DNA of 64,000 nt from Desulfomonilia bacterium. GTDB taxonomy: Bacteria > Desulfobacterota > Desulfomonilia > UBA1062. The position numbers and the translations under genes were made by a program. Of this stretch, positions 1 through 64,000 are shown one piece after another. How positions within the stretch are numbered: position 1 is the stretch's first letter; every line of letters begins with the position of its first letter. The DNA is taken from positions 96,001 through 160,000 of the forward strand of contig JBEKDT010000009.1 of assembly GCA_050014195.1 (NCBI GenBank), written 5' to 3'. The notes beneath the pieces were generated by a model. The model ran no database searches, was not told where the DNA came from, and saw only the letters and a list, made by a program, of their open reading frames with translations.

Positions 1-2
1 AT

Positions 3-1295
3 ACGAGAGAGACTTTTTTTAAGAACATCTATCAACTTAAAGGTGGTGAATATGCAATTCTTGATTTAAATAAGAGGACATTCGAAAAGAAAAGATATTA
101 TGATTTAAACGGTATTAATAAATTAGTTTGCAAAGAGTCGGACTATTATCTTCGTTTCAGGGAACTATTTACTGACTCTGTCAAACTAAGATTGAGAAGT
201 GATGTTCCAGTTGGGAGCTGTCTTTCTGGCGGGCTGGATTCATCAGCCGTAGTTTCAATTATCGCAACACTATGGAAAGAGAAAGAGAGGGTTTTATTTA
301 ATACATTTACTGCGTGCTGGGACGATAAAAAGATAGATGAGAGAAAATATTCAGAAGCAATTGTTGAATCCTCAGGCTTCAGCGGCAACTTTATTTATCC
401 TTCCTCTGAAGATCTGACAGAGGACTTGGCCAGTCTTCTTTGGCATCAGGAAGAACCCTTTGGAAGCCTTTCAATTTTTGCTCAGTGGTCCGTCATGAAA
501 GCAGCACAAAAGAAGGGTATAAAAGTTCTTTTAGACGGTCAAGGAGGAGATGAAGTTTTTTGCGGATATGAAAGATATTATGCATATTATCTATCAGCTC
601 TATTGAAGCAGTTTATGCTTAGGGAATTCATTAATGAGTTTATAAAAGGTGTAGAAAATTCTAAACTAAAATTATCCGGAATGATCTTATATTATATTTA
701 TTTTAATTGTGTACATGTTCGTGCCCTACGTCATCATATTAAATCATATAGAATATTAAATCCAAATTTTTTCATGAATTATGACATATTAGTTCGTCTT
801 AAAAATGGCTTTAAAGAAGCTAATGATTTGTCTGAGCTTCAAAGAAACGAAATTCAAGGAGTTCAACTTTCACATCTTCTTAAATATGCTGATAGAAATT
901 CTATGGCTTTTTCTATTGAAACACGGCTACCATTTCTTGATTATAGATTAGTTGAATTTGCATTATCAATTCCCATGGGATTATTAATCCATGATGGATG
1001 GACTAAAAATATAGTAAGAGAAGGTCTGAAAAGGATAATACCAGATGAAATTAGGAGAAGGAAAGATAAGATTGGGTTTGAAGTTCCACAAGATTTATTT
1101 ATAAAACATATCTTAGAAAATTATTTTAATGATATTAATGAAAATAGCTTGATTAGCACATATTTCAATAAAAAATGGTTATTAAAAGATATAAAAACTA
1201 TAAGTCGAAAAAACCCTATCATATGGAAAACATTATGTCTAGATTTATGGTTCAAAGTATTTTTTGAAAACGCCTATAATAATTTTAATCAATGA
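3..1295 (+). CDS. asnB: Asparagine synthase (glutamine-hydrolysing) family amidotransferase, 5'-truncated by window edge; probably amidates a polysaccharide sugar
   Basis: RSDVPVGSCLSGGLDSS, LDGQGGDEVFCGY and DRNSMAFSIETRLPFLD motifs; frame open back to position 3. Confidence 0.9.
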   Translation, partial: TRETFFKNIYQLKGGEYAILDLNKRTFEKKRYYDLNGINKLVCKESDYYLRFRELFTDSVKLRLRSDVPVGSCLSGGLDSSAVVSIIATLWKEKERVLFNTFTACWDDKKIDERKYSEAIVESSGFSGNFIYPSSEDLTEDLASLLWHQEEPFGSLSIFAQWSVMKAAQKKGIKVLLDGQGGDEVFCGYERYYAYYLSALLKQFMLREFINEFIKGVENSKLKLSGMILYYIYFNCVHVRALRHHIKSYRILNPNFFMNYDILVRLKNGFKEANDLSELQRNEIQGVQLSHLLKYADRNSMAFSIETRLPFLDYRLVEFALSIPMGLLIHDGWTKNIVREGLKRIIPDEIRRRKDKIGFEVPQDLFIKHILENYFNDINENSLISTYFNKKWLLKDIKTISRKNPIIWKTLCLDLWFKVFFENAYNNFNQ

Positions 1296-2470
1296 GTAAT
1301 ATAGATATCAGACATAGAATTGCTTTTATTATACCTCTTTTTATTTATGCAGGTTATTTTAAGTCATCAACATTTGATTTTGCTAGGTGGTATTCAGATC
1401 TTACTTTTTGGTTATTAATTTTTATTATATTAGTTCAATTATCTAAGATAAATTCTAATAAGATTCACTTTCGCAAATTCAATCCGGTCTTTTTCATCTT
1501 CCTGCCAATATCGTTCATGATATTGATTTCTGTTCTATTCGGCGAACTAACATCTAATGGTTTAATAAAAATGAAAGGTTTTATAGTAATATTAATCCCT
1601 ACTGTTCTAGTCAGCTTCTGGGTCATAAAGAATGAAGCTGATCTTAAGTACTTAGGTAATGGAATCATTGCATTGGGGCTTTTTACCAGTGCATATATTT
1701 TATCTAATTCAATATATAAGTCATGGGGAAATGTACAGTATTTGTCCTGCGGCACTATGACATCATTGGGCGGGCTTGTTTCAATTCATAGATTTTTAGT
1801 TGAGATCAAGAAGAGATGGTTTTACTTTTTATCATGTTGTATCTGTTCTATAGGTGTTATAGTAAGCTATGCACGTGGCCAGCAACTTATCTATTCCTTA
1901 ATATTATGTTCCATGTTGACATATTATTTTTGCTTTATCCGAGAGAAAATAAAGAAGAAAGTTATAGTGATATTCTGTCTAATTATATTATCAATACTTA
2001 TACTAATTGTTTACAATACCAAGTTAAGCTTGGATGAGAATTTTCTATATAGATTTGGTGAGAATTATTTTGAAGAAGGATTAGATTTACGATTTATATT
2101 ATTTGAAAATGCTCTGACATTATTCAGACAAAACCCCTTCATCCCGGCTGGAATAGGACAATACTCAGTAGAATTTCAAGGAGAAATAATTAGATATCCA
2201 CATAATATACCCTTAGAATTTGCTGCAGAGTTTGGTTTTATTGGACTTCTTTATTACTGCTTATTAATCATGGGAGTTTTTTATGGTTATTTACGATTTA
2301 GAAAAAACAAAATTATTAGAGAACATCTAATTATATACGTTTTTCTTTTTTTAATATCCTTAAAACAAGGATATATTTATGAGGATAAGGATTTCTGGAC
2401 ATGGTCGGCTTTAGGCTTAGGATTTTTAGGTTGGCATAGAGTAGTTCTTGACAGGTATGGATCCAGATAA
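1292..2470 (+). CDS. O-antigen polymerase/ligase (Wzy/WaaL-like) membrane protein
   Basis: Multi-TM, very AT-rich, S-x-x-R-G loop and YPHNIPLE motif of the Wzy_C domain; polysaccharide locus context. Confidence 0.75.
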   Translation: MSNIDIRHRIAFIIPLFIYAGYFKSSTFDFARWYSDLTFWLLIFIILVQLSKINSNKIHFRKFNPVFFIFLPISFMILISVLFGELTSNGLIKMKGFIVILIPTVLVSFWVIKNEADLKYLGNGIIALGLFTSAYILSNSIYKSWGNVQYLSCGTMTSLGGLVSIHRFLVEIKKRWFYFLSCCICSIGVIVSYARGQQLIYSLILCSMLTYYFCFIREKIKKKVIVIFCLIILSILILIVYNTKLSLDENFLYRFGENYFEEGLDLRFILFENALTLFRQNPFIPAGIGQYSVEFQGEIIRYPHNIPLEFAAEFGFIGLLYYCLLIMGVFYGYLRFRKNKIIREHLIIYVFLFLISLKQGYIYEDKDFWTWSALGLGFLGWHRVVLDRYGSR

Positions 2471-2503
2471 AAGAAAAAGAAGAAGATCTAACTGTAATAG
2501 GCA

Positions 2504-3670
2504 GTGTGGTACATCAAGACTAATTTGGCAGATACATTTAAAATGATAGCAACTGCAATCCTAACATCAGCCCACGACATATCTGACACCCGAATTTTTT
2601 ATAAAGAATGCAAAACTCTTGCAGGAGCTGGATACCAGGTCACCTACATTGTACCACATGAACAGGATCATTTTCTTAATGGAGTGTGTATTCATTCTGT
2701 CCCAAAGCCTAAAAACAGATTGGATCGCTTCATTTATACAATTTGGAATGTGTATAAGGCAGCAAAAATCGAAGATGTAGAATGTTATCATTTCCATGAT
2801 CCTGAACTAATACCCATTGGTTTGTTATTGAAGATTAAAGGTAAAAAGGTCATCTATGATGTACATGAAGATGTACCCAAACAGATTCTGAATAAAAATT
2901 GGATTCCTTCTATTCTCAGATCTGTAGTGTCTAAGGTTACAGGTTTTGTTGAACATCTAAGCGCGTTGTTCTTTGATGGGATAATTGCAGCTACACCAGA
3001 TATTGCTAGTAATTTTCCTGAAACAAAAACAATCATTGTTCAAAATTTTCCTATTCAGCACGAATTAACAACATCTCATCCTACGCCATATTGTAAAAGA
3101 TCCCCAATCATTGCATACGTAGGAGGGATATCAGAAATTCGTGGTATTAAGGAGATGATCCGTGCAATGAGCATACTAAAGCCACATTGCGGGGCGTGTA
3201 TACATATAGGTGGCACATTTTACCCATCCAATCTAGAAGAAGAAGTAAAAAATCTAACAGGTTGGGCTCATGTAAAATACATGGGTTGGCTATCCCGTGA
3301 GCAGATTTCACATCTGCTCAATAACGCAAGAATAGGTTTAGTTCTCCTTCATCCGAAAAAAAATTATCTACTAAGCTATCCAATAAAATTGTTTGAATAT
3401 ATGTCAGTGGGAATCCCTGTTATAGCATCTGATTTTCCGCTTTGGAGAGAAATTATTGAAGGCGCAGGTTGTGGTCTTCTGGTTAATCCCCTTGATCCAA
3501 AAGCCATTGCAGATTCAATACTATGGTTGCTCGAACATCCTGAAGAAGCCGAAATCATGGGGAAAAGAGGACAAGAGGCAGTTAGACATCGATATAATTG
3601 GCAGAATGAAGAAATTAAGTTATTAGATTTTTACAGCAAGATCCTAGGTAACATAAATAATTGTATCTGA
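2504..3670 (+). CDS. Glycosyltransferase family 4 (start may be ATG 2543)
   Basis: TSAH..DTRIF, HFHDPEL, PIKLFEYMSVGIPVIASDF GT4 motifs. Confidence 0.9.
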   Translation: MWYIKTNLADTFKMIATAILTSAHDISDTRIFYKECKTLAGAGYQVTYIVPHEQDHFLNGVCIHSVPKPKNRLDRFIYTIWNVYKAAKIEDVECYHFHDPELIPIGLLLKIKGKKVIYDVHEDVPKQILNKNWIPSILRSVVSKVTGFVEHLSALFFDGIIAATPDIASNFPETKTIIVQNFPIQHELTTSHPTPYCKRSPIIAYVGGISEIRGIKEMIRAMSILKPHCGACIHIGGTFYPSNLEEEVKNLTGWAHVKYMGWLSREQISHLLNNARIGLVLLHPKKNYLLSYPIKLFEYMSVGIPVIASDFPLWREIIEGAGCGLLVNPLDPKAIADSILWLLEHPEEAEIMGKRGQEAVRHRYNWQNEEIKLLDFYSKILGNINNCI

Positions 3671-3671
3671 A

Positions 3672-4349
3672 ATGTTACTACTTGATTGCGCTGATAAAAG
3701 CATGAGGAGAAAAGATTTGTTTGAAAGGATTCTCATTTTAGCACCACACACGGATGATGGTGAATTTGGTTGTGGTGGAGCGATATCAAAGTTTATCGAT
3801 TTGGGGAAGGAAGTGTATTATGTTGCTTTTTCGGATTGTAAAAAATCCCTTCCTCCGGATATGGCGCCTGATACCCTAGTGAAAGAACTAATGAGCGCAA
3901 CCAAGATACTAGGTGTCCCTCCTTCGAATGTTATCGTAAAAGAATTTGAACTACGGTGCTATGAAAGAGATCGACAAGAGATACTTGAGGAGATTATTAT
4001 CATCGGGAAAGATATTAACCCTGATCTAGTGTTCTTGCCCTCACCAAATGATTTACACCAGGATCATGAGACGATAGCTATGGAAGGTCTCCGCGCCTTC
4101 AAGCTGTCAGCTACAATTCTCGGCTATGAAATGCCTTGGAATAATTTGACATTTAATACTACTTGTTTCATAGGCCTGACAGAACAAAATCTTCAAAAAA
4201 AGGTCGAGGCGCTTCGATGTTACAAGTCTCAAGCTGAAAGATTTTATGCGACAGAGGAATTGGTTCGATCTTTGGCAATCACAAGGGGAACTCAAGTAAA
4301 CACACACTATGCTGAAACCTTTGATGTGCTTAGATGGCTTATAAAATAA
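3672..4349 (+). CDS. PIG-L/LmbE family deacetylase
   Basis: LAPHTDDGEFGCGG and HQDH metal-binding motifs; YKSQ near the C-terminus. Confidence 0.9.
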   Translation: MLLLDCADKSMRRKDLFERILILAPHTDDGEFGCGGAISKFIDLGKEVYYVAFSDCKKSLPPDMAPDTLVKELMSATKILGVPPSNVIVKEFELRCYERDRQEILEEIIIIGKDINPDLVFLPSPNDLHQDHETIAMEGLRAFKLSATILGYEMPWNNLTFNTTCFIGLTEQNLQKKVEALRCYKSQAERFYATEELVRSLAITRGTQVNTHYAETFDVLRWLIK

Positions 4350-4389
4350 CAAGAAAAATTAATCCTACTATCCTCGTAGGAATATCCAC

Positions 4390-5718
4390 ATGAAGCACGA
4401 CATTGATGAATTGGAAACACTCACTTATGAGCAGAGCTATAATGGAATAGATAGGGCTCTTCTCATACAGCAGCTGAAGTATGTCGCAGAAAACAGTCTT
4501 TTTTATCTGGAGAAATACGAAGAACATCGTTTAGAAAAAAATGATATCATCGACGTGAATAACTTTGAATTAGTGCCCTTTACTTATAAAGAAGAACTAT
4601 TGAGAGAGCAGGAAAAATATCCACCATTTGGTCGCTTGGCAACAAAGGATAATCAACACCATCTTCGTCGTGTACACATGACTTCAGGTTCAACAGGCAG
4701 ACCTCTGTATGTTGTATTAACTGAGAATGATTTGTTTGCAACTGTTGAAGCAGGACGTCGGGCATTTCTCTGTGCTGGGCTTAATGATGAAGATACGGTT
4801 ATTCACTGTCTGAACTACTGCTTATGGGCTGGAGGGCTGACTGATCACCTCAGTCTTGAGGCTACAGGTGCTACGGTTATCCCCTATGGCGTTGGGAACA
4901 CCAAACAACTTCTTCGGACAATTATTAATCTGAGACCAACAGCCATTTCTTGCACACCATCTTATCTGACAAGGCTGGAGTATATTTTGCGTGAGGAGTT
5001 TCAGTTATCCCCTGCTGCCCTTGGTCTTGAAAAGGCGTTCTTGGGGGGTGAGGGAGGTCTACAGAACCCGTTGGTGCGATCACGTATTGAAGAAACATGG
5101 AAAATGAAAGCAATTGATGCCAACTATGGAATGGCCGATGTCTTGAGTATATTTGGAGCGGAATGTGAGGCTCGAACAGGGTTGCATTTTCATGGGCAGG
5201 GTATCTTATATCTCGAACTCATTGATCCTTCATCTAATAAGAATTTACCAGTTGTAGATGGAGTAGTTGCTGAAATGGTTTTAACGAATCTAAGAAGAGA
5301 AGCTCAGCCTCTTGTGAGATATCGTACCAGAGATCTCATTCAAATTGTGTCAACCAGCCAATGCACATGTGGACGAAAATCATTCCGATTCCTTGTAATG
5401 GGGCGCACAGATGACATGATCACAGTTCGTGGTATTAATGTCTACCCAAATGCAATTGCAAATATCCTAGTGAAGCATCCAGAATGGTTCAGTGGAGAAT
5501 ATGAACTTATTGTGGATACACCTCCCCCAATTGAAATGCCACTCTTGCGGGTTGAATTATCTGCAAGTATTGAGTCAATTAATAATGAATCGCTTAGTTA
5601 TTATTTGATTAAAAAGTGTCATGAAAATCTTAATTTCAGACCCCGTATAGAGTTCATGGCACATGGTCATTTTCCCCGGACTGAAGGTAAGACCAAAAGA
5701 CTTAGGAAGATATACTGA
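4390..5718 (+). CDS. Phenylacetate-CoA ligase (PaaK)-like adenylating enzyme
   Basis: TSGSTGRP, YGMAD, RYRTRD, GRTDDMITVRGINVYP, C-terminal GKTKR. Confidence 0.85.
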   Translation: MKHDIDELETLTYEQSYNGIDRALLIQQLKYVAENSLFYLEKYEEHRLEKNDIIDVNNFELVPFTYKEELLREQEKYPPFGRLATKDNQHHLRRVHMTSGSTGRPLYVVLTENDLFATVEAGRRAFLCAGLNDEDTVIHCLNYCLWAGGLTDHLSLEATGATVIPYGVGNTKQLLRTIINLRPTAISCTPSYLTRLEYILREEFQLSPAALGLEKAFLGGEGGLQNPLVRSRIEETWKMKAIDANYGMADVLSIFGAECEARTGLHFHGQGILYLELIDPSSNKNLPVVDGVVAEMVLTNLRREAQPLVRYRTRDLIQIVSTSQCTCGRKSFRFLVMGRTDDMITVRGINVYPNAIANILVKHPEWFSGEYELIVDTPPPIEMPLLRVELSASIESINNESLSYYLIKKCHENLNFRPRIEFMAHGHFPRTEGKTKRLRKIY

Positions 5719-5884
5719 ATAAGATATCTTGCCACCTATAATTTAGGGATACTGATGAACAAGCGAACTCATCTATTAAGAGATTTAGTAGGATATCTTC
5801 ATCTGAAAAGATTACGAATTATCCTTCACACTATTTTACCTCAATTAATGTGTATTGATCAAAAGTCATTAGGGGGATATTAAT

Positions 5885-6766
5885 TTGAAAGTAATAACTA
5901 GTATGCACATTGCACAGTTCCTCGGGAAAACTTTACAAGGAGAACCAAACCCGATTTTTAAACCTGCAAACCTAAGCGATTGTGGACCGAATGATATTGT
6001 CTGGGTGAAAAGCTATACACAGGAACGACTTATTTTGCTTGAAAAAAGACAACCAGGATTAGCTATCTGTGATATGAAAACATCAGAAAAAACAACAGTT
6101 CCTACTATTCTATCAGAAAATCCACGGCTTGATTTCATTCGTGTGCTAAACCATTTTTATCTTGAGAAGAGAGAAGCTTGTATACACCCCACTGCAATCA
6201 TTGAGAAGAGCGCAACAGTTGGCAAAGATGTTACCATAGGTGCATATGCCTATATAGGTCATGATGTATTAATAGGTGACGGATGCAACATAGGAACTGG
6301 TGTAGTCATAGAAGGCAAAGTTTGCCTAGGAAATAGGTGCGTTATAAAGTCTAATGCTGCCCTTGGTGGACAGGGATTTGGTTTTGAATATGATGAATAC
6401 GGAAATCTAATTCATTTCCCGCATCTTGGAAGTATTATTACTGAAGATGATGTCTGGATTGGGTCCTGTTCTACAGTAGAAATTGGAACACTTGGAGCTA
6501 CTAGGATTTTTCGTGGTTCAAAAATTGATGATCTGGTTCAAGTGGGACATAATGTCACTGTCGGTCGAAACACGCTAATAATGGCAAACACAGTTCTTTG
6601 TGGTGGTTGCAGTATAGGTGAGAGGTGCTGGATAGCACCGAACAGTGTCATAAAAGAAAAGGTAAACATTGGGGACAATGTTACAGTTGGGCTAGGATCA
6701 GTGGTGCTAAGAGATGTAGAGGATGGAGTTGTAGTAGCAGGAGTTCCGGCAAAACCTCTCCAATAG
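5885..6766 (+). CDS. LpxD-like hexapeptide-repeat acyltransferase 1
   Basis: NPRLDF N-domain, hexapeptide repeats, GFGF, KIDDLVQVGHNV (catalytic His kept), GVPAK; TTG start. Confidence 0.8.
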   Translation: MKVITSMHIAQFLGKTLQGEPNPIFKPANLSDCGPNDIVWVKSYTQERLILLEKRQPGLAICDMKTSEKTTVPTILSENPRLDFIRVLNHFYLEKREACIHPTAIIEKSATVGKDVTIGAYAYIGHDVLIGDGCNIGTGVVIEGKVCLGNRCVIKSNAALGGQGFGFEYDEYGNLIHFPHLGSIITEDDVWIGSCSTVEIGTLGATRIFRGSKIDDLVQVGHNVTVGRNTLIMANTVLCGGCSIGERCWIAPNSVIKEKVNIGDNVTVGLGSVVLRDVEDGVVVAGVPAKPLQ

Positions 6767-6808
6767 AACGTGAAATTAAAGAGTCTGTTTTAAGAGTGGA
6801 GGTTAATA

Positions 6809-7723
6809 ATGTATCGTATAAAAAAGTTCGAGATTAGGGCATCAGAGATAGCCGATTATCTCAATGAACAGCTTGTAGGAAATGATTTCATCATTACAAG
6901 TCCTCATTCCATTAGAACATACAAATCTTCTGAACACTCATCGATGGAAGTCAATAGAAGTCGAAGCCAGATATTGATCATTTCTGATCATCCTGTGCCA
7001 GTAGATTTATGTACAGGCTATATAATTTCACAGAACCCTGATCTTGACTTGGCATATATATTACGCGAATTTTTCTCTACAGCTCCAATTAACCAAATCC
7101 ATTCATCTGCGATGATTTCAGAAGAAGCCCGTATAGGGAGAAATGTAATGGTAGGTGCTCATACTATTATTGGTCCTGATGTTACAATTGGAGATAACAC
7201 AAAAATTTTTCATAATGTTGTAATAAATGGCCTTGTCCATATTGGCAAATTCTGTGTTATCAAAGATGGCGCAGTTATTGGTAGTGAGGGATGGGGTTTC
7301 ATTGACGATGAAGATGGTATTCCCTTTCATCCTCCTCAATTAGGTCTTATCAGTATTGAAGACAGGGTTTGGATAGGTTCGAACTCAACAATTGAACGTG
7401 GCATGATTGAAGAAACAGTGATTCATGCTGATGTAAAAATCGACGACCTTGTTCATGTCGGGGCAGGATCACACTTAGGACAAAAAAGTAAACTCACTGC
7501 AGGTGTTGTAGTAGCTTCTCATGTTACAATAGGGGAAAATGTTTATATTGCACCCAATGCAGTAATTCGGGAAGAGTTGAATATTGATGATGACGTAGTT
7601 ATTGGCATGGGTGCAGTTGTCATTAACAATCTTACTTCTGGCAATAGATATGTAGGCAATCCAGCCCGATTAATCAGAAAGAAGAAAAGGCAGACTGATG
7701 ATGAAAAAGATACAGTTTCCTGA
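6809..7723 (+). CDS. LpxD-like hexapeptide-repeat protein 2 (catalytic His position is Ala)
   Basis: Hexapeptide repeats, GSEGWGF, KIDDLVHVGAGS, GNPAR. Confidence 0.8.
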   Translation: MYRIKKFEIRASEIADYLNEQLVGNDFIITSPHSIRTYKSSEHSSMEVNRSRSQILIISDHPVPVDLCTGYIISQNPDLDLAYILREFFSTAPINQIHSSAMISEEARIGRNVMVGAHTIIGPDVTIGDNTKIFHNVVINGLVHIGKFCVIKDGAVIGSEGWGFIDDEDGIPFHPPQLGLISIEDRVWIGSNSTIERGMIEETVIHADVKIDDLVHVGAGSHLGQKSKLTAGVVVASHVTIGENVYIAPNAVIREELNIDDDVVIGMGAVVINNLTSGNRYVGNPARLIRKKKRQTDDEKDTVS

Positions 7724-8786
7724 AAAGATTACTCCATTTCTTCGTGAAAAACTTGCCCTCTTGGAATCATCTTTTGGGTCAGATTCCAATGAATACAGAG
7801 GGCTTTCTCTTCAATATATTTTGAGCCCTTTAGAAGCAAAGGAAACTATCGAGCAAAATCTCAAGCATTATGATGCAGGTTTGTATCTTAATGAAGCTGA
7901 AGGAGACTTACCTGGAATAGAAAGACTATATAGGAATGTACTCGTTATTGAACCAACCTTGGTATGTCTTGCCCATTGTCGCTACTGCCTTCGGAGCAAC
8001 TACACAAAACATACATTAACAGAGAGGCAATTGATCGATGTAGCGAAGTATTGCGGCAATTCTAGCAATAGAGATATTTTGAACGAAGTTCTTATCACCG
8101 GCGGGGATCCCCTTATCATACCTCAACGTTTGGAAGTTCTTTTAAATGCTCTGATAGACTATGCACCAAATATTAAAACTATCAGGATAGGGACACGTCT
8201 TCCTGGTCAGGATCCAGCACGTATAGATGAAAATGTAATTAGTCTTTTTATTAATAAACCAACTTTAAGGTTTGAATTGGCGACTCAGATCAATCACCCG
8301 GTAGAGTTTTTCCCTGAGGTTGAAGAGGCTTTTCTCAAAATCTCAGATTTAGGAGTAAAGATATATGCGCAGAATGTCCTTCTTAAAGGAGTAAATGACC
8401 AAATTGATGCGTTGGTTGAGTTGTATAATAGGATGCGGGTTAATAATATCGAAGCTCATTATTTATTCCATTGCGTGCCTATGGTTGGAATTCATCATTT
8501 AAGAACTACCATTGCGAAGGCTCTTATACTGATAAAAGATCTTGTTTGTTCTGGAAAAATATCAGGCAGAGTTAAGCCCATGCTTGCAGCTATGACAGAT
8601 ATCGGAAAGATAACCTTCTATGAAGGTGTTATACGTGATCGGAGAGATAATAGGGTTTTGTTGCAAAGTAACTACCAATTTGCTGACCGTATTGCATGGA
8701 ATCCATCATGGCAGCTTCCTGAATCTGCAGGAATAGATGAGCACGGCCTACTACGTGTGTGGTATATTGATGGTGATGACTCCTAA
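7698..8786 (+). CDS. KamA-family radical SAM protein (amino acid 2,3-aminomutase-like)
   Basis: CLAHCRYCLR, ITGGDPL, IRIGTR, QINHP, QNVLLKGVND, C-terminal GK (putative PLP Lys). Confidence 0.85.
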   Translation: MMKKIQFPEKITPFLREKLALLESSFGSDSNEYRGLSLQYILSPLEAKETIEQNLKHYDAGLYLNEAEGDLPGIERLYRNVLVIEPTLVCLAHCRYCLRSNYTKHTLTERQLIDVAKYCGNSSNRDILNEVLITGGDPLIIPQRLEVLLNALIDYAPNIKTIRIGTRLPGQDPARIDENVISLFINKPTLRFELATQINHPVEFFPEVEEAFLKISDLGVKIYAQNVLLKGVNDQIDALVELYNRMRVNNIEAHYLFHCVPMVGIHHLRTTIAKALILIKDLVCSGKISGRVKPMLAAMTDIGKITFYEGVIRDRRDNRVLLQSNYQFADRIAWNPSWQLPESAGIDEHGLLRVWYIDGDDS

Positions 8787-8805
8787 TATAGCTATGTGAA
8801 ATAAG

Positions 8806-8949
8806 ATGAGAACCTCGGCAAACAAAAAACAACACCATATCTGGATTTTCAACCATTATGCGATTACTCCTGATCTTCCTGGGGGAACCCGTCACTACCA
8901 CATTGCGTATGAACTCGGTCGGAATGGTTATGATGTAACAATATTTGCC
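8806..8949 (+). pseudogene. N-terminal fragment of a GT4 (WbuB-like) glycosyltransferase
   Basis: HIWIFNHYAITPDLPGGTRHY..A.EL...GYDVTIFA, then similarity stops abruptly. Confidence 0.75.
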
Positions 8950-9179
8950 ATGAATTGGGAGCAGTCACTTATATTTCAGGCAAAGGTGGCGATAACTATC
9001 AAGATCATTTCAAATTTAAGATGGCTGGTATCAACCTGGAAGTAAAGACCTATAAGCCAATACCGTATGACCAGAAAACTGATTTGTTCATGCCAGGACT
9101 CAGCATAATGGATGCATTGTTTAATCTTGGTAAATCTACAATAAATCTAATGAACTATTCCGCAGCAAGCGGCGAATAA
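8940..9179 (+). pseudogene. C-terminal fragment of a WbqC-family protein
   Basis: NICHELGAVTYISGKGGDNY ... Y.Q....FMPGLSIMDALFNLG, the typical WbqC C-terminus; N-terminal part missing. Confidence 0.75.
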
Positions 9180-9201
9180 TGAAACTCATAGAGATTGAAT
9201 T

Positions 9202-10503
9202 ATGAGAATTTGGTTAGTTTCTATAGGTGAACCAATACCAACAAGCGCTGACAGTAATTCTCGACTGCTTCGGACAGGATATTTTGCTAATTTACTGTCA
9301 CAATATGGCAATGATGTAATCTGGTGGACTTCTGCATTTGATCACTTTAGAAAAACACAGCTTTGTACTACGGATACTGATTTGGTTATTAATCAACATC
9401 TTACTATCAGGCTTTTGTGTGGCTCTGGATACAAAAGTCATGTGTCGCTAAGACGGGTCTGGGATCACTGGAAAATCTCTAGGAAGTTTTCTTCGGCCAT
9501 AAAGAAGCAGACTATGCTTCCGGATATAATTTTAGCTGCATTACCTACGATAGATCTCTGTTATGAGTCAGTTGTGTTCGGGAATCAGCAGGGAATACCC
9601 GTAGTTCTTGATATGCGAGACATGTGGCCAGATATTTTTGTAGATCTCGCTCCTGATTTCTTAAGACCATTAACACGACGCCTCTTAAGTTATCAGTTTC
9701 GAAGAGCTGGATATGCATGCGAAAAAGCTACAGCTATTATTGGGATAACAGATGAATTTGTTGCATGGGGTTTAAAACGGGGACAACGATGTAAGCAAGA
9801 ATTCGACAAATCATTCCCCTTTGGATATTCGATTCAGGCCATAACAAGAGAATCTGAAGAGAATGCAATTATTGAACTCAATCATCGAGGGATCCATTTT
9901 GATGACGATAACCTATATGCCCTTTATATTGGGTCGCTCAGTCGCAATGCGAACTTGGGTGATATCATATCTGCAAGCAGAATTCTTTATGAGCAAAACT
10001 CAAAATGGAAGTTTATTGTATGTGGCGATGGTGATTGTGTTGATCTAATATTAAATCATATTAGTAAATATCCAAATGTAAAATACGGGGGTTGGGTAGA
10101 TAGAACAATGATTCATAGTCTAATGCGACGATGTCATGTTGGTTTAAATCAACTTCCTGATCGATACGATTTTCTTGCCACCATTAATAACAAAGCCATT
10201 GAGTATATGAGCGCGGGTCTCCCTATCATTTCAAGTCCGGATCGGGGTGTTCTATGTGAGCTTCTCAAGATGCATGAGTGCGGGATAAGTTATCCTTCTG
10301 GTGATGCTGGGGCTCTGGCTTCGACGCTTACACGGTTTTATGATGACCAGGGTATGCTAAGGAAAATGTCGCAGAACGCCATGCAGCTGTTCCAAGAACG
10401 TTTTATTGCAGAAAAGATTTATACAGAGATGATGGAGCATTTGGTGATGATAGCGGAAAATCAAAATCAATCTGTTAGAACAGGTGGTCAGGATTGGGCA
10501 TGA
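9202..10503 (+). CDS. Glycosyltransferase family 4
   Basis: DMRDMWPD and NKAIEYMSAGLPII motifs. Confidence 0.85.
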   Translation: MRIWLVSIGEPIPTSADSNSRLLRTGYFANLLSQYGNDVIWWTSAFDHFRKTQLCTTDTDLVINQHLTIRLLCGSGYKSHVSLRRVWDHWKISRKFSSAIKKQTMLPDIILAALPTIDLCYESVVFGNQQGIPVVLDMRDMWPDIFVDLAPDFLRPLTRRLLSYQFRRAGYACEKATAIIGITDEFVAWGLKRGQRCKQEFDKSFPFGYSIQAITRESEENAIIELNHRGIHFDDDNLYALYIGSLSRNANLGDIISASRILYEQNSKWKFIVCGDGDCVDLILNHISKYPNVKYGGWVDRTMIHSLMRRCHVGLNQLPDRYDFLATINNKAIEYMSAGLPIISSPDRGVLCELLKMHECGISYPSGDAGALASTLTRFYDDQGMLRKMSQNAMQLFQERFIAEKIYTEMMEHLVMIAENQNQSVRTGGQDWA

Positions 10504-10525
10504 CATATTTTCGGGATAGATATCT

Positions 10526-11419
10526 ATGAACAGACTGGATGACATTATGATTGACGATAAAGTACAGCAGAAAATTGAGTATCGGCCATCTCTGGCCGGG
10601 TGCTTAGCACGGATTTTCATACCCCTGTTGCAAGCAGTACTCCCACCAAAAGCATACCGTGTGATCTATGATGGACTCTATGAGAGTTACAAGCAGATTC
10701 TCAGATCGAGCTATGTAGTTAGGGTTATCGCAGCAAGACTCTTTAGCGATCAGGAGCAGCAGTTAAAGACATCACTCACTCATCAGTTACTGCCCTACAC
10801 TATGGGGGGATGGAAGGCGCTCGAGAACGCATTCAAAGTGACTGCCCTTGTCGAACAAAAAAAGATTGAAGGTGCTTTGGTTGAGTGCGGCGTTGCAAAG
10901 GGTGGTACTGCTGCGATGATGGCCTTAACAAATCGAAAGCTTGGCACAATTATGCGGCCTAAGTGGTTTTTCGACTCCTACGAAGGCCTACCTGAACCGA
11001 CTGCTGAAGACTATGAAGGTGGGAAACAGGGCCACTTTATTCGTCCTCTTACAAAAGGGGCCTGTCTGGGGACCATTGAGCAAGTTAGTGATTTGATGTT
11101 CAATAAATTGCACTTGCCCAAGAATGAGGTTCATTTGGTGAAGGGCTGGTTCCAAGACACGGTGCCTGTTTATCGTGAGAGGATCGGGCCAATTGCCATG
11201 CTGCGTTTGGATGGTGACTGGTATGAGTCTACCAAGATACCGCTGGAAAATCTTTTTGATCAAATTAGTATTGGCGGGTTTGTAATCATTGATGATTACG
11301 CAACCTGTTTTGGTTCTCGTAAGGCGGTGGACGAGTTTCGGGCTGAGCGCAGTATCACCTCGTCGCTTCGGCCTGATGGGCGTGGAGGCGCCTGGTTCGA
11401 GAAGCATGAGGCGAAGTAA
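10526..11419 (+). CDS. TylF/MycF/NovP-family sugar O-methyltransferase
   Basis: VECGVAKGG, FDSYEGLP, KGWFQDT, LRLDGDWYEST, IIDDY. Confidence 0.9.
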   Translation: MNRLDDIMIDDKVQQKIEYRPSLAGCLARIFIPLLQAVLPPKAYRVIYDGLYESYKQILRSSYVVRVIAARLFSDQEQQLKTSLTHQLLPYTMGGWKALENAFKVTALVEQKKIEGALVECGVAKGGTAAMMALTNRKLGTIMRPKWFFDSYEGLPEPTAEDYEGGKQGHFIRPLTKGACLGTIEQVSDLMFNKLHLPKNEVHLVKGWFQDTVPVYRERIGPIAMLRLDGDWYESTKIPLENLFDQISIGGFVIIDDYATCFGSRKAVDEFRAERSITSSLRPDGRGGAWFEKHEAK

Positions 11420-12075
11420 TGAAAACATCGCCTGAAACACCGATCGCTTTTCCCGAAAGGTGGATCTATGTATTGTTGAAGCGAGTAATGGATGTAGTCG
11501 GTGCCATGGCGGGGATATTAGTCTTGGCGCCTTTGCTTATCTTGATTGCTGTCGTCTTAAAATTAACATCACAAGGACCGGTTTTTTACCGTGGTGTGCG
11601 CGCCGGATTGAACGGAAAGCCATTTCGTATCTTCAAATTCAGAACAATGTTAGAGAATGCCGAGTCTTTGGGCGGGCCCACTACAAGTACTAACGATCAA
11701 AGAGTAACGCGTATTGGAGCCTTGCTTCGTCGAACCAAGCTTGATGAGTTCCCACAGCTCCTGAATGTCTTGGCTGGTGATATGAGCCTCGTGGGGCCTC
11801 GGCCGGAAGTGTTGGAATATACCTCACAATACAAAGGTGAGGAGAAATATATTCTCAGCATGCGTCCCGGGATAACTGATTATGCATCAATTGAATTTGC
11901 CGATCTTGATGATCTGGTGGGAAGCACAGACCCTGACAAATACTTCCGTGAACATATCCTACCTCGTAAGAATGCATTGAGAGTCAAATATGTGAAAGAA
12001 TGGTCATTGGGTTCTGATTTTGGCATTCTTTGGGCTACTTTTCTCAGGGTGATGAAGAGAATTGCTGCGCAATGA
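11419..12075 (+). CDS. Bacterial sugar transferase (initiating phosphoglycosyl transferase)
   Basis: [32 protein letters not shown]. Confidence 0.92.
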
Positions 12076-13016
12076 GTATCTTGGAGAGAATGCATCTCGG
12101 TCGAACCGGGCTTTATATCAGTCGCCTCGGAATGGGCTGTTGGGCTATTGGGGGTCATGGTTGGGGCCAGGTGAGGGATGAGGATTCTATCCGAGCCGTC
12201 CAGGGCGCATTAGAGAATGGAGTCACATTCTTTGATACAGCAGATGCCTATGGGCTTGGAAAGTCTGAGACATTACTTGCTAAGGTATTAGGTTCGTCCA
12301 TTACTCAAGTTGTCATCGCAAGTAAAGGGGGCGTTCGATGGAATGAAAGTGGAAATATATGGTCCGATAGTTCACCTGCCTACCTGAGACTGGCTGTAGA
12401 AAATAGTTTAAGACGATTGAAGCTTGATTGTATTCCCCTTTACTATATCCATAAACCTGATGAGGTAACGCCTATACAGGAGAGTGTTGCTGCCCTTGAG
12501 CGCATGTGTGAAGAAGGTAAGATAGGCGCCATAGGCGTCGCAAATTTCTCTGCCGATCAATTGCTGCAGGCATTGCAGGTTGCTCTGGTAGCAGCGGTTC
12601 AGGTACGTTTAAATATTTTTGATAGAGATACGAGTAAAGAGTTATTGGGCATTTGCAGAGAGCATGGCATAACTCTTGTTGCTTGGGGCGCACTTGCGGA
12701 TGGATTGTTAACCGGTAAATTTTCAACCAATACAAAGTTCTCTGAAGATGACCACCGTAACAGAATGCCTGAGTTTACAGGGAATAATTTTTTAAAGTAC
12801 GACAAATGTCTAAAATTACTTAAGCAGTTGGCTGCCGATAGGGGACGGAAAGTTGGTCAACTTGCACTTCGGTGGGTGCTGGATTTTGAGCCTTTTACAT
12901 GTTCGCTGTTTGGTGCAAAAACAGATATTCAGGTAATGGATAATTTGGGAGCAGATGGGTGGAGCTTAACAAAAGAAGAGCTTGCAGCTATCGATTCCAT
13001 AGTGGCTGAACTTTGA
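12072..13016 (+). CDS. Aldo/keto reductase
   Basis: LGRTGL.ISRLGMG, FDTADAYG.G.SE, SLRRLKLD; ATG 12072 overlaps upstream TGA. Confidence 0.9.
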   Translation: MSILERMHLGRTGLYISRLGMGCWAIGGHGWGQVRDEDSIRAVQGALENGVTFFDTADAYGLGKSETLLAKVLGSSITQVVIASKGGVRWNESGNIWSDSSPAYLRLAVENSLRRLKLDCIPLYYIHKPDEVTPIQESVAALERMCEEGKIGAIGVANFSADQLLQALQVALVAAVQVRLNIFDRDTSKELLGICREHGITLVAWGALADGLLTGKFSTNTKFSEDDHRNRMPEFTGNNFLKYDKCLKLLKQLAADRGRKVGQLALRWVLDFEPFTCSLFGAKTDIQVMDNLGADGWSLTKEELAAIDSIVAEL

Positions 13017-13023
13017 AGATGAT

Positions 13024-14001
13024 ATGACTTACTCAATTGATATTTTGTGTGATTTGTATAAAACAATGTTTCGTATCCGCTCTTTCGAAGAGAGCCTGGT
13101 GGAACCCATCCTAAACAGCGAGATCCGTACACCCTGCCATCTTTACAGCGGTCAGGAGGCCGTTGCGGTCGGTCTCTGTACGGCCCTCTCCAAGGATGAT
13201 TACATCTTTGGTAATCATCGCTCACATGGCCATTTCCTGGCCAAGGGGGGCTCCCTGAAGGCTATGGCGGCTGAGATTTATTGCCGTGAGGCAGGTTGCT
13301 CCAGGGGCCGTGGGGGCTCTATGCACCTGATCGATCCGGATGTGGGTATGCTGGGATCGGCACCGATAGTGGCCGGGACTATCTCCCTGGCACTTGGGGC
13401 GGCGCTGGCCTCTTCCATTCGAAAAGACGGTCGTGTGACAGTGTGTTTTTTCGGAGACGGGGCCACAGGCGAAGGCGTCCTTTACGAATCCCTGAACTTT
13501 GCCGCCTTGAAAAAACTCCCTTTGATATTTGCCTGTGAAAATAATCTTTATGCTACGCATATGCCTATCCGGGAATGCCGGGTAAACCTGCCGATCAGCA
13601 GGATCGCAGAGCCCTTCGGCATAGAGATTCATACGGTGGATGGTAACGATGTGTTGCAGGTCCGTGATGAAGGTCAACATGCAGTGGAAACCTGCCGCAT
13701 TGGTAATGGACCCGTATTTATGGAGTTCATGACCTATCGATACCGAGGTCATGTAGGCCCGGATGACAACATACAGGGTAATCATACAGATATAAGGCCC
13801 AGGGAAGAAGTCGCCATATGGATGGAAAAGGATCCCATCAAGAAATTCGAACGATACCTGACAGATCAAGGAATGATGGATGAGAATGAGCTGCAGGATA
13901 TCAGGAACGAGGTTGCTGATGAGATACGGGATGCAAAGGATTTCGCAATAAATAGCCCACGCCCGTCGGGAGAGGATCTGACGAAATATGTCTTCGCATA
14001 G
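13024..14001 (+). CDS. TPP-dependent dehydrogenase E1 alpha subunit-like
   Basis: HLYSGQEA, HRSHGH, GRGGSMH, GDGA...ENN TPP motif, TYRYRGH. Confidence 0.9.
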   Translation: MTYSIDILCDLYKTMFRIRSFEESLVEPILNSEIRTPCHLYSGQEAVAVGLCTALSKDDYIFGNHRSHGHFLAKGGSLKAMAAEIYCREAGCSRGRGGSMHLIDPDVGMLGSAPIVAGTISLALGAALASSIRKDGRVTVCFFGDGATGEGVLYESLNFAALKKLPLIFACENNLYATHMPIRECRVNLPISRIAEPFGIEIHTVDGNDVLQVRDEGQHAVETCRIGNGPVFMEFMTYRYRGHVGPDDNIQGNHTDIRPREEVAIWMEKDPIKKFERYLTDQGMMDENELQDIRNEVADEIRDAKDFAINSPRPSGEDLTKYVFA

Positions 14002-14971
14002 GACACTCCAGTACGGCCTGGCCATTAACGAGGCGCTCCACCAGATGATGGAGATGGACAGCTCCGTTTTTCTCATCGGGCAGGGGGTGGAAAGCCCCTG
14101 GTATGTGGGCAATACTGCACAGGGGCTTCTGGAGAGGTTCGGGAAAGGACGGGTCATTGACACACCAGTGTCCGAGAATGCCATTACAGGGGCAGCCGTA
14201 GGGGCAGCCATCGCAGGTATGAAACCAGTGGTGGTTCATCCCAGGGTGGATTTCATGATGTACGCCATGGACCCAATCATAAACGAGGCAGCTAACTGGT
14301 TTTATATGAACGGCGGCAGGGCTTGTGTACCGGTCGTTTTTTGGGGTATCATAAACAGAGGTGGAGAACAGGCAGCCCAACATTCACAGGCTATTCATGC
14401 GTTGTTTGCTCATTGTCCAGGTCTCAAGGTCGTAATGCCGTCAACCCCTTATGATGCAAAGGGATTACTCATATCAGCTGTAAGGGATATGAACCCAGTT
14501 GTTTATATTGATGATAGGTGGCTGTATAATCTGGAGGATGTTGTTCCGGAAGAAATGTATGAAGTCCCCATTGGTCAAGCTATAGTTAGAAAAAAAGGTA
14601 AGGATGTAACAATCGCTGCGGTCTCTTATATGGCGCATACTGCTCTGAAAGCATCTGAGAAACTCCTAGATCTTGGTATTGATTGTGAATTGATCGATCT
14701 GCGGAGTATAAAGCCATTGGATAAGAATACCCTATTACAATCAGTTCGAAAAACAGGCAGATTAGTAATTGCTGATGTAGGATGGAAATCATTCGGAATT
14801 AGCGCTGAGATAGCTGCTATTGTTTGTGAGGGGGCCTTCAAAGAATTAAAAAGTCCGGTTGTTCGAGTTGCCCTACCCGATACACCAGCCCCTGCGAGTA
14901 GATCGCTAGAGGGTCAATATTTTCCTAAAGAAGATGACATAATAAAGGCTGTTCAAGGTATTATTAATTGA
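13988..14971 (+). CDS. TPP-dependent dehydrogenase E1 beta subunit-like
   Basis: DTPVSENA, AAQHSQ, PYDAKGLL, DLRSIKPLD. Confidence 0.9.
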   Translation: MSSHRTLQYGLAINEALHQMMEMDSSVFLIGQGVESPWYVGNTAQGLLERFGKGRVIDTPVSENAITGAAVGAAIAGMKPVVVHPRVDFMMYAMDPIINEAANWFYMNGGRACVPVVFWGIINRGGEQAAQHSQAIHALFAHCPGLKVVMPSTPYDAKGLLISAVRDMNPVVYIDDRWLYNLEDVVPEEMYEVPIGQAIVRKKGKDVTIAAVSYMAHTALKASEKLLDLGIDCELIDLRSIKPLDKNTLLQSVRKTGRLVIADVGWKSFGISAEIAAIVCEGAFKELKSPVVRVALPDTPAPASRSLEGQYFPKEDDIIKAVQGIIN

Positions 14972-15164
14972 TAACATGTGTCTATAAATAATCATGATGT
15001 TCAATATATGTGTTATATCTTTTTTATTATTACAATATTTTGAATAAAGGGGTATATGTTTGCCTAACAAGACCCCTACCTAAGCTCCAAGATAAAGCAT
15101 CATTGAAGTGGTGATTTTGAGATATTGTGCGCTCAAATGTTTCATAACGAGGTAAAAATTTAAA

Positions 15165-17111
15165 ATGAAAATTCTCCGCAAGGGAAATTTTTGGATCATT
15201 TTTCTTTTTGACATAATCATTTTGATAACATGTTATTATGGGGCATATTGGCTTCGCTTTGAAGGTAACTTAGATGTACAACTCCAGGTTCAGTTTTTAT
15301 ACACGCTCCTACCATTATTGATAGCTCAGCAATCCTCATTTTTTATCTTTGATGTATATCGCGGTATGTGGAGATATGCTGGTATACGCGATCTGATAAA
15401 TATTGTTAAGGGCACTGTATGTGGGACCTTTATATTTATTATTTACCTAGTGTTACTCTATCACTTCATAGGCTTTTCAAGAGGGGTCATCTTGATAAAT
15501 ATGCTCATGACCATCATAGGTATCGGCGGTTCCCGCCTTATAATACGCCTCTACTACCAGAAAGATAGCGCGTTTGTGGATGAGTTAGTGTTCTGGCGAA
15601 GATCGATCCGGAACAGAAAGAATATCCTCATCCTGGGCACAAGTCCACAGGCAGAAAGGCTTATGAGAGAGATCCATGAGAACAATAAGATCAATTACAA
15701 GGTAATTGGATTCATTGATATGTGGAATGTTCATAAGGGAATGAAGATTCATGGGGTTCCTATTCTGGGCTCGGTAATGGATCTTCCCAGGTTGGTCATG
15801 TATTATAATATTGAGGACATCCTTATCGCTGATTCGAATCTCAAGGCACATGATATTAGTAGGGTCATAGAGATGTGTGGGGATTGCGGTATCCGGTTCA
15901 AGATAGTCCCGTCCCCATTTGAGAGAATGCTTCAAGGTGAATCAGACAACCTCAGGGATATAAAACTTGAAGATCTCATGGACCGGGAGCCTGTCCAGCT
16001 GGATATGGAGATAGTAAAATCAGAGATAGAGGGGCAGACGGTACTCATTACCGGTGCCGGTGGATCCATTGGTTCCGAGCTCTCAAGGCAGATCTTCAGA
16101 TACAATCCTGCAAAACTGATCTTGATCGATAATTCCGAAACACCGCTTTACCAGATCGACATGGAACTGAATACCTTAAGAGCTACTGATTGTGTAACGG
16201 AGATTGTACCTTGCATAGGAGACGTGCGGAGCCGGAGGAGTCTGGAGCGAATATTCCGCAAGTATAAACCCCGGTATGTTTATCACGCAGCCGCATATAA
16301 ACATGTGCCTATGATGGAGTTGTCCCCGGTAGATGCCATTAACAACAACATTATAGGCACATTTAAACTGGCCACTCTTTCGTGCAAGTATCATGTAAAG
16401 AAATTTGTCCTGATCTCCACAGACAAGGCTGTTCGGCCTACATCGGTCATGGGTGCCACTAAAAGGGTTGCAGAACTGGTCGTACAGGCCATTACCGGAA
16501 ACGGAACAAGATTTGTAGTCGTAAGATTCGGCAACGTACTGGGTAGCAATGGTAGTGTGGTACCCCTTTTCCAGAAACAGATTGCTTCAGGAGGGCCGGT
16601 AACGGTTACGCATCCTGAAGTCACCCGCTACTTTATGACCATACCCGAGGCTGTCATGCTGGTCCTCCAGGCAGGTGCCATAGGAAAAGGCGGGGAGTTG
16701 TTCTTGTTGGATATGGGCAAGCCAGTGAAGATTGATGGTCTGGCAAGGAACATGATACGTCTTTCAGGGCTTGTGCCGGATAAAGATATTAAGGTTGAAT
16801 ATATCGGCCTCAGGCCCGGAGAAAAGCTCTATGAGGAATTGCTCATAGACGGTGAGGACATCATTGATACACCCTATGAAAAGATTAAAGTCTGCAATAC
16901 ATATAGCAGGATAGATGAAAAAGAACTCTTTGAGGGTATCGAGCATTTCAGTCTCCTCTTGAAGAACTCCGAGGGCTTTGATGCCGCTCTTAAAATCCTT
17001 GAAAGACTTGTTCCCGATTTCAAGAGAGAAGTCACTTCTGTTTTACGAACAAATATAACGAATCCTTATTCTCCTGGTGATCCTACCAAGGCCCAACCCA
17101 AAGAATACTGA
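15165..17111 (+). CDS. Membrane-anchored UDP-GlcNAc 4,6-dehydratase (PglF/WbpM/CapD family)
   Basis: N-terminal TMs, TGAGGSIGSE, HAAAYKHVP, STDKAV, RFGNVLGS.GSV, GLRPGEKLYEEL. Confidence 0.93.
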   Translation: MKILRKGNFWIIFLFDIIILITCYYGAYWLRFEGNLDVQLQVQFLYTLLPLLIAQQSSFFIFDVYRGMWRYAGIRDLINIVKGTVCGTFIFIIYLVLLYHFIGFSRGVILINMLMTIIGIGGSRLIIRLYYQKDSAFVDELVFWRRSIRNRKNILILGTSPQAERLMREIHENNKINYKVIGFIDMWNVHKGMKIHGVPILGSVMDLPRLVMYYNIEDILIADSNLKAHDISRVIEMCGDCGIRFKIVPSPFERMLQGESDNLRDIKLEDLMDREPVQLDMEIVKSEIEGQTVLITGAGGSIGSELSRQIFRYNPAKLILIDNSETPLYQIDMELNTLRATDCVTEIVPCIGDVRSRRSLERIFRKYKPRYVYHAAAYKHVPMMELSPVDAINNNIIGTFKLATLSCKYHVKKFVLISTDKAVRPTSVMGATKRVAELVVQAITGNGTRFVVVRFGNVLGSNGSVVPLFQKQIASGGPVTVTHPEVTRYFMTIPEAVMLVLQAGAIGKGGELFLLDMGKPVKIDGLARNMIRLSGLVPDKDIKVEYIGLRPGEKLYEELLIDGEDIIDTPYEKIKVCNTYSRIDEKELFEGIEHFSLLLKNSEGFDAALKILERLVPDFKREVTSVLRTNITNPYSPGDPTKAQPKEY

Positions 17112-17234
17112 TCCGGAATTAGAATCATACCCTTCATCAGATTACTTATTCGTGACGAAATGATTTACTCTATCGCCATAGAATATTATCGGGCAGCCTC
17201 CCAACTCTTGACGGCAACAGGTTCGGGGTGATAC

Positions 17235-17684
17235 ATGCTTGGTCTTGATGATTGCTCTTTGATGAATTTGGCATTGGAAGAGGCACAAAAGGCTGCCGGT
17301 ATCGGCGAAGTGCCCATAGGGGCAGTGCTTGTGGTTAATGAGTACCTGGTTAAGGGCCACAACAGGGTCATCTTGGATAACGACCCGACTGCACATGCTG
17401 AAATAGTGGTTATCCGTGAAGCAGCACGGCTGGTTAATAATTACAGACTCCCAGGATCAAGACTGTATGTTACTATTGAGCCGTGCATAATGTGTGTGGG
17501 AGCGATCATACAGGCACGCATTGAGTACCTCGCCTATGGTGCGAGAGATAAGCGATATGGCGCTGTGGAATCCATGATTGAGGGATTCCGGCTTGATGTT
17601 AACCACAAACCCAATATCAATGCCGGTTTGATGGAAGATCAGGCAAGCTCTTTGATGAAGACCTTTTTCCAAGCAAGAAGGTAA
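17235..17684 (+). CDS. tadA: tRNA adenosine(34) deaminase
   Basis: GEVPIGA, DPTAHAE, EPCIMC. Confidence 0.93.
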   Translation: MLGLDDCSLMNLALEEAQKAAGIGEVPIGAVLVVNEYLVKGHNRVILDNDPTAHAEIVVIREAARLVNNYRLPGSRLYVTIEPCIMCVGAIIQARIEYLAYGARDKRYGAVESMIEGFRLDVNHKPNINAGLMEDQASSLMKTFFQARR

Positions 17685-17775
17685 GGAGAGGTACCGAAGT
17701 GGTCATAACGGGGCCGACTCGAAATCGGCTGTCCTTTTTCAAGGACCGGGGGTTCGAATCCCTCCCTCTCCGCCA
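17685..17775 (+). tRNA. tRNA-Ser(CGA)
   Basis: GGAGAGG...CCTCTCC-G-CCA acceptor, GCCGA-CT-CGA-AA-TCGGC anticodon arm, long variable arm, GTTCGAATC. Confidence 0.95.
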
Positions 17776-17795
17776 CCATGAATACTGATGCGTCA

Positions 17796-17888
17796 GGAGA
17801 GATGCCCGAGAGGCCGAAGGGGCGCGATTGGAAATCGCGTGTACCGCTAATAACGGTACCGAGGGTTCGAATCCCTCTCTCTCCGCCA
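17796..17888 (+). tRNA. tRNA-Ser(GGA)
   Basis: GGAGAGA...TCTCTCC-G-CCA, CGCGA-TT-GGA-AA-TCGCG, long variable arm. Confidence 0.95.
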
Positions 17889-17905
17889 CATGAACAAGGC
17901 CTTGC

Positions 17906-18009
17906 AAGAGGCCGGGTCTCATACAGTACAGCACTGTGAACTCCGTCAGGCCCGGAAGGGAGCAGCGGTAAGCAAGATGCTGTATGTGTATGGTAAGGCC
18001 CGGCCTCTT
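17906..18009 (+). ncRNA. ffs: Signal recognition particle RNA (4.5S)
   Basis: TCAGGCCCGGAAGGGAGCAGC domain IV motif inside a long hairpin (AAGAGGCCGGG/CCCGGCCTCTT); tadA-tRNA-ffs-dnaX context. Confidence 0.92.
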
Positions 18010-18081
18010 GTGAGGCCTTAGTATTTTTAAGTTCAGAACAGATGTCTTGAATAATCTTGTTATCAATATTAGGATGGTTTT

Positions 18082-19629
18082 ATGTATCAGGTTATAGCCC
18101 GCAAGTTCAGACCACAGAGATTCGAAGATGTTGTTGGTCAGGAGCATGTGACCAGGGTCCTTTGTAATGCCATAGAGCTTGACAGGCTTCCCCACGCATT
18201 CATCTTTTCGGGCCCTCGAGGTGTGGGCAAGACATCTGTTGCACGAATACTGGCTAAAGCGATCAATTGCGAGAAAGGGTTATCCCGCAACCCATGCAAT
18301 ATATGCCCTATATGTGAAGATATTACTGCATCGCGGGCAGTCGATGTATTTGAGATTGATGCAGCCACCCACACCCAAGTTGAGAAGATACGGGACCTCA
18401 TTGATAATTCTCGCTACACTCCTGCTATTGCACGATATAAGACCTTTATTATTGATGAAGTACACATGCTCTCCCGGAGTGCGTTTAATGCCCTGTTGAA
18501 GACATTGGAGGAACCGCCTCCTCATGTAATATTCATCCTTGCTACAACTGAGCTGGCAAAAGTTCCTGTTACCGTACTCTCTCGCTGCCAGCGGTACGAC
18601 TTCAGGCGAATACCGGTGGATGACATCGTTAAGCGCCTCATATCGGTTGCAAAGCAGGAACAAATCCCCATTACCGATGATGCCCTGGTCACCATTGCAC
18701 TTCAGGCTGATGGCAGCATGAGGGATGCGCAGGGTATGCTTGAGCATATCTCGGCCACAGGAAAGGGTTCTATTGGTGTTGATGCTGTTGAGGAGGCACT
18801 TGGGCTGGTCGGCAGATCAACCATGCGTGATTTGGTATCGGCAATTATTAAGAAGGATGCCCCGAGCACCCTTGATGTGGTGGATAGGGTATATCGATAT
18901 GGACAGGACTTGAATCAGCTTTACCGATCGCTCCTCGAACAGTTTAGGAACATGATGGTGCTTAAGGCAGGGTATATGAATGTTACTCTTCCGGAAGAGG
19001 AGATGACTTTTCTGAAAGATCTCATGACGGATATATCTCTGGAAGAGATCCACAGGTACTTGAGTGTGCTTATTCGGTCTGAGGAAGACATGAAGTATTC
19101 GAGCATAACCAGAATCACCCTTGAAACAATCCTGCTCCGCATCATCTCGGCTCCTCGTTTAGTAGACCTGCAGAATCTCATCCATACGATTTCCACAAGG
19201 ACCGGCTCATTGCCATCAGGTCATGTACAACAGATTTCAACAGTAGATATATACAAGCGACCTCCTTCTTCGCTGCCGCTTTCCTGGGACGGGTTCCTCT
19301 TATACCTCAAGGATCATGATCAGCCGCTCTACGCAATAGTATCGAGTGCCGCAGTTGAGCAGGATAACGGCAATACAGTTGTGTTGAGCTGTCCGAATCA
19401 GTTTCTGGCTGACCAGCTCAAAAAAACCCTACCTGAACTATCCAAGAGGGCGAAGGCATTCCTTCAGAAGGATATTGTTCTGAATGTTGAAATAAAAGAA
19501 GCCGACACGATCGAAAATAAAAAACCAAAACCCTCTGAGATCAGATCCCAGGCATTGAGATCACCTCTCGTAAAAGAGATAATCACAGAGTTCAACGGTG
19601 TCGTGAAGAATGTCAAGCCGAAAGAATAG
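18082..19629 (+). CDS. dnaX: DNA polymerase III gamma/tau
   Basis: YQVIARKFRPQ, GPRGVGKT, zinc Cys cluster, IIDEVHMLS, SRC. Confidence 0.96.
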   Translation: MYQVIARKFRPQRFEDVVGQEHVTRVLCNAIELDRLPHAFIFSGPRGVGKTSVARILAKAINCEKGLSRNPCNICPICEDITASRAVDVFEIDAATHTQVEKIRDLIDNSRYTPAIARYKTFIIDEVHMLSRSAFNALLKTLEEPPPHVIFILATTELAKVPVTVLSRCQRYDFRRIPVDDIVKRLISVAKQEQIPITDDALVTIALQADGSMRDAQGMLEHISATGKGSIGVDAVEEALGLVGRSTMRDLVSAIIKKDAPSTLDVVDRVYRYGQDLNQLYRSLLEQFRNMMVLKAGYMNVTLPEEEMTFLKDLMTDISLEEIHRYLSVLIRSEEDMKYSSITRITLETILLRIISAPRLVDLQNLIHTISTRTGSLPSGHVQQISTVDIYKRPPSSLPLSWDGFLLYLKDHDQPLYAIVSSAAVEQDNGNTVVLSCPNQFLADQLKKTLPELSKRAKAFLQKDIVLNVEIKEADTIENKKPKPSEIRSQALRSPLVKEIITEFNGVVKNVKPKE

Positions 19630-20581
19630 CACAATTACCGCTGTTGATGGGGTGCGGGTAGGGCATAGCTCTGATTTTCACGGAGGTACGGGGGTAACGG
19701 TAATCCTTTTTGATAAACCAGCCCGTGGTTCCGTAGATATCACGGGACTTGCAACTTCCACCAGGCAGATCGACTCTCTTGAAATGATTCACCCCGGAAT
19801 TGCTGTTCATGGCTTATGCCTTGCGGGTGGTTCTGCCTTCGGCTTAGATGCTGCATCAGGAGCCATAAGGTATCTTGCAGAGAAGGGCATAGGGCTCGAC
19901 CTTATAGTTGCCAAGGTCCCTGTCGTACCAACTGCTGTTATCTTTGATTTATCTTTTATGGATGCTGATGCAAGGCCGACACCTGGGATGGCATACGATG
20001 CATGCACGACAGCATCATCCTTGCCTGTTGAGCAGGGCTGTATCGGTGCAGGTACAGGTGCAACCTGCGGCAAGCTCAGGGGTGTCGTTCATGCGACAAA
20101 GTCCGGTCTCGGCTCAAGCCTGACTCCAGGTGCAGGCGGTGTGCTTATGGGGGCTCTCGTCGTTGCAAATCCTTTTGGAGACATTCGCGATGAACAGGGG
20201 AGGATTATTGCCGGGTTACGGGATGATCACGGCTTTATCAAAATGGCTGACGAAATAGCCAAAGGAGAGGTCAGGGAGCGTTTCGGGGCCCCCGATAATA
20301 CAACATTGTGTGTTCTCGTGACGGATGCCTATATGGATAAAATCATGGCGATGCAAGTTGCGCGAATGGCAGGCCAAGGTCTTTCCCGGCACATATCTCC
20401 GTTCAACACGCCATTAGATGGAGATATGGTCTTCTGTTTTTCCGTTGGTGGAAAAAAAGCACATCCTCTTCATTTAGGTGTTATAGCAGCACATGCAGCG
20501 AGTGAAGCCTTGCTGAATGCAATACGGTATGCCAGAGGAATGGGCGGGATTCCTGCTTCAAGAGATATCATCGGCCAATAA
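19610..20581 (+). CDS. Peptidase S58 / DmpA (P1) family
   Basis: ITAVDGVRVGH, LAGGSAFGLDAA, GAGTGAT, NTTL, DGD. Confidence 0.88.
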   Translation: MSSRKNSTITAVDGVRVGHSSDFHGGTGVTVILFDKPARGSVDITGLATSTRQIDSLEMIHPGIAVHGLCLAGGSAFGLDAASGAIRYLAEKGIGLDLIVAKVPVVPTAVIFDLSFMDADARPTPGMAYDACTTASSLPVEQGCIGAGTGATCGKLRGVVHATKSGLGSSLTPGAGGVLMGALVVANPFGDIRDEQGRIIAGLRDDHGFIKMADEIAKGEVRERFGAPDNTTLCVLVTDAYMDKIMAMQVARMAGQGLSRHISPFNTPLDGDMVFCFSVGGKKAHPLHLGVIAAHAASEALLNAIRYARGMGGIPASRDIIGQ

Positions 20582-20720
20582 GACCGGGCAGTGTCAGTAA
20601 TTATACTTTACTGTTAAGACCTCTAGAAGAATTTGAAAGGTCATATATATACCTCGTGAAGCCCTTCTCTTTCATGTGTGGATACAGAATGGGTGCGGGT
20701 TTGAGGTAAGTCCAAAATCG

Positions 20721-20749
20721 TTGACAAAGCCTTATCACTTGGGTAGAAG
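20721..20749 (+). promoter_or_regulatory. sigma70-like promoter of tRNA-Met
   Basis: TTGACA-N17-TAGAAG ending 10 nt before the tRNA. Confidence 0.5.
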
Positions 20750-20759
20750 AGATGTCCGT

Positions 20760-20836
20760 GGCGGAGTAGCTCAGGTGGTCAGAGCATGCGGCTCATATCC
20801 GCAGTGTCGGGGGTTCAAATCCCTCCTCCGCTACCA
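20760..20836 (+). tRNA. tRNA-Met(CAT), probably elongator
   Basis: GGCGGAG...CTCCGCT-A-CCA, TGCGG-CT-CAT-AT-CCGCA; lacks initiator C1 mismatch and GGG/CCC anticodon stem. Confidence 0.92.
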
Positions 20837-20864
20837 AATTAAAAAAAAGAAAACATAAAATATT

Positions 20865-20904
20865 TGAGAAGCAGGAAAGTATTAGATCCTGCTTCTCATT
20901 TTTT
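20865..20904 (+). terminator. Intrinsic terminator after tRNA-Met
   Basis: TGAGAAGCAGGA/TCCTGCTTCTCA 12-bp stem followed by T6. Confidence 0.75.
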
Positions 20905-21118
20905 ACTAAAAGTAAAAAACTTCCTCAACGTTGCAATGCTGACCATGCCGGAACCTAAAAACAATTATATAAGAAAGAAATACTCAAGTTTTACTTCCCC
21001 TCATACACCTGATTATTTATATTACTATAGTTGTGGAGGTTTTAAGTTGAGAGACATCCGAGTTCTGGTTTATTATCCGTCACAATTCCTGATAAAAACT
21101 ATGAAAGGGTGATGTGGC

Positions 21119-23170
21119 ATGTCTAAAAAAATCATGCTTGCTTTCTGTATTCACTCCCACCAGCCAGTAGGTAATTACCTGAGTGTCTTCGAACAGGGGG
21201 CCAGGGAATGCTATCTGCCTTTCCTGAGAATCTTGCAGGAGTATCCTGATATTCGGGTGACACTCCACTATACAGGGCCCTTGCTGGAATGGTTTGAGCA
21301 GAATTCACCGGAATTTTTCGATCTGCTTACAAATCTAGTAGAAAGATCCCAGGTGGAGCTCATGGGTGGGGGATTCTATGAGCCCATTATATCCGTTATC
21401 CCAGAGAGAGATGTCATACGACAGATCGAGTATACAAAGGCCTATATGAAAAACAGGTTCGGAGTAATCCCGAGAGGTATGTGGTGTACGGAGCGGATTT
21501 GGGACCCAAGTCTCCCGAAAAAGATTAATTCCGGTGGGAAAGTGGAGTACACGCTCCTTGATGACAGTCATTTCCTAGCTGCAGGTCTCTGCCCGGAAGA
21601 TGTTCACGGTTATTATATTACCGAGAGAGAGGGGTATGCCCTGAGGGTATTCCCCATAGACATGCATCTTCGTTATCTTATCCCTTTCAAGGAGCCCGAT
21701 GAAATCATCGAATACCTTCTCCATCTGAAAGCACGGGGTGTGAAGGTGATCACCTATGGTGACGATGGAGAGAAATTCGGTATGTGGCCGGGAACCTACA
21801 AATGGGTAATTGAACAGGGATGGCTTAGGCGGTTTTTTGATGCAATGTTGAAGGTCTCAGATGAAATAGAGATTGTACCCTTGTCTGAAGCACTTGACAG
21901 TTATCCGCCGAAGGGACTCGTCTACCTGCCGACGGCAACCTACCAGGAGATGATGGAGTGGAGTCTTCTTGCCCCCCAGGGCAGATTATATGAAGATCTT
22001 GTCAAGAAGGCAAAAACAGAACATGACTGGGACCGTAAACGCGCATTTTTTAGAGGGGGCATGTGGGACAATTTTCTCTCAAAGTATCGTGAATCAAATT
22101 TGATGCACAAGAAGATGTTACAGGTGAGCTCACTCGTGCAGACATTTAGACAGGATTCAGATGATGCCATGAAGCATCTCCTTATGGGTCAATGCAACTG
22201 CGCTTACTGGCATGGATTATTCGGCGGAATCTATATCGGGGCGCTTAGGCATGCAATCTATGAGAACCTTCTGAAGGCCGAGGAGATCATTGATGAAAAG
22301 CGCATGAAGGACAGCTCCTGGATAGTTGAGCAGGTAGACCACGATGTGGACGGTTATGAAGAAGTCCTCATTTCAGGGAGGAGACTCAATTGCTATATCT
22401 CTCCTCAGGATAATGCCTCTGTCTTCGGACTTGAATACAAACCTAAGCAGTATAGTCTCTCAAACATTCTGATGCGGAACCCGGAAATCTATCACAAGGA
22501 TGTGTTGAATCCCCAGTCACGCAAAAAGAAAAAATCATCTGAGGAGCCGCTTTCTATCCATGATATCCCCCATGTAACCCCCGAGGAGTTCAAAGGGCTT
22601 CTTGTATATGATACCTACCGCAAGAATTCCTTTATAACTCATTATCTAGATGCCCCTGCATCGGTTGAGAAGATCCTGAAGGAAAACAGGATCGATACCT
22701 CTCTCACGGCACATCTCCCATTCCGGTTTGTGTCGAAGTCAGATGGAGAAGATTGCATTACTCTAACATTTACCGGTACACAAGGCCCTTTGAATATAAG
22801 CAAGGCATATAGGTATTATCCTGAAGGATCTATTACTCTATCTCACGCTATTTCCCCCTTAAGCGATAATACGTGGATCGTCCTTGAGTGGAATATCTTC
22901 ACACTCTCCGGTGAGAGGCCATTTATAGATGATCAACCCATGGAGAATGACCGTGGTGTTTACAGGGCGCACCATGTTGAAATCAAGGATAGTTCTCGAG
23001 GGCTTACCGTTCGGATAGAGTCGGGATCTCACTGGGTTGTTTGCATCGTTCCTATTGAATGTGTATCCCAAAGTGAGGATGGCTTTGAGAAGACATTCCA
23101 GGGGTGGAGTGTCTATTTTATGCTCCAATGCCTGGTTAGTGTTCCTGACGTCACGTTGAGGGTCTTTTAA
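21119..23170 (+). CDS. GH57 alpha-amylase / 4-alpha-glucanotransferase
   Basis: HSHQPVGN, GGGFYEP, W.TERIW, DDGEKFG.WPGT, QCNCAYWHGLFGG. Confidence 0.9.
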   Translation: MSKKIMLAFCIHSHQPVGNYLSVFEQGARECYLPFLRILQEYPDIRVTLHYTGPLLEWFEQNSPEFFDLLTNLVERSQVELMGGGFYEPIISVIPERDVIRQIEYTKAYMKNRFGVIPRGMWCTERIWDPSLPKKINSGGKVEYTLLDDSHFLAAGLCPEDVHGYYITEREGYALRVFPIDMHLRYLIPFKEPDEIIEYLLHLKARGVKVITYGDDGEKFGMWPGTYKWVIEQGWLRRFFDAMLKVSDEIEIVPLSEALDSYPPKGLVYLPTATYQEMMEWSLLAPQGRLYEDLVKKAKTEHDWDRKRAFFRGGMWDNFLSKYRESNLMHKKMLQVSSLVQTFRQDSDDAMKHLLMGQCNCAYWHGLFGGIYIGALRHAIYENLLKAEEIIDEKRMKDSSWIVEQVDHDVDGYEEVLISGRRLNCYISPQDNASVFGLEYKPKQYSLSNILMRNPEIYHKDVLNPQSRKKKKSSEEPLSIHDIPHVTPEEFKGLLVYDTYRKNSFITHYLDAPASVEKILKENRIDTSLTAHLPFRFVSKSDGEDCITLTFTGTQGPLNISKAYRYYPEGSITLSHAISPLSDNTWIVLEWNIFTLSGERPFIDDQPMENDRGVYRAHHVEIKDSSRGLTVRIESGSHWVVCIVPIECVSQSEDGFEKTFQGWSVYFMLQCLVSVPDVTLRVF

Positions 23171-23172
23171 GC

Positions 23173-23293
23173 ATGTCGGAGTTGAAGAAAGCCCCTGTTG
23201 TTGAACGATGGGTGATTATTTCAGAGCTCTATTTCAACTACATACCACCTTAAGGATGCAGCTATATTCTTCCATCCGCTTGTAGTTTCATGA
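23173..23293 (+). pseudogene. Internally deleted galT-family (hexose-1-phosphate uridylyl/adenylyltransferase) remnant
   Basis: MSELKKAPVVERWVIIS joined directly to YFNYIPP / (+1 frame) KDAAIFF, resembling the first and last motifs of GalT. Confidence 0.55.
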
Positions 23294-23314
23294 TAGAGGA
23301 CAGGAAAATGAGAT

Positions 23315-24007
23315 ATGCCTAGGTTCTTTGCCGAGATCACCCAATTCCCCGTTGCTGTAATCAAGGGAAGAGATATTGTTCATCATATTACAGGATCCTT
23401 GAGAAAGAGGAGGGGTGAGGAGATTGCCATCCGTGTGGGGACCAAAGGCTTCAGGGCAAGAATTACCTCCATCGGATCAGAAGAGATCCTTGTTTATATT
23501 ATGGATGAGGAGGGCCTTCAAGATCGAAGCAACGCCACAGTGCACCTGGCTATGTGTCTTTTTGACATGAAGGATTTTGAAGATGCTATCCGGTCTGCAA
23601 CAGAACTTGGGGTTTCCTATATCTACCCTGTTATATCCTCCAGATCAAACATAAGGTCTATAACGGAAGCCCGATATGCCAGATGGCAGACCATTATCCT
23701 TGAGGCTGTCAAACAGTGTGACCGAATGACAATCCCATCCATCCAACGGCCGGTGTCTCTTGATGTATTTATCCACGAGATATCAGATCGTTGGGATACT
23801 CGGCTTGTAGCCCACAAAGGTGCAGAGCATTCTATATCAAAATACCTGGGAAACAATGTCGGTATCCTCATAGGTCCTGAAGGAGGTTTTTCATCGGAAG
23901 AATTTCGGATGATAACAAACTCCGACTACATAGCTGTGAGCCTGGGGAATACGAACTTAAGGGCTACCACAGCAGCAATAACAGCAGTAGGCATACTTGG
24001 TATGTGA
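23315..24007 (+). CDS. rsmE: 16S rRNA m3U1498 methyltransferase
   Basis: MPRFF, ATELGV, EAVKQC.R, IGPEGGFS, LG...LRA.TA. Confidence 0.9.
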   Translation: MPRFFAEITQFPVAVIKGRDIVHHITGSLRKRRGEEIAIRVGTKGFRARITSIGSEEILVYIMDEEGLQDRSNATVHLAMCLFDMKDFEDAIRSATELGVSYIYPVISSRSNIRSITEARYARWQTIILEAVKQCDRMTIPSIQRPVSLDVFIHEISDRWDTRLVAHKGAEHSISKYLGNNVGILIGPEGGFSSEEFRMITNSDYIAVSLGNTNLRATTAAITAVGILGM

Positions 24008-24125
24008 AGGAGCATGTTACCAAGTGATCTGGCCTGTTCTTGTGTGTCTTCGTTATCCTGCCTATATAGTCAAGGCACCACCTCCCTGGATTAAGGGATG
24101 ATGCCTAGATAACTGCTGGAGAAGG

Positions 24126-26414
24126 CTACTTGATTTGTCCTGACTGGAGACGTTCAAGTTGTTTTTGAGCCTGTTGTTTCTCCGGGAATTGTTTCGTAGT
24201 GGCGAGCGATTTCTTTAGGTATGGTATCGCCTCAGCACCTCTTTTGAGGTCGATCAGCGCTGATGCCATATGATAAAGTATGGTAGGGTCGTCTCCCTGT
24301 TTCTCGGAAGCCATTTGGAACTGAGCCAGGGCATTATCGGCTAGCCCTTTTTTGAGATAAACATAACCAAGGGTGTCTGCTATTCTTGGATCTTCAGGGT
24401 ATAAATCCTTGGCTGTTTGTGCCAGCTTGAGGGCTTCATCCAGGTCGCTTTTCTTTCCTTTCTCTACAAGGACCCATGCCAGATTGTTTGCTGCAAGGGC
24501 ATTCTTGGGATTCTTGTCGAGGATGTACTTGTATACTTTTTGAGCTGCTTCCAAGTTTCCTGAGCCCTGCTGGAGTAAGGCGATCATCATGGCGGCAGTC
24601 ATGTCATTCGGGTTTTTGTTCAGGATTTTTTCATATTCATCCAATGCATTCTTTATCATGTTGTTCCGGGCATAGTATTGGGCCAGGGCATGGTAGAAGG
24701 CGTCTTTTTTCGGATCGAGCTCTATTGCCTTCTTTATCTCTGACAGGGCTTCGTCTTTCTTCCCTGAATCTTCAAGCAGGGCAGAGAGAACCATGTGGCA
24801 ACTTGCCGTATCTGAATTGGCACAGATGCCTTTTATCTTTTTAATAGCCTCTTGCCATCCAATAACCCCAGGTGAGGTGTATGCAAAGAGTGCCAAGGCC
24901 TCGTCATTGTGTGGGTAAAGGGTAGCTGCACGCTCAGCTATGGGGTAAGCACTCTTCTTATCATTTTGATCAAGATAGTAAAGGAGTTGGGCATGGAGTG
25001 TGATCCAGTCATTGGGAGCTGTGTCTTTAAGGGATCGGATATACGGCAGGGCCGCCTGTGGCCCCGATGATCTTAGGGCAGAGAGTGCACCGATATAGAG
25101 TATATCAGGGACGATAATCTTGTGTTTGACGAGAAGATCTGTTTCTTCAAGGGCCTCTTTGAATTCACCCTGGAGGAAGCGGATCCTTGCCATCATAGTA
25201 TGGAGCTGTATATTCTGAGCATTCTCCCGAAGAGAATAATCAACGAGCTCCTGCGCTTTTTTCACTTCGCCTTTCATAAGGTAGGCCTGAGCTGCCGTTG
25301 AAGCCACACCAGGGCTTGCAGGGGCGACCTTCAATGGCTCACTGAGTACTTCAATAGCCTTTTTGCTGTCCTTTTCCGCAATGTATATCTGCGCAAGAAT
25401 AATTCTTGACTGGATATCTTTGGTGTCTTTCTCAACTGTCTCAGTAAGCAGTTTTTTCGCCCCTGAACTATCTTTCTTGTCCAGGAGGATCTGCGCAATG
25501 AGGATACGGATCTGAGTTGTGTCCTTAAGATTACGAGCCATCTGGGCAGTCTTCAAGGCTCCGTCCAGGTCACGCTTTTGGTGGAGGATAGAGGACTCAA
25601 GGAGATATGGTTCAGGATTTTTTGGGGAGTTTTTCTTCATTGCTTCAAGTTGGTTCTGATAAAGATCAGCCATGTTATGGCGGGAGTAGAACAATGCCAG
25701 AGCAACCCCGGCAGAGATGTTGTTACCCGATGCATGATATGCATCTTCAGCCCACTTCCTGGCACTCATGAGATCATTTTTGAATGCATAAATGTCGCTG
25801 GCAATAAAACGCAATCTGGTTGATTTGGGGAACAGTGCAGATCCCTTGTTTACCAAGGCAAGGGCATCATCAATTCTACCCACAGGCATGTACATCTGAA
25901 TGGTATTTATATACATGTCTTCGGTAGGGCTTTTTATGCTCAGGAGTTCTTCCATGACCTTGATCCCCTGTTCCCTCTTACCGTTCATAAAAAGGGATTG
26001 AGCCAGGACTTCTTTTGCAAGGGTATTTGGGGGATCGGTTTGAAGGATAGTAGAAGCCTGTTTTTCAGCCGGATCATATTTTTTTGCGAGCAACAGCATG
26101 GAAGCGAGGTATTCTCTGGACTTCACATTCTTAGGGTCGGCTTGAGATGCCCTTGAGAAGGCTGTATATGCCTCCTGCGGATGGTTCAGCTTGAGCTGGG
26201 CTTCACCGAGGCTGATAAGTGTCTTGACATCATCAGGAGTAATCTTGAGAGCATTCTGGTACTGGATTGCCGCCTCAGCATATTTCCCCCGGTCAAGATA
26301 TTTCTGAGCGCTTGAGATGTAGTCTTTCCGTTTTTCTTCAGGGCTTTTGCTGCACCCTGTGAGAATAACTATTGATATGATAAAAAAAATCGAGAGTAGG
26401 GATACCCTCTTCAT
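24126..26414 (-). CDS. TPR-repeat lipoprotein, PrsT (PEP-CTERM system)-like
   Basis: Lipobox ILTGC, many TPRs, C-terminal NNLAW...DTLGYVY typical of PrsT-like proteins; GGAGG RBS before ATG 26414. Confidence 0.75.
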   Translation of the reverse strand: MKRVSLLSIFFIISIVILTGCSKSPEEKRKDYISSAQKYLDRGKYAEAAIQYQNALKITPDDVKTLISLGEAQLKLNHPQEAYTAFSRASQADPKNVKSREYLASMLLLAKKYDPAEKQASTILQTDPPNTLAKEVLAQSLFMNGKREQGIKVMEELLSIKSPTEDMYINTIQMYMPVGRIDDALALVNKGSALFPKSTRLRFIASDIYAFKNDLMSARKWAEDAYHASGNNISAGVALALFYSRHNMADLYQNQLEAMKKNSPKNPEPYLLESSILHQKRDLDGALKTAQMARNLKDTTQIRILIAQILLDKKDSSGAKKLLTETVEKDTKDIQSRIILAQIYIAEKDSKKAIEVLSEPLKVAPASPGVASTAAQAYLMKGEVKKAQELVDYSLRENAQNIQLHTMMARIRFLQGEFKEALEETDLLVKHKIIVPDILYIGALSALRSSGPQAALPYIRSLKDTAPNDWITLHAQLLYYLDQNDKKSAYPIAERAATLYPHNDEALALFAYTSPGVIGWQEAIKKIKGICANSDTASCHMVLSALLEDSGKKDEALSEIKKAIELDPKKDAFYHALAQYYARNNMIKNALDEYEKILNKNPNDMTAAMMIALLQQGSGNLEAAQKVYKYILDKNPKNALAANNLAWVLVEKGKKSDLDEALKLAQTAKDLYPEDPRIADTLGYVYLKKGLADNALAQFQMASEKQGDDPTILYHMASALIDLKRGAEAIPYLKKSLATTKQFPEKQQAQKQLERLQSGQIK

Positions 26415-26548
26415 AAGCCCTCCCATGGTTGATATACGCTCGATAACATAGTCAATAGCACAGGAAAAGCAATAACAAACATGGATATATTGACTTCCCC
26501 TCCTCCGGATACTATGAAAAGACTGAAATCTCTCAAGGGAGTAAAAGA

Positions 26549-27241
26549 ATGTTCTTAGATCCGCTCTATATCATGATGATTGTCCCTACGTTTTTGTTAA
26601 GCCTTTTTGCACAGATCAAGGTTAAATCATCATATAAACGATATTCACAAATACCAACATCCCGTGGAGTAACAGGTGCACAGGCTGCCCGCCTCATCCT
26701 CGATGCCCAGGGTATACGGGATGTATCTATTGAGCTTGGCAGTGGGTTTCTCTCTGATCATTACGATCCCCGCAGCAGGGTTTTACGGCTTTCTGAATCC
26801 GTTTATGCAGGAGATTCTCTGGCAAGCGTTGGTGTTGCAGCTCACGAGGCCGGCCATGCCATTCAACATGCACGGGGCTATATGCCGCTCCAGCTCAGAA
26901 GCGCCCTGGTGCCTCTTTCCTCCCTGGGTTCCAACCTTGCATGGCCGTTGCTTCTCATCGGGTTCATCTTCATGGCAAAATCCCTCATTATAGCAGGGAT
27001 CTTGTTCTTCAGCTTGGCGGTGCTCTTCCAGCTCATAACCCTGCCTGTGGAGTTCAATGCCTCCTCCAGGGCCTTGGATGCACTGCCTGCAACAGGCATC
27101 CTCACCGATATGGAGGTCAGCGGAGCCAGGAAGGTTTTAACAGCAGCTGCGCTCACCTATGTGGCAGCAGCCGCTACTTCTATTGTCCAACTTTTATACT
27201 TTCTCCTTCGTTCAGGCCTCTTGGGTGGCAGTGATGAATGA
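26549..27241 (+). CDS. Membrane zinc metallopeptidase (YugP/Zn_peptidase_2)
   Basis: LSDHYDP, AAHEAGHAIQH, TLPVEFNAS.RA, AAALTYVAA. Confidence 0.9.
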   Translation: MFLDPLYIMMIVPTFLLSLFAQIKVKSSYKRYSQIPTSRGVTGAQAARLILDAQGIRDVSIELGSGFLSDHYDPRSRVLRLSESVYAGDSLASVGVAAHEAGHAIQHARGYMPLQLRSALVPLSSLGSNLAWPLLLIGFIFMAKSLIIAGILFFSLAVLFQLITLPVEFNASSRALDALPATGILTDMEVSGARKVLTAAALTYVAAAATSIVQLLYFLLRSGLLGGSDE

Positions 27242-27348
27242 TCCTTCTCATGTGCAATATACACAGCCACACGAACATTCTTTAACATATGGAATCGAGC
27301 AAGAGGGGCTATTTAAATAATAATATGTTTTTACCGATGTAGGGTATA

Positions 27349-28701
27349 ATGAGAAGGTTCTTTTCGACAGGCATTCTTTTTATATTTGATATTGCTGTTG
27401 CAGGCGGATCTGTATTCCTTGCTAAGTATATCCAAATGTTTCTTCCTGGAGTAAGCCTTCCGGATGAACTTTTATGGTTAAAGGCATGTGTTTATTCCAT
27501 TATCACAATAATCTGTTTTTATTTTCAAGACCTTTATGACTGGAAATACTGGAAGAAGCCATCAGAACTTATTTCTTCAATCCTCCTCGGTGAAGGTTTA
27601 ACGCTGATCATCCTTGCATTCAGCTACTATATTCTCCCCACCATTGGTCTTGAAAGAGATGTGCTCCTTATGGCTATTGCCATTATATCCGTCTCTTCAT
27701 TCATGTTTCGTATGCTCTATCTTAAACTAAGATTAACCCATTATACGGGTATGAGGGTTGTTGTCTTAGGAGATGGAGAGAATGCCAAGTTCCTGTTTCG
27801 AGAGATACGTTCCGGTGGCCACCCTGTCATCTTTGAAGGATACATCGGTCGGAATAATTGGGATTTGCCCCTGCGGTGCCTGGGGGATGCCTCTGAGCTT
27901 GCAGATATTCTAAATAAAATAGATCCGGATGTCCTTGTAGTAGCACCTGATGGATGGCGGGGAACATTGCCCATCGAGGATCTACTCCGGGTAAAGTTTA
28001 CCCTGTGCGATGTTATTGATAGCCCGACCTTCTATGAACAAGTCACCGGCAGGATCCTTGTTGAAGAAATACGGCCCAGTTCTATTATTTTTACAAGGGG
28101 GTTTCAGAGCTCACGATTCGAGGACCTCCTCAAGCGAATGTTCGACCTGGTGTTTGCCTTGGTTGGGCTTATCGTAACAATCCCTGTCATACTATTTACT
28201 GCGATGGCCATCCGGATCGAATCTCCTGGCCCCATCTTCTATCTCCAGCGCAGGGTTGGCATGGATGGGAAGGATTTCAAGGTGATTAAGTTCAGATCCA
28301 TGCGTCAGGATGCAGAGAAGGATGGCCCCAAATGGGCCAGTGAGAACGACCCGCGGATTACCCATGTGGGCAGGGTCATTAGGAAGCTGAGGATTGATGA
28401 GTTGCCCCAGTTTATCAATGTAATAAAAAACGACATGAGCTTTGTCGGACCACGTCCCGAGAGGCGTTATTTTGTCGACCAGCTCGAAAAGGCCATCCCC
28501 TTCTATGCCTTACGAATGCATGCCAAACCGGGGATTACAGGCTGGGCCCAGATTAATTACCCGTATGGCGATACCTTCGAAGACGCCAAGGAAAAGCTCA
28601 AGTTTGAGCTCTATTATATGAAGCACCGTTCTCTGTGGCTTGATCTTGTAATCATATTCCAGACTATCAAGGTAGCGATTAAGGGAAGGGGATCTCAGTA
28701 G
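27349..28701 (+). CDS. Polyprenyl glycosylphosphotransferase, PEP-CTERM-associated type
   Basis: N-terminal TMs, FYEQVTGRI, KFRSMRQDAE, IDELPQ..NV...MSFVGPRPER, GITGWAQINYPYG. Confidence 0.88.
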   Translation: MRRFFSTGILFIFDIAVAGGSVFLAKYIQMFLPGVSLPDELLWLKACVYSIITIICFYFQDLYDWKYWKKPSELISSILLGEGLTLIILAFSYYILPTIGLERDVLLMAIAIISVSSFMFRMLYLKLRLTHYTGMRVVVLGDGENAKFLFREIRSGGHPVIFEGYIGRNNWDLPLRCLGDASELADILNKIDPDVLVVAPDGWRGTLPIEDLLRVKFTLCDVIDSPTFYEQVTGRILVEEIRPSSIIFTRGFQSSRFEDLLKRMFDLVFALVGLIVTIPVILFTAMAIRIESPGPIFYLQRRVGMDGKDFKVIKFRSMRQDAEKDGPKWASENDPRITHVGRVIRKLRIDELPQFINVIKNDMSFVGPRPERRYFVDQLEKAIPFYALRMHAKPGITGWAQINYPYGDTFEDAKEKLKFELYYMKHRSLWLDLVIIFQTIKVAIKGRGSQ

Positions 28702-28767
28702 GCAGTGACGAGTGGAGGAGCGGTTTTAGCCGCACTTGCCTGACCGGACATCAAGATCCCTTTTGCC

Positions 28768-29514
28768 TTATAAACTACTCAGGATCAATGGCCCGTTTGC
28801 GGTAATTGCAATGCTGTGCTCGAAATGTGCGGATAGCGACCCATCGGCGGTTACGGCGGTCCAACCGTCTTTCAGGATGTTCACTTTCCAGGTTCCTTCG
28901 TTCACCATGGGCTCTATGGCGAACGTCATCCCTTCCTGCAGGACCGGGCCGGTACCCCTTTTACCGAAATTGGGGATCTGGGGGTCTTCGTGGAGGCTTC
29001 TCCCGATACCGTGGCCGACGAATTCTCTCACCACATAAAATCCTGCAGATTCAACTACCTTCTGGATCGCTACAGAGATATCGTGCAAACGATTCCCGAC
29101 AACCGCCTGTTTTATGCCTTCGTAGAGGGCCTTTTCGGTAACCTCCATCAAACGCAATGCCTTCCTCGATACATCACCGACCGGATAGGTTTTGGAGGAG
29201 TCAGAGTAGAAACCATCACGTAATGTCCCAACATCAATGCTGATGATATCACCGGTCATTAGTTTGCGGGGGCCTGGAATGCCGTGGATAACCTCCTCAT
29301 TGATGGAGGTGCATAACGTAGCAGGGTATCCCCGGTAACCTTTGAATGCTGGAACAGCATTATGTGAGAGAATAAAGATCTCTGCTTCATTGTCGAGCTC
29401 GGCAGTGGTGATGCCGGGTTTGATCATAGGCCCCAAGTGTTCGAACAGGAGTGCCAGAATCCTGTTCCCCTCCCGCATAACAGCGATTTCCTGGGGGGTC
29501 TTGAGGATGATCAT
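28768..29514 (-). CDS. map: Type I methionine aminopeptidase
   Basis: SINEEVIHGIP, DVG...DS, GHGIG..LHEDP, IEPM, SAHFEH. Confidence 0.96.
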   Translation of the reverse strand: MIILKTPQEIAVMREGNRILALLFEHLGPMIKPGITTAELDNEAEIFILSHNAVPAFKGYRGYPATLCTSINEEVIHGIPGPRKLMTGDIISIDVGTLRDGFYSDSSKTYPVGDVSRKALRLMEVTEKALYEGIKQAVVGNRLHDISVAIQKVVESAGFYVVREFVGHGIGRSLHEDPQIPNFGKRGTGPVLQEGMTFAIEPMVNEGTWKVNILKDGWTAVTADGSLSAHFEHSIAITANGPLILSSL

Positions 29515-30389
29515 CCATCCAGGACCTTTTTCAATGGATATTCGATGATACCACGGGCACCCGCCTTCAGGAGCTCCGGCATCAATGAGCGTGATTGTGA
29601 TTCGTTGATGATGATCTCCAGCGAATACCAGTTCGGGTCATGAAGCGGCGAGACCGTGGGCGAAGTAATGGCAGGCAGCATCTTGATGACGGCCTCCAGT
29701 TTATCTTTCGGTGCATTCATCTTCAACCCTACCATGCCTGTGGCCTGCAGAGCTGCCTTTAGCATGAGCGAGATCTGTTCGATTTTGGTACGTTTCTTGG
29801 GGTCCTTCCAGGTCTCTTTGTTGGCAATGAGCTTGGTATTTGTTATGAGGAGGATATCTACAATCCTCAGATTGTGTGCCTTGATTGTTGATCCAGTCTC
29901 GGTTACTTCCACGATGGCATCCGCCAGGCCTTCCACAACCTTTGCCTCGGTGGCACCCCAGGAGAATTCCACCTCGACATTTATGTTCTTTTCTCTGAAG
30001 AACTTCTTGGTGAAATTCACTAATTCTGTGGCGATCTTCTTGCCTTCGAGGTCTTCAAGCTTCTGGATGCGTGATTTCTCATCAACGGCCAGTACCCACT
30101 TGGCAGGCTTGTAGGTGGCCTTTGAATAGATGAGGTCAGCTACCTCCACGACATCGGATTCGTTTTCGAGGATCCAGTCCTTGCCGGTGAGTGCAAGATC
30201 AAACAGGCCTGATTCCACATAACGCGAGACCTCTTGGGCCCTCACAAGGGCACATTCAATGTCGGAATCATCAATGGATGGGAAATAGCTGCGTGATGAG
30301 GTGCCGATGATCCAACCCGCATCCTTAAACAGCTCGATAGTGGAAGTCTGCAAGCTTCCCTTGGGGATGGCAAGACGTATCAAGCTCAT
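29511..30389 (-). CDS. hisG: ATP phosphoribosyltransferase (long form)
   Basis: AIPKGSL, TGKDW..E, SWGATE, ETGST, C-terminal regulatory domain. Confidence 0.95.
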
Positions 30390-30766
30390 CTCTTATATAC
30401 CTCTTTGGGGTCAAAGACCCTGACACCGTCTTCTATCAGGGTCCCGTTCTCTATCTTCCGGAAGAAGCATGATCGATTACCGGTGTGGCAGGCTGCTCCC
30501 CCGATCTGATTCACCTTGAGCAATATAGTGTCCCGGTCGCAGTCAATCCGGACCTCAACGATATCCTGTACGTTGCCGGATTCTTCTCCCTTTCTCCAGA
30601 GCTTGTTTCGTGATCGGCTGAAGTAGCATGCCCTGCCGGTGCGGAGTGTCTCTTCGAAGGACTCCTGGTTCATGTAGGCAAGCATAAGGACCTCGCCGGT
30701 GGCGGCATCTTGTGCTATAGCAGGGACAAGCCCGCCTGACTTAGCGAAATCGACCGGTATCTCCAT
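30386..30766 (-). CDS. hisI: Phosphoribosyl-AMP cyclohydrolase
   Basis: [34 protein letters not shown]. Confidence 0.95.
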
Positions 30767-30853
30767 GAAATGCCTCCTTAAGAGCTGAGCCTTAACAGGT
30801 TTTCGTAAAATGTGTCAAGAGTGCATGTCCCTGCATCACGAGGCTTAGATCCA

Positions 30854-32215
30854 TTATGGCTTGTGGATACTCAAGCCGGATACATCTTCTGCCGCTTCCT
30901 TGAGCAGCTCTGCCATAGTGGGGTGAGGATAGTGCGGCATGAGGAATTCCTCGATATACAATCCCTGTTCAATGGCGAGTGCTGCCAAGGAGATGAGCTC
31001 AGTAGCATGGGGGGCCATAATGGTAATCCGTTCTATTTTTCCTTCACCGCTGCAATAAACCGTTGCAAATCCATCCGATGCCTCCATGGTCCGCGCCCTG
31101 CCCAGGGCGGATACCGGGAATGTCCCTCTTTTCCCATGAGCGGTATCCATTTGATCCATCTGCTTGCCCACTGAGGCGATCTCGGGATTTGTAAAGATCA
31201 CCGATGGGATTGCGGAGTAGTTCATGATTTTCGTGCCGCCGGTGATGGTATCTACGGCAACGGCAGCCTCCTTTGCCGCTACATAGGCATACATCTGAGA
31301 ACCGGTCACATCACCAACTGCATATATTCCAGGTATGTTTGTGCGCATGGAGCGGTCAACTTTGATACCATTTGATGCGGTGAGGGCAAGGTGTAAAGGC
31401 TGGATACCATTGGGGATGACCGGCTCTCTTCCGATGCAGAGCAGGATGCCATCTCCTGTAACGGTTTCCATACCGCCTGATTTCTCTATAGTAAGATTGA
31501 AGCCGGAGGGCTTTTTAATGGTTGTTATCCGGCCTGAGGTGATGAAGCGCACCTTCTTATACTGTGAGACCAGCTGTTTTGATATCTCTTCATCCTCTGT
31601 GGCCAGGATCCTATCCAGTGCCTCGATGACAGTCACTTCAGCGCCCAGGTTTGAAAACACATGGGTCATCTCGAGGCCGATCACTCCGCCTCCTATAATT
31701 ATGAGAGAGGAAGGAAGCTGTTTGAGATCGAAGATATCATCACTTGTCAGGATACCTTCGAGTTCAAACAGGGCTGGCTTCTTCGGCCGTGAACCGGTGG
31801 CAATGATGATTGAGGAGGAAATGATGTGTTCCTCTCCAACATGAATGGAATTCTCAGATTCGAAATCGGCGTATCCCTTGAAGATGTCAACCCCGGCTTG
31901 GCTGAGCAGAAACTCTATCCCCTTGACAAGCCGCGTCACGATCCTTACTTTGCGTTTATGCAGGTTTTCAAGTGCTATTGTGGCAGTCCCTGCATCGATC
32001 CCGAACCTCTGGGCGTTTTTCATATGAATATAAAGATTGATGCTTTCTATATAGCTCTTGGCAGGAATGCACCCCAGGTTTGTGCAGGTGCCTCCGAAAT
32101 GTGAGCCTTCAGCGATCCCGACACGAAGACCTTTTTTTGCCCCGAGCAGTGCAGCGGTGTATCCGCCCGGACCACCGCCGATGACGAATAGATCATAACG
32201 TTTTTGTGTGTTCAT
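30854..32215 (-). CDS. lpdA: Dihydrolipoamide dehydrogenase
   Basis: GGGPGGY, GGTCTNLGCIP redox disulfide, GGGVIGLE, HPTMAE. Confidence 0.85.
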   Translation of the reverse strand: MNTQKRYDLFVIGGGPGGYTAALLGAKKGLRVGIAEGSHFGGTCTNLGCIPAKSYIESINLYIHMKNAQRFGIDAGTATIALENLHKRKVRIVTRLVKGIEFLLSQAGVDIFKGYADFESENSIHVGEEHIISSSIIIATGSRPKKPALFELEGILTSDDIFDLKQLPSSLIIIGGGVIGLEMTHVFSNLGAEVTVIEALDRILATEDEEISKQLVSQYKKVRFITSGRITTIKKPSGFNLTIEKSGGMETVTGDGILLCIGREPVIPNGIQPLHLALTASNGIKVDRSMRTNIPGIYAVGDVTGSQMYAYVAAKEAAVAVDTITGGTKIMNYSAIPSVIFTNPEIASVGKQMDQMDTAHGKRGTFPVSALGRARTMEASDGFATVYCSGEGKIERITIMAPHATELISLAALAIEQGLYIEEFLMPHYPHPTMAELLKEAAEDVSGLSIHKP

Positions 32216-32544
32216 GATCCGCTCTTTTTTCTCTTCTTTCCAGGAATGGGGTAGAATACATCGATGAAAGAATGCTTGAAGACCTTTAACGCCTCCCTGT
32301 GTATTACCAGCATCTCCCTGCGAATGAGGGCGAGCTTGTGGAGCTCATTGAACTTATCCACAAGGGAGTTGTATTCTTCAATGCTTCGAGCCTGATTCAT
32401 AAATACCTCAAGTTCCTTGAGCTGATTCAGAACGGACTCGAGTTGATAACCCGAGTGTCCCAGGGCCTTGGCCATCTCCTCAAGGATCTCTTCTTGCGTC
32501 TTGTCAACGCTGTCCTTTGCCACATCTTGGCCTATAACACACAA
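32212..32544 (-). CDS. Hypothetical helical protein
   Basis: Stop overlaps lpdA start; coiled-coil-like, ends LVIHREAL...YPIP. Confidence 0.6.
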   Translation of the reverse strand: MCVIGQDVAKDSVDKTQEEILEEMAKALGHSGYQLESVLNQLKELEVFMNQARSIEEYNSLVDKFNELHKLALIRREMLVIHREALKVFKHSFIDVFYPIPGKKRKKSGS

Positions 32545-32656
32545 GATCCCTGCCGCGAAAGACCTCGGACGATCTCCTGAGCAGAAGCAAGAGGAAACAT
32601 ACAGCTAGTATATTTTCCTGAGCGATTATATGATAAGATCATGATGTCCTTGGGGA

Positions 32657-32684
32657 TAAAGAATCTCCTTCCGAAATCCGATAA
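32657..32684 (+). promoter_or_regulatory. sigma28-like promoter upstream of pfk
   Basis: TAAA-N16-TCCGATAA ending 22 nt before the ATG. Confidence 0.55.
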
Positions 32685-32706
32685 GTAAGTATATGCGGAG
32701 GGTTAA

Positions 32707-34023
32707 ATGAATCTTGATATATTCTCAGATCACATCGACACCACGATCCAGTCATTGGGTAAACCGACAATAGAGTCCCCAGTGAGGGGAACCACGATCT
32801 TTGTTGAAGATAATGAGCGGGTTATCATCGATACCTCGCTGGCATTTTTTAATAGGTGTTCAAGCGGCGATTCTGCGCCGATGTCTTTTGAGCTGGCAGG
32901 ACCCCGCAGAAAGATATTCTTTGATCCTTCCAAGACCAAGTGCGGCATTGTGACATGCGGTGGGCTCTGTCCAGGCATCAATGATGTGATCAGGAGCATT
33001 GTGCTTGAGCTCTACCATGCCTACAGCGTGGAGAATATTTATGGTATCACGTATGGACTCCAGGGGTTCATCCCGAAATACAAGCATCCGCTTGTCGAAC
33101 TCACTCCTGCATATGTTGAGCACATCCATGGAATGGGAGGCACCGTGCTCGGGTCCTCTCGCGGGTCTGAGGATATCTCAGAGATCGTGGATGCCATTGA
33201 GCGGTTGAATATGAATATCGTGTTCTTCATCGGTGGCGACGGTACATTGAAGGCATCCTCCGCAGTTGCAAAGGAGGCCTTAGACCGGGGATTCAAGTGC
33301 TCGATCATCACAGTGCCCAAGACCATAGATAATGACATCTATTTCGTCTCCAAGACATTCGGGTTCGATACCGCCGTGGAGGAGGCCAGGAGGGTGATCC
33401 AGAGCGCACATGTAGAGGCGAGGGGGGCACCAAACGGCATTGGGCTTGTCAAGGTAATGGGCAGGGATTCAGGGTTCATTGCAGCCAATGCCGCCCTTGC
33501 ATCCCGGGATGCCAACTTCGTGCTCGTACCTGAGGAGGACTTTGATCTTGATGGAGATAATGGCTTCCTGGAGACGCTCGAGATAAGACTCAATTCAAGA
33601 GGCCATGCCGTGGTCGTAGTGGCCGAAGGTGCCGGCCAGAAGTTCTTTAAGGATCTCCCTGAAGAGAAAGACGCCTCCGGTAATGTAAAAAAACATGATA
33701 TTGGTCAATATCTCAAGGAGCAGATCGAACGCTACTTTCGAACCCACGATATGCCCATGAATCTCAAGTACCTCGAACCAAGCTATATGATCCGGAGTGT
33801 GGTTGCGAATGCAGCCGACTCCATCTTTTGCGGGTTCCTTGCCCAGATGGCGGTCCATGCCGGAATGAGCGGAAAAACCGATATGTTGATTGGGTTGTGG
33901 AATAATGTATATGTACATATACCCAATGCAATCTGTATGAAGGGAAGGAAGACGATCGATACAAACGGGCCTTTGTGGATGAGCGTTAGGGAATCAACAG
34001 GGCAGCCCATCATGAGGAATTAG
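32707..34023 (+). CDS. pfkA: ATP-dependent 6-phosphofructokinase (group X type)
   Basis: TCGGLCPG.N, GGT.LGSSRG, GGDGT (ATP type), PKTIDND, MGRDSG. Confidence 0.9.
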   Translation: MNLDIFSDHIDTTIQSLGKPTIESPVRGTTIFVEDNERVIIDTSLAFFNRCSSGDSAPMSFELAGPRRKIFFDPSKTKCGIVTCGGLCPGINDVIRSIVLELYHAYSVENIYGITYGLQGFIPKYKHPLVELTPAYVEHIHGMGGTVLGSSRGSEDISEIVDAIERLNMNIVFFIGGDGTLKASSAVAKEALDRGFKCSIITVPKTIDNDIYFVSKTFGFDTAVEEARRVIQSAHVEARGAPNGIGLVKVMGRDSGFIAANAALASRDANFVLVPEEDFDLDGDNGFLETLEIRLNSRGHAVVVVAEGAGQKFFKDLPEEKDASGNVKKHDIGQYLKEQIERYFRTHDMPMNLKYLEPSYMIRSVVANAADSIFCGFLAQMAVHAGMSGKTDMLIGLWNNVYVHIPNAICMKGRKTIDTNGPLWMSVRESTGQPIMRN

Positions 34024-34071
34024 AGGATAGTCCTTCAAGGGGCCTGGGCTTTGATCGAAAAGGAGCTGGCT

Positions 34072-34833
34072 ATGGATGACAAAATTTTATTAGAAGATGA
34101 TATCGTTGATCTTACTGACCTTCTGGAGGAAGGCAGCCCACCCAAGAAGCCCCAACAGGCTGAAGCCAAGAGGAAGATGGTGAATGAACCCGATTCCTTT
34201 GACCTTGGTAAGGAGATCTCTATGGATTATGACGTATCCGTTGAAGAGATCGAGCATGATAGCACCTTGCTTATGGATGGGCCTCCCCTGGATCTTGATA
34301 AAAAGCCACCTGAACAGACCAAGGTCAAGAGCGATGTGGACGATCTCTTGAAGAAGCCCCTGTTGGATATTGAGGCCGAGATCGATCTGGCAATAAAGGA
34401 CAAGTTCGAGGATGTAGGTCTGACATCTAAAGAAGAGGAAGCGCTTCTGAATGAAGGACCGGCAGAGGAAGTTCCCACTATCATAGAAGGGAAGCCGGCA
34501 TCCCCGAAAGAAGAGGTTCTGGCGCCGATGGAAGAACCGGCAAGGGTTGAGAGGGTTTCTCTACCTGAGATTGAGCCCTCACCAGCAGAGGAACCCTTAA
34601 GTGTCCTGCAGGGAATACCGAAGGCCGACATCCCTGTGGATATGCCTACCGAGGCTATTCTGGATGCTGTGATCAGTGAATTCAGAAAAGAAATGCCCGC
34701 ACTCCTGGAAGGTATTGTCAGGCCCGTGGTGAAGGAACTGCTTCAGGAAATCATCTCCTCGACCCGTGAAGTGATTCCCGGGATTGTTGAGAAAGTGATC
34801 CAAGAGGAAATCGAAAAGCTCAAGAAGCTCTAG
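34072..34833 (+). CDS. Acidic Pro/Glu-rich protein with PopZ(DUF2497)/RomR-C-like C-terminal helices
   Basis: AGGAG RBS before ATG 34072; EDDIVDLTD; disordered acidic linker; VRPVVKELL...IPGIVEKVIQEEIEKL. Confidence 0.6.
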   Translation: MDDKILLEDDIVDLTDLLEEGSPPKKPQQAEAKRKMVNEPDSFDLGKEISMDYDVSVEEIEHDSTLLMDGPPLDLDKKPPEQTKVKSDVDDLLKKPLLDIEAEIDLAIKDKFEDVGLTSKEEEALLNEGPAEEVPTIIEGKPASPKEEVLAPMEEPARVERVSLPEIEPSPAEEPLSVLQGIPKADIPVDMPTEAILDAVISEFRKEMPALLEGIVRPVVKELLQEIISSTREVIPGIVEKVIQEEIEKLKKL

Positions 34834-34863
34834 GATGCTTTAAGGGGCGGCTGGTATCTGTTT

Positions 34864-35030
34864 GGGCAAGGTCCTCTGACGCTTATCAGATAACTCCAGT
34901 ACTCAGATAAAGGTGTTGGAGTTTTCTGTTTAAAACAAGATCCGGCAGACGATCACTTTAAGGTTTTTCACTAACTATTCGTTCAATCATAGAGCACCTG
35001 CAGAGAACACCCCAGAGGCTTTTGCCTTTT
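34864..35030 (+). ncRNA. Candidate structured RNA upstream of valS (family unknown)
   Basis: Closing helix GGGCAAGG-T-CCTCTG / CAGAGG-C-TTTTGCCT plus internal hairpin CAGATAACTCCAGTACT/AGGTGTTGGAGTTTTCTG; G-U pairs favour + strand. Confidence 0.35.
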
Positions 35031-35079
35031 ACGGTCTTTTCATGCTATGAGATGTGCCACAACCAAGCAGGAGTGCGAG

Positions 35080-37716
35080 ATGCTCGACAAAGACTATGAC
35101 CCCAAAGATTTTGAGCAGAAATGGTATGAGATCTGGCTTGAGAAGAAGTATTTCCACGCCAATGAAGATGATGGAACAAGGCCTGCTTATACAATCGTAA
35201 TCCCGCCCCCCAATGTTACGGGTGTTCTCCACATGGGACATGCGCTGAATAATACCCTACAGGATATCATGATCCGCTACAAGCGTATGGATGGATATAA
35301 TTCTTTGTGGATGCCCGGTACTGACCACGCGGGTATTGCTACACAGAACGTGGTGGAAAAGTCCTTGTCGGAGAGAGGGATCTCAAGGCATGATCTGGGA
35401 AGGGATGCCTTCATATCGGAGGTCTGGAAGTGGAGGGAAAAGCACGGAGGCCTCATCATCAGTCAGCTCAAGAGGCTGGGTGCCTCCTGTGACTGGGACC
35501 GGACACGCTTCACAATGGACGAAGGTCTCTCGAACGCGGTCAGAAAGGTCTTTGTCACCCTGTATGAAGATGGCCTGATATACCGGAGCGATTATATCGT
35601 AAACTGGTGCCCGCGGTGCCACAGCGCCATATCCGACCTGGAGGTGGAGCACGAGGAAGAGGATGGACATCTTTGGCATATCAGGTATCCCCTTGCCGAT
35701 GGTAGTGGTGATGTTGTGGTGGCTACCACCAGGCCTGAGACCATGCTCGGTGATACGGCCGTGGCAGTCAACCCTGATGACGAGCGATATAAAGCAATGA
35801 TTGGAAAGGACCTTATCCTTCCTGTCATGAACCGTCGAATCCCCATTATTGCCGATCAACTGGTGGATAAAGAATTCGGCACGGGCGCCGTCAAGGTCAC
35901 GCCCGCCCACGACCTCAACGACTATGAGATGAGCCTACGCCATGGGCTCGAGGTCATAGTGATCATCGATGAATCCGGGAATATGAACGTCAATGCCGGG
36001 CAATATATGGGACTCGACCGGTTTGAGTGCAGAAAGCAGCTGGAGAGGGATCTGGAGGAACAAGGATTCCTCGTGGACAAGACCCATTACCGGGTACCGG
36101 TGGGTAAGTGCTACCGGTGCAAGACCACTATTGAGCCCTATCTCTCAAAGCAATGGTTCGTCAAAACCAGGCCATTGGCCGAAGAGGCAATCAGGGCCGT
36201 ACAAGACGGAAGGACGAGGATCATCCCCAAACAATGGGAAAAGGTTTACTATGAATGGATGAACAATATCCGCGACTGGTGCATCTCACGCCAGATCTGG
36301 TGGGGGCACAGGATACCGGCCTGGTACTGTGATGACTGTGAGGAGGTCATTGTAAGTGAGACCGAGCCCAAGCAGTGCACCAATTGTAAATCAGGCAATC
36401 TCAGGCAGGAAACCGATGTACTCGACACCTGGTTCTCCTCCGGATTGTGGCCTTTCTCCACCTTGGGTTGGCCGGATCAGACAGACACCTTGAAGCGATT
36501 TTACCCCACGGATGTTCTCATCACCGGGTTTGACATCCTCTTCTTCTGGGTGGCAAGGATGATGATGCTCGGTCTTAAGTTCATGAACGATGTCCCTTTT
36601 AGAGATGTTTACCTCCATGCCCTGGTGCGCGACGAACAGGGGCAGAAGATGAGCAAATCTAAGGGAAACATCGTGGACCCCCTTGTGGAGATGGACAAGT
36701 ACGGGGCTGATGCCTTCAGGTTTGCGCTGACCGCCTTTGCCGCCATGGGGAGAGACGTGCGCATTAGTGATAAGCGTATACAGGGGTATCGCTTCTTCAT
36801 CAACAAGATCTGGAACGCAGGTAAATTTGTTTTGAGCAATATACAAGGCTTTGAACCGAAAGGTGTAGCCCTTGACACGGCAAAACTCGGGCTTGCTGAA
36901 AAGTGGATCCTGACCGAGCTGAACAAGACCATCCGGGATGCTAGAGCCGCTCTTGATGAATACCGCTATAACGATGCTGCGGATACCCTCTACCAGTTCA
37001 CCTGGCACACCTTCTGTGACTGGTACATCGAGCTCTCCAAGTCCATGCTGAATACCGAGGGTGTGCTGTATACGAGGTGGGTGCTTCACTACGTATTGAA
37101 GGCTATCCTCGAGCTGTTGCATCCCATCGTTCCCTTTGTAACCGAGGAGATCTGGCAGTGTCTGCCCGGAAGAGAAGGAGAATCCATCGTAATCGCATCA
37201 TATCCGAAGGAGCGGGGTGAATTCAACTTCACCGGCGATGCCGAGCTCATGAGCTATATTATTGAGATTATTTCCGGTGTACGCAGTATCCGGGGTGAGA
37301 CAGGCATATCGCCTGCTCTGTTGCTTGATGTAGTCATCCGGGTAATTGATCCGAGGCTTAAGGGTCTTCTCGACGCCAATAGCGTGCATATCAAGGACTT
37401 GGCACGGGTATCCCGGGTTGGATTCATCGCCGATGAGACGAAGCGCCCGAAGAAGTGTGCCCTTGCTGTGAGGAAAGGACTCGAGGTCTATGTACCCTTG
37501 GAAGGGGTGATTGATATAGAAAAAGAAGTTGACCGCCTTACTAAGCAGATGGGTAAGGTAAAGAAGGAGCTTGAGGAGAAACTCAAGAAGCTTAATAACC
37601 CGAACTTTATTGAAAAAGCCAAGAGGGAAGTTGTGGAAGAGCAGATTAAGATAAAGGAAGGCCTGGAGTTCGAGCTTAAGAGTCTCCAAAAGTCCTATAC
37701 GTTGCTTCAAGGGTAA
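35080..37716 (+). CDS. valS: Valine--tRNA ligase
   Basis: PPPNVTG.LHMGH, DWCISRQIWWGH, KMSKS, C-terminal coiled coil; AGGAG RBS before ATG 35080. Confidence 0.97.
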   Translation: MLDKDYDPKDFEQKWYEIWLEKKYFHANEDDGTRPAYTIVIPPPNVTGVLHMGHALNNTLQDIMIRYKRMDGYNSLWMPGTDHAGIATQNVVEKSLSERGISRHDLGRDAFISEVWKWREKHGGLIISQLKRLGASCDWDRTRFTMDEGLSNAVRKVFVTLYEDGLIYRSDYIVNWCPRCHSAISDLEVEHEEEDGHLWHIRYPLADGSGDVVVATTRPETMLGDTAVAVNPDDERYKAMIGKDLILPVMNRRIPIIADQLVDKEFGTGAVKVTPAHDLNDYEMSLRHGLEVIVIIDESGNMNVNAGQYMGLDRFECRKQLERDLEEQGFLVDKTHYRVPVGKCYRCKTTIEPYLSKQWFVKTRPLAEEAIRAVQDGRTRIIPKQWEKVYYEWMNNIRDWCISRQIWWGHRIPAWYCDDCEEVIVSETEPKQCTNCKSGNLRQETDVLDTWFSSGLWPFSTLGWPDQTDTLKRFYPTDVLITGFDILFFWVARMMMLGLKFMNDVPFRDVYLHALVRDEQGQKMSKSKGNIVDPLVEMDKYGADAFRFALTAFAAMGRDVRISDKRIQGYRFFINKIWNAGKFVLSNIQGFEPKGVALDTAKLGLAEKWILTELNKTIRDARAALDEYRYNDAADTLYQFTWHTFCDWYIELSKSMLNTEGVLYTRWVLHYVLKAILELLHPIVPFVTEEIWQCLPGREGESIVIASYPKERGEFNFTGDAELMSYIIEIISGVRSIRGETGISPALLLDVVIRVIDPRLKGLLDANSVHIKDLARVSRVGFIADETKRPKKCALAVRKGLEVYVPLEGVIDIEKEVDRLTKQMGKVKKELEEKLKKLNNPNFIEKAKREVVEEQIKIKEGLEFELKSLQKSYTLLQG

Positions 37717-38435
37717 TGAACCTGCTGAAATCAAAGGGACTGATTACAGAGGTCATAGATCTCGCAGAGGTGGACTCCACCAACCAATATGCCCTGAGTG
37801 CAGGCAGACCCGGCCTGCTTGTTCGCTCCCGTGTCCAGACTGCAGGCAGGGGCAGAAGGGGCAGGACATGGTACTCATCAAAAGGCGAAAATGTATACAT
37901 GACCGTTACCTTGACGCCGCCGGAAGAACGCTATCCCATAATCGCCGGCATTGCCGTCCGGGCCGCTATTGAAAGCTTACTTCCCAATCAGTCAGTAGCC
38001 ATCAAATGGCCCAATGATATAGTTATCTCGGGAAAGAAGGTATGCGGGATCCTCTGCGAGGCCAGAGGGGCCATAACAGCTATCGGTATTGGTGTCAATG
38101 TGAACCAACAGGCATGGCCTGGAGAGCTCGAGCATAGGGCCATTTCTCTAAAACAGGTGTCGCAGCGGAATTTCAGCATTGATGAGGTGACTGAAGTGAT
38201 AGCGGAAAATCTCTGCCGATGGATAGAGGTGTTTCGCAGCCGGGGATTTGGTCCGATTAGGGATGAGTTTTTATGCCATGGAATGCTTGAGGGATATGAT
38301 GTTTATAATGATAAAGGTCATAGATGCACCATAATCGACATCACGATAGATGGTCACCTCGTTATCGATGTGGATGGTAAGAGAAATATCCTCGTACATG
38401 AACCGGTGTCCCTTGGATGGGACAAGGATGTTTAA
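37716..38435 (+). CDS. birA: Biotin--[acetyl-CoA-carboxylase] ligase without HTH (group I)
   Basis: VDSTN, QTAGRGRRGR.W, KWPND, KVCGIL.E. Confidence 0.92.
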   Translation: MNLLKSKGLITEVIDLAEVDSTNQYALSAGRPGLLVRSRVQTAGRGRRGRTWYSSKGENVYMTVTLTPPEERYPIIAGIAVRAAIESLLPNQSVAIKWPNDIVISGKKVCGILCEARGAITAIGIGVNVNQQAWPGELEHRAISLKQVSQRNFSIDEVTEVIAENLCRWIEVFRSRGFGPIRDEFLCHGMLEGYDVYNDKGHRCTIIDITIDGHLVIDVDGKRNILVHEPVSLGWDKDV

Positions 38436-38573
38436 GACCCTGGATTTTTAGATAAACCTTATAGGATTGATTTCTTTTTTCTATCCCGGTAAGCATTATG
38501 ACTTCCAGGTGCTACTATAGGCCGACCCTTGTCTTTTCAATGGTTGAAGCTAACATAGTATCCGGGAGGGAAT

Positions 38574-39047
38574 ATGCGCATAGACAGAAATATCAAAGAG
38601 AGAGGGCATGATCCGTACAGCGAAGGTCGCAAACATGCCGAAGGTGCATACTGCCCGGAATGCCACGCCGTCTATCAGGGAGGCAGGTGGGTATGGCCGG
38701 AGGGGCCTGTTTCTTTGGGCGAACCTCTCCTTTGTTCCTCATGCAGGAGGATCAGGGATGACTTTCCAGCAGGCGAGCTCTATCTGTCGGGCAATTATCT
38801 GATAAAGCACAAAAAAGAGATTGAAAACCTGATCCATAAGATTGCCAAAGAGGCCAGAGAGAGATCACCGCTCAAGAGGATGATGGATATGAAAAAACAA
38901 GACCAGGGCTTGTGTGTGAGATTGACCGATGACCATCTTGCACGGCACATCGGTGATGCTATTTTCCGTGCTTATAGGGGGGATCTGCAGCTCAAATATT
39001 CTGATGAGCAGAAGTTTGTACGACTCTACTGGCACCGCGATGAATGA
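38574..39047 (+). CDS. BCAM0308-family Cys-rich protein
   Basis: HDPY, CPEC.AVY..GRW.W, CSSCRRIRDDFPAG, HLARHIG, VRLYW.R pattern recalled for this family. Confidence 0.7.
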   Translation: MRIDRNIKERGHDPYSEGRKHAEGAYCPECHAVYQGGRWVWPEGPVSLGEPLLCSSCRRIRDDFPAGELYLSGNYLIKHKKEIENLIHKIAKEARERSPLKRMMDMKKQDQGLCVRLTDDHLARHIGDAIFRAYRGDLQLKYSDEQKFVRLYWHRDE

Positions 39048-39799
39048 AAAGGCTTCTTGTCATCAATGCCGATGACTTAGGCTTAAGTCCAGATATAAAT
39101 TCCGGGATATTGTGGGGCATGGGGCAGGGCTTTATCAGCGACACCTCAGTGATGGTCAAGGCCCCATATGCCGAGCCTGCAATACGAGGGCTTAAGGCTT
39201 TAGGCATTAAGCATACGGGTATCCATATCAACCTGGATGATATGCTCGGTTGGAAGCCGGGAGGCATTGAACTCAAGGCCAGGCCAGCCCTCATGGAGAT
39301 GTTGGATGACCAGGAATTTATGAGAGAATGCGCCAGCGAGGCTCGGGAACAGATCGAGATCTTCTTGTCTTTCGGCCTTATACCCACACACTTAGACACT
39401 CACCATCATGTACATGGGTTCTCTTCCATATTTGATTTTCTTGTAGATCACTTGATAGAATACGGTATTCCCGCTCTCAGGTTCAGCAGGCATGGTTATC
39501 GGCTCCCCACCCGGGAAGATATCTCATATACTGATAAGCTCTATGCCCATATGGAAGAGAGACTCAAGCGTAACGGGATATATTTCAGTACGCATTTTTT
39601 AGAGGGTGCCAGCAGGATCGTCGATGTGGATCAAGGGGTCACGGAGCTTGTGGTCCATCCTTCCATGGGAGGAGAGCCCTGGAGGTCGGAAGAACTTAAG
39701 ATCATTCAAATGAAAGGCACGCCCGTCAACTTGGAGCGTAATGGCATTGAACTGGTCAGTTTCCAAGATGTTTTACGGGCAGATACACCTGATTTATGA
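39044..39799 (+). CDS. YdjC/ChbG family carbohydrate deacetylase
   Basis: INADDLG, GIHINL, PTHLDTHHHVH, ELVVHP. Confidence 0.88.
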   Translation: MKRLLVINADDLGLSPDINSGILWGMGQGFISDTSVMVKAPYAEPAIRGLKALGIKHTGIHINLDDMLGWKPGGIELKARPALMEMLDDQEFMRECASEAREQIEIFLSFGLIPTHLDTHHHVHGFSSIFDFLVDHLIEYGIPALRFSRHGYRLPTREDISYTDKLYAHMEERLKRNGIYFSTHFLEGASRIVDVDQGVTELVVHPSMGGEPWRSEELKIIQMKGTPVNLERNGIELVSFQDVLRADTPDL

Positions 39800-40063
39800 G
39801 AGCCCCTTGTTATCCAGTTCCTTGTTCCGTAAGCTCAGACTGATATCCACGAGTACCATGAGGCCGTTTAAGGCATACAGGGTTACCACCCAGTCAAGGT
39901 TGTAAAACAGCTTGTGAAGGATCCCTGCGATATAGCCGATAAAAACGATAATAAGGAATGCAATGCTTTTGCCCCGGGCGGTCCTTGATGTGTAGGATTT
40001 ATAGATGGATGTGGGCCAGGCAGAGCCGAAACAGATAAGCATTATCACTTCGAAGATACTCAT
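39794..40063 (-). CDS. Small 3-TM PQ-loop/SemiSWEET-like membrane protein
   Basis: FEVIMLICFG.AWP.SI.KS..S.TA.GKS pattern, three hydrophobic segments. Confidence 0.6.
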   Translation of the reverse strand: MSIFEVIMLICFGSAWPTSIYKSYTSRTARGKSIAFLIIVFIGYIAGILHKLFYNLDWVVTLYALNGLMVLVDISLSLRNKELDNKGLS

Positions 40064-40203
40064 GGTTAAGCTCACCTCTTACTTGCTTGTTTGATATTCC
40101 ATCCAGCTGGGTATCATGGATTACTCTGCTATACTATAGGTAATCACTGCATGTTTCTTCGTTATACAACAGAATATGTCATAGGTCACTGACATTTCAT
40201 GAG

Positions 40204-40237
40204 AAAAGGCCGGAGGGCTTCTGTCCCCTCCGGCCTT
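40204..40237 (-). terminator. Intrinsic terminator of pilBTC
   Basis: AAGGCCGGAGGG/CCCTCCGGCCTT stem with T-run on - strand, 30 nt after the pilC stop. Confidence 0.8.
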
Positions 40238-40267
40238 AGATAAGCCTTAGGTGTGTATGGTCAAGTT

Positions 40268-41461
40268 TTATACGTTTTGTGCCATCTTGAAGATTGGCAG
40301 GTACATCGCCACGACTACAAAGCCGATGACCCCGCCCAGAAATACCATAAGCATGGGCTCCAAGGCCGAGGTCAAAGCCTCCACCGCCGTATCCACCTCT
40401 TCATCGTAAAAGTCGGCGATCTTACTAAGCATCTGGTCCATGGCGCCTGTTGCTTCACCCACAGCGATCATCTGTACCACCATGCCGGGGAAGATGCCTG
40501 TCTGCTCCAGGGGTTCCGACATGGATCTCCCCTCGCTGATAGCCGTTCTGACCGCACGGATGGCATTTTCAACAATAACATTACCGGCAGTCTTGGAAGT
40601 AATGTCCAACCCGTCCATGATAGGGACTCCCGAGGAGATCATGGTGCCCAGGGTGCGGGTAAACTTTGCAACAGCTACCTTCCTGATGAGATCACCGAAG
40701 ATAGGGAGCCTTAATGCTAGTTTATCTGTGTAGAAACGCCCCTTTTCCTGGGTCCTGATCCATTTGAAGCCGAAGATAAGCAATACGATGAAACCTGCCA
40801 TCGCCCACCAGAACTTTCTGAAAAAGTAGCTCAGGTTTACCACCATTTGTGTAGGGGCCGGCAAAGCAGAGCCGAATTGTTTGAACATATCACTGAAGGT
40901 GGGGATAACGAAGATCATGAGGATTGCCACAACGCCAAAGGCTACGCACAGCACGATGATGGGGTATGTCATGGCGCTCTTGATCTTGTTTTTGAGTTGT
41001 TCATTCTTTTCCATATACACGGCGAGACGGTTCAAGACCGTATCGAGCACGCCACCGATCTCACCTGCTGCAACAAGGTTTACGTAGAGGCTGTCAAAGA
41101 CCTTCGGGTGCTTGCTCAAGGAATCTGCAAAGGTGCTTCCCCCCTCAACGTCCTGCTTTATCTGGGTAAGGACCTTTTTGAAGCTGGGGTTGGGCTGCTG
41201 GGAAGATAAGATGTCAAGGCACTGGACGAGCGGTAAGCCTGCATTGATCATGGTGGAGAACTGCCGGGTGAAGATCACGATCTCCTTGGTTTTGATCCCT
41301 TTCTCGAAGAGGGAGATTTTTTTTGCCTTGGTTTTAAGTTTTGTTGGGATGATTCTCTGCCGCTTGAGGATCATAGCTGCCGCAGCCTTGTCAGAAGCCT
41401 CGATCTCACCCTTTTTAATGCTCCCGTTGGCGAGCTTGCCTTCCCAAACGAATACTGACAT
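40268..41461 (-). CDS. pilC: Type IV pilus platform protein
   Basis: FTRQFSTMI.AG.PL, AGEIGG.LD, KSAMTYP, GEATG.MD.ML, AMYLPIF. Confidence 0.95.
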   Translation of the reverse strand: MSVFVWEGKLANGSIKKGEIEASDKAAAAMILKRQRIIPTKLKTKAKKISLFEKGIKTKEIVIFTRQFSTMINAGLPLVQCLDILSSQQPNPSFKKVLTQIKQDVEGGSTFADSLSKHPKVFDSLYVNLVAAGEIGGVLDTVLNRLAVYMEKNEQLKNKIKSAMTYPIIVLCVAFGVVAILMIFVIPTFSDMFKQFGSALPAPTQMVVNLSYFFRKFWWAMAGFIVLLIFGFKWIRTQEKGRFYTDKLALRLPIFGDLIRKVAVAKFTRTLGTMISSGVPIMDGLDITSKTAGNVIVENAIRAVRTAISEGRSMSEPLEQTGIFPGMVVQMIAVGEATGAMDQMLSKIADFYDEEVDTAVEALTSALEPMLMVFLGGVIGFVVVAMYLPIFKMAQNV

Positions 41462-41464
41462 GGG

Positions 41465-42568
41465 TTATCTCCTCTCTGTTCCTGATACGTTCCTGTGCTG
41501 AGCAGGGGACGCCATCATCTGTCTGAGCTCTTCCGGATCCATGGACCTTCCGAGCGAATCATCCAAGGTTATTAATTTACGCATGTAGAGATTCAGCAGC
41601 GACTGGTTCATGGTCTGCATGCCGTGCTTGGTCTGTCCTACCTGCATCTGGGAGTAGATCTGGTGGATCTTGTCTTCCCTGATGAGGTTCCGTATTGCCG
41701 GGGTCGTTATCATCACCTCGGCTGCAAGCACCCTCCCTTTGCCGTCCAGCCTGGGAATGAGCTGCTGGGCGATGACCGCCTCCAGTACAAATGCCATCTG
41801 AGCCCGAACCTGAGACTGCTGATGCGCCGGGAATGCATCCACGACGCGGTTGACGGTCTGGACTGCCGAGTTGGTATGTAAGGTAGCAAACACAAGGTGG
41901 CCTGTCTCGGAAATAGTGAGTGCCGCCTGTATGGTCTCCAGGTCTCTCATCTCACCGATGAACACAACGTCCGGGTCCTGCCGAAGGATGTATTTGAGGG
42001 CGGTCACAAAGCTCTTTGTGTCCGCACCGATCTCCCTCTGATTAACCAGACAGCCTTTATGCTTGTGCACGAATTCTATCGGGTCTTCTATGGTGACGAT
42101 GTGGTCGTGGCGTTCTGTGTTGATTTTGTCCAGAAATGCGGCCAAGGTGGTGGATTTACCGCATCCCGTCGGTCCTGTCACCAGGATAAGACCACGAGGA
42201 AGCGAGGTGACCCTCATGACAACCGATGGGAGGCCAAGGGTTTCGAGCGACAGGATCTCATAGGGGATCATCCTGAATACACCTGCAAGAGCACCCCTCT
42301 GAATAAAGATATTGGCCCTGAATCGGGCAACACCCTTGATGCCGAAGGAGAGGTCGAGCTCCTGTTCCTCCTCGAATTTATGCTTCTGGGCCTCAGTGAG
42401 GATAGAGTAGAGCAATTCCCGCGTAGTTTTAGGATCCATCGTTGGTACATCCAGGGGATAGAGCTGTCCTCTCACACGGATCTGGGGAGGTGATGCTGTA
42501 GTGATATGCAAGTCTGAAGCACCCTTCTCAACCATGATCTTGAGCAAGTCATAGATAGAATGTTCCAA
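41465..42568 (-). CDS. pilT: Type IV pilus retraction ATPase
   Basis: ASDLH, TGPTGCGKSTT, LRQDPDV..IGEMRD, AIRNLIRE. Confidence 0.95.
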   Translation of the reverse strand: MEHSIYDLLKIMVEKGASDLHITTASPPQIRVRGQLYPLDVPTMDPKTTRELLYSILTEAQKHKFEEEQELDLSFGIKGVARFRANIFIQRGALAGVFRMIPYEILSLETLGLPSVVMRVTSLPRGLILVTGPTGCGKSTTLAAFLDKINTERHDHIVTIEDPIEFVHKHKGCLVNQREIGADTKSFVTALKYILRQDPDVVFIGEMRDLETIQAALTISETGHLVFATLHTNSAVQTVNRVVDAFPAHQQSQVRAQMAFVLEAVIAQQLIPRLDGKGRVLAAEVMITTPAIRNLIREDKIHQIYSQMQVGQTKHGMQTMNQSLLNLYMRKLITLDDSLGRSMDPEELRQMMASPAQHRNVSGTERR

Positions 42569-42583
42569 TGAATACCTCCAAAA

Positions 42584-44290
42584 TTAATCGGCCATTGTTG
42601 TTCTTAAGATCTCTGCCACCGAAGTGGTACCTTCAAGGACCTTACTGAGGCCGCTCTGTCTCAGGGTCTTCATGCCCTGGCTGATGGACTGGTTTTTGAT
42701 CTCGGATGCTGAAGCACCCATGAGGATAAGCTCCCGTATTGCCTCGCTAATCGGCATAACTTCATAAAGGGCTATCCTTCCCTTGAACCCCATATTCCCG
42801 CATGAAGGGCAGCCCTTCCCTGTCACGCACTCTACATTGTCCGCAGTTTCAGGGTTCATGCCCATCTGGATTAGTGTTTCTTGTGATACCTCTTCATCTC
42901 TTTTTTTGCACTGGGGGCATACCTTCCGTGCGAGCCTCTGGGCCACGATAAGATTCACCGAAGACGCCACCAAAAAAGGCTCAATACCCATATTGAGGAG
43001 CCTGTTTATGGTTGAGGGTGCATCATTGGTGTGGAGCGTAGAGAGCACGAGGTGTCCTGTCAATGCAGCCTTGATCCCGATCTCTGCGGTCTCGAAATCC
43101 CGGATCTCTCCCACGAGTATAATGTCAGGGTCCTGTCTAAGGAAGGACCTCAGGGCTGTTGCAAAAGTAAGGCCGATCTCTTCATGCATCTGGACCTGAT
43201 TTACGCCCGGAAGATTAAATTCTACAGGGTCTTCAGCGGTGGATATGTTGCTATCCATCTTATTAAGCTCGGACAGTGCGGAATACAGAGTCGTCGTTTT
43301 TCCGGAACCCGTGGGCCCGGTGACGAGAACCATGCCCCATGGCTTATAGATAGCTTCTTTGAAGCGTGTGAGGGCTTGTTCTTCAAAGCCGAGCTTGGTC
43401 ATGTCGAGCTGGAGGTTCGATTTATCAAGGATTCTCAAGACCACCTTTTCGCCGAACAGGGTGGGTAGTACCGATACGCGGAATTCAACCTCCTTGCCGC
43501 CCTGGATCTTGAGTTTGATTCTGCCGTCCTGAGGCAGCCTCCTCTCTGCGATGTCAAGCTTTGCCATGATCTTCAGTCTCGAGACCAGGGCATTCTTCAT
43601 GCGGATCGGTGGTTTCATGGCTTCATAGAGCATGCCGTCAAGTCTGAATCTGATCCTCATGAATTTCTCATAGGGCTCTACATGGATGTCGCTTGCGCCC
43701 TTTTTGATGGCATCAACAAGGGTCAGGTTAACAAGCTTAATGACGGGCGCCTGGTCCGCTTCCTTTTCCAAATCTCCAACAGCGAGGTCGTCAATATCGG
43801 CTGTAACCTCTACCGAGCCCCCGAATTCTTCCATGGTGCTTAAGGCATCATCCAGGGATGCGCTCTGGTCATAGAAATGGTCTATGGCCCATTTCAGCGA
43901 ATCCTCCGAAGTAACAAACACCTCAATGGAGTACCCGGTTAAAAACTTGAGATCATCAACAGCAAATATATTCGTAGGGTCGGTCATTGCCACCTTCAGG
44001 GTGGCCCCGTTTCGATCAAAAGGGATGGCGTGGTATTTCTGGACGACATTGATAGGGATGAGCTTTACTATCTCAGGGTCAGGATTCAGGTTTTTGAGTA
44101 TGACTGCGGGCAGCCGGTATTGTTTGCCCAGGAAGTCTACGAGTTGTTCCTCGCTGAGGTGTCCAAGTTTGACAAGCTGAGAGCCTAGGCGGACACCAGA
44201 GACTTTCTGTGCCTTCTGAGCCTCGAGGAGTTGTTCGGGTGTAATAAGAGCATTTTTCACTAATTGCTCGCCTATACGCTCATTTGCCAT
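42584..44290 (-). CDS. pilB: Type IV pilus assembly ATPase with N-terminal MshEN-like motifs
   Basis: ASDIHVEP, ERRLPQDGR, GPTGSGKTTT, tetracysteine zinc motif. Confidence 0.95.
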   Translation of the reverse strand: MANERIGEQLVKNALITPEQLLEAQKAQKVSGVRLGSQLVKLGHLSEEQLVDFLGKQYRLPAVILKNLNPDPEIVKLIPINVVQKYHAIPFDRNGATLKVAMTDPTNIFAVDDLKFLTGYSIEVFVTSEDSLKWAIDHFYDQSASLDDALSTMEEFGGSVEVTADIDDLAVGDLEKEADQAPVIKLVNLTLVDAIKKGASDIHVEPYEKFMRIRFRLDGMLYEAMKPPIRMKNALVSRLKIMAKLDIAERRLPQDGRIKLKIQGGKEVEFRVSVLPTLFGEKVVLRILDKSNLQLDMTKLGFEEQALTRFKEAIYKPWGMVLVTGPTGSGKTTTLYSALSELNKMDSNISTAEDPVEFNLPGVNQVQMHEEIGLTFATALRSFLRQDPDIILVGEIRDFETAEIGIKAALTGHLVLSTLHTNDAPSTINRLLNMGIEPFLVASSVNLIVAQRLARKVCPQCKKRDEEVSQETLIQMGMNPETADNVECVTGKGCPSCGNMGFKGRIALYEVMPISEAIRELILMGASASEIKNQSISQGMKTLRQSGLSKVLEGTTSVAEILRTTMAD

Positions 44291-44308
44291 ATCTCTCCTT
44301 CCTATTGA

Positions 44309-44336
44309 CTATCGGCACTTGGGGAGTCTGACTTTA
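44309..44336 (-). promoter_or_regulatory. sigma28-like promoter of pilBTC
   Basis: TAAA-GTCAGACTCCCCAAGT(16)-GCCGATAG, 18 nt before the pilB ATG. Confidence 0.65.
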
Positions 44337-44403
44337 ACCAAACAAAACCAGCACCCAATGGTGTAACCGTATGGTTCGCCAGCATTTCTTGTGTATACAT
44401 TTC

Positions 44404-44560
44404 ATATAAGATTCTGGTCAGCAATTCCGAAGGACCCCGGTATTAAGTTCTGTTGGAAAGCCCTGTTGTAAGATATATACGCTTTGATCTTGTTGCGGCC
44501 AGTATTTTATCCCTTAAGAAGGGTCGGATCAGATGATTAAATTCCTAAAATGAGTCCCAT
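44404..44560 (-). pseudogene. Possible degraded tsaB/tsaD-like remnant
   Basis: MGLILGI*SS ... QQNLIPGSFG with in-frame stops. Confidence 0.3.
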
Positions 44561-44569
44561 GACGTATCT

Positions 44570-44902
44570 TCAAGAGCCCCTCTTGTCTTTTTTCGCCCGG
44601 ACCTGATTGATGGATATCACTTCAGCATTATGTATGATGGTTTTTTGGGGGGGTTGTTGTTTTTGTTGTCCCGGTTTTTCAAGCGCTACGATCTGTATGG
44701 GGATATCTTTCATGGTAAACGATGAACCCTCAAGGTATTCCCTCTTGAGAATCCATGTCATATCCTGCGGTGGAAAACTTAAGAAGAGGAACCTCACCTG
44801 ATACCACTTGGGTTTGATATCAGGCTCAATCACTTCAATCCTTGCATATACCGAAGGTTTATTATCAATATGTATTATAACCACATCGCCGATAGAACTC
44901 AT
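44570..44902 (-). CDS. Conserved-looking hypothetical protein
   Basis: GDVVII...P..YARIE.I.PD.K..WY.V..L.L..P pattern; basic tail. Confidence 0.7.
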   Translation of the reverse strand: MSSIGDVVIIHIDNKPSVYARIEVIEPDIKPKWYQVRFLFLSFPPQDMTWILKREYLEGSSFTMKDIPIQIVALEKPGQQKQQPPQKTIIHNAEVISINQVRAKKDKRGS

Positions 44903-45183
44903 GGGATATTCCTATCACAAAGAGTCGAACAGATCCAAGGGTGTTTTCGTAAATAAGATGGTAACATGCCGTTATTGACTAGCGGCGGTGCAGGGTTGGT
45001 TTTTAGAAAAGTGGACCATGCTCCAGCTTGATAAAACCTTGATTTTGTGAAAGAGTACCTCCATATCGTCCATGATCTTTATGATGTAATACAGGATGTT
45101 TTACCAAAGGTATAAAAGATACCTATCCATATTTATTTTAGTTATTAATCTTTTTATGCCGGAAGGACGATGATGGATAAGAG

Positions 45184-46161
45184 ATGGCTGAAGAGATCCT
45201 GTTCGTCGATGACGAAGAATATATCCTTGATATAGCCCAGCAGATCTTCGCTGAACGCGATATTACCATCCTCACTGCCCAAAGTGCCGATGAGGCCCTT
45301 GATTTAGTAAAAAAACATGAGATTGCCGTACTCGTCTCTGATAACCATATGCCCGGCATGAAGGGTATCGATCTCCTCTCCAAGGTCAAGGCCATCTCCC
45401 CTGATACAGTGAAGATTCTGATGACGGGGTTTGCAGATCTTGAGACTGCGCTGGATGCCATCAACCGGGTAGAGGTCTTCCGGTTCATTGTCAAGCCATG
45501 GGAAAACACCCAACTCGTCGGTCTTGTGGAAGATGCGCTAGAGCGTTATCGGCTCATCAAGTCCATCCTGCAGGGCGATGAGAATACTATGCGATCCCTG
45601 GTCCATGCCCTTGAACTCAAAGACCCCTACACCAGGGGACATTCCGAACGTGTTGCAGGCTATGCACTCATGATCGCCGCACATCTAGGTTTGTCCGAAG
45701 AGGCGTTGAGCTCCATACGTTATGGAAGTTGGCTGCATGACTGTGGCAAGATCGGGGTTTCTGAGAATATTCTCAATTATGAGGGGCCGTTAGATGAGAC
45801 CGAGATCCACGTTATCAGAAACCATCCCCTATGGGGCGCAGATGTGGCCCGGAAGGGACACCTGACCGGGACAATTGTGGATATCATCCTTTCCCACCAT
45901 GAGCGTTATGATGGGAAAGGCTATCCATCAGGTCTCAGGGGTGAAGAAATCCCGCTCGATGCACGAATCGTCAGTGTGGCCGATATCTATGATGCACTTA
46001 CTACGGAAAGACCATACCGGATGGCGTATATGCGAGAGAGGGCATTAGAGATGCTTCTTTCCATGAAGGGCAATGTCCTTGATCCAAAGCTGGTGGATTG
46101 CTTTGTATCCATCATGCAAAGAGGAAGCGGAGAAGAATCCGGCACACCGAAGGATCTATGA
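45184..46161 (+). CDS. Response regulator with HD-GYP (c-di-GMP phosphodiesterase) output
   Basis: VDDE/SDNHMP/KPW receiver; D.YT.GHS.RV, LHDCGK, HHERYDGKGYP. Confidence 0.92.
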   Translation: MAEEILFVDDEEYILDIAQQIFAERDITILTAQSADEALDLVKKHEIAVLVSDNHMPGMKGIDLLSKVKAISPDTVKILMTGFADLETALDAINRVEVFRFIVKPWENTQLVGLVEDALERYRLIKSILQGDENTMRSLVHALELKDPYTRGHSERVAGYALMIAAHLGLSEEALSSIRYGSWLHDCGKIGVSENILNYEGPLDETEIHVIRNHPLWGADVARKGHLTGTIVDIILSHHERYDGKGYPSGLRGEEIPLDARIVSVADIYDALTTERPYRMAYMRERALEMLLSMKGNVLDPKLVDCFVSIMQRGSGEESGTPKDL

Positions 46162-46202
46162 AGTGAATTTATTGAGGTTATGTGCTATATTATTGAATAA
46201 GT

Positions 46203-47795
46203 ATGGCAAAGATATATGGCAATAGATGGAAGATCGTAGATAATCTCGGGAGAGGTGGTCAGAGCGTAGTATTTCGCGTCATTGACACCAAGGAAGAATA
46301 CCAAGGTGAATATGCACTCAAGCGGATTCTCAACCCAAATCGACAACAAAGGTTTGTGCGTGAGATTGAAGCTATCAAACTTCTTAAGCACTCCAATATC
46401 ATCAGTATTATTGATCACTCGGCGTTAGATGCGGCGGAAGGAAACGCAGATAAGCAGTATCTCGTGATGCCTCTTGCGGAAGGTGGTGATCTTGCTTCTA
46501 AGGGGCGTGTTGCTTTGTACAAAGATTCCATTGATAGCACACTTCAGATCGCCAAACAAATTGCATCGGCATTGGCAACTGCGCATTCAAAGGAAATTAT
46601 TCACCGCGATGTCAAACCTGGGAATATCTTATTCAGTGGAAACGGACACGAAGTATGGCTTACCGATTTTGGCATCTGCCTGCTGCGGAATTATGAGAGA
46701 ATTACTGAAGAGGGAGAGATAGTAGGCCCTAGGGCTTTCATCGCTCCTGAGCTTGAGGATGGTAGTGTATTGGAAGCGACACCAGCCGCCGATATCTATT
46801 CACTGGGCAAAGTCATCTATTATGCACTGACTGGTGGTACGATTATCCCTCGCGAGCAGATACTCGAAAGACCATTCAGTCAAGTGTTTGAGAAAGGTGA
46901 GCGGCACCATTTAATCCAACTATTACTAGTGAGGATGATCTGTTCACTACAATTACGCTTGCAGAGCATGGAGGAAGTGATTCAAGAATTAGAGAAAATC
47001 GATAAATGGGAGCAGAACGCTCGCTTGCTACCACTCAATCCAGTGACTCTTGTGAGCATCGAACAAATGCAGAAGCGGGCACTGGACACTCATCACATCA
47101 AAGAAGAGAATGCAGCGGCGCGCGCTACAGAGGAACATAAGTTACAGCTCGTCGTGAAGAGCATTCTCAATTGGTTGAGGAGTGAACTTACAAAAACGGC
47201 TTCTTACATCGGCGTTGGTATTATAAAGTCGGAGGTCAGCGATTTGACAATCACTAATATACAAGACTTCAGAGTCCCCACTGCCCCCAATTCAGGATAT
47301 ATCGCTGTGGGCGGCTTGGAATTGTCAATCGAGGACAGAAGCAATTCTTCTGGTGTGAAGCACCTGCTTCATTTGATTTTATGTAAGGAGTTGAAGATTA
47401 ATTTCACTGTCCAAATTGGCAGCATTCCTCCAGCAACGCCTCTTCCCGTCAGAGATTTACAGTTAGCGCTTATCCCATATTATCTACAAACAGCAGGAAC
47501 CCGGCCTCCAAATTCATCGGCGTTTAAAGGGTACCTCACCCGTAAAGATCATATTGGACAGTCAGGAGGAACAGTAAACATACACGACCAAAATTGGGGT
47601 CTGGGACGAGGTCAGGTAAAACTCATGAAATGGACACATGTAACAAGCACATTTCATTCGAATATTTCACAGTGCTTCAGATTCAAGTTGTCCGATTGGC
47701 CGACCAACTCCAGTGCGCTCATGGAGGCACTTTCCGAGGCTTTGGATGTGTTTGTGAGTTTTGTCAAGGAGGGGGCAAGCACCATAGGCCGATAA
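46203..47795 (+). CDS. Hanks-type Ser/Thr protein kinase with unrecognised C-terminal domain
   Basis: LGRGGQSVV, YALKR, HRDVKPGN, TDFG, FIAPE, ADIYSLG; no TM segment. Confidence 0.9.
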   Translation: MAKIYGNRWKIVDNLGRGGQSVVFRVIDTKEEYQGEYALKRILNPNRQQRFVREIEAIKLLKHSNIISIIDHSALDAAEGNADKQYLVMPLAEGGDLASKGRVALYKDSIDSTLQIAKQIASALATAHSKEIIHRDVKPGNILFSGNGHEVWLTDFGICLLRNYERITEEGEIVGPRAFIAPELEDGSVLEATPAADIYSLGKVIYYALTGGTIIPREQILERPFSQVFEKGERHHLIQLLLVRMICSLQLRLQSMEEVIQELEKIDKWEQNARLLPLNPVTLVSIEQMQKRALDTHHIKEENAAARATEEHKLQLVVKSILNWLRSELTKTASYIGVGIIKSEVSDLTITNIQDFRVPTAPNSGYIAVGGLELSIEDRSNSSGVKHLLHLILCKELKINFTVQIGSIPPATPLPVRDLQLALIPYYLQTAGTRPPNSSAFKGYLTRKDHIGQSGGTVNIHDQNWGLGRGQVKLMKWTHVTSTFHSNISQCFRFKLSDWPTNSSALMEALSEALDVFVSFVKEGASTIGR

Positions 47796-47857
47796 ATTCT
47801 GATATACCGCCCTGAGTCGGTATAGTGATTGTATAACCCTTATGTGGAGATAGGTAG

Positions 47858-48640
47858 TTGTCCGATCATTATTTATCACAGCGGCAAATTTTGATTAACG
47901 GCATCGTTGCGTTTGAGCCAATTATAATGGGATTGCACAAGTCATATAAAAATAAAGAGTTCTCCGATTGGCCGACGATAGTTCTAGGGACGACCCTTCA
48001 AACTTCCGCGATTTCGCTGTCCAAGCTACTTCCCTTTAACAAACCAGGCCAAGAACCGCTCGATCAACGGTCAATCGCATCAATCATTCGGAATATCATC
48101 GACACGCATGATGCGTTGGATATGCTAATAAACGTGACGTCCCCGGAGGAATTTAATCTCCACCAAGATATACTGAAACTATATTTGTCGTCTCAAATCA
48201 AGAAGGTGCAATCTAAAATCAAGCCTGAAGACGCCCAGGAATTCCATGGGCGCGCTGCATCTCATTATTGGCGCAGAATCAAGAGTTCGAATTTGTACAA
48301 GAAGTCCATGGATCGAATAAAAAGCGGAGAATCAATTTTCTACACGACTCGGGATCAACGCGTACGAAAAGCGAGCGGGGCGCAGGCAGATGTTGTGATG
48401 GGGGTGATAGCAGATTTATCGACATATGTTCATTCCATACCCCCAGCACTCTGGATGGGAGGAATCAATGAACTTTACGCAGACAATACGAGGCACAGAG
48501 GTATTGTGTGGGTATGGTTACGAGTAGCCAACTTCTATCTTGCGCGGTGCTTCGTTTTGATTTTGAAAGTATTCCCCCAAGGGCAATCATCTGAACTAAC
48601 AGATTTCATAGCGTACCATAAAAATGTGTTCGCTGACTAG
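47858..48640 (+). CDS. DUF5677-like (possibly HEPN-related) protein
   Basis: TTG start after GGAG; D..SIASIIRNIID and LSTYVHS motifs in a helical protein. Confidence 0.55.
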   Translation: MSDHYLSQRQILINGIVAFEPIIMGLHKSYKNKEFSDWPTIVLGTTLQTSAISLSKLLPFNKPGQEPLDQRSIASIIRNIIDTHDALDMLINVTSPEEFNLHQDILKLYLSSQIKKVQSKIKPEDAQEFHGRAASHYWRRIKSSNLYKKSMDRIKSGESIFYTTRDQRVRKASGAQADVVMGVIADLSTYVHSIPPALWMGGINELYADNTRHRGIVWVWLRVANFYLARCFVLILKVFPQGQSSELTDFIAYHKNVFAD

Positions 48641-48988
48641 ATTTATAACAAGCCGCTGCTCAGCATAGATCTTACCTCAACATATTTACATTCAGTGTGC
48701 AGATATCCCCCATCTCTTGCAGTGTTTCCTATATAGAAAAAAATGCCAAACCCATCACAAAACATACATAGAACAAGTCTTCATGCCATCATATGGTTGC
48801 CGGATTAGGGGCATTTTAATTGTATTTAATTCAGGAAAAATGGAATAAACCCATCATGGCTCATGCCCTTGAGTGTAGATCTAGGTTTGGTGCCGATCTG
48901 TGGGTAAGATACTATCTATTACAATAAACCTTCTTCATGCTGCTTGGGGGTATGGTTGGAACTGTAGATGAATTGCAGTGTAGAAAAA

Positions 48989-49009
48989 GGGTCAACAAGG
49001 GGGTCAACA
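48989..49009. repeat. Tandem direct repeat GGGTCAACA x2 (12-nt period) next to tRNA-Glu 3' end
   Basis: Copies at 48989-48997 and 49001-49009. Confidence 0.7.
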
Positions 49010-49036
49010 TTGAGGGTGCTAACCCCCCGTAAACCT

Positions 49037-49114
49037 TGGCGTCCCCAAGGGGATTTGAACCCCTGTCGCCGGCGTGAAAGGCCGGTGTCCTGGGCCAGGC
49101 TAGACGATGGGGAC
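49037..49114 (-). tRNA. tRNA-Glu(TTC)
   Basis: GTCCCCA...TGGGGAC-G-CCA; CCGGC-CT-TTC-AC-GCCGG. Confidence 0.95.
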
Positions 49115-49121
49115 ATACATA

Positions 49122-49194
49122 TGAGCCAGGAGGGACTCGAACCCTCGACCACCGGATTAAAAGTCCGATGCTCTACCAACTGAGCTACTGGCTC
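49122..49194 (-). tRNA. tRNA-Lys(TTT), CCA not encoded
   Basis: GAGCCAG...CTGGCTC-A; TCGGA-CT-TTT-AA-TCCGG; GTTCGAGTC. Confidence 0.95.
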
Positions 49195-49367
49195 AGTTCG
49201 AAACCCCCTATGTCATGGTTGCAGGAAAATATCAAGGGTAAAAAAGCCTTATCAATTGCATAGAAGCCGTTGTATTGTTAGGCATCATGAGCCTATACAG
49301 CCAACCCTTCCACACCGCTGAATGGTGTTTTCTGTATGACAGAAGTTGTGATATAGATTTATACGAT

Positions 49368-49589
49368 ATGATCTGGGTGATACTCTATATTCCGATCGCC
49401 GTTTACATGGCTTATGCGTTTACCTCGCATCTTGAACCCATCTCTTGGGCCATTGTCTTTGCAGTCATCCTTGGGTTCTCTATTGTGGAGTGGCTTATGG
49501 TGAGAAAAGACAGCTCCCGATCGAGGATAACACTTACGATCATGTGCCTCACCCTTGTGTCACTCCTTGGAGGCATGATTTTGAGATGA
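49368..49589 (+). CDS. Small 3-TM hypothetical membrane protein
   Basis: Three hydrophobic stretches from ATG 49368. Confidence 0.5.
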   Translation: MIWVILYIPIAVYMAYAFTSHLEPISWAIVFAVILGFSIVEWLMVRKDSSRSRITLTIMCLTLVSLLGGMILR

Positions 49590-49624
49590 GAGGTAATCTA
49601 TCGGATCAGATGGAAGATCAGGGG

Positions 49625-49921
49625 TTACATATCTTCGGCATAGCAGTAGTCATAAATCTTTGACACCCTGATCCCCTGGATGGAGAAATAAAACTCGTCC
49701 CCCTTTTCAACCCCGCTGACTTCCGCCACACCCGATTCCTGCGCCTGGAAGATCTTGGTGTTGCCAAAGTCGAAAATGGGCAAGGCCTTGCTTGTATAGG
49801 TCCAGATAGTTCCATCCTCAGAGATGGTTGAGATAATATACTCACCCTGCTTCAACCACTTTTTGATACCCTGGAATTCGAATTTCCGATTATCCCTATA
49901 CATGGCGGCCTCTCTCTTCAT
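49625..49921 (-). CDS. Hypothetical protein
   Basis: AAGGA RBS-like sequence, sigma28-like motif upstream, follows cimA. Confidence 0.55.
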   Translation of the reverse strand: MKREAAMYRDNRKFEFQGIKKWLKQGEYIISTISEDGTIWTYTSKALPIFDFGNTKIFQAQESGVAEVSGVEKGDEFYFSIQGIRVSKIYDYCYAEDM

Positions 49922-49968
49922 AGCTGCTTCCTTTCTAATGATACTTATCGGATATTAAGAGAGAACGC

Positions 49969-51570
49969 TTAACGCTTTTGCTTGGGTACACCCCCTTTTT
50001 TTGAGTCCTTGTAGAGCTTATAGTCCATACTGTCTACAAGGGCCATCCAAGAGGCTTCAAGGATGTTGCTGGATACGCCCATGGTATACCAGTGGTCTTT
50101 TTTATCGCCTGACTCGATGAGGACTCTGACTACCGACTCGGTCCCCTGTCTGGATGAGATCACCCGTACTTTATAATCCAAAAGTTCGACTTCCTGAATG
50201 CCGGGGTAAAACTTTTGGAGGGCCTTCCTGAGCGCTCTATCCAGCGCATTGACCGGGCCGTTTCCCAGGGCCGCCGTATGCTCAATACTGCCGTCCACCT
50301 CAATCATGATGGTGGCCTCTGACATGGGGTCGGTGTCGTCGCTCCTGCGCTCCGTGTTCACCCGAAAGCCCTTGAGCTTGAAGGAGCGCATGTGCTCACC
50401 CATGGACTTTTTCATAAGGAGTTCCAATGAGGCATCGGCACCTTCGAACTGAAAGCCGCAATTCTCAAGATCCTTGATGATCTTTACGATTTCGTTGGCA
50501 GCCGTATCATCCTTGGAAAGATCGATATTAAACTCGCGAGCCTTGTAGAGGATGTTGCTCTTTCCTGACTGATCTGACACCAAAACCTTGCGATGATTTC
50601 CCACAAGTTCCGGAGAAATATGCTCATAGGTGGCAGGGTCATTAATCACGGAACTCACGTGGATACCGCCTTTATGGGCAAAAGCCGATTCTCCCACAAA
50701 GGGCTGATGCTTGTTGTGGGATAGGTTGGCGATGTCGTCAAAAAACCGGGATAGGTCGCTGAGCATGCTCATTTTGTCCAGAGGTATGGTCTCATAGCCG
50801 AGCTTGATGGAGAGATTGGGGATGATGGAGCACAGGTTTGCATTTCCACACCTCTCGCCGATACCGTTGATGGTACCATGGATGTGATTAATGCCGGCCT
50901 GTACGGCGCAGACGGTATTGGCAACTGCAAGATCACTATCATTATGGCAATGGATACCAAGCGGGGTATTAATCTCACCCTTAAGAAACCCGATGATACC
51001 CAACACCTCCGACGGCAGGGTGCCGCCGTTGGTGTCACACAGGATAATCCTGTCCACTCCGCCTGAAACAGCAGCCGTTAATGTTGATAATGCATAGTCC
51101 CTGTTCGCCTTCAGGCCATCGAAGAAGTGCTCTGCATCGAAGAAAACCATATTGAAGAAGCCTTTGAGATAGGCCACGGTTTCGCGGATCATCCGCAAAT
51201 TTTCATCAAGAGAGCACCCGAGCCCCCCTTCACCCTTGACGTGAGTATCCCACGATTTGCCGAAGATGGTCAATCCATGGGGTTTGGCATTGATAAGGTG
51301 TTTTATCATCCTGTCGTTTTCAGGGTGTTTGTCTGGTTTGCAGGTACTGCCAAAGGCCATGATTTTAGCATGGGTGATTGCGAGCGATTTGATCTTGCCG
51401 AACAGGCGATCATCTTTCGGGTTGGCACCCGGCCATCCGGCTTCAATGTAGTCTATGCCAAGCTGGTCAAGTTTCAGGATGATCGAGGACTTGTCATCCA
51501 GCGAAAGGCTTATGTCTTCGGACTGGGCCCCGTCACGCAAAGTGGTATCATAGATCTCAATCTTGTTCAA
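49969..51570 (-). CDS. cimA: Citramalate synthase
   Basis: YDTTLRDGAQ.E, GWPGANPKD, DAEHFFDG, HCHND, AFAHKGG.H, GNGPVNALD; downstream of aspartate kinase. Confidence 0.92.
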   Translation of the reverse strand: MNKIEIYDTTLRDGAQSEDISLSLDDKSSIILKLDQLGIDYIEAGWPGANPKDDRLFGKIKSLAITHAKIMAFGSTCKPDKHPENDRMIKHLINAKPHGLTIFGKSWDTHVKGEGGLGCSLDENLRMIRETVAYLKGFFNMVFFDAEHFFDGLKANRDYALSTLTAAVSGGVDRIILCDTNGGTLPSEVLGIIGFLKGEINTPLGIHCHNDSDLAVANTVCAVQAGINHIHGTINGIGERCGNANLCSIIPNLSIKLGYETIPLDKMSMLSDLSRFFDDIANLSHNKHQPFVGESAFAHKGGIHVSSVINDPATYEHISPELVGNHRKVLVSDQSGKSNILYKAREFNIDLSKDDTAANEIVKIIKDLENCGFQFEGADASLELLMKKSMGEHMRSFKLKGFRVNTERRSDDTDPMSEATIMIEVDGSIEHTAALGNGPVNALDRALRKALQKFYPGIQEVELLDYKVRVISSRQGTESVVRVLIESGDKKDHWYTMGVSSNILEASWMALVDSMDYKLYKDSKKGGVPKQKR

Positions 51571-52799
51571 ACAGCACCCCTCGGCTTGTCGAGCTCGAAG
51601 GCCTCGTGCAGTACGCGTACCCCAAGCTCGATAAATTTCTCGTCAATAACGCACGAGATTTTGATCTCGGAAGTGGAGATCATCTGAATGTTGATCCCCA
51701 CATCGGACAGGGCCTGGAACATCTTTGATGCGACCCCGGCATGGGACCTCATGCCCACACCTACGATGGATAGTTTGGCGATGGAAGGATCACCCACTAC
51801 ATCACGGGCCCCGATGTCGCTGACCAATTGTTTGACGATCGCAATAGCCTTGTCATAGTCTGTTTTGGTGACGGTAAAGCTCATATCTGCCAGCTTTCCG
51901 TCTGCAGAGACATTCTGGATGATCATGTCCACGTTAATGTTCTTTCCCGCCAGGGGGGAGAAGATCTTTGCTGCAACGCCGGGTTTATCCTGCACGCCGA
52001 GTATGGTGATCTTGGCCTCGTTCTTATCATAGGTAATGCCTGATACGACCTCTTTTTCCATCTCGTCATCCTCCAGGGTGGTAAGCGTTCCTCCTTCATC
52101 CGTGAAGGAGCTTTTCACCAGTATGGGAACATTATATTTCTTTGCAAACTCCACGGAACGTGTCTGAAGGACCTTGGCGCCCAACGACGCCATCTCGAGC
52201 ATCTCGTCATAGGAGATCTTCTCAAGCCGTCTCGCCTTGTCACATATGTTGGGGTCGCAGGTGTAAACCCCGTCCACATCGGTGTAGATCTCGCAAAGCT
52301 CGGCTCCAAGCACTGCGGCAAGTGCCACAGCAGATGTATCAGACCCGCCCCTTCCAAGCGTGGTGATGTCCAGATTGTCCGTAACTCCCTGGAACCCTGC
52401 CACTACCGCCACCTCTTTTGCCTCGAAGGCCTTTTTCAGGGCCTGCACATCTATGTCGAGGATACGCGCCTTCATAAAGTCGTTGTCGGTCTTGATACCG
52501 AGCTGGAATCCGAGAAGCGATCGTGCAGGCACACCTAAATCCTTGAGTGCCATCGCAAGGAGGCCAATGCTCACCTGCTCGCCCGTGGAGACGATGACAT
52601 CCATTTCCCGCGGATCAGGGGAGGGTGAGAGCTCCTTGGCGAGCCTGATGAGCTTGTCCGTCTCTCCAGACATGGCGGAAACCACCACTGCTATGTCGTT
52701 GCCTTCGCGATACCTCTTTGCAACCTTGTCTGCCACGAATTTTATCTTTTCCAGAGTGCCGACGGAGGTCCCGCCATACTTCTGAATAATTATTCCCAT
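51567..52799 (-). CDS. lysC: Aspartate kinase
   Basis: QKYGGTSV, VVSAM, TTLGRGGSD, two ACT domains. Confidence 0.95.
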   Translation of the reverse strand: MGIIIQKYGGTSVGTLEKIKFVADKVAKRYREGNDIAVVVSAMSGETDKLIRLAKELSPSPDPREMDVIVSTGEQVSIGLLAMALKDLGVPARSLLGFQLGIKTDNDFMKARILDIDVQALKKAFEAKEVAVVAGFQGVTDNLDITTLGRGGSDTSAVALAAVLGAELCEIYTDVDGVYTCDPNICDKARRLEKISYDEMLEMASLGAKVLQTRSVEFAKKYNVPILVKSSFTDEGGTLTTLEDDEMEKEVVSGITYDKNEAKITILGVQDKPGVAAKIFSPLAGKNINVDMIIQNVSADGKLADMSFTVTKTDYDKAIAIVKQLVSDIGARDVVGDPSIAKLSIVGVGMRSHAGVASKMFQALSDVGINIQMISTSEIKISCVIDEKFIELGVRVLHEAFELDKPRGAV

Positions 52800-52884
52800 T
52801 CGGATTCACCTCTTACCAATAGAGACAAATAATATATGATTGTTATTGAGATACGGGCAGTTGTATATGATGAAATAGGTCGGA

Positions 52885-53334
52885 TTATCCATCAAGGTCT
52901 TTAATCCAGGGGAGTTCTGTGGAGATGTCGATCCTCCTTTTTTGCTCACCTGCATGATCGATGGTGATTTCCACGGTTGTCCCCCTGAAAAAGCCGCATG
53001 CGCGCTGCGCCCATTCGACAATAATGACATGATCCGTGTCCATGAAATCTTCAAGCCCAAGATTTCCTATTTCTTCAGAGTCTAGCCTATAGAGATCTAC
53101 ATGGATTATGTCAAGCCTCGCGTTGTACAGGTTTACCAGGGTGAAGCTGGGGCTGACCACGATTGCCGAAGTATCAGGCTCCATACCTTCGACAATACCC
53201 TTGGTGAAAAGGGTCTTGCCTGCACCTAACTCACCATTAAGCAGGATGATCTCACCGCCTGAAAGCAGAGATCCTATCTGAGCCCCGAGTTTAGTCGTCT
53301 CTTCCGGAGAATGGGAACTGAATTCACGCCTCAT
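52885..53334 (-). CDS. tsaE: t6A biosynthesis ATPase
   Basis: GELGAGKT, SPSF.L, HVDLYRL, VEW; ATG 53334 overlaps acpS stop. Confidence 0.93.
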   Translation of the reverse strand: MRREFSSHSPEETTKLGAQIGSLLSGGEIILLNGELGAGKTLFTKGIVEGMEPDTSAIVVSPSFTLVNLYNARLDIIHVDLYRLDSEEIGNLGLEDFMDTDHVIIVEWAQRACGFFRGTTVEITIDHAGEQKRRIDISTELPWIKDLDG

Positions 53335-53708
53335 GCATTCTCCAAGATCACAACTGCAACAGCACAACCTTTATCATGAGATATGCTCACATGGTATTGT
53401 CCAGCGCCTTTGAGGCGCGAGAGCTCATGTGCCTTGCCGGTGAGACGAAGCCGGGGTGCTCCATGTGCAATGTCCACAGAGATATCTTGAAAAGAGATCC
53501 CCGAAGATCTCCTTGCAGAGAGCGCCTTGAAGGCTGCCTCTTTTACGGCAAACCTGCCGGCAATACATGATGCCGAGTCATGCCTTTTCATACAATAATC
53601 AATCTCTTCGGGAGAGAAGATCCTCTTTAAAAAGCGTATGCCATGCCTTTGAAGGAGGGTATTGATACGGGCTATATCAACGATGTCAATGCCGATTCCG
53701 ATGATCAC
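53331..53708 (-). CDS. acpS: Holo-ACP synthase
   Basis: GIGIDIV, RFAVKEA..KAL, SISHD. Confidence 0.93.
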   Translation of the reverse strand: MIIGIGIDIVDIARINTLLQRHGIRFLKRIFSPEEIDYCMKRHDSASCIAGRFAVKEAAFKALSARRSSGISFQDISVDIAHGAPRLRLTGKAHELSRLKGAGQYHVSISHDKGCAVAVVILENA

Positions 53709-54926
53709 TTAAGTCCCCATTATTGACCGTATAACCGAACGAACCCTGTGGGCATGGAGGCAATCATGGACGCGCACCAGGTCCACTCCATTCAAGGCGG
53801 CCCAGGAGGTCAAAGCATCCGTGCCTTCTTCACGCTGATCAATGCCGCAATCGAGTATCTTGCCGATGAATGTTTTTCTTGAGTGCCCTGTCAACAAGGG
53901 CATGTGAAGCGACTTAAACTCGGCAATATGGCGCATGATGGAGAGGTTTCCCTGAAGGTCCTTGCCGAAACCCAACCCAGGGTCGACGATGATAGACTCA
54001 GGGGATATGCCTGCATTCAGGCAGGCCTCAATCCTCTCGTCTAAGAACATATAAATTTCGCTTATTATATCTTCATAATGGGTATTGTCCTGCATGGTCT
54101 TGGGCGTGCCCCGCATGTGCATGAGGATGACCCCGCAGCCGCTGTGGCGTGCGAGTGTCACCATATCCGGATCGTCCCTGAGGGCCGTTATATCATTGAT
54201 AATGGATGCCCCGGCATGAAGTGCGGCTTTGGCAACAGTTGCCTTGGTTGTATCGATACTGATAGGGATCTCTAGAACAGAGGCCAGTTGTTTGATTATG
54301 GGTACTATCCTTGAGGCTTCCTCGTGCGCATCTACGTTCTGAGATCCGGGCCGTGACGATTCACCCCCCACATCGATGATCTCAGCGCCCTGCTTAACCA
54401 TCACCAAAGCATGTTCTAAGGCTGGTCCAGGTTCTAGGAACTTCCCGCCGTCGGAAAAGGAATCAGGTGTCACGTTCAGGATCCCCATGATTACCGGCAA
54501 TTCTTTCCACTCCAGGTTTTTGCCGCAGAGATTGAGCGTGAGGGGGCCATTTTCAGTCAACACCTGTTCGCGGATGCTTTCAGCCAGTGGCTCCAGGCCC
54601 GGCTGAAGTTTGAGCTTGTCCATAAGGAGCCTGAAATGCCGCAGGTCACCCATGATAACACAGTCCGAGGTCTCCACCTTTCCTGAGATCACATGCCTGT
54701 GGACCGCTACATCCCCGCCGATGGAGAGCATACTCTGCTTAAGTATGTTGGCTGCGTAGAGTCTAACTCCCCTGAGCAGGAGGTTTACGTGATGGAGTTT
54801 GGGAACCAGGTAGGGCAACGAAGCCGGATCGACTCCACAGGCGAGCAGGTTGTCTTTGTCCGCGTTAGAGAGCAGCCTAGCTTGCAGCAGCCCCTTCCTG
54901 GACGATCTTGTCGATCTCTGCGCCAT
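53709..54926 (-). CDS. folP: Dihydropteroate synthase with N-terminal extension (start uncertain)
   Basis: [40 protein letters not shown]. Confidence 0.9.
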
Positions 54927-56682
54927 CGATGACCTCTTTTTCCAGCAGGGTCTGTGCGATCTTGTGAAGGAAGTCCAGATTACCTTCAACAATCGAGCGG
55001 GTCTTGGTGTAGCAGTCCATGATGATGGCCTTCACCTCTTCGTCGATCTTCTGGGCTGTCAGCTCGCTATAGTCGACCCTCTTGGAGATCTCCCTGCCAA
55101 GGAAAATCTCCTGCTCAACTTTACCGAAGCTCAAAGGACCCAAGGTGCTCATGCCCCATTCGGTGACCATGTGCCTGGCCATATCGGTGGCCCGTTCGAT
55201 ATCGTTTCCAGCACCGGTAGTCAAGCAGCCTAAGACCAGCTCTTCAGCAACCCTCCCACCCATGAGAACGGAAATGGTTGCCAGCAGGAAGTCCTTGCTG
55301 TAGGTATGCCTGTCATCGATCGGGAGCTGCTGGGTTATGCCCATGGCGCGTCCTCTGGGGATGATGCTTACCTTGTATACCGGGTCTGCATTCGGTAGTT
55401 TCTTTGCTACAAGGGCATGGCCTGCTTCGTGGTATGCGGTGGTCTTCTTCTCCTCTTCGGAGATCACCATGCTCTTACGCTCCACGCCCATGAGGACCTT
55501 GTCCTTGGCCATCTCCATGTCTTCCATCATCACCTTTGTCCGATTTTTGCGGGCAGCAAGGAGGGCAGACTCATTTACGAGATTAGATAGATCAGCCCCT
55601 GAAAAACCGGGTGTGGCCTTGGCAAGTATTGCCAGATTGACATCATCAGCCATAGGGATATTGCGAGTGTGTACCTTGAGGATACCCTCTCTGCCTTTGA
55701 CGTCGGGGCTTGCAACAACCACCTGGCGATCGAATCTTCCAGGGCGGAGCAGGGCAGGATCAAGAACGTCCGGACGATTGGTGGCCGCCATGAGGATAAC
55801 TCCTTCATTGGATTCAAACCCGTCCATCTCCACGAGGAGCTGGTTCAAGGTCTGCTCTCGTTCATCATGGCCGCCGCCGAGGCCGGCCCCTCTGTGCCTG
55901 CCGACGGCATCGATCTCATCGATGAAGATGATGCATGGGGCATGCTGCTTGCCCTGAGCAAAAAGGTCACGCACACGCGACGCGCCTACACCCACGAACA
56001 TCTCCACAAAGTCGGAGCCCGACATGCTGAAGAAAGGAACCCCCGCTTCACCCGCCACTGCCTTTGCCAGCAGGGTTTTGCCTGTACCCGGGGGGCCCAG
56101 GAGCAGTACGCCTTTGGGTATCCGCCCGCCAAGTGATGTGAACCGTTTGGGCTCCTTGAGGAATTCGATGATCTCCTCCAGCTCCTCCTTTGCCTCATCC
56201 ACACCGGCCACATCGGCAAAGGTGACCTTCATTTTGTCCTGGGTCATGAGCCTGGCCTTGCTCCTACCGAAGCTCATGGCCTTGGTTCCGCCGGTTTGCA
56301 TCTGCCTCATGAAGAGGACCCATACACCAATGAGCAACAGCATGGGGATCCATGAGATTAAGGCGGAGAGGTACCAGGGGGATTCATCCTTTGGTTTTGC
56401 GGTAATAGAGATGTTCTTTGCTGTAAGCCTCTCAACGAGCTTTGGATCATCCGGCGTGTAGGTGTCAAAGATCTTTCCGTTTGCCAGCACGCCTTTGATC
56501 TCGCTGCCTTGAATGGTGACTTCCTTTATCTCGCCTTTATCCAAAACCTTAAGAAAGTCGCTGTAGGCTAATGTCGAAGTCTGTTTAGCTGGTTGATTAA
56601 AGAGGTGGAAGAGCATCACCCCGATGAGTGCGATGACCACCCATAGGGCTACTGTTTTAATCAGGCTGGTGTTTGAGTTCAT
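54877..56682 (-). CDS. ftsH: ATP-dependent zinc metalloprotease
   Basis: Two TMs, [27 protein letters not shown]. Confidence 0.97.
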
Positions 56683-56689
56683 GCAGAGC

Positions 56690-57343
56690 TCACTGTTTTG
56701 CGTTTAGCTTCGCTGCCGGCGAGGGGCCTAAGGAGGCTAGTAAAATATTTGCTATATCCCGATAATTATCAGAGACGGAGCCCAAGCTCTTTCTCGCCTC
56801 ATCTTCTTTCCCCAGAGTGATAAGGGCGCCGGCCTTGAGAATCAGGGCCTGATCTTTCAGGTCTTTAGATGCATTCTCTATGCACGTATCCAGCAGCGGT
56901 AAGGCCTTGGCCTGCTCCTTCTGCTGTATATATGTGTCGGCCAAGATGAGGACAGCCTGCCAATAGAACGTATCCTTACTCCCCCATTTGTTGATGAACT
57001 CATCTGCATAAGACTGAGCCATCTTTTGATTTCCCTGATTAAATGACATGCGCGCAAGTCGCAATTTCGCGAGCTTGCCCGCCTTTGTATCGGAGTAGTC
57101 CTGGGCAACCTGGAGTGTCATCTGGGAGTTGTCGGCAGCCTTCAAGTATGCATTCATTCCATCAAGCTCCCTCGTTGTCTTCCAGTAGTAGAACCCGTAT
57201 CCTCCAGCCAGGATTCCCACGAGGACAACTGCACTAATGATGAATTGCTGCGGATGCTCCTTTATCCATACAAGTACGCTATTTGTCGTGGTTACGAATT
57301 CATCCGGCGTATTGAGCAGATCCTTACGTGTCATTCGTGCCAT
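56690..57343 (-). CDS. YfgM-like single-TM TPR protein
   Basis: RKDLL..PDEF N-terminus, one TM, TPR helices (A.LAKLRLA). Confidence 0.7.
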
Positions 57344-57427
57344 GTATATTCAACCTCCTAGTAGTTAGGAATCATATAGTAACTCTCAGAGGTGTATGTC
57401 AATTACGTATTATTCCCATATGAATAG

Positions 57428-57459
57428 AAAATGTCCCTGCACAATGTATGCAGGGACAT
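57428..57459 (-). terminator. Intrinsic terminator of pilMNOPQ
   Basis: ATGTCCCTGC/GCAGGGACAT stem followed by T-run on - strand. Confidence 0.75.
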
Positions 57460-57501
57460 AAGCTTGCGGTCTAATCTTTAAGGATATTGTCTTTCAGGCG
57501 A

Positions 57502-59349
57502 TCACTGCAAGGTAACAGGCTCGATGATCTGAGGTGTTATGAAGATCAGGAGTTCTGTCTTGCTCTTTGTTATCTCTGTGCTACTGAAGAGATACCTTAT
57601 TACAGGCAGATCACCCAGCCCTGGGACCTTTTGAATGTTATCCGTTTCCGATTCCTCAATAATACCGCCGATGACGGTCGTTTCACCGTTCTTCACCAGC
57701 ACTTCAGTCGTTGCCTCGCGGTTATCTATAGAGGGGTCTCCCAGGCTGTTCTTGACGGATCCGAGTGCATCGCGCTTTACACTGATCTCCATGTTCACGC
57801 TCCCGTCAAAGGCGATCCTCGGAGTTACATCGAGCTGGAGGTCGATGTCCTTCAGATCAGTAGAGAGCTGGCCTTCCTGGTTACGGACGATGTACGGATA
57901 TTTTTGACCCTGTTTGATAGTCGCCTTCTTGTTGTCCGTGGTGACAACCTTTGGCCTGGAGAGCACATTGATGCTACCGGTGGTCTCTCCGATGTCAAGA
58001 CTCAGGTCAAGCTCAGCGGCTGTACTGCCGAGCCTGCCCAAGGTAATGCCGAACCCCGCAGCCTGGTTGGTTGGGAAATTCACTGCCAAAGATGGGGATG
58101 GTATAGACGTCGTGCTCCATTGCGCTGGACCCCCTGCGGTTACGGTTGTACTGAAAGGACTTGCTGCAGTTGTCGCAGCCGCAGTATTCACCCCTGAGAG
58201 GCCATAGAGATGTGAGTTGGACTGATTCCTGAAAGAACCTCCCCACTGGATACCAAGACCCTTGGAGAAATTGTTGTCTGCCTGCACTATCCTGGCTGAG
58301 ATGAGGACCTGCGGGGTGGGTTTGTCCAGCCTCTTCACCATGGCGCTGATATCATCCACGCTTTTAGGGATGTCTTTGACAATGAGCACATTGGTCCTGT
58401 TATCCGCAGTGATGTTGCCGCGATCCGAAAGCAGCCCAACTTCCTTTCCTTTGAGAGTAGAAGTGATCTCTGATGCCTTAGCGAAGTTGACGGGGATAAC
58501 CGAGGTGACCAGGGGCTCCAACTGCTCCAGGGTCTTTTTTGAGGCGAGTTGGCGCTCCTGGGCTTGCTTGATCTTATCCGCCGGTGCAATGCGCACTACA
58601 TTGCCCATGGCCATTTTATCAAGGTCCTTACTTTCTAATACCACATCCAGGGCCTGGTCCCACGGGATGTCCTTAAGCCTGATGGTGATGGTTCCCTTGA
58701 CTTCGTCCGAGGTCACAATATTGAGCCCGCTCACGTCAGCGATGATCCTTAAGATATTGTGAATGTCGGCGTTCTGGAAATCCAGGGTGATCTTTTCTCC
58801 TTTGTATTTGGGGGAGGTATCCGTGTTGATGATGTTGCTCTGGAAGGCGGGTTCCGGGGAAAGACCTTTCACATAGGGCTGTTTGGAGGGTTCAGAGTAT
58901 CCTGAAGTTTGAACAGCCGCCGTAACCGTATCGAGAGCGACGGCCTTTACCGGTTGGACCTTGTTTTTGACCTCATCGGGGATATCGAAGTCCATAATGA
59001 GAAGCTTGTTGTCTTGGGACACAAAGTAGGGGGTCATCTGCTTCATGGCAATATCAAAGACCACATCCCCTTTGTCCTGCCGTGGAAGGATTTCCTGAAT
59101 GGCAGTTGCAAACTCGGAAGTAATATATGGCCGTGCAAGGTGGTTCGGAATTTTAGCCTTGTTGATCCTTAGTACCACGCTGTTGCCTTCCCGGTTCACG
59201 TCATAAGTTGCCTGTCCATCAAGGCCGATCTGGAGGCGTGACTTATTTTCCACATTCATGAAATCCACACTCATGATGGTCAATCCGGATGCGGAAAACG
59301 GCCATGCAAGCAAGCCAATTATGCATACTAGGATGGTATGTTTCTTCAT
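57502..59349 (-). CDS. pilQ: Type IV pilus secretin
   Basis: Signal peptide, AMIN-like domain, ITLDFQNADI, PWDQALD, KVPGLGDLP, ELLIFITP. Confidence 0.95.
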   Translation of the reverse strand: MKKHTILVCIIGLLAWPFSASGLTIMSVDFMNVENKSRLQIGLDGQATYDVNREGNSVVLRINKAKIPNHLARPYITSEFATAIQEILPRQDKGDVVFDIAMKQMTPYFVSQDNKLLIMDFDIPDEVKNKVQPVKAVALDTVTAAVQTSGYSEPSKQPYVKGLSPEPAFQSNIINTDTSPKYKGEKITLDFQNADIHNILRIIADVSGLNIVTSDEVKGTITIRLKDIPWDQALDVVLESKDLDKMAMGNVVRIAPADKIKQAQERQLASKKTLEQLEPLVTSVIPVNFAKASEITSTLKGKEVGLLSDRGNITADNRTNVLIVKDIPKSVDDISAMVKRLDKPTPQVLISARIVQADNNFSKGLGIQWGGSFRNQSNSHLYGLSGVNTAAATTAASPFSTTVTAGGPAQWSTTSIPSPSLAVNFPTNQAAGFGITLGRLGSTAAELDLSLDIGETTGSINVLSRPKVVTTDNKKATIKQGQKYPYIVRNQEGQLSTDLKDIDLQLDVTPRIAFDGSVNMEISVKRDALGSVKNSLGDPSIDNREATTEVLVKNGETTVIGGIIEESETDNIQKVPGLGDLPVIRYLFSSTEITKSKTELLIFITPQIIEPVTLQ

Positions 59350-59350
59350 G

Positions 59351-59875
59351 CTACTTTACCCCCTCTTCCTTCTTGAGAGCCAATACAACTTCTCGGGTGG
59401 TCACACGACCCATGTAGTCTTTGAAGTGTTGTTTGATGGTAATCCCGTCTTTCGCGATTTTTGTGACTATACCACTATTCTCGCCGATAAGAGTACCTTC
59501 GGTGATGATATACCCCATGCCTGACGAATCTTGAATAAGGGCCCGGTTTTGTTTGGTGAGGATGACACCGACGAGGTAAAGTTGCGAAATGGAAAGCCTC
59601 TGGAGTGTATCCGGGCCCATGCTGCCGCCTGGCCCCGCTTCACCCGGGTTGATGCCCTGGAAGGGTTGGAAGGGATCTCGCACACCTGTTACTTGATATT
59701 CCGGCTTCTTCTCTTCTTCCTGGACAAGCACCGGCTTAACCATTTCCGCCTTTTTCTTGATCGTCGCATGCGGTGTCTGGCTCGTTGCCACGGTGGGGGA
59801 CTGCTGGCCGCCGGTACAGGCAAACAATAAACCTGATAAACCTACGATGAGGAGAGAATAGGTGATCTTTTTCAT
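59351..59875 (-). CDS. pilP: Type IV pilus lipoprotein
   Basis: Lipobox LFAC, RDPF.P, G..IGENSG.V. Confidence 0.9.
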   Translation of the reverse strand: MKKITYSLLIVGLSGLLFACTGGQQSPTVATSQTPHATIKKKAEMVKPVLVQEEEKKPEYQVTGVRDPFQPFQGINPGEAGPGGSMGPDTLQRLSISQLYLVGVILTKQNRALIQDSSGMGYIITEGTLIGENSGIVTKIAKDGITIKQHFKDYMGRVTTREVVLALKKEEGVK

Positions 59876-60492
59876 TTCTTCCCTCCCTCTGTTGAGCCGG
59901 ATTCTGAGGGTGTTGTCTTCGCCCCTTCTATAAATTTATAGGTGACTGCACTGCAAGATGTGGAAACCATTGTACCGTCGCCTGTGGAGTTCTTCTTGGG
60001 TGAGCCCATGGTGATGTCCAGGATGTTGACGATCCGGGGCATCTTGGAGACATTGTCGAAGAATGTGACGATGTCCCGATACTTCCCCTCCACCTGGATA
60101 TCTACAGGGATCTCTGCATAAAAGTTCTTGGCGACCTCGGGCATGGGCTTGAAGAGCTTAAATTGAAGCCCTGCAGCAGTGCCCAGGGAGGAGACGTTTT
60201 CAAGGAGTGTCGGGATCTCACTCTTGTCGGGGAGTTGTTTCAAGGCTATGTATAGCTTAGCCCTGGTTTGCTCAAGTTCTGCAAGGTACCTGGCTTTTTC
60301 CTTTACGATTACCTTTTTGGCGGCAAGCTGGGACTTGAGTTGGTTCAACTCCGGCTCAATGGTCCTGATATCGGTGAGTACAGGCTTGTAGAATACCTGC
60401 CAGTAGATGCCGATGATGGCGCCAAGGATAACCACGAGGATAAGCACCTTAATGAGCGGCTTCTGCCGTAATAGTATATCAATTGCGTTCAT
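59872..60492 (-). CDS. pilO: Type IV pilus alignment protein
   Basis: TM, coiled coil, LPDKSEIP.LL, FYAEIPV, RIVN. Confidence 0.9.
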   Translation of the reverse strand: MNAIDILLRQKPLIKVLILVVILGAIIGIYWQVFYKPVLTDIRTIEPELNQLKSQLAAKKVIVKEKARYLAELEQTRAKLYIALKQLPDKSEIPTLLENVSSLGTAAGLQFKLFKPMPEVAKNFYAEIPVDIQVEGKYRDIVTFFDNVSKMPRIVNILDITMGSPKKNSTGDGTMVSTSCSAVTYKFIEGAKTTPSESGSTEGGKK

Positions 60493-60500
60493 ACTCCACC

Positions 60501-61034
60501 TCAGGCCGACAACTTGATCTTGCACGTGATGGAAAATTTCTGCCTGCCCCCCTCTTGCTGGGAGAGCACTAAGGTTACGTTATCGAAATGCTTCGAGCTC
60601 TGTAGCTGTTTCATGAACGTGGCAATGGTAGTATTGTCCAGGGCCTGGCCTTCGAGCACCATACTGTCACCTTTGTTGCTCAGAGAGGTAATCCATGCCT
60701 TATCAGGGATGATCATGCTCAGTTCGTCCAAGATCTCCACAGGGCCGGTCTTCTTGGCGTTGAGGTCCTGGATCACATCAAGTTTTTTCTCCAATTCCTG
60801 TTTCTGTTGTTTGAAGTTCTCGATCTCGCCGGCCTCGGCAGTGAGCTTCTTGATCTCCAATTTTGTAGCTGCAACCTCTCTTACCAGGGACTCCCTTTGT
60901 GCGGTTATTGTGGCCTGGACGAACCATTCAAAGATGAGCAGGAGAAAGATGCAGAGCGCGAGAAGCACCACATGCTCCACCAAGGCCTTCTTCCTTAGTT
61001 CAAGCCGGATGGGTAATAGATTTATCTTTACCAT
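60501..61034 (-). CDS. pilN: Type IV pilus alignment protein
   Basis: INLLP N-terminal motif, TM, coiled coil, P..AWITSL. Confidence 0.92.
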   Translation of the reverse strand: MVKINLLPIRLELRKKALVEHVVLLALCIFLLLIFEWFVQATITAQRESLVREVAATKLEIKKLTAEAGEIENFKQQKQELEKKLDVIQDLNAKKTGPVEILDELSMIIPDKAWITSLSNKGDSMVLEGQALDNTTIATFMKQLQSSKHFDNVTLVLSQQEGGRQKFSITCKIKLSA

Positions 61035-62083
61035 TTATAGTCGGCCCTCCTTAATGCAAGGCCCACGGCCACAGCCATCTGTGGTGCAATATAGGCCATA
61101 TATTCCGGGTCAAACACTCTATCGTCCCATTTGATATTATTGAACGGGTTGACCAGTTCTACGGGGATCTCCATCTGTTTCTCAAGAAGCTTGATGATCC
61201 CGGGTATCCTGCTGGATCCGCCGCTCATGTATATCTTTTCTATATTCTCGTTAACCATGGTAGACAGGAAAAAGTCCAGTGTCCGCCTGATCTCCTGCAC
61301 ATAGGTTTCCGCCGCCATTTTGAAGATGTAGTTGATCTTCTCCAGGTCTATGCCTTCGATATTTGCGCCGGTCTTAATGTTCTCGGCCCGTTCGTAGCTC
61401 ACGCTGAATTCGCGTTGGATCCTTTCTGTGAGCTGCCTGCCACCCATTGAGATATCGCGGGCAAAGATTGACATACCGTCTTTGAGTACATTGATGTTGA
61501 TCATCGATGCCCCGGCGTCCACGAGTGCCACGATGCTTTCGGCTGCATCCGGATAGTTTATTTCATACATCGTTTCAAGCGAGAATACATCGATATCCAT
61601 GAGCATGGGCTTTAGACCTGCATTTCTGACTGCTGAAGTGTAATCGTCAACGAGCTCTTTCTTCGCTGCAACAAAGAGCACATCCATCATATCTGTGCGC
61701 TCCAGGCTCTCACCGAGGATGAAAGAATCCAGATACACATCATTGATGTCAAAGGGTATGTACTGTTCAGCCTCGAGAAGTAACGTCTGTCTGAGCTCGC
61801 CTTCACTCATGAGAGGGAGCTCGGCCTTCTTCACGATCACGGAATGGCCGGATATCGCAGTAGCGGAACCGCGGACTCGAACCTTCAAGTTCTCCCTAAG
61901 ATTCTTGATTGTATCCACTACCGTCTCAGAGTCCATGATATCCTTGTCCACGATGCATTCGGCGGGGATCAGGCCAAGACCTAATGACTTCAGTTGGTAG
62001 CCGCTCCGTGTCTTGGCTATATCCACCATTTTAATTGATTGTGAACCGATATCCAAGCCAAGCAGATTTTTCTCAAAAAACAT
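61028..62083 (-). CDS. pilM: Type IV pilus actin-like protein
   Basis: GLDIGS..IK, EAEQYIPF, DAGA, SGGSS, AVGLALR. Confidence 0.93.
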   Translation of the reverse strand: MFFEKNLLGLDIGSQSIKMVDIAKTRSGYQLKSLGLGLIPAECIVDKDIMDSETVVDTIKNLRENLKVRVRGSATAISGHSVIVKKAELPLMSEGELRQTLLLEAEQYIPFDINDVYLDSFILGESLERTDMMDVLFVAAKKELVDDYTSAVRNAGLKPMLMDIDVFSLETMYEINYPDAAESIVALVDAGASMININVLKDGMSIFARDISMGGRQLTERIQREFSVSYERAENIKTGANIEGIDLEKINYIFKMAAETYVQEIRRTLDFFLSTMVNENIEKIYMSGGSSRIPGIIKLLEKQMEIPVELVNPFNNIKWDDRVFDPEYMAYIAPQMAVAVGLALRRADYKW

Positions 62084-62098
62084 TGTACCACCCCGCGA

Positions 62099-62386
62099 TC
62101 AAGACTTTTTCTTTTTGAATACCACGATGGTATCTCCGGGTCTTACCAGGTTCAGCTCTTTCACAATTACATTCTCTATGTATGCCATATTGTCTTTCAG
62201 CATGGTTGCTTCCTGTGTGAGTGCAGCATTTTCCAGCTCGAGTTGGGCATTGCGGCTTTTCAGAGTGATAAGCTCGCGATGGAGTTGATAGCCTCGGATG
62301 ATCCCTTTTTCCCCAGGTAGAGTGAACACGAGCAGTAGCGCGATAACCAAAATCAGGCCATACGTTAAGGAGCGCGTAACTGTCAT
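62099..62386 (-). CDS. FtsB/DivIC-family septum formation initiator-like protein
   Basis: TM + GEKG + leucine zipper + YIE.....EL.LVRPGD. Confidence 0.75.
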   Translation of the reverse strand: MTVTRSLTYGLILVIALLLVFTLPGEKGIIRGYQLHRELITLKSRNAQLELENAALTQEATMLKDNMAYIENVIVKELNLVRPGDTIVVFKKKKS

Positions 62387-62454
62387 TGTCAGTATTATAT
62401 CCTATTAGTAATGGAATCGCATTAAAAATCAATTCTTCCCTATGCATAGCCTAT

Positions 62455-62482
62455 CTATCGGGTCAACGAAAGTGAATCTTTA
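62455..62482 (-). promoter_or_regulatory. sigma28-like promoter of ftsB-like/pilMNOPQ
   Basis: TAAA-GATTCACTTTCGTTGA(16)-CCCGATAG. Confidence 0.6.
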
Positions 62483-62574
62483 GGGAAATATCAAATTGGT
62501 AACAGCACTTGAGAAAGACATGAAAAAGGGCTTAACCGGTTACCATGTCGTAATGAGGATTCCCATCCTGCAGA

Positions 62575-63228
62575 TCATCTTGAAATCCGATAATGAATCC
62601 CCGTCGTAAGACCCATGAGAAATCCGCCGATATGGGAGAACCAGGCCACGGTGCTTTGAGAGTGCAGGCTTAAGTATCCATGTGCGCCTTGGAGGATGAA
62701 CCAGATGAGGATGAAGAAGATGGAAGGGACCTCGATGATCTCAAGCAGAAGGATTAATGGGATTATGGTAAGGATTCGGCCTTTCGGGTTCAGAATGAGA
62801 TAGGCCCCCATGACGGCGGCAATGGCCCCTGATGCGCCTACAACGGGGACAGATGATTGGGGATGGACTATGGTATGTGCATAGAAAGCAGCAATGAGCG
62901 CTGCGTGGTAGAAGATCATGAACTGTACTATTCCGATGTTCTTTTCCACGGGTGGACCGAAGACGGAAAGGAATATGAGATTCCCGATAAGGTGGATATA
63001 GCCCGTGTGAATGAACCCCGATGCCAGGATGGAGAGGTGGATCTTCAAGAAACCCGGAGAACCTTGTATGAGGAATCCTGTGATGTCGGCAGGGCTTGCA
63101 CTAAACATATGGAATATTTGCCCGCCAAACCTGAGCTCCTCGATGAACATAGCAAGATTCAAGATTATAAGGCAGGCGGTAGCAGGTGCAAAACCTCTCG
63201 GGACAGTGGTATCCCTTACCGGGATCAT
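62575..63228 (-). CDS. Rhomboid family intramembrane serine protease
   Basis: MIPVRD, FIH.G..HL.GN, GASGAIA, AWFSHIGGF. Confidence 0.9.
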   Translation of the reverse strand: MIPVRDTTVPRGFAPATACLIILNLAMFIEELRFGGQIFHMFSASPADITGFLIQGSPGFLKIHLSILASGFIHTGYIHLIGNLIFLSVFGPPVEKNIGIVQFMIFYHAALIAAFYAHTIVHPQSSVPVVGASGAIAAVMGAYLILNPKGRILTIIPLILLLEIIEVPSIFFILIWFILQGAHGYLSLHSQSTVAWFSHIGGFLMGLTTGIHYRISR

Positions 63229-63474
63229 ATCCCTTTTGTCCCTCGATCAGTACTGCCGAGGCGGGTGAGCCCTATGTGAATGCAGGTGATTAAGAATTCG
63301 GTAATGGGCACAAGCGCATGAGATTGATAAGCGCTGTAAATCACCATGATCATCCACCTCGAATTCAACTGACATTTACCTGATGAAGCATTACCATGAA
63401 AAGGACCTTGGAGCAAGGTGATCGCATCGCCCTATCTTGCCGAGTACCTGCTTTGTGGTATATAGGTTCTTGTC

Positions 63475-63693
63475 ATGAGACAATTCGCTAACCCGTTAAT
63501 CTTTGCAGGCATTATCCTGGTCCTGCTCGGCATCTTTTTCAGCATGGGAGGCAGCTTGTCATGGCTGGGAAGGCTGCCCGGCGATATCCGGATCACCAGA
63601 CCGGGATTTAATTTCTATTTTCCTGTCACGACATCCATACTCATAAGCATCGCAATAAGCCTGGTATTATACCTTATCAGGTATTTCAGGTAA
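63475..63693 (+). CDS. DUF2905 small membrane protein
   Basis: LGRLPGDI......FYFPVTTSILIS. Confidence 0.85.
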   Translation: MRQFANPLIFAGIILVLLGIFFSMGGSLSWLGRLPGDIRITRPGFNFYFPVTTSILISIAISLVLYLIRYFR

Positions 63694-63698
63694 GAAGC

Positions 63699-64000
63699 GT
63701 GTCCATAGACAACTTCATTGCATGGTTTGTCCGCATGAGCTCAAAGGCTTGCTTTACCTTTGATGATAGTTCACCAGTGTTTCCTCTTGTTGCGCCTTGT
63801 AGACCGATTCACCTGTATATGCACATCCCGTTCTGTGTTCAGCTCTGTCCTTACTGCTCGTTCCACCGGTATCCCTTTGAGGAGGATGCGGTGAGGGCAT
63901 ATTTTAAGGCCTTAAGGAAGGAGCTTATGATTTATGCAGACATGGGTTTTCGTTTTTCATCCGTATATGTCGGTGGGGGTACTCCAACGGTACTGATGGA
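63699..64000 (+). CDS. HemN/HemW-family radical SAM protein, 3'-truncated by window edge
   Basis: GTG 63699 frame reads LYMHIPFCVQLCPYCSF ... YVGGGTPT. Confidence 0.85.
   Translation, partial: MSIDNFIAWFVRMSSKACFTFDDSSPVFPLVAPCRPIHLYMHIPFCVQLCPYCSFHRYPFEEDAVRAYFKALRKELMIYADMGFRFSSVYVGGGTPTVLM

Follow-up and report, generated by a model that had tools for sequence, protein, structure and literature searches.

A putative sugar N-acyl tailoring cassette with a KamA-like radical-SAM protein in a bacterial Wzx/Wzy polysaccharide locus

Five consecutive genes in a polysaccharide locus of a Desulfomonilia bacterium probably form a cassette for the synthesis of an unusual amino acid, likely a beta-amino acid, and for its activation and attachment to amino sugars. 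Their adjacency is far beyond chance, since all five are found again, identically ordered, at 10 other distinct loci (L001, L003, L004, L031, L040, L042, L044, L049, L056 and L061; KamA-like identity 58-75%, pairwise 58-84%). The conserved unit is a trio of genes coding for a KamA-like protein, a PaaK-like ligase and an LpxD-like hexapeptide (LbH) protein, and a PIG-L deacetylase together with a second, histidine-bearing LbH protein constitutes an add-on 'swap' module. We give an even chance to the reading that the cassette is a modular sugar N-acyl tailoring unit within a horizontally exchanged part of the Wzx/Wzy locus.

The genes occupy positions 3672-8786 (+) of the window, i.e. the whole 64,000-nucleotide stretch of DNA that was analysed. 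The first-pass annotation had described five adjacent co-oriented genes for a PIG-L deacetylase, a PaaK-like ligase, two LpxD-like proteins and a KamA-family protein in a polysaccharide locus, and this description is borne out by the list of open reading frames, by Pfam and by NCBIfam, in which nearly all best matches score under the curated cut-offs. By sequence, all five genes are intact and carry the expected catalytic motifs. The preceding glycosyltransferase gene stops at 3670, the gaps between the genes are, in order, 40, 166 and 42 nt, and the last pair overlaps by 26 nt. The cassette sits in a low-GC part of the locus, with Wzz, Wzx, AsnB-like, Wzy and GT4 genes upstream and GT4, TylF-like methyltransferase, small Bac_transf and PglF-like dehydratase genes downstream (Pfam). 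Also upstream are a DegT gene, a WbpB-WbpD fusion, which has a syntenic counterpart on the same contig in the L003 genome (77% identity), and a WbpA-like dehydrogenase. Judged by these genes, the locus carries a 2,3-diamino-uronic-acid pathway (WbpA/B/E/D-like), whose product is a plausible acceptor with two amines. Directly behind the cassette, positions 8787-9201 (+) are a recombination remnant with two gene fragments, recognized by ORF matches: ORF 8806-9045 resembles the N-terminus of the GT4 gene found 3' of the KamA-like gene in L001 (63% over 51 aa), and ORF 8955-9179 encodes the C-terminus of a WbqC-like protein, matching positions 154-216 of the 218 in PF08889 (E 2e-15).

Predicted functions of the five proteins

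The KamA-like protein (7698-8786, +, 362 aa) belongs to a distinct subfamily of KamA-family radical-SAM/PLP proteins and matches Radical_SAM in Pfam (E 4.8e-09). Its sole PDB sequence match is lysine 2,3-aminomutase 2a5h (E 1e-26, or 5e-35 with a profile), which is also the top Foldseek match of its AF2 model (pLDDT 89.3; E 2e-21, next fold 3e-6). C90/C94/C97, R99 and K304 are invariant across 32 sequences, and the Fe-S cysteines and the equivalents of LAM R134 and K337 are kept. LAM D293 corresponds to V260 and LAM D330 falls within a 2-residue deletion; in KamA-like proteins the first of these sites is V, I or L and the second is deleted. Lysine is an unlikely substrate because both lysine-side-chain aspartates are missing; they are present in a canonical KamA paralogue elsewhere in the genome (L036, 354 bits). 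We propose that the KamA-like protein is a 2,3-aminomutase acting on a non-basic amino acid, probably one with a small or hydrophobic side chain, as two alignment positions suggest. The protein could instead epimerise or rearrange an amino acid, deaminate it to an enoyl or keto acid, or catalyze yet another PLP/radical-SAM reaction, and the tailoring cassette, otherwise the same, would then install a different unusual acyl residue. Some other radical reaction is conceivable since the protein scores under all curated KamA-family cut-offs in NCBIfam (131 bits versus 199 for TIGR00238, and 112-130 versus 369-650 for the equivalogs), and the identity to the canonical paralogue of only 30%, the absence of a Pfam match to LAM_C and the loss of the substrate-binding aspartates point in the same direction. 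We nevertheless regard such a reaction as unlikely: the protein retains the fold as well as the cysteines of the cluster, its PLP lysine and its carboxylate arginine, and to our knowledge every characterised KamA-family member is a 2,3-aminomutase.

The PaaK-like (COG1541-type) adenylate-forming ligase (4390-5718, +, 442 aa) matches AMP-binding (E 1.9e-11) and AMP-binding_C_2 (E 1.1e-10) in Pfam. Its best NCBIfam match is PaaK, at 211-222 bits versus cut-offs of 646-700; closer PaaK paralogues are present elsewhere in the genome (640, 470 and 385 bits). To judge by PDB names, some PaaK-like enzymes make amides or esters directly. The ligase aligns with PDB 4r1l over residues 26-440 (E 3.3e-56), including the TSGSTGRP loop and the C-terminal GK lysine, and would activate the amino acid, most likely with a CoA thioester as product. 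CoA is suggested as the carrier by the likeness to PaaK, by the lack of an ACP gene and by the absence from the LbH proteins of the LpxD C-terminal helical domain, which is the ACP-recognition domain of LpxD. Rather improbable, in our opinion, is that the ligase itself forms an amide directly between the amino acid and either a sugar amine or a uronic-acid carboxylate, with the LbH proteins otherwise employed, possibly in acetylating or otherwise capping the new amino group. Its PDB relatives do include the non-CoA ligases AjiA1 (6wuq) and 'PaaK-like ligase' (6siw), the LpxD histidine is absent from one of the LbH proteins, uronic acids are made by the locus, and in L020 the KamA-like gene is accompanied by an ATP-grasp ligase gene and a PIG-L fusion and by neither PaaK-like nor LbH genes, which appears to be an alternative ligation solution. 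However, the closest relatives are by far true CoA ligases (E 1e-42 to 1e-56, versus 1e-14 to 1e-16 for the non-CoA ligases), the LbH proteins have the full LpxD nucleotide-sugar architecture and are linked as tightly as the ligase, and GNAT-like proteins are seen for capping in other loci.

The two LpxD-shaped hexapeptide proteins, LbH1 (5885-6766, +, 293 aa, TTG start) and LbH2 (6809-7723, +, 304 aa), match Hexapep in Pfam (E 3.9e-28 and 1.1e-27) and both have LpxD as their best NCBIfam match. LbH1 scores above the cut-off of the LpxD subfamily model NF002060 (277 versus 207 bits) and under that of the LpxD equivalog TIGR01853 (211.6 versus 242.5), and LbH2 reaches 175 bits with LpxD models, under cut-off. 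In the alignment of LbH1 with the PDB LpxD 2iu8 (E 1.3e-32) its 'GHN' is opposite 'AHQ', and the catalytic histidine is present in every LbH1-type orthologue aligned. LbH2 has alanine instead, and the position is A, G, N, S, Q or Y in 14 aligned LbH2-type sequences. LpxD chains align to residues 3-301 of the LbH2 AF2 model (pLDDT 90.7), including the N-terminal domain, with Z of 29-31; these matches stop near LpxD residue 304-315 and the C-terminal helical domain is absent, as it is from LbH1. Base-less LbH N-acyltransferases exist, and by analogy with them we assume transferase activity for LbH2, the usual trio member adjoining the KamA-like gene, which more likely acylates a free sugar amine.

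The PIG-L/LmbE-family zinc deacetylase (3672-4349, +, 225 aa) matches PF02585 with 57.4 bits versus a cut-off of 28.2 (E 2.8e-15) and the BshB1 equivalog of NCBIfam with merely 56.6 versus 182.5. It has AHTDD and HQDH, which we take to be metal-ligand motifs, and in the PDB it is closest to diacetylchitobiose deacetylases (E 9e-11). LbH1 travels with this gene: in a hand tally, whose association is inflated by relatedness because most positives are one clade, 12 of 17 distinct His-type LbH1 loci had a PIG-L of the window's type (44-80% identity), compared with none of 15 distinct LbH2-only loci. Unrelated CE4 deacetylases occur in four of those 15, and two of the five LbH1 loci lacking PIG-L are short contigs.

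PIG-L and CE4 deacetylases often use non-nucleotide substrates, and it could be considered that the acceptor is a lipid-linked repeat unit, a finished polymer or a lipid A-like glycolipid, the last suggested by the likeness to LpxD (by NF002060, LbH1 would be named LpxD). We find this improbable, as the families of all five proteins suggest soluble, cytoplasmic enzymes, the N-terminal domain, which binds uridine in LpxD, is structurally retained, a genuine lpxD is present elsewhere in the genome (C1, 365 bits), and the surroundings are those of O-antigen/EPS and nonulosonic-acid loci rather than lipid A genes.

Recurrence in other glycan loci

Linkage was examined in 40 distinct loci whose KamA-like gene is flanked by 4 kb or more upstream and by 2.5 kb or more downstream, and the counts use the 36 which are not from named actinobacteria. 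A PaaK-like gene was present in 31 of the 36, an LpxD-like LbH gene (at least 31% identity) in 26 and the complete trio also in 26, while in five the KamA-like gene had no ligase. Co-occurrence in polysaccharide loci, which the first-pass annotation had named as a check of its proposal, is thus found both for the trio and, in the 10 further loci, for all five genes. By record title, trio loci come from Bacteriovoracaceae, Desulfovibrionaceae, Desulfobacteraceae, Omnitrophica, Porphyromonadaceae, Calditrichales, Planctomycetota/Phycisphaerae, Bacillota and Patescibacteria, and their contexts are always glycan loci. For example, L005, L006, L007 and L018 have NeuB, CMP-transferase, PglD-like, 2-epimerase, PseB-like and DegT genes nearby (L007 additionally a Maf gene), and in L013 WbpA/B/D/E-like genes adjoin the cassette. 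The neighbours of actinobacterial homologues (41-44% identity) are adenylating enzymes and NRPS or PKS genes, a setting to be expected for amino-acid building blocks. That the five genes are chance neighbours with unrelated functions is disfavoured and hardly credible: the locus is indeed mosaic and low in GC, with gene fragments directly 3' of the cassette, but the identical order elsewhere and the spread of the trio over many phyla and differing glycan pathways speak against it.

Proposed route and comparison with known systems

Read most simply, the domains and contexts point to isomerisation, activation and transfer to an amino sugar. The KamA-like protein would convert a free alpha-amino acid of the non-basic kind proposed above to its beta isomer, and the ligase would adenylate this product and then, most likely, form the CoA thioester. 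With their N-terminal domains, LbH1 and LbH2 would bind a UDP-amino sugar, and they would move the acyl group to sugar nitrogens, LbH2 acylating an amine freshly produced by an aminotransferase. PIG-L would strip an existing N-acetyl group from the amino sugar, probably nucleotide-linked, and LbH1, its proposed partner, would re-acylate the same position. The favoured acceptor would be UDP-2-acetamido-3-amino-2,3-dideoxy-hexuronic acid, because WbpA/B/E/D-like enzymes are encoded in the locus, and the order in which N3 and N2 are served would mirror that of LpxA, LpxC and LpxD on GlcN3N-type lipid A. The upstream WbpB-WbpD fusion should already acetylate N3, i.e. compete with the LbH2 step. 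GNAT-like genes adjoin the trio in some other loci; the window's own locus has none, so the beta-amino groups may stay free, in which case the polymer may become cationic or zwitterionic. We consider this route as a whole the best explanation, at a confidence about midway between doubt and acceptance. The earlier interpretation is partly supported: its 'acyl-swap' reading agrees with the PIG-L and LbH1 module and probably does not extend to LbH2, and as LbH2 likelier acts on a free amine the cassette would be only partly an acyl swap. Our literature search found no paper describing this gene combination, nor do we know of beta-aminoacyl substituents in any bacterial glycan.

KamA (Clostridium subterminale, PDB 2A5H), EpmB, AblA and the glutamate and arginine 2,3-aminomutases share with the KamA-like protein the fold, CxxxCxxC, the PLP lysine and the carboxylate-binding arginine. 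They differ from it in sequence (about 22-30% identity), in greater length, in the LAM_C match and side-chain aspartates which it lacks, and in being encoded with lysine fermentation, EF-P modification or osmolyte genes instead of in glycan loci. In AblA/AblB, which synthesize N-epsilon-acetyl-beta-lysine in methanogens, the genes for a KamA-family aminomutase and an acyltransferase are coupled, as in the cassette, but the product is a free osmolyte made from lysine and no sugar, ligase or deacetylase is involved.

The lipid A enzymes LpxA, LpxC and LpxD, and the GlcN3N variant with GnnA/GnnB, acylate a UDP-amino sugar at N or O, deacetylate it at 2-N and N-acylate it, which is the logic proposed for the cassette, also with a trimeric beta-helix enzyme of LpxD type. 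LbH1 and LbH2 share the two-domain architecture of LpxD and lack its C-terminal helical domain, and the catalytic histidine is kept in LbH1 and not in LbH2; the deacetylase is PIG-L instead of LpxC, and the donor is presumably an aminoacyl-CoA instead of a hydroxyacyl-ACP. In the teicoplanin/A40926 acyl swap, an LmbE-like deacetylase followed by an acyl-CoA N-acyltransferase exchanges the N-acetyl group of an amino sugar for an acyl group from a CoA thioester, as we propose here, and anthrose AntD-type enzymes illustrate that LbH N-acyltransferases accept non-acetyl acyl-CoA donors. Both use fatty or hydroxy-acyl groups from primary metabolism, with neither aminomutase nor dedicated ligase.

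Mycothiol and bacillithiol are assembled by a deacetylase (MshB/BshB), a ligase (MshC/BshC) and, in the former, the GNAT MshD. There too a PIG-L-family enzyme bares the 2-amine of a GlcNAc derivative and an amino acid is added in an ATP-dependent manner, and the final acetylation of the amino acid by a GNAT in mycothiol fits with the GNAT-like genes beside the trio in other loci. BshB models nevertheless score far under cut-off on the cassette's PIG-L, and the product is a thiol cofactor, whereas in the cassette, whose product would be a polysaccharide or glycoprotein sugar, the amino acid would first be remodelled by a radical-SAM enzyme, and activation and transfer would be divided between the PaaK-like ligase and an LbH transferase.

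The five genes and their surroundings

On the forward strand of the window, positions 3672-8786 are occupied by five genes which according to the ORF list encode a PIG-L protein (3672-4349, + strand, 225 aa), a PaaK-like ligase (4390-5718, + strand, 442 aa), two LpxD-like hexapeptide proteins, LbH1 (5885-6766, + strand, 293 aa) and LbH2 (6809-7723, + strand, 304 aa), and a KamA-like protein (7698-8786, + strand, 362 aa). The first four genes are separated by 40, 166 and 42 nt, and the LbH2 and KamA-like genes overlap by 26 nt. The domain calls of the first-pass annotation for these genes were borne out by both Pfam and NCBIfam, and all five proteins miss the NCBIfam cut-offs of characterised families, with LbH1 on NF002060 as the sole exception. 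Counts from a promoter and terminator scan of 2400-10600 did not differ from those of shuffled sequences (26 vs 25.5 and 5 vs 4.8) and are uninformative on operon structure.

The contig region that includes the sequence upstream of the window (L035) carries, ahead of the cassette, genes for a DegT aminotransferase, a GFO/IDH/MocA-hexapeptide fusion, Wzz, a WbpA-like UDP-sugar dehydrogenase, Wzx and an AsnB-like amidotransferase; within the window the order is Wzy, a GT4 and then the five cassette genes. The fusion joins a WbpB-like GFO/IDH/MocA oxidoreductase to a WbpD-like hexapeptide acetyltransferase (530 aa; L035:11957-13549, equal to C9:88957-90549, upstream of the window). It is also a single protein in the genomes of two other loci with the cassette, L003 (77%) and L031 (57%); in the former it shares a contig with the cassette and precedes it by about 13 kb, the same arrangement as in the window. 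Downstream follow a GT4, a TylF-like methyltransferase, a small Bac_transf protein, an aldo-keto reductase, E1 alpha/beta TPP proteins and a PglF-like dehydratase which ends at 17111, with housekeeping genes beyond. The aldo-keto reductase and the E1 alpha/beta pair (TPP-dependent, pyruvate-dehydrogenase-like), located at 12030-14971 beside the PglF-like dehydratase, are syntenic in L003 with 71-78% identity, and these genes may build a branched or two-carbon-extended sugar.

The GC content of the five cassette genes is 38-41.5% (GC3 27-35%) in a host genome of 50.2%, as expected of an exchangeable core in polysaccharide loci. Positions 1-10500 of the window have 30-41% GC (GC3 24-35%) and the downstream half of the locus (10526-17111) 44-51%; the amino acid identity of this half to L003 (71-88%) is higher than that of the cassette genes (62-74%). 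The KamA-like gene and the glycosyltransferase gene after it are separated by two gene fragments at 8787-9201. The first matches the N-terminal ~51 codons of the GT4 found after the KamA-like gene in L001 (63% identity) and the second corresponds to the C terminus of a WbqC-like protein (PF08889 positions 154-216), so that this stretch looks like a recombination scar at the right edge of the cassette.

Features of the encoded enzymes

The only solved sequence relative of the KamA-like protein is lysine 2,3-aminomutase (LAM, PDB 2A5H; E 1e-26, or 5e-35 with a profile). When the AF2 model (pLDDT 89.3) was compared by Foldseek, the same structure (E 2e-21, TMq 0.67) led the next family, viperin (3e-6), by fifteen orders of magnitude. 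The ESM Atlas gave nothing more specific than 'radical SAM' and 'putative L-lysine 2,3-aminomutase' clusters. C90, C94 and C97, aligned to LAM C125/C129/C132, belong to the radical-SAM CxxxCxxC cluster motif, here CLAHCRYC. K304 corresponds to LAM K337, the PLP-binding lysine, in profile, BLASTP and hhalign alignments, and R99 aligns to LAM R134, the alpha-carboxylate arginine; all five residues are invariant in 32 sequences. The enzyme is, from these alignments and the model, very probably PLP- and SAM-dependent with a free amino acid as substrate.

This substrate is probably not lysine, because the equivalents of LAM D293 and D330, which bind the epsilon-ammonium group of lysine, are missing. 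The position of the former is V260 in the KamA-like protein, and V, I, L or C occupies it across all 34 genome loci, while at the position of the latter four independent alignments place a two-residue deletion. A route from lysine to a beta-lysyl sugar was dropped for the same absence of both aspartates. Scores on curated HMMs are below cut-off (TIGR00238 131.1 vs 199.2, TIGR03820 112.8 vs 525.4), and those on the NCBIfam EpmB, Glu and Arg aminomutase models are also far under it. The host genome possesses in addition a canonical lysine 2,3-aminomutase-type gene on contig C21 (L036:1369-2709, - strand, 446 aa, 354 bits on TIGR00238), whose product retains both lysine-binding aspartates and is 30% identical to the cassette protein. 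An ATP-grasp-like ORF of 337 aa (L036:374-1387, - strand) comes after this canonical gene.

The cassette PIG-L scores 57.4 on Pfam PF02585 (gathering cut-off 28.2) and contains the metal-binding motifs AHTDD and HQDH; on NCBIfam it falls outside the BshB1 and BshB2 subfamilies (56.6 vs 182.5 and 32.7 vs 195.25). Pfam AMP-binding and AMP-binding_C_2 domains give the ligase an ANL fold with a short PaaK-type C-terminal domain. Its residues 26-440 align to PDB 4r1l, P-loop and C-terminal lysine both covered, and the expected TSGSTGRP loop and C-terminal GK lysine are present. It scores below the NCBIfam PaaK equivalog cut-offs (TIGR02155 211 vs 646.3, NF041878 222.5 vs 700), it is surrounded by glycan genes and not by a paa operon, and closer PaaK paralogues are located elsewhere in the host genome.

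The beta-helix of both hexapeptide proteins aligns to LpxD (E 1e-32 for LbH1, 2e-28 for LbH2). Residues 3-301 of the LbH2 AF2 model (pLDDT 90.7) superpose on LpxD chains, N-terminal domain included, with Z 29-31, and LpxA chains match it over residues 94-298 only; Pfam PF04613, used as a test for the LpxD N-terminal domain, had no match at E <=0.001 in the cassette LbH proteins. The catalytic histidine of LpxD is H239 in E. coli and H247 in C. trachomatis. LbH1 retains this residue, its 'GHN' standing opposite 'AHQ' in LpxD 2iu8, and LbH2 has Ala instead. In an alignment of LbH proteins this His ('GHN') was present in 9/9 LbH1-type sequences, and the position was A, G, N, S, Q or Y in all 14 of LbH2 type. 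Matches of both proteins stop at LpxD residues 304-316, their lengths being 293 and 304 aa vs 337-357 aa for LpxD, and the C-terminal helical domain, which is the ACP-recognition element of LpxD, is therefore absent. Together with the lack of any ACP-like ORF, as seen by eye among ORFs of at least 40 aa in 3600-9300, this favours CoA and not ACP as the predicted acyl donor. The TIGR01853 equivalog (cut-off 242.5) gives 211.6 for LbH1 and 175.2 for LbH2, and their gene context is not that of lipid A synthesis; LbH1 passes the LpxD 'subfamily' model NF002060 (277 vs 207 bits) and will probably be named LpxD by automatic annotation, the genuine lpxD (365 bits) being on contig C1 of the host genome.

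Recurrence and genomic contexts

Relatives of the KamA-like protein numbered 706 at E <=0.001 among 4776 candidates, and the best 120 of the 706 share 55-100% identity with it, at lengths of about 360 aa. A homologue from Geomonas oryzisoli, a cultured carrier, is among the relatives. The genome collection returned no relative when queried with a single KamA-like sequence; the scan was redone with an alignment of KamA-like proteins and yielded 34 loci from species genomes and 68 from metagenomes. Identical or near-identical loci were left out (L039 and L055, which are the window itself, and L052, L067, L079, L066, L045, L077, L084, L091, L026, L033 and L050), and the counts are based on the 40 distinct loci in which the KamA-like gene is flanked by at least 4 kb on its upstream side and at least 2.5 kb on its downstream side. 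Four of the 40 are from named actinobacteria and have neither partner gene. The remaining 36 include 31 with a PaaK-like gene, 26 with an LpxD-like LbH gene (at least 31% identity) and 26 with both; the five ligase-free loci are L008, L020, L024, L032 and L065. All five genes, order kept, were found in ten loci (L001, L003, L004, L031, L040, L042, L044, L049, L056 and L061), and in L063 the PIG-L match alone is missing, the other four genes being present. The first-pass annotation had called for a neighbourhood search and named a lack of co-occurrence elsewhere as grounds against its reading; since the KamA-like, ligase and LbH trio recurs in 26/36 loci and the complete set in ten, such a lack is not what we found. 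By record title the trio loci belong to Bacteriovoracaceae, Desulfovibrionaceae, Desulfobacteraceae, Omnitrophica, Porphyromonadaceae, Calditrichales, Planctomycetota/Phycisphaerae, Bacillota and Patescibacteria.

The usual single LbH adjoining the KamA-like gene is of LbH2 type, which is alone in most loci; a heterotrimer of LbH1 and LbH2 is a candidate arrangement. In Phycisphaerae and Planctomycetales loci the only LbH is of LbH1 type, which in the five-gene sets is an additional one. By hand tally, 12 of the 17 distinct loci with His-type LbH1 and none of the 15 distinct LbH2-only loci carry a PIG-L of the window type (44-80% identity), which is to be read as an association and not a statistic because most positives come from one clade. 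The His-type LbH1 loci without it are L013, L023, L034, L063 and L085, two of them short contigs. Among the 15 LbH2-only loci, a distant PIG-L occurs in L007 and L073, a CE4 deacetylase in four, and GNAT-like or weakly GNAT-like proteins of ~370 aa in six.

In four loci (L005, L006, L007 and L018) the trio is found among nonulosonic-acid genes, its neighbors being NeuB, CMP-transferase, PglD-like, hydrolysing 2-epimerase, PseB-like and DegT genes, with a Maf flagellin glycosyltransferase gene in addition in L007. In L013 the order is DegT, WbpD-like, WbpA-like, an unknown gene and WbpB-like, continued by LbH1-type, PaaK-like, LbH2-type, KamA-like, Wzy and flippase genes. Occurrence in both nonulosonic and Wbp contexts means that the cassette plugs into different amino-sugar pathways, which fits a tailoring module requiring only a sugar amine. 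In the Lachnospiraceae locus L020 (3371-7378) the partners of the KamA-like gene encode an ATP-grasp ligase and a PIG-L fusion protein of 591 aa, PaaK-like and LbH genes being absent; this is an alternative design for amino acid attachment. Actinobacterial homologues (L021 and L028; also L026, L027, L029, L030 and L033) are 41-44% identical with the same pocket residues; the adjoining genes are NRPS (C-A-T-TE) genes, or KASIII, adenylating-enzyme and type I PKS genes, which suggests that these homologues supply a beta-amino-acid building block to natural-product clusters.

A candidate acyl-swap route and known systems

The conservation, architecture and motifs of the cassette are established, and they are consistent with a route in which the KamA-like enzyme would convert a non-basic amino acid to its beta form and the PaaK-like ligase would turn this into an acyl-adenylate, probably then a CoA thioester. 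LbH2 would acylate a freshly made sugar amine, PIG-L would take off an N-acetyl group and LbH1 would re-acylate the same nitrogen. The natural acceptor in the home locus would be the WbpA/B/E product, a UDP-2-acetamido-3-amino uronic acid that offers two sites, N3 and N2. Lipid A synthesis proceeds in the order LpxA, LpxC, LpxD, which the proposed steps would copy. Against this route, the upstream WbpD-like domain should acetylate N3, and LbH2 lacks a general base, although LbH N-acyltransferases without such a base are known.

A more far-reaching reading, which we regard as tentative and less likely than not, is that the KamA-like proteins form a new substrate class of radical-SAM 2,3-aminomutases, for a neutral amino acid, and that the products are the first beta-aminoacylated bacterial surface glycans, with a doubly loaded diamino uronic acid in a zwitterionic polymer. 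Alanine might then give beta-alanine, or else the beta form might be that of a branched amino acid or one with a thioether; in the home locus, acylation, deacetylation and re-acylation in the manner of lipid A would load both nitrogens of the 2,3-diamino uronic acid, and the free amines left would make the polymer zwitterionic.

No link between a KamA-type aminomutase and O-antigens, capsules, exopolysaccharides, nonulosonic acids or the glycosylation of flagellin emerged from the open-access literature searched. A glutamate-1-semialdehyde aminomutase is listed in PMC3694923 and only a COG1541 gene in PMC5467263, both irrelevant to a glycan role of KamA-type enzymes. The genes are a pitfall for annotation, as automatic procedures will name them 'lysine 2,3-aminomutase', 'phenylacetate-CoA ligase' and 'LpxD'. 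The trio of soluble enzymes is tractable for reconstitution, and its likely new aminomutase specificity is relevant to beta-amino acid biocatalysis.

The cassette belongs with sugar N-acyl tailoring, a known kind of system. N-acyl groups of amino sugars set the serotype, the charge of the surface and its recognition by phages and antibodies, and the known decorations derive from acetyl-CoA, from hydroxyacyl-CoAs or from ordinary amino acids. The cassette, which occurs in many phyla and serves at least two sugar pathways, those of nonulosonic acids and of 2,3-diamino uronic acids, resembles in its logic lipid A synthesis, mycothiol/bacillithiol assembly and the teicoplanin acyl swap. To our knowledge none of these systems has an aminomutase or a dedicated ligase, and to the known decorations the cassette would add a dedicated radical-SAM-based route with a branch of the aminomutase family at its centre.

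Follow-up and report, generated by a model that had tools for sequence, protein, structure and literature searches.

A KamA-like radical-SAM protein that lacks the lysine-binding Asp pair and recurs with a CoA ligase and LpxD-like acyltransferases in bacterial polysaccharide gene clusters

Which substrate would a relative of lysine 2,3-aminomutase act on once the residues that hold the side chain of lysine are gone, and what would it do among genes for a polysaccharide? The question is raised by an ORF of 362 aa at 7698..8786 of a 64,000-nucleotide stretch of Desulfomonilia DNA (the window; the features discussed below are all on its forward strand), which encodes a KamA/LAM-like enzyme of the radical-SAM, PLP type (P0001). 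In lysine 2,3-aminomutase (LAM), D293 and D330 are said to bind the epsilon-amine of lysine and R134 the alpha-carboxylate, with K337 reportedly forming the aldimine with PLP. To our knowledge, lysine, glutamate, and arginine are the only established substrates of radical-SAM 2,3-aminomutases. The glutamate and arginine enzymes are cases of a substrate change in this family via the residues of the Asp pair, and in glutamate 2,3-aminomutase, the pair has reportedly been swapped.

The product of 7698..8786 is predicted, from alignments and a structural model, to be a LAM-fold enzyme carrying the radical-SAM and PLP-Lys hallmarks. Pfam recognizes Radical_SAM only. Its sole sequence relative in the PDB is 2A5H, the LAM (KamA/AblA) of Clostridium subterminale, with E values of 1e-26 pairwise and 9e-35 by profile (HMMER), and a Foldseek search with its AF2 model (pLDDT 90.2) also placed this structure first (2a5h_B, E = 3.5e-22, TM 0.69), 15 orders of magnitude ahead of the runner-up, a viperin-like enzyme (1e-6). 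The first-pass annotation of this DNA had called the protein a KamA homolog, and the 2A5H-type fold and the cofactor motifs agree with that. It falls below the cut-off of the NCBIfam model for the KamA family (TIGR00238, 131.1 bits versus 199.2) and below those for AblA/KamA lysine 2,3-aminomutase (TIGR03820, 112.8 versus 525.4), EpmB (TIGR03821, 121.3 versus 369.3), glutamate 2,3-aminomutase (TIGR04368, 112.4 versus 650), and arginine 2,3-aminomutase (TIGR04468, 112.1 versus 600). The zinc-binding Cys cluster at the C-terminus, described as absent at first pass, is indeed missing: no Cys lies beyond residue 284, and Pfam LAM_C has no match in the protein. A sequence search returned more than 700 relatives at E <= 0.001, one of which (P0029, 72% identical) is encoded by a strain of Geomonas oryzisoli. 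Such relatives are at present annotated as "lysine 2,3-aminomutase" or just as "radical SAM protein", and a protein atlas search returned only unnamed radical-SAM clusters.

The features expected to bind the cofactors and the amino acid head group had been reported as kept, and alignment bears this out. The CxxxCxxC motif for [4Fe-4S] and SAM (C90, C94, and C97; nt 7965-7988) is invariant in 35/35 family members and in 22/22 rows of the clade described below. R99, two residues past the last Cys and within the same segment (7965..7994), aligns with LAM R134 and is Arg in 22/22 clade rows. K304 of "DIGK" aligns with LAM K337 in all four alignments (pairwise HMMER, profile HMMER, hhalign, and MAFFT) and is the predicted equivalent of the PLP Lys, in a column that is Lys in 22/22 clade rows and 62/62 canonical rows. 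At 35 of the 48 invariant or near-invariant canonical positions, the protein has the canonical majority residue, including the Cys triad, R99, the GG motif, Q225, N233, and G303-K304. Shared with LAM are the fold, CxxxCxxC, the Arg after this motif, the GG(D/E) SAM motif, and the G-K of the PLP Lys, whereas Asp293 is replaced by Val, Asp330 by Met, and the Arg residues of "RYPDR" by Leu and Val, the loop before the PLP Lys is shorter, and LAM_C with its Cys cluster is lacking.

The loss of the Asp pair is clearest at its first position, where "YQCD293" of LAM pairs with "FHCV260" in all four alignments, just as the first-pass annotation had read it, and V260 (8475..8477) takes the place of Asp293. 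This column contains V in 11, I in 8, L in 2, and C in 1 of the 22 clade rows and D in 62/62 canonical rows. The second position lies in the "MTDIGK" segment (8592..8609; M299, D301, and K304), in a loop that is two residues shorter than in LAM. Both hhalign and MAFFT L-INS-i pair LAM D330 with M299 of "AAMT", the replacement originally proposed for "VVD330A", while the HMMER profile alignment differs and lets LAM V329-D330 fall into a two-residue insertion; none of the four alignments places an acidic residue at LAM position 293 or 330. Two relatives with the short loop, P0161 and P0164 ("FIVDTRIGK"), have retained the Asp pair and support the pairing with M299, because their Asp, exactly five residues before the Lys, occupies the M299 place in the short loop. 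The M299 column is M in 20/22 and L in 2/22 clade rows, versus D in 56 and E in 6 of the 62 canonical rows. Read over the four key columns, the protein has "RVMK", and "RDDK" and "RDEK" occur in 56 and 6 of 114 aligned rows. In the 35 family members, M299 and K304 never vary, and position 260 is occupied by V, I, L, or C; since the loss is fixed in these 35, while 62 canonical representatives keep acidic residues, it is not a matter of chance. Further clade-wide changes, not noted at first pass, affect both Arg of the canonical "RYPDR", which are L77 and V81 here, and a canonical Tyr, here H254, and with these replacements cofactor binding or chemistry could differ from that of LAM.

In a tree of 111 rows, from which three odd rows (P0136, P0168, and P0170) were left out beforehand, the loss is fixed in a clade of 22 rows with a support of 100 and a stem length of 0.8, and 43 rows fall outside the canonical Asp-pair group, which amounts to roughly one third of the family diversity sampled. 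The closest relatives (the 35 family members) are 54-78% identical, with 65 columns that never vary, every cofactor motif among them; toward its N- and C-termini, the clade differs from LAM yet is conserved within itself. The same genome encodes a canonical KamA paralog (P0271) with "YQCD" and "VVDAPGGGGK", which passes TIGR00238 with 353.5 bits. With the pair lost across the whole clade and a separate canonical paralog at hand, a different substrate, as suggested at first pass, is the natural conclusion. When 80 of the 150 listed representatives were scanned against NCBIfam, two received an EpmB-type label and two an AblA-like-2-type label, and none was labeled as a glutamate or arginine aminomutase. 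EpmB (YjeK, which acts in EF-P beta-lysylation) is likewise a short member of the KamA family, comparable in length to the protein and lacking the long C-terminus of LAM, but the EpmB-type proteins P0210 and P0226 retain both Asp ("RDDK" at the four key columns) and group with the canonical enzymes in the tree, and the partners here are a predicted CoA ligase and predicted sugar acyltransferases, not an EpmA-type ligase.

These partners lie directly upstream. A PaaK-type (short ANL) adenylate-forming CoA ligase of 442 aa (4390..5718; Pfam AMP-binding and AMP-binding_C_2) is followed by two LpxD-like proteins, a left-handed beta-helix N-acyltransferase of 293 aa (acyltransferase 1, 5885..6766; Pfam Hexapep) and a paralog of 304 aa that is 38% identical to it (acyltransferase 2, 6809..7723), whose 3' end overlaps the start of the aminomutase-like gene by 26 nt. 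PDB relatives of the ligase are 4R1L (E = 3e-56), 6HDW (E = 4e-46), and 2Y27, all CoA ligases, and include a 2-hydroxyisobutyryl-CoA synthetase. Against PaaK models, it scores 211-222 bits, under the cut-offs of 646-700, and the likeness to PaaK marks the fold family of the ligase and says nothing about an aryl-acid substrate. The first-pass annotation had seen a fit between the aminomutase and a neighboring "arylacetate-type" ligase; the link itself stands, with the two genes syntenic in 23/34 related loci, whereas the "arylacetate" label does not (TIGR02155, 211 versus 646.3). Acyltransferase 1 matches LpxD structures (2IU8 and 3EH0, E about 1e-32), scores 277 bits against the LpxD subfamily model NF002060, above the cut-off of 207, and ends about 30 residues short of the E. 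coli LpxD end; acyltransferase 2 scores 175.5 bits, below that cut-off. Neither reaches the equivalog cut-off for lipid-A LpxD (242.5), and their setting here is a polysaccharide cluster, not lipid A genes. Ahead of the ligase lies a PIG-L/LmbE-family de-N-acetylase of 225 aa (3672..4349; Pfam PIG-L). No carrier-protein gene was found in the gaps 5718-5885 and 8786-9202, the second of which holds gene remnants.

The trio of aminomutase-like, ligase, and LpxD-like genes sits in a low-GC O-antigen-type cluster. Pfam identifies an AsnB-type amidotransferase, a Wzy-type polymerase, and a GT4 glycosyltransferase in the upstream flank (3..3670); the amidotransferase starts upstream of the window and is full-length in locus L038 (651 aa). 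Wzz, a flippase, a DegT aminotransferase, a sugar 3-dehydrogenase-acetyltransferase fusion, and a sugar dehydrogenase are also encoded upstream. Downstream, 8806..9045 is a remnant of the N-terminus of a GT4 glycosyltransferase, 76% identical over 42 aa to L001:11127-12377, and in L001, an intact GT4 gene directly follows the aminomutase-like gene. The rest of the cluster (9202..17111; Pfam) encodes a GT1, a TylF-type methyltransferase, a Bac_transf initiating transferase, an aldo-keto reductase, an E1 alpha/beta thiamine-enzyme pair, and a WbpM/PglF-type dehydratase, and its genes share 55-88% identity with the corresponding run of genes in L003. In other loci, the trio is surrounded by genes of nonulosonic-acid pathways (NeuB, CMP-transferase, and DegT). 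The functional frame of the gene thus consists of the polysaccharide setting, the PIG-L deacetylase, and the conserved LpxD-like acyltransferases, none of which the first-pass annotation had taken into account.

How far this arrangement is conserved was followed in 34 related loci, retrieved by an alignment-based search with motif patterns drawn from the family itself, for which reason they are not an unbiased sample. A ligase gene lies beside the aminomutase-like gene in 23 of them, and ligase and LpxD-like genes are both adjacent in 21/34 by tblastn, or 22/34 when L006 is counted. By their record titles, the loci come from Desulfobacterota-type organisms, Planctomycetota, Omnitrophica, Porphyromonadaceae, Calditrichales, Bacillota, and Patescibacteria. 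Both LpxD-like paralogs are also present in L001, L003, L004, and L031, and in one protein (P0122, 651 aa), an LpxD-like protein is naturally fused to an aminomutase of the same type. When neighbors within 8 kb were clustered over 24 places (the 23 ligase-positive loci and the window), the trio alone was widely conserved and the next commonest neighbor was PIG-L, in 7/24; no co-conserved decarboxylase, aminotransferase, or amino-acid pathway gene was found in these places. A CE4 deacetylase stands in for PIG-L in L009, L012, and L017.

From the fold and motifs, the clade-wide loss of the Asp pair, the conserved trio with its fusion, and the polysaccharide setting, all of them observed directly, we infer that the enzyme is an aminomutase, that CoA is the carrier, and in what order the steps occur, as well as the acceptor and the substrate. 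On balance, we favor a radical-SAM/PLP aminomutase that produces a beta-amino acid other than beta-lysine. This product would be converted to its CoA thioester and attached through an N-linkage to an amino sugar that has lost its acetyl group. The [4Fe-4S] cluster on C90, C94, and C97 would cleave SAM to form the 5'-deoxyadenosyl radical, which would take the hydrogen from C3 of an alpha-amino acid. This substrate would be bound to PLP as an aldimine, in place of K304, and R99 would hold its carboxylate; the amino group would then migrate to C3. The PaaK-type ligase would then adenylate the beta-amino acid and thioesterify it to CoA, and one or both LpxD-like acyltransferases would move the beta-aminoacyl group onto an amino sugar linked to a nucleotide, at the free amine that the PIG-L deacetylase would expose. 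The decorated sugar would enter a Wzx/Wzy-type O-antigen or exopolysaccharide. The LpxD-like proteins might also use a carrier other than CoA.

Parts of this scheme have counterparts in known systems. In lipid A synthesis by LpxC and LpxD, a UDP-amino sugar is N-deacetylated and then N-acylated by an LpxD-type beta-helix enzyme. The genes here predict the same logic of deacetylation followed by N-acylation, with the differences that the deacetylase is of the PIG-L type and that a CoA thioester, formed by the PaaK-type ligase, probably replaces acyl-ACP as the acyl donor. The AblA/AblB pathway of beta-lysine also couples an aminomutase gene to an acyltransferase gene, but the beta-amino acid is the acceptor there and would be the acyl group here. 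The protein differs from Eam/IdnL4 and the BlsG-type arginine 2,3-aminomutase in its low scores against their models and in the hydrophobic nature of its replacements; the product here is proposed to go to a glycan, and theirs go to a polyketide or nucleoside antibiotic. IdnL4 of incednine biosynthesis gives a beta-amino acid to the pathway, with glutamate 2,3-aminomutase named as the model (PMC11284099).

As to the substrate, the first-pass annotation had gone on to propose a neutral or hydrophobic one. This is one option only, since R291 and K293, invariant in the 35 family members, and the near-invariant D301 lie close to the PLP Lys, where they could bind a charged side chain and so argue against a neutral substrate. 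Our leading guess, and it is only a guess, is alanine, 2-aminobutyrate, or another amino acid that is small or neutral. A review describes the mutation of one active-site Asp between PLP and SAM (D331G or D339H in enzymes from two sources) as the key common change, and such a mutation gave lysine 2,3-aminomutases alanine 2,3-aminomutase activity (PMC9850924). This Asp is presumably the equivalent of LAM D330. The protein would then resemble the engineered alanine 2,3-aminomutases derived from the LAM of B. subtilis and P. gingivalis in lacking the D330-equivalent Asp, here naturally, and would differ from them in that the laboratory mutants keep Asp293 and the long loop, whereas the present proteins form a natural, deeply diverged clade. 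We put forward as possible, though doubtful, the stronger claim that no natural radical-SAM 2,3-aminomutase for a small neutral amino acid preceded this clade, which would turn alanine into beta-alanine or 2-aminobutyrate into 3-aminobutyrate, and that the trio is a widespread undescribed route for swapping N-acetyl for beta-aminoacyl groups on sugars of O-antigens, capsules, and nonulosonic acids.

Other readings share the fold and the motifs and diverge over the substrate. It is unlikely that no free amino acid is used and that radical PLP chemistry acts instead on an amine of the pathway, such as a deacetylated amino sugar or an aminoacyl thioester, in an amino migration, deamination, or epimerization. 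The cassette is always found within amino-sugar pathways, a deacetylase that would free a sugar amine adjoins it here, and the protein scores under the cut-off for the KamA family and lacks further residues typical of canonical members. R99, the counterpart of the Arg that binds the alpha-carboxylate in LAM, is nevertheless kept throughout the clade, and the ligase that constantly accompanies the gene activates carboxylates and requires an acid, whereas a deacetylase gene is found in few loci (PIG-L in 7/34 and CE4 in 3).

Were the substrate still a basic amino acid (lysine, ornithine, or arginine), other acidic residues, for example D301, would have to hold the distal amine, and beta-lysine or a similar product would be put on the sugar. 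D301 is near-invariant, E193, E203, and E207 are invariant in the 35 family members, the loop at the D330 position is remodeled and two residues shorter, such that a neighboring residue could take over, and all hallmarks for the head group of an alpha-amino acid are kept. We regard this as quite unlikely all the same: hydrophobic residues replace both Asp throughout the clade, canonical members including the EpmB-type and AblA-like-2-type proteins keep the pair, and the genome already has its canonical paralog. E203, moreover, is not a new lysine ligand, because canonical enzymes have it too (E306, 62/62).

R291 and K293, which lie just before the M299 strand, could alternatively bind the side-chain carboxylate of glutamate or aspartate, in which case beta-glutamate or a related product would serve in sugar acylation, and glutamate 2,3-aminomutase offers a precedent for a swap of the Asp pair. 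These two residues could equally make up for the lost arginines of "RYPDR", however, and the replacements of the pair are hydrophobic, neither basic nor amide; together with a score of 112 bits versus the glutamate 2,3-aminomutase cut-off of 650, this makes an acidic substrate improbable as well. A decaying or non-catalytic paralog without an enzymatic role, which the scores under all curated family cut-offs and the gene remnant directly downstream might suggest, is very improbable in view of the intact frame, the 54-78% identical relatives with their 65 invariant columns and all cofactor motifs, the more than 700 relatives, and the synteny kept across phyla along with a natural fusion.

If the favored reading is right, the chemistry of radical-SAM 2,3-aminomutases would be extended by a natural clade whose pocket has been re-lined. 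Its members could be biocatalysts for beta-amino acids, which, according to the review cited above, have so far been sought by mutating LAM (PMC9850924). The conserved trio points to an unrecognized class of N-acyl decoration on bacterial surface glycans, for which it could be a genetic marker of use to glycan chemists. Charge and antigenicity would change with such decoration, as would recognition by phages or the immune system; the beta-aminoacyl route in particular would equip the surfaces of many anaerobic bacteria with a free amine and hence with positive charge. A literature search found no paper on a KamA-type gene in a glycan cluster or on a beta-aminoacyl sugar. A single title that looked promising turned out to be about glutamate-1-semialdehyde aminomutase, and two others dealt with MIO-type enzymes or cited only the history of LAM.

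The aminomutase product is probably not always used alike, because ligase and acyltransferase are missing in 11/34 loci and two representatives are fused to ATP-grasp ligases instead. The loci without the trio are mostly those of actinomycetes, Cupriavidus, and Lachnospiraceae, with proteins 41-44% identical to the one in the window, plus L008 and L024. No substrate clue was found in the contexts of the 7 of these 11 loci that were examined. One of them (L028) has a KAS III and AMP-binding pair, another (L020) lies in a teichoic-type cluster with a PIG-L gene, and the remaining contexts consist of unrelated genes.

The KamA-like gene (7698-8786, + strand) is a 362-amino acid ORF (P0001) whose Pfam match is the general Radical_SAM domain only. 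Its top NCBIfam models are all KamA-type, with every score well under the cut-off: 131 bits against 199 for the KamA family model, and 113 against 525, 121 against 369, 112 against 650, and 112 against 600 for the lysine, EpmB, glutamate, and arginine models, respectively. Lysine 2,3-aminomutase (LAM; PDB 2A5H) is the sole solved structure related to P0001 by sequence (E 1e-26 pairwise; 9e-35 against a profile of 35 P0001 family members). It is also the top structural match (2a5h_B, E 3.5e-22) of an AlphaFold model made from the alignment of those 35 members (pLDDT 90.2, pTM 0.89), followed by a viperin-like enzyme at E ~1e-6.

In LAM, R134 reportedly binds the alpha-carboxylate, D293 and D330 the lysine amine, and K337 the PLP, roles said to have been set out by Lepore et al. 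in 2005. P0001 was paired with LAM by four independent alignments: pairwise HMMER, profile HMMER, hhalign against 18 canonical sequences (members keeping the Asp pair), and MAFFT L-INS-i on 114 sequences. All four place the cluster motif at C90/C94/C97 and pair R99 with R134, V260 with D293, and K304 with K337, bearing out the first-pass annotation that the CxxxCxxC motif, the following Arg, and the PLP-type Lys are kept. D330 pairs with M299 in hhalign and MAFFT, while profile HMMER instead leaves LAM V329-D330 in a two-residue insertion relative to P0001; an acidic residue at this site was found in none of the four alignments. P0161 and P0164, short-loop relatives that keep the Asp pair, have an Asp at that spot, five residues ahead of the Lys (MAFFT), which favours M299 as the D330 equivalent. 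The earlier claim that both lysine-binding Asp are gone thus holds, with V260 at D293 and either M299 or a gap at D330. The C-terminal Cys cluster is likewise absent as described: the final Cys is residue 284, and a Pfam search of P0001 for the LAM_C domain gave no match.

A search with P0001 recovered more than 700 relatives at E <= 0.001; the top 120 are 55-100% identical, about 360 amino acids long and, if named, called "lysine 2,3-aminomutase," "radical SAM protein," or "hypothetical protein." When 1.84 billion representatives were searched exhaustively, 2312 hits were obtained, 47 of them at E <= 1e-30. The 35 aligned members share the signature "KPM.AAMTDIGK," with M299 and K304 invariant and V, I, L, or C at position 260. 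A tree of 111 KamA-like rows (three odd rows dropped) places P0001 in a 22-row clade with support of 100 on a long stem (0.8). This clade is nested within a 38-row short-loop group, mostly without the Asp pair, opposite a 68-row canonical group. All 22 clade rows are hydrophobic at both Asp positions (V/I/L/C, then M/L), and 20 carry a T-D dipeptide ahead of the Lys, the remaining two reading "SD" and "SQ"; hydrophobic replacement of the Asp pair is a property of the clade and not an accident. Across the MAFFT alignment, the four key columns read RDDK in 56/114 rows and RDEK in 6/114. Other lineages without the Asp pair read RMVK, RMAK, KMVK, RFIK, RYAK, RNNK, RDNH, and more. An "other" group makes up 26 of the 111 tree rows, and none of its scanned rows passed an NCBIfam equivalog cut-off.

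To judge from sequence, the active site is remodelled beyond what the first-pass annotation saw, because clade members have further lost the two Arg of the canonical "RYPDR" motif and a canonical Tyr. At 48 positions (near-)invariant in canonical sequences, P0001 has the majority residue at 35. "RYPDR" reads "RLYRNV" in P0001 (residues 76-81, window 7923-7940); clade-wide, L replaces the first Arg in 21/22 rows, and T, V, or S replaces the second in 18/22. The Tyr before canonical "Y-x-x-x-C-D" is His in every clade row (P0001 residue 254, window 8457-8459).

A new substrate, as first proposed, is well supported, but its hydrophobic nature is not. According to a review (PMC9850924), in LAM that gained alanine 2,3-aminomutase activity the key common change is mutation of one active-site Asp between PLP and SAM. 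Our reading is that the mutated Asp corresponds to D330, so P0001 could plausibly act on a small neutral amino acid. On the other side, R291 and K293 are invariant and D301 nearly so, and a charged substrate is therefore also conceivable. The suggested aryl-acid link is not supported.

P0001 is not the organism's only KamA homologue, since the 4.2-Mb, 29-contig genome carries a canonical paralogue on a different contig (P0271, 446 aa; L035, G000:C21:44861-48832). P0271 keeps both Asp in "YQCD" and "VVDAPGGGGK," clears the KamA family cut-off with 353 bits, and reaches 476 bits against the lysine model. Its gene overlaps an adjoining D-Ala-D-Ala-ligase-like ATP-grasp gene. Five distant representatives (P0173, P0184, P0252, P0256, and P0257) fuse exactly these two domains, so aminomutase and ATP-grasp ligase look like a recurrent, apparently uncharacterised pair.

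An alignment-seeded scan of one-genome-per-species contigs gave 34 related loci, with record titles that span Desulfobacterota-type lineages, Planctomycetota, Omnitrophica, Porphyromonadaceae, Calditrichales, Bacillota, and Patescibacteria. By tblastn, a PaaK-type ligase adjoins the KamA-like gene in 23/34, and ligase and LpxD-like gene are both present in 21, or 22 once ORF clustering adds L006; L016 is cut by a contig edge right after the KamA-like gene. Among all genes within 8 kb at 24 places, this trio comprises the only widely common neighbours, followed by PIG-L (7/24) and a glycosyltransferase (6/24). CE4 deacetylase and GNAT genes each occur in three loci, and four loci are set among nonulosonic-acid pathway genes (NeuB, CMP-transferase, PseB-type dehydratase, or DegT). 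In P0122 (651 aa), an LpxD-like protein, whose LpxD N-terminal domain scores marginally under cut-off, is naturally fused to a P0001-type aminomutase. The partners are missing from 11 loci: the actinomycete, Cupriavidus, and Lachnospiraceae loci (41-44% identity) plus L008 and L024. In some lineages another enzyme type apparently ligates the product, because P0127 (772 aa) and P0128 (786 aa), members of the hydrophobic-pair clade, have an N-terminal ATP-grasp ligase fused. A B12-binding radical-SAM protein (506 aa, L005:16540-18060) recurs near the cassette in L005, L007, and L017.

On sequence grounds, the most fitting description of the P0001 group is a KamA-like clade, so far uncharacterised, in a conserved cassette proposed for beta-amino-acid decoration of surface sugars, with pathway steps assigned by homology. 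P0001 would hold an alpha-amino acid as its PLP aldimine and use the radical mechanism of LAM to relocate the amino group to C3. The PaaK-type ligase (4390-5718), whose relatives in the PDB (4R1L, 6HDW, and 2Y27) are without exception CoA ligases, would form the beta-aminoacyl-CoA. LpxD-like enzymes would then place the acyl group onto a sugar amine freed by the PIG-L enzyme. Acyltransferase 1 (5885-6766) matches LpxD at E ~1e-32, its C-terminal residue aligning near position 310 of E. coli LpxD, which has 341 residues. Acyltransferase 2 (6809-7723), 38% identical to it, might, as a guess, either cap the beta-amine just introduced or act on the second amine of a diamino sugar. A literature search, with most subscription journals outside its coverage, found no account of a KamA-type gene in a glycan cluster or of beta-aminoacyl sugars.

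The surrounding polysaccharide cluster encodes, in order, an AsnB-type amidotransferase, Wzy, a GT4 glycosyltransferase, PIG-L deacetylase, PaaK-type ligase, LpxD-like acyltransferases 1 and 2, the KamA-like protein, a glycosyltransferase remnant, GT1, TylF methyltransferase, Bac_transf, aldo-keto reductase, E1 alpha and E1 beta, and WbpM-type dehydratase. It extends upstream of the window (L038, G000:C9:78001-97300) with a DegT aminotransferase, Wzz, a 551-aa nucleotide-sugar dehydrogenase, a flippase, a GFO/IDH/MocA sugar 3-dehydrogenase fused to a hexapeptide acetyltransferase, and a full-length AsnB-type amidotransferase (651 aa), a set suggesting a 2,3-diamino (2,3-diacetamido) uronic-acid pathway. 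GC climbs stepwise from 0.368 (1-9200) through 0.448 (9201-17111) to 0.488 (17112-64000), and identity to the related locus L003 is 55-88% in the right half of the cluster and 62-74% for the trio genes, so window 1-17111 has the look of a serotype-type mosaic shaped by horizontal exchange. The 416-nt gap downstream of the KamA-like gene is filled by two short ORFs (8806-9179). The first (8806-9045) is 76% identical over 42 aa to the first ~45 residues of the L001 GT4 glycosyltransferase, intact directly downstream of the KamA-like gene in that locus, and is either what is left of a pseudogene or the scar of a recombination event; the second (8955-9179) encodes 74 aa. At 12030-14971, the aldo-keto reductase and thiamine-dependent E1 alpha/beta pair, conserved with L003, may provide a sugar with an acyl group or a branch of two carbons.
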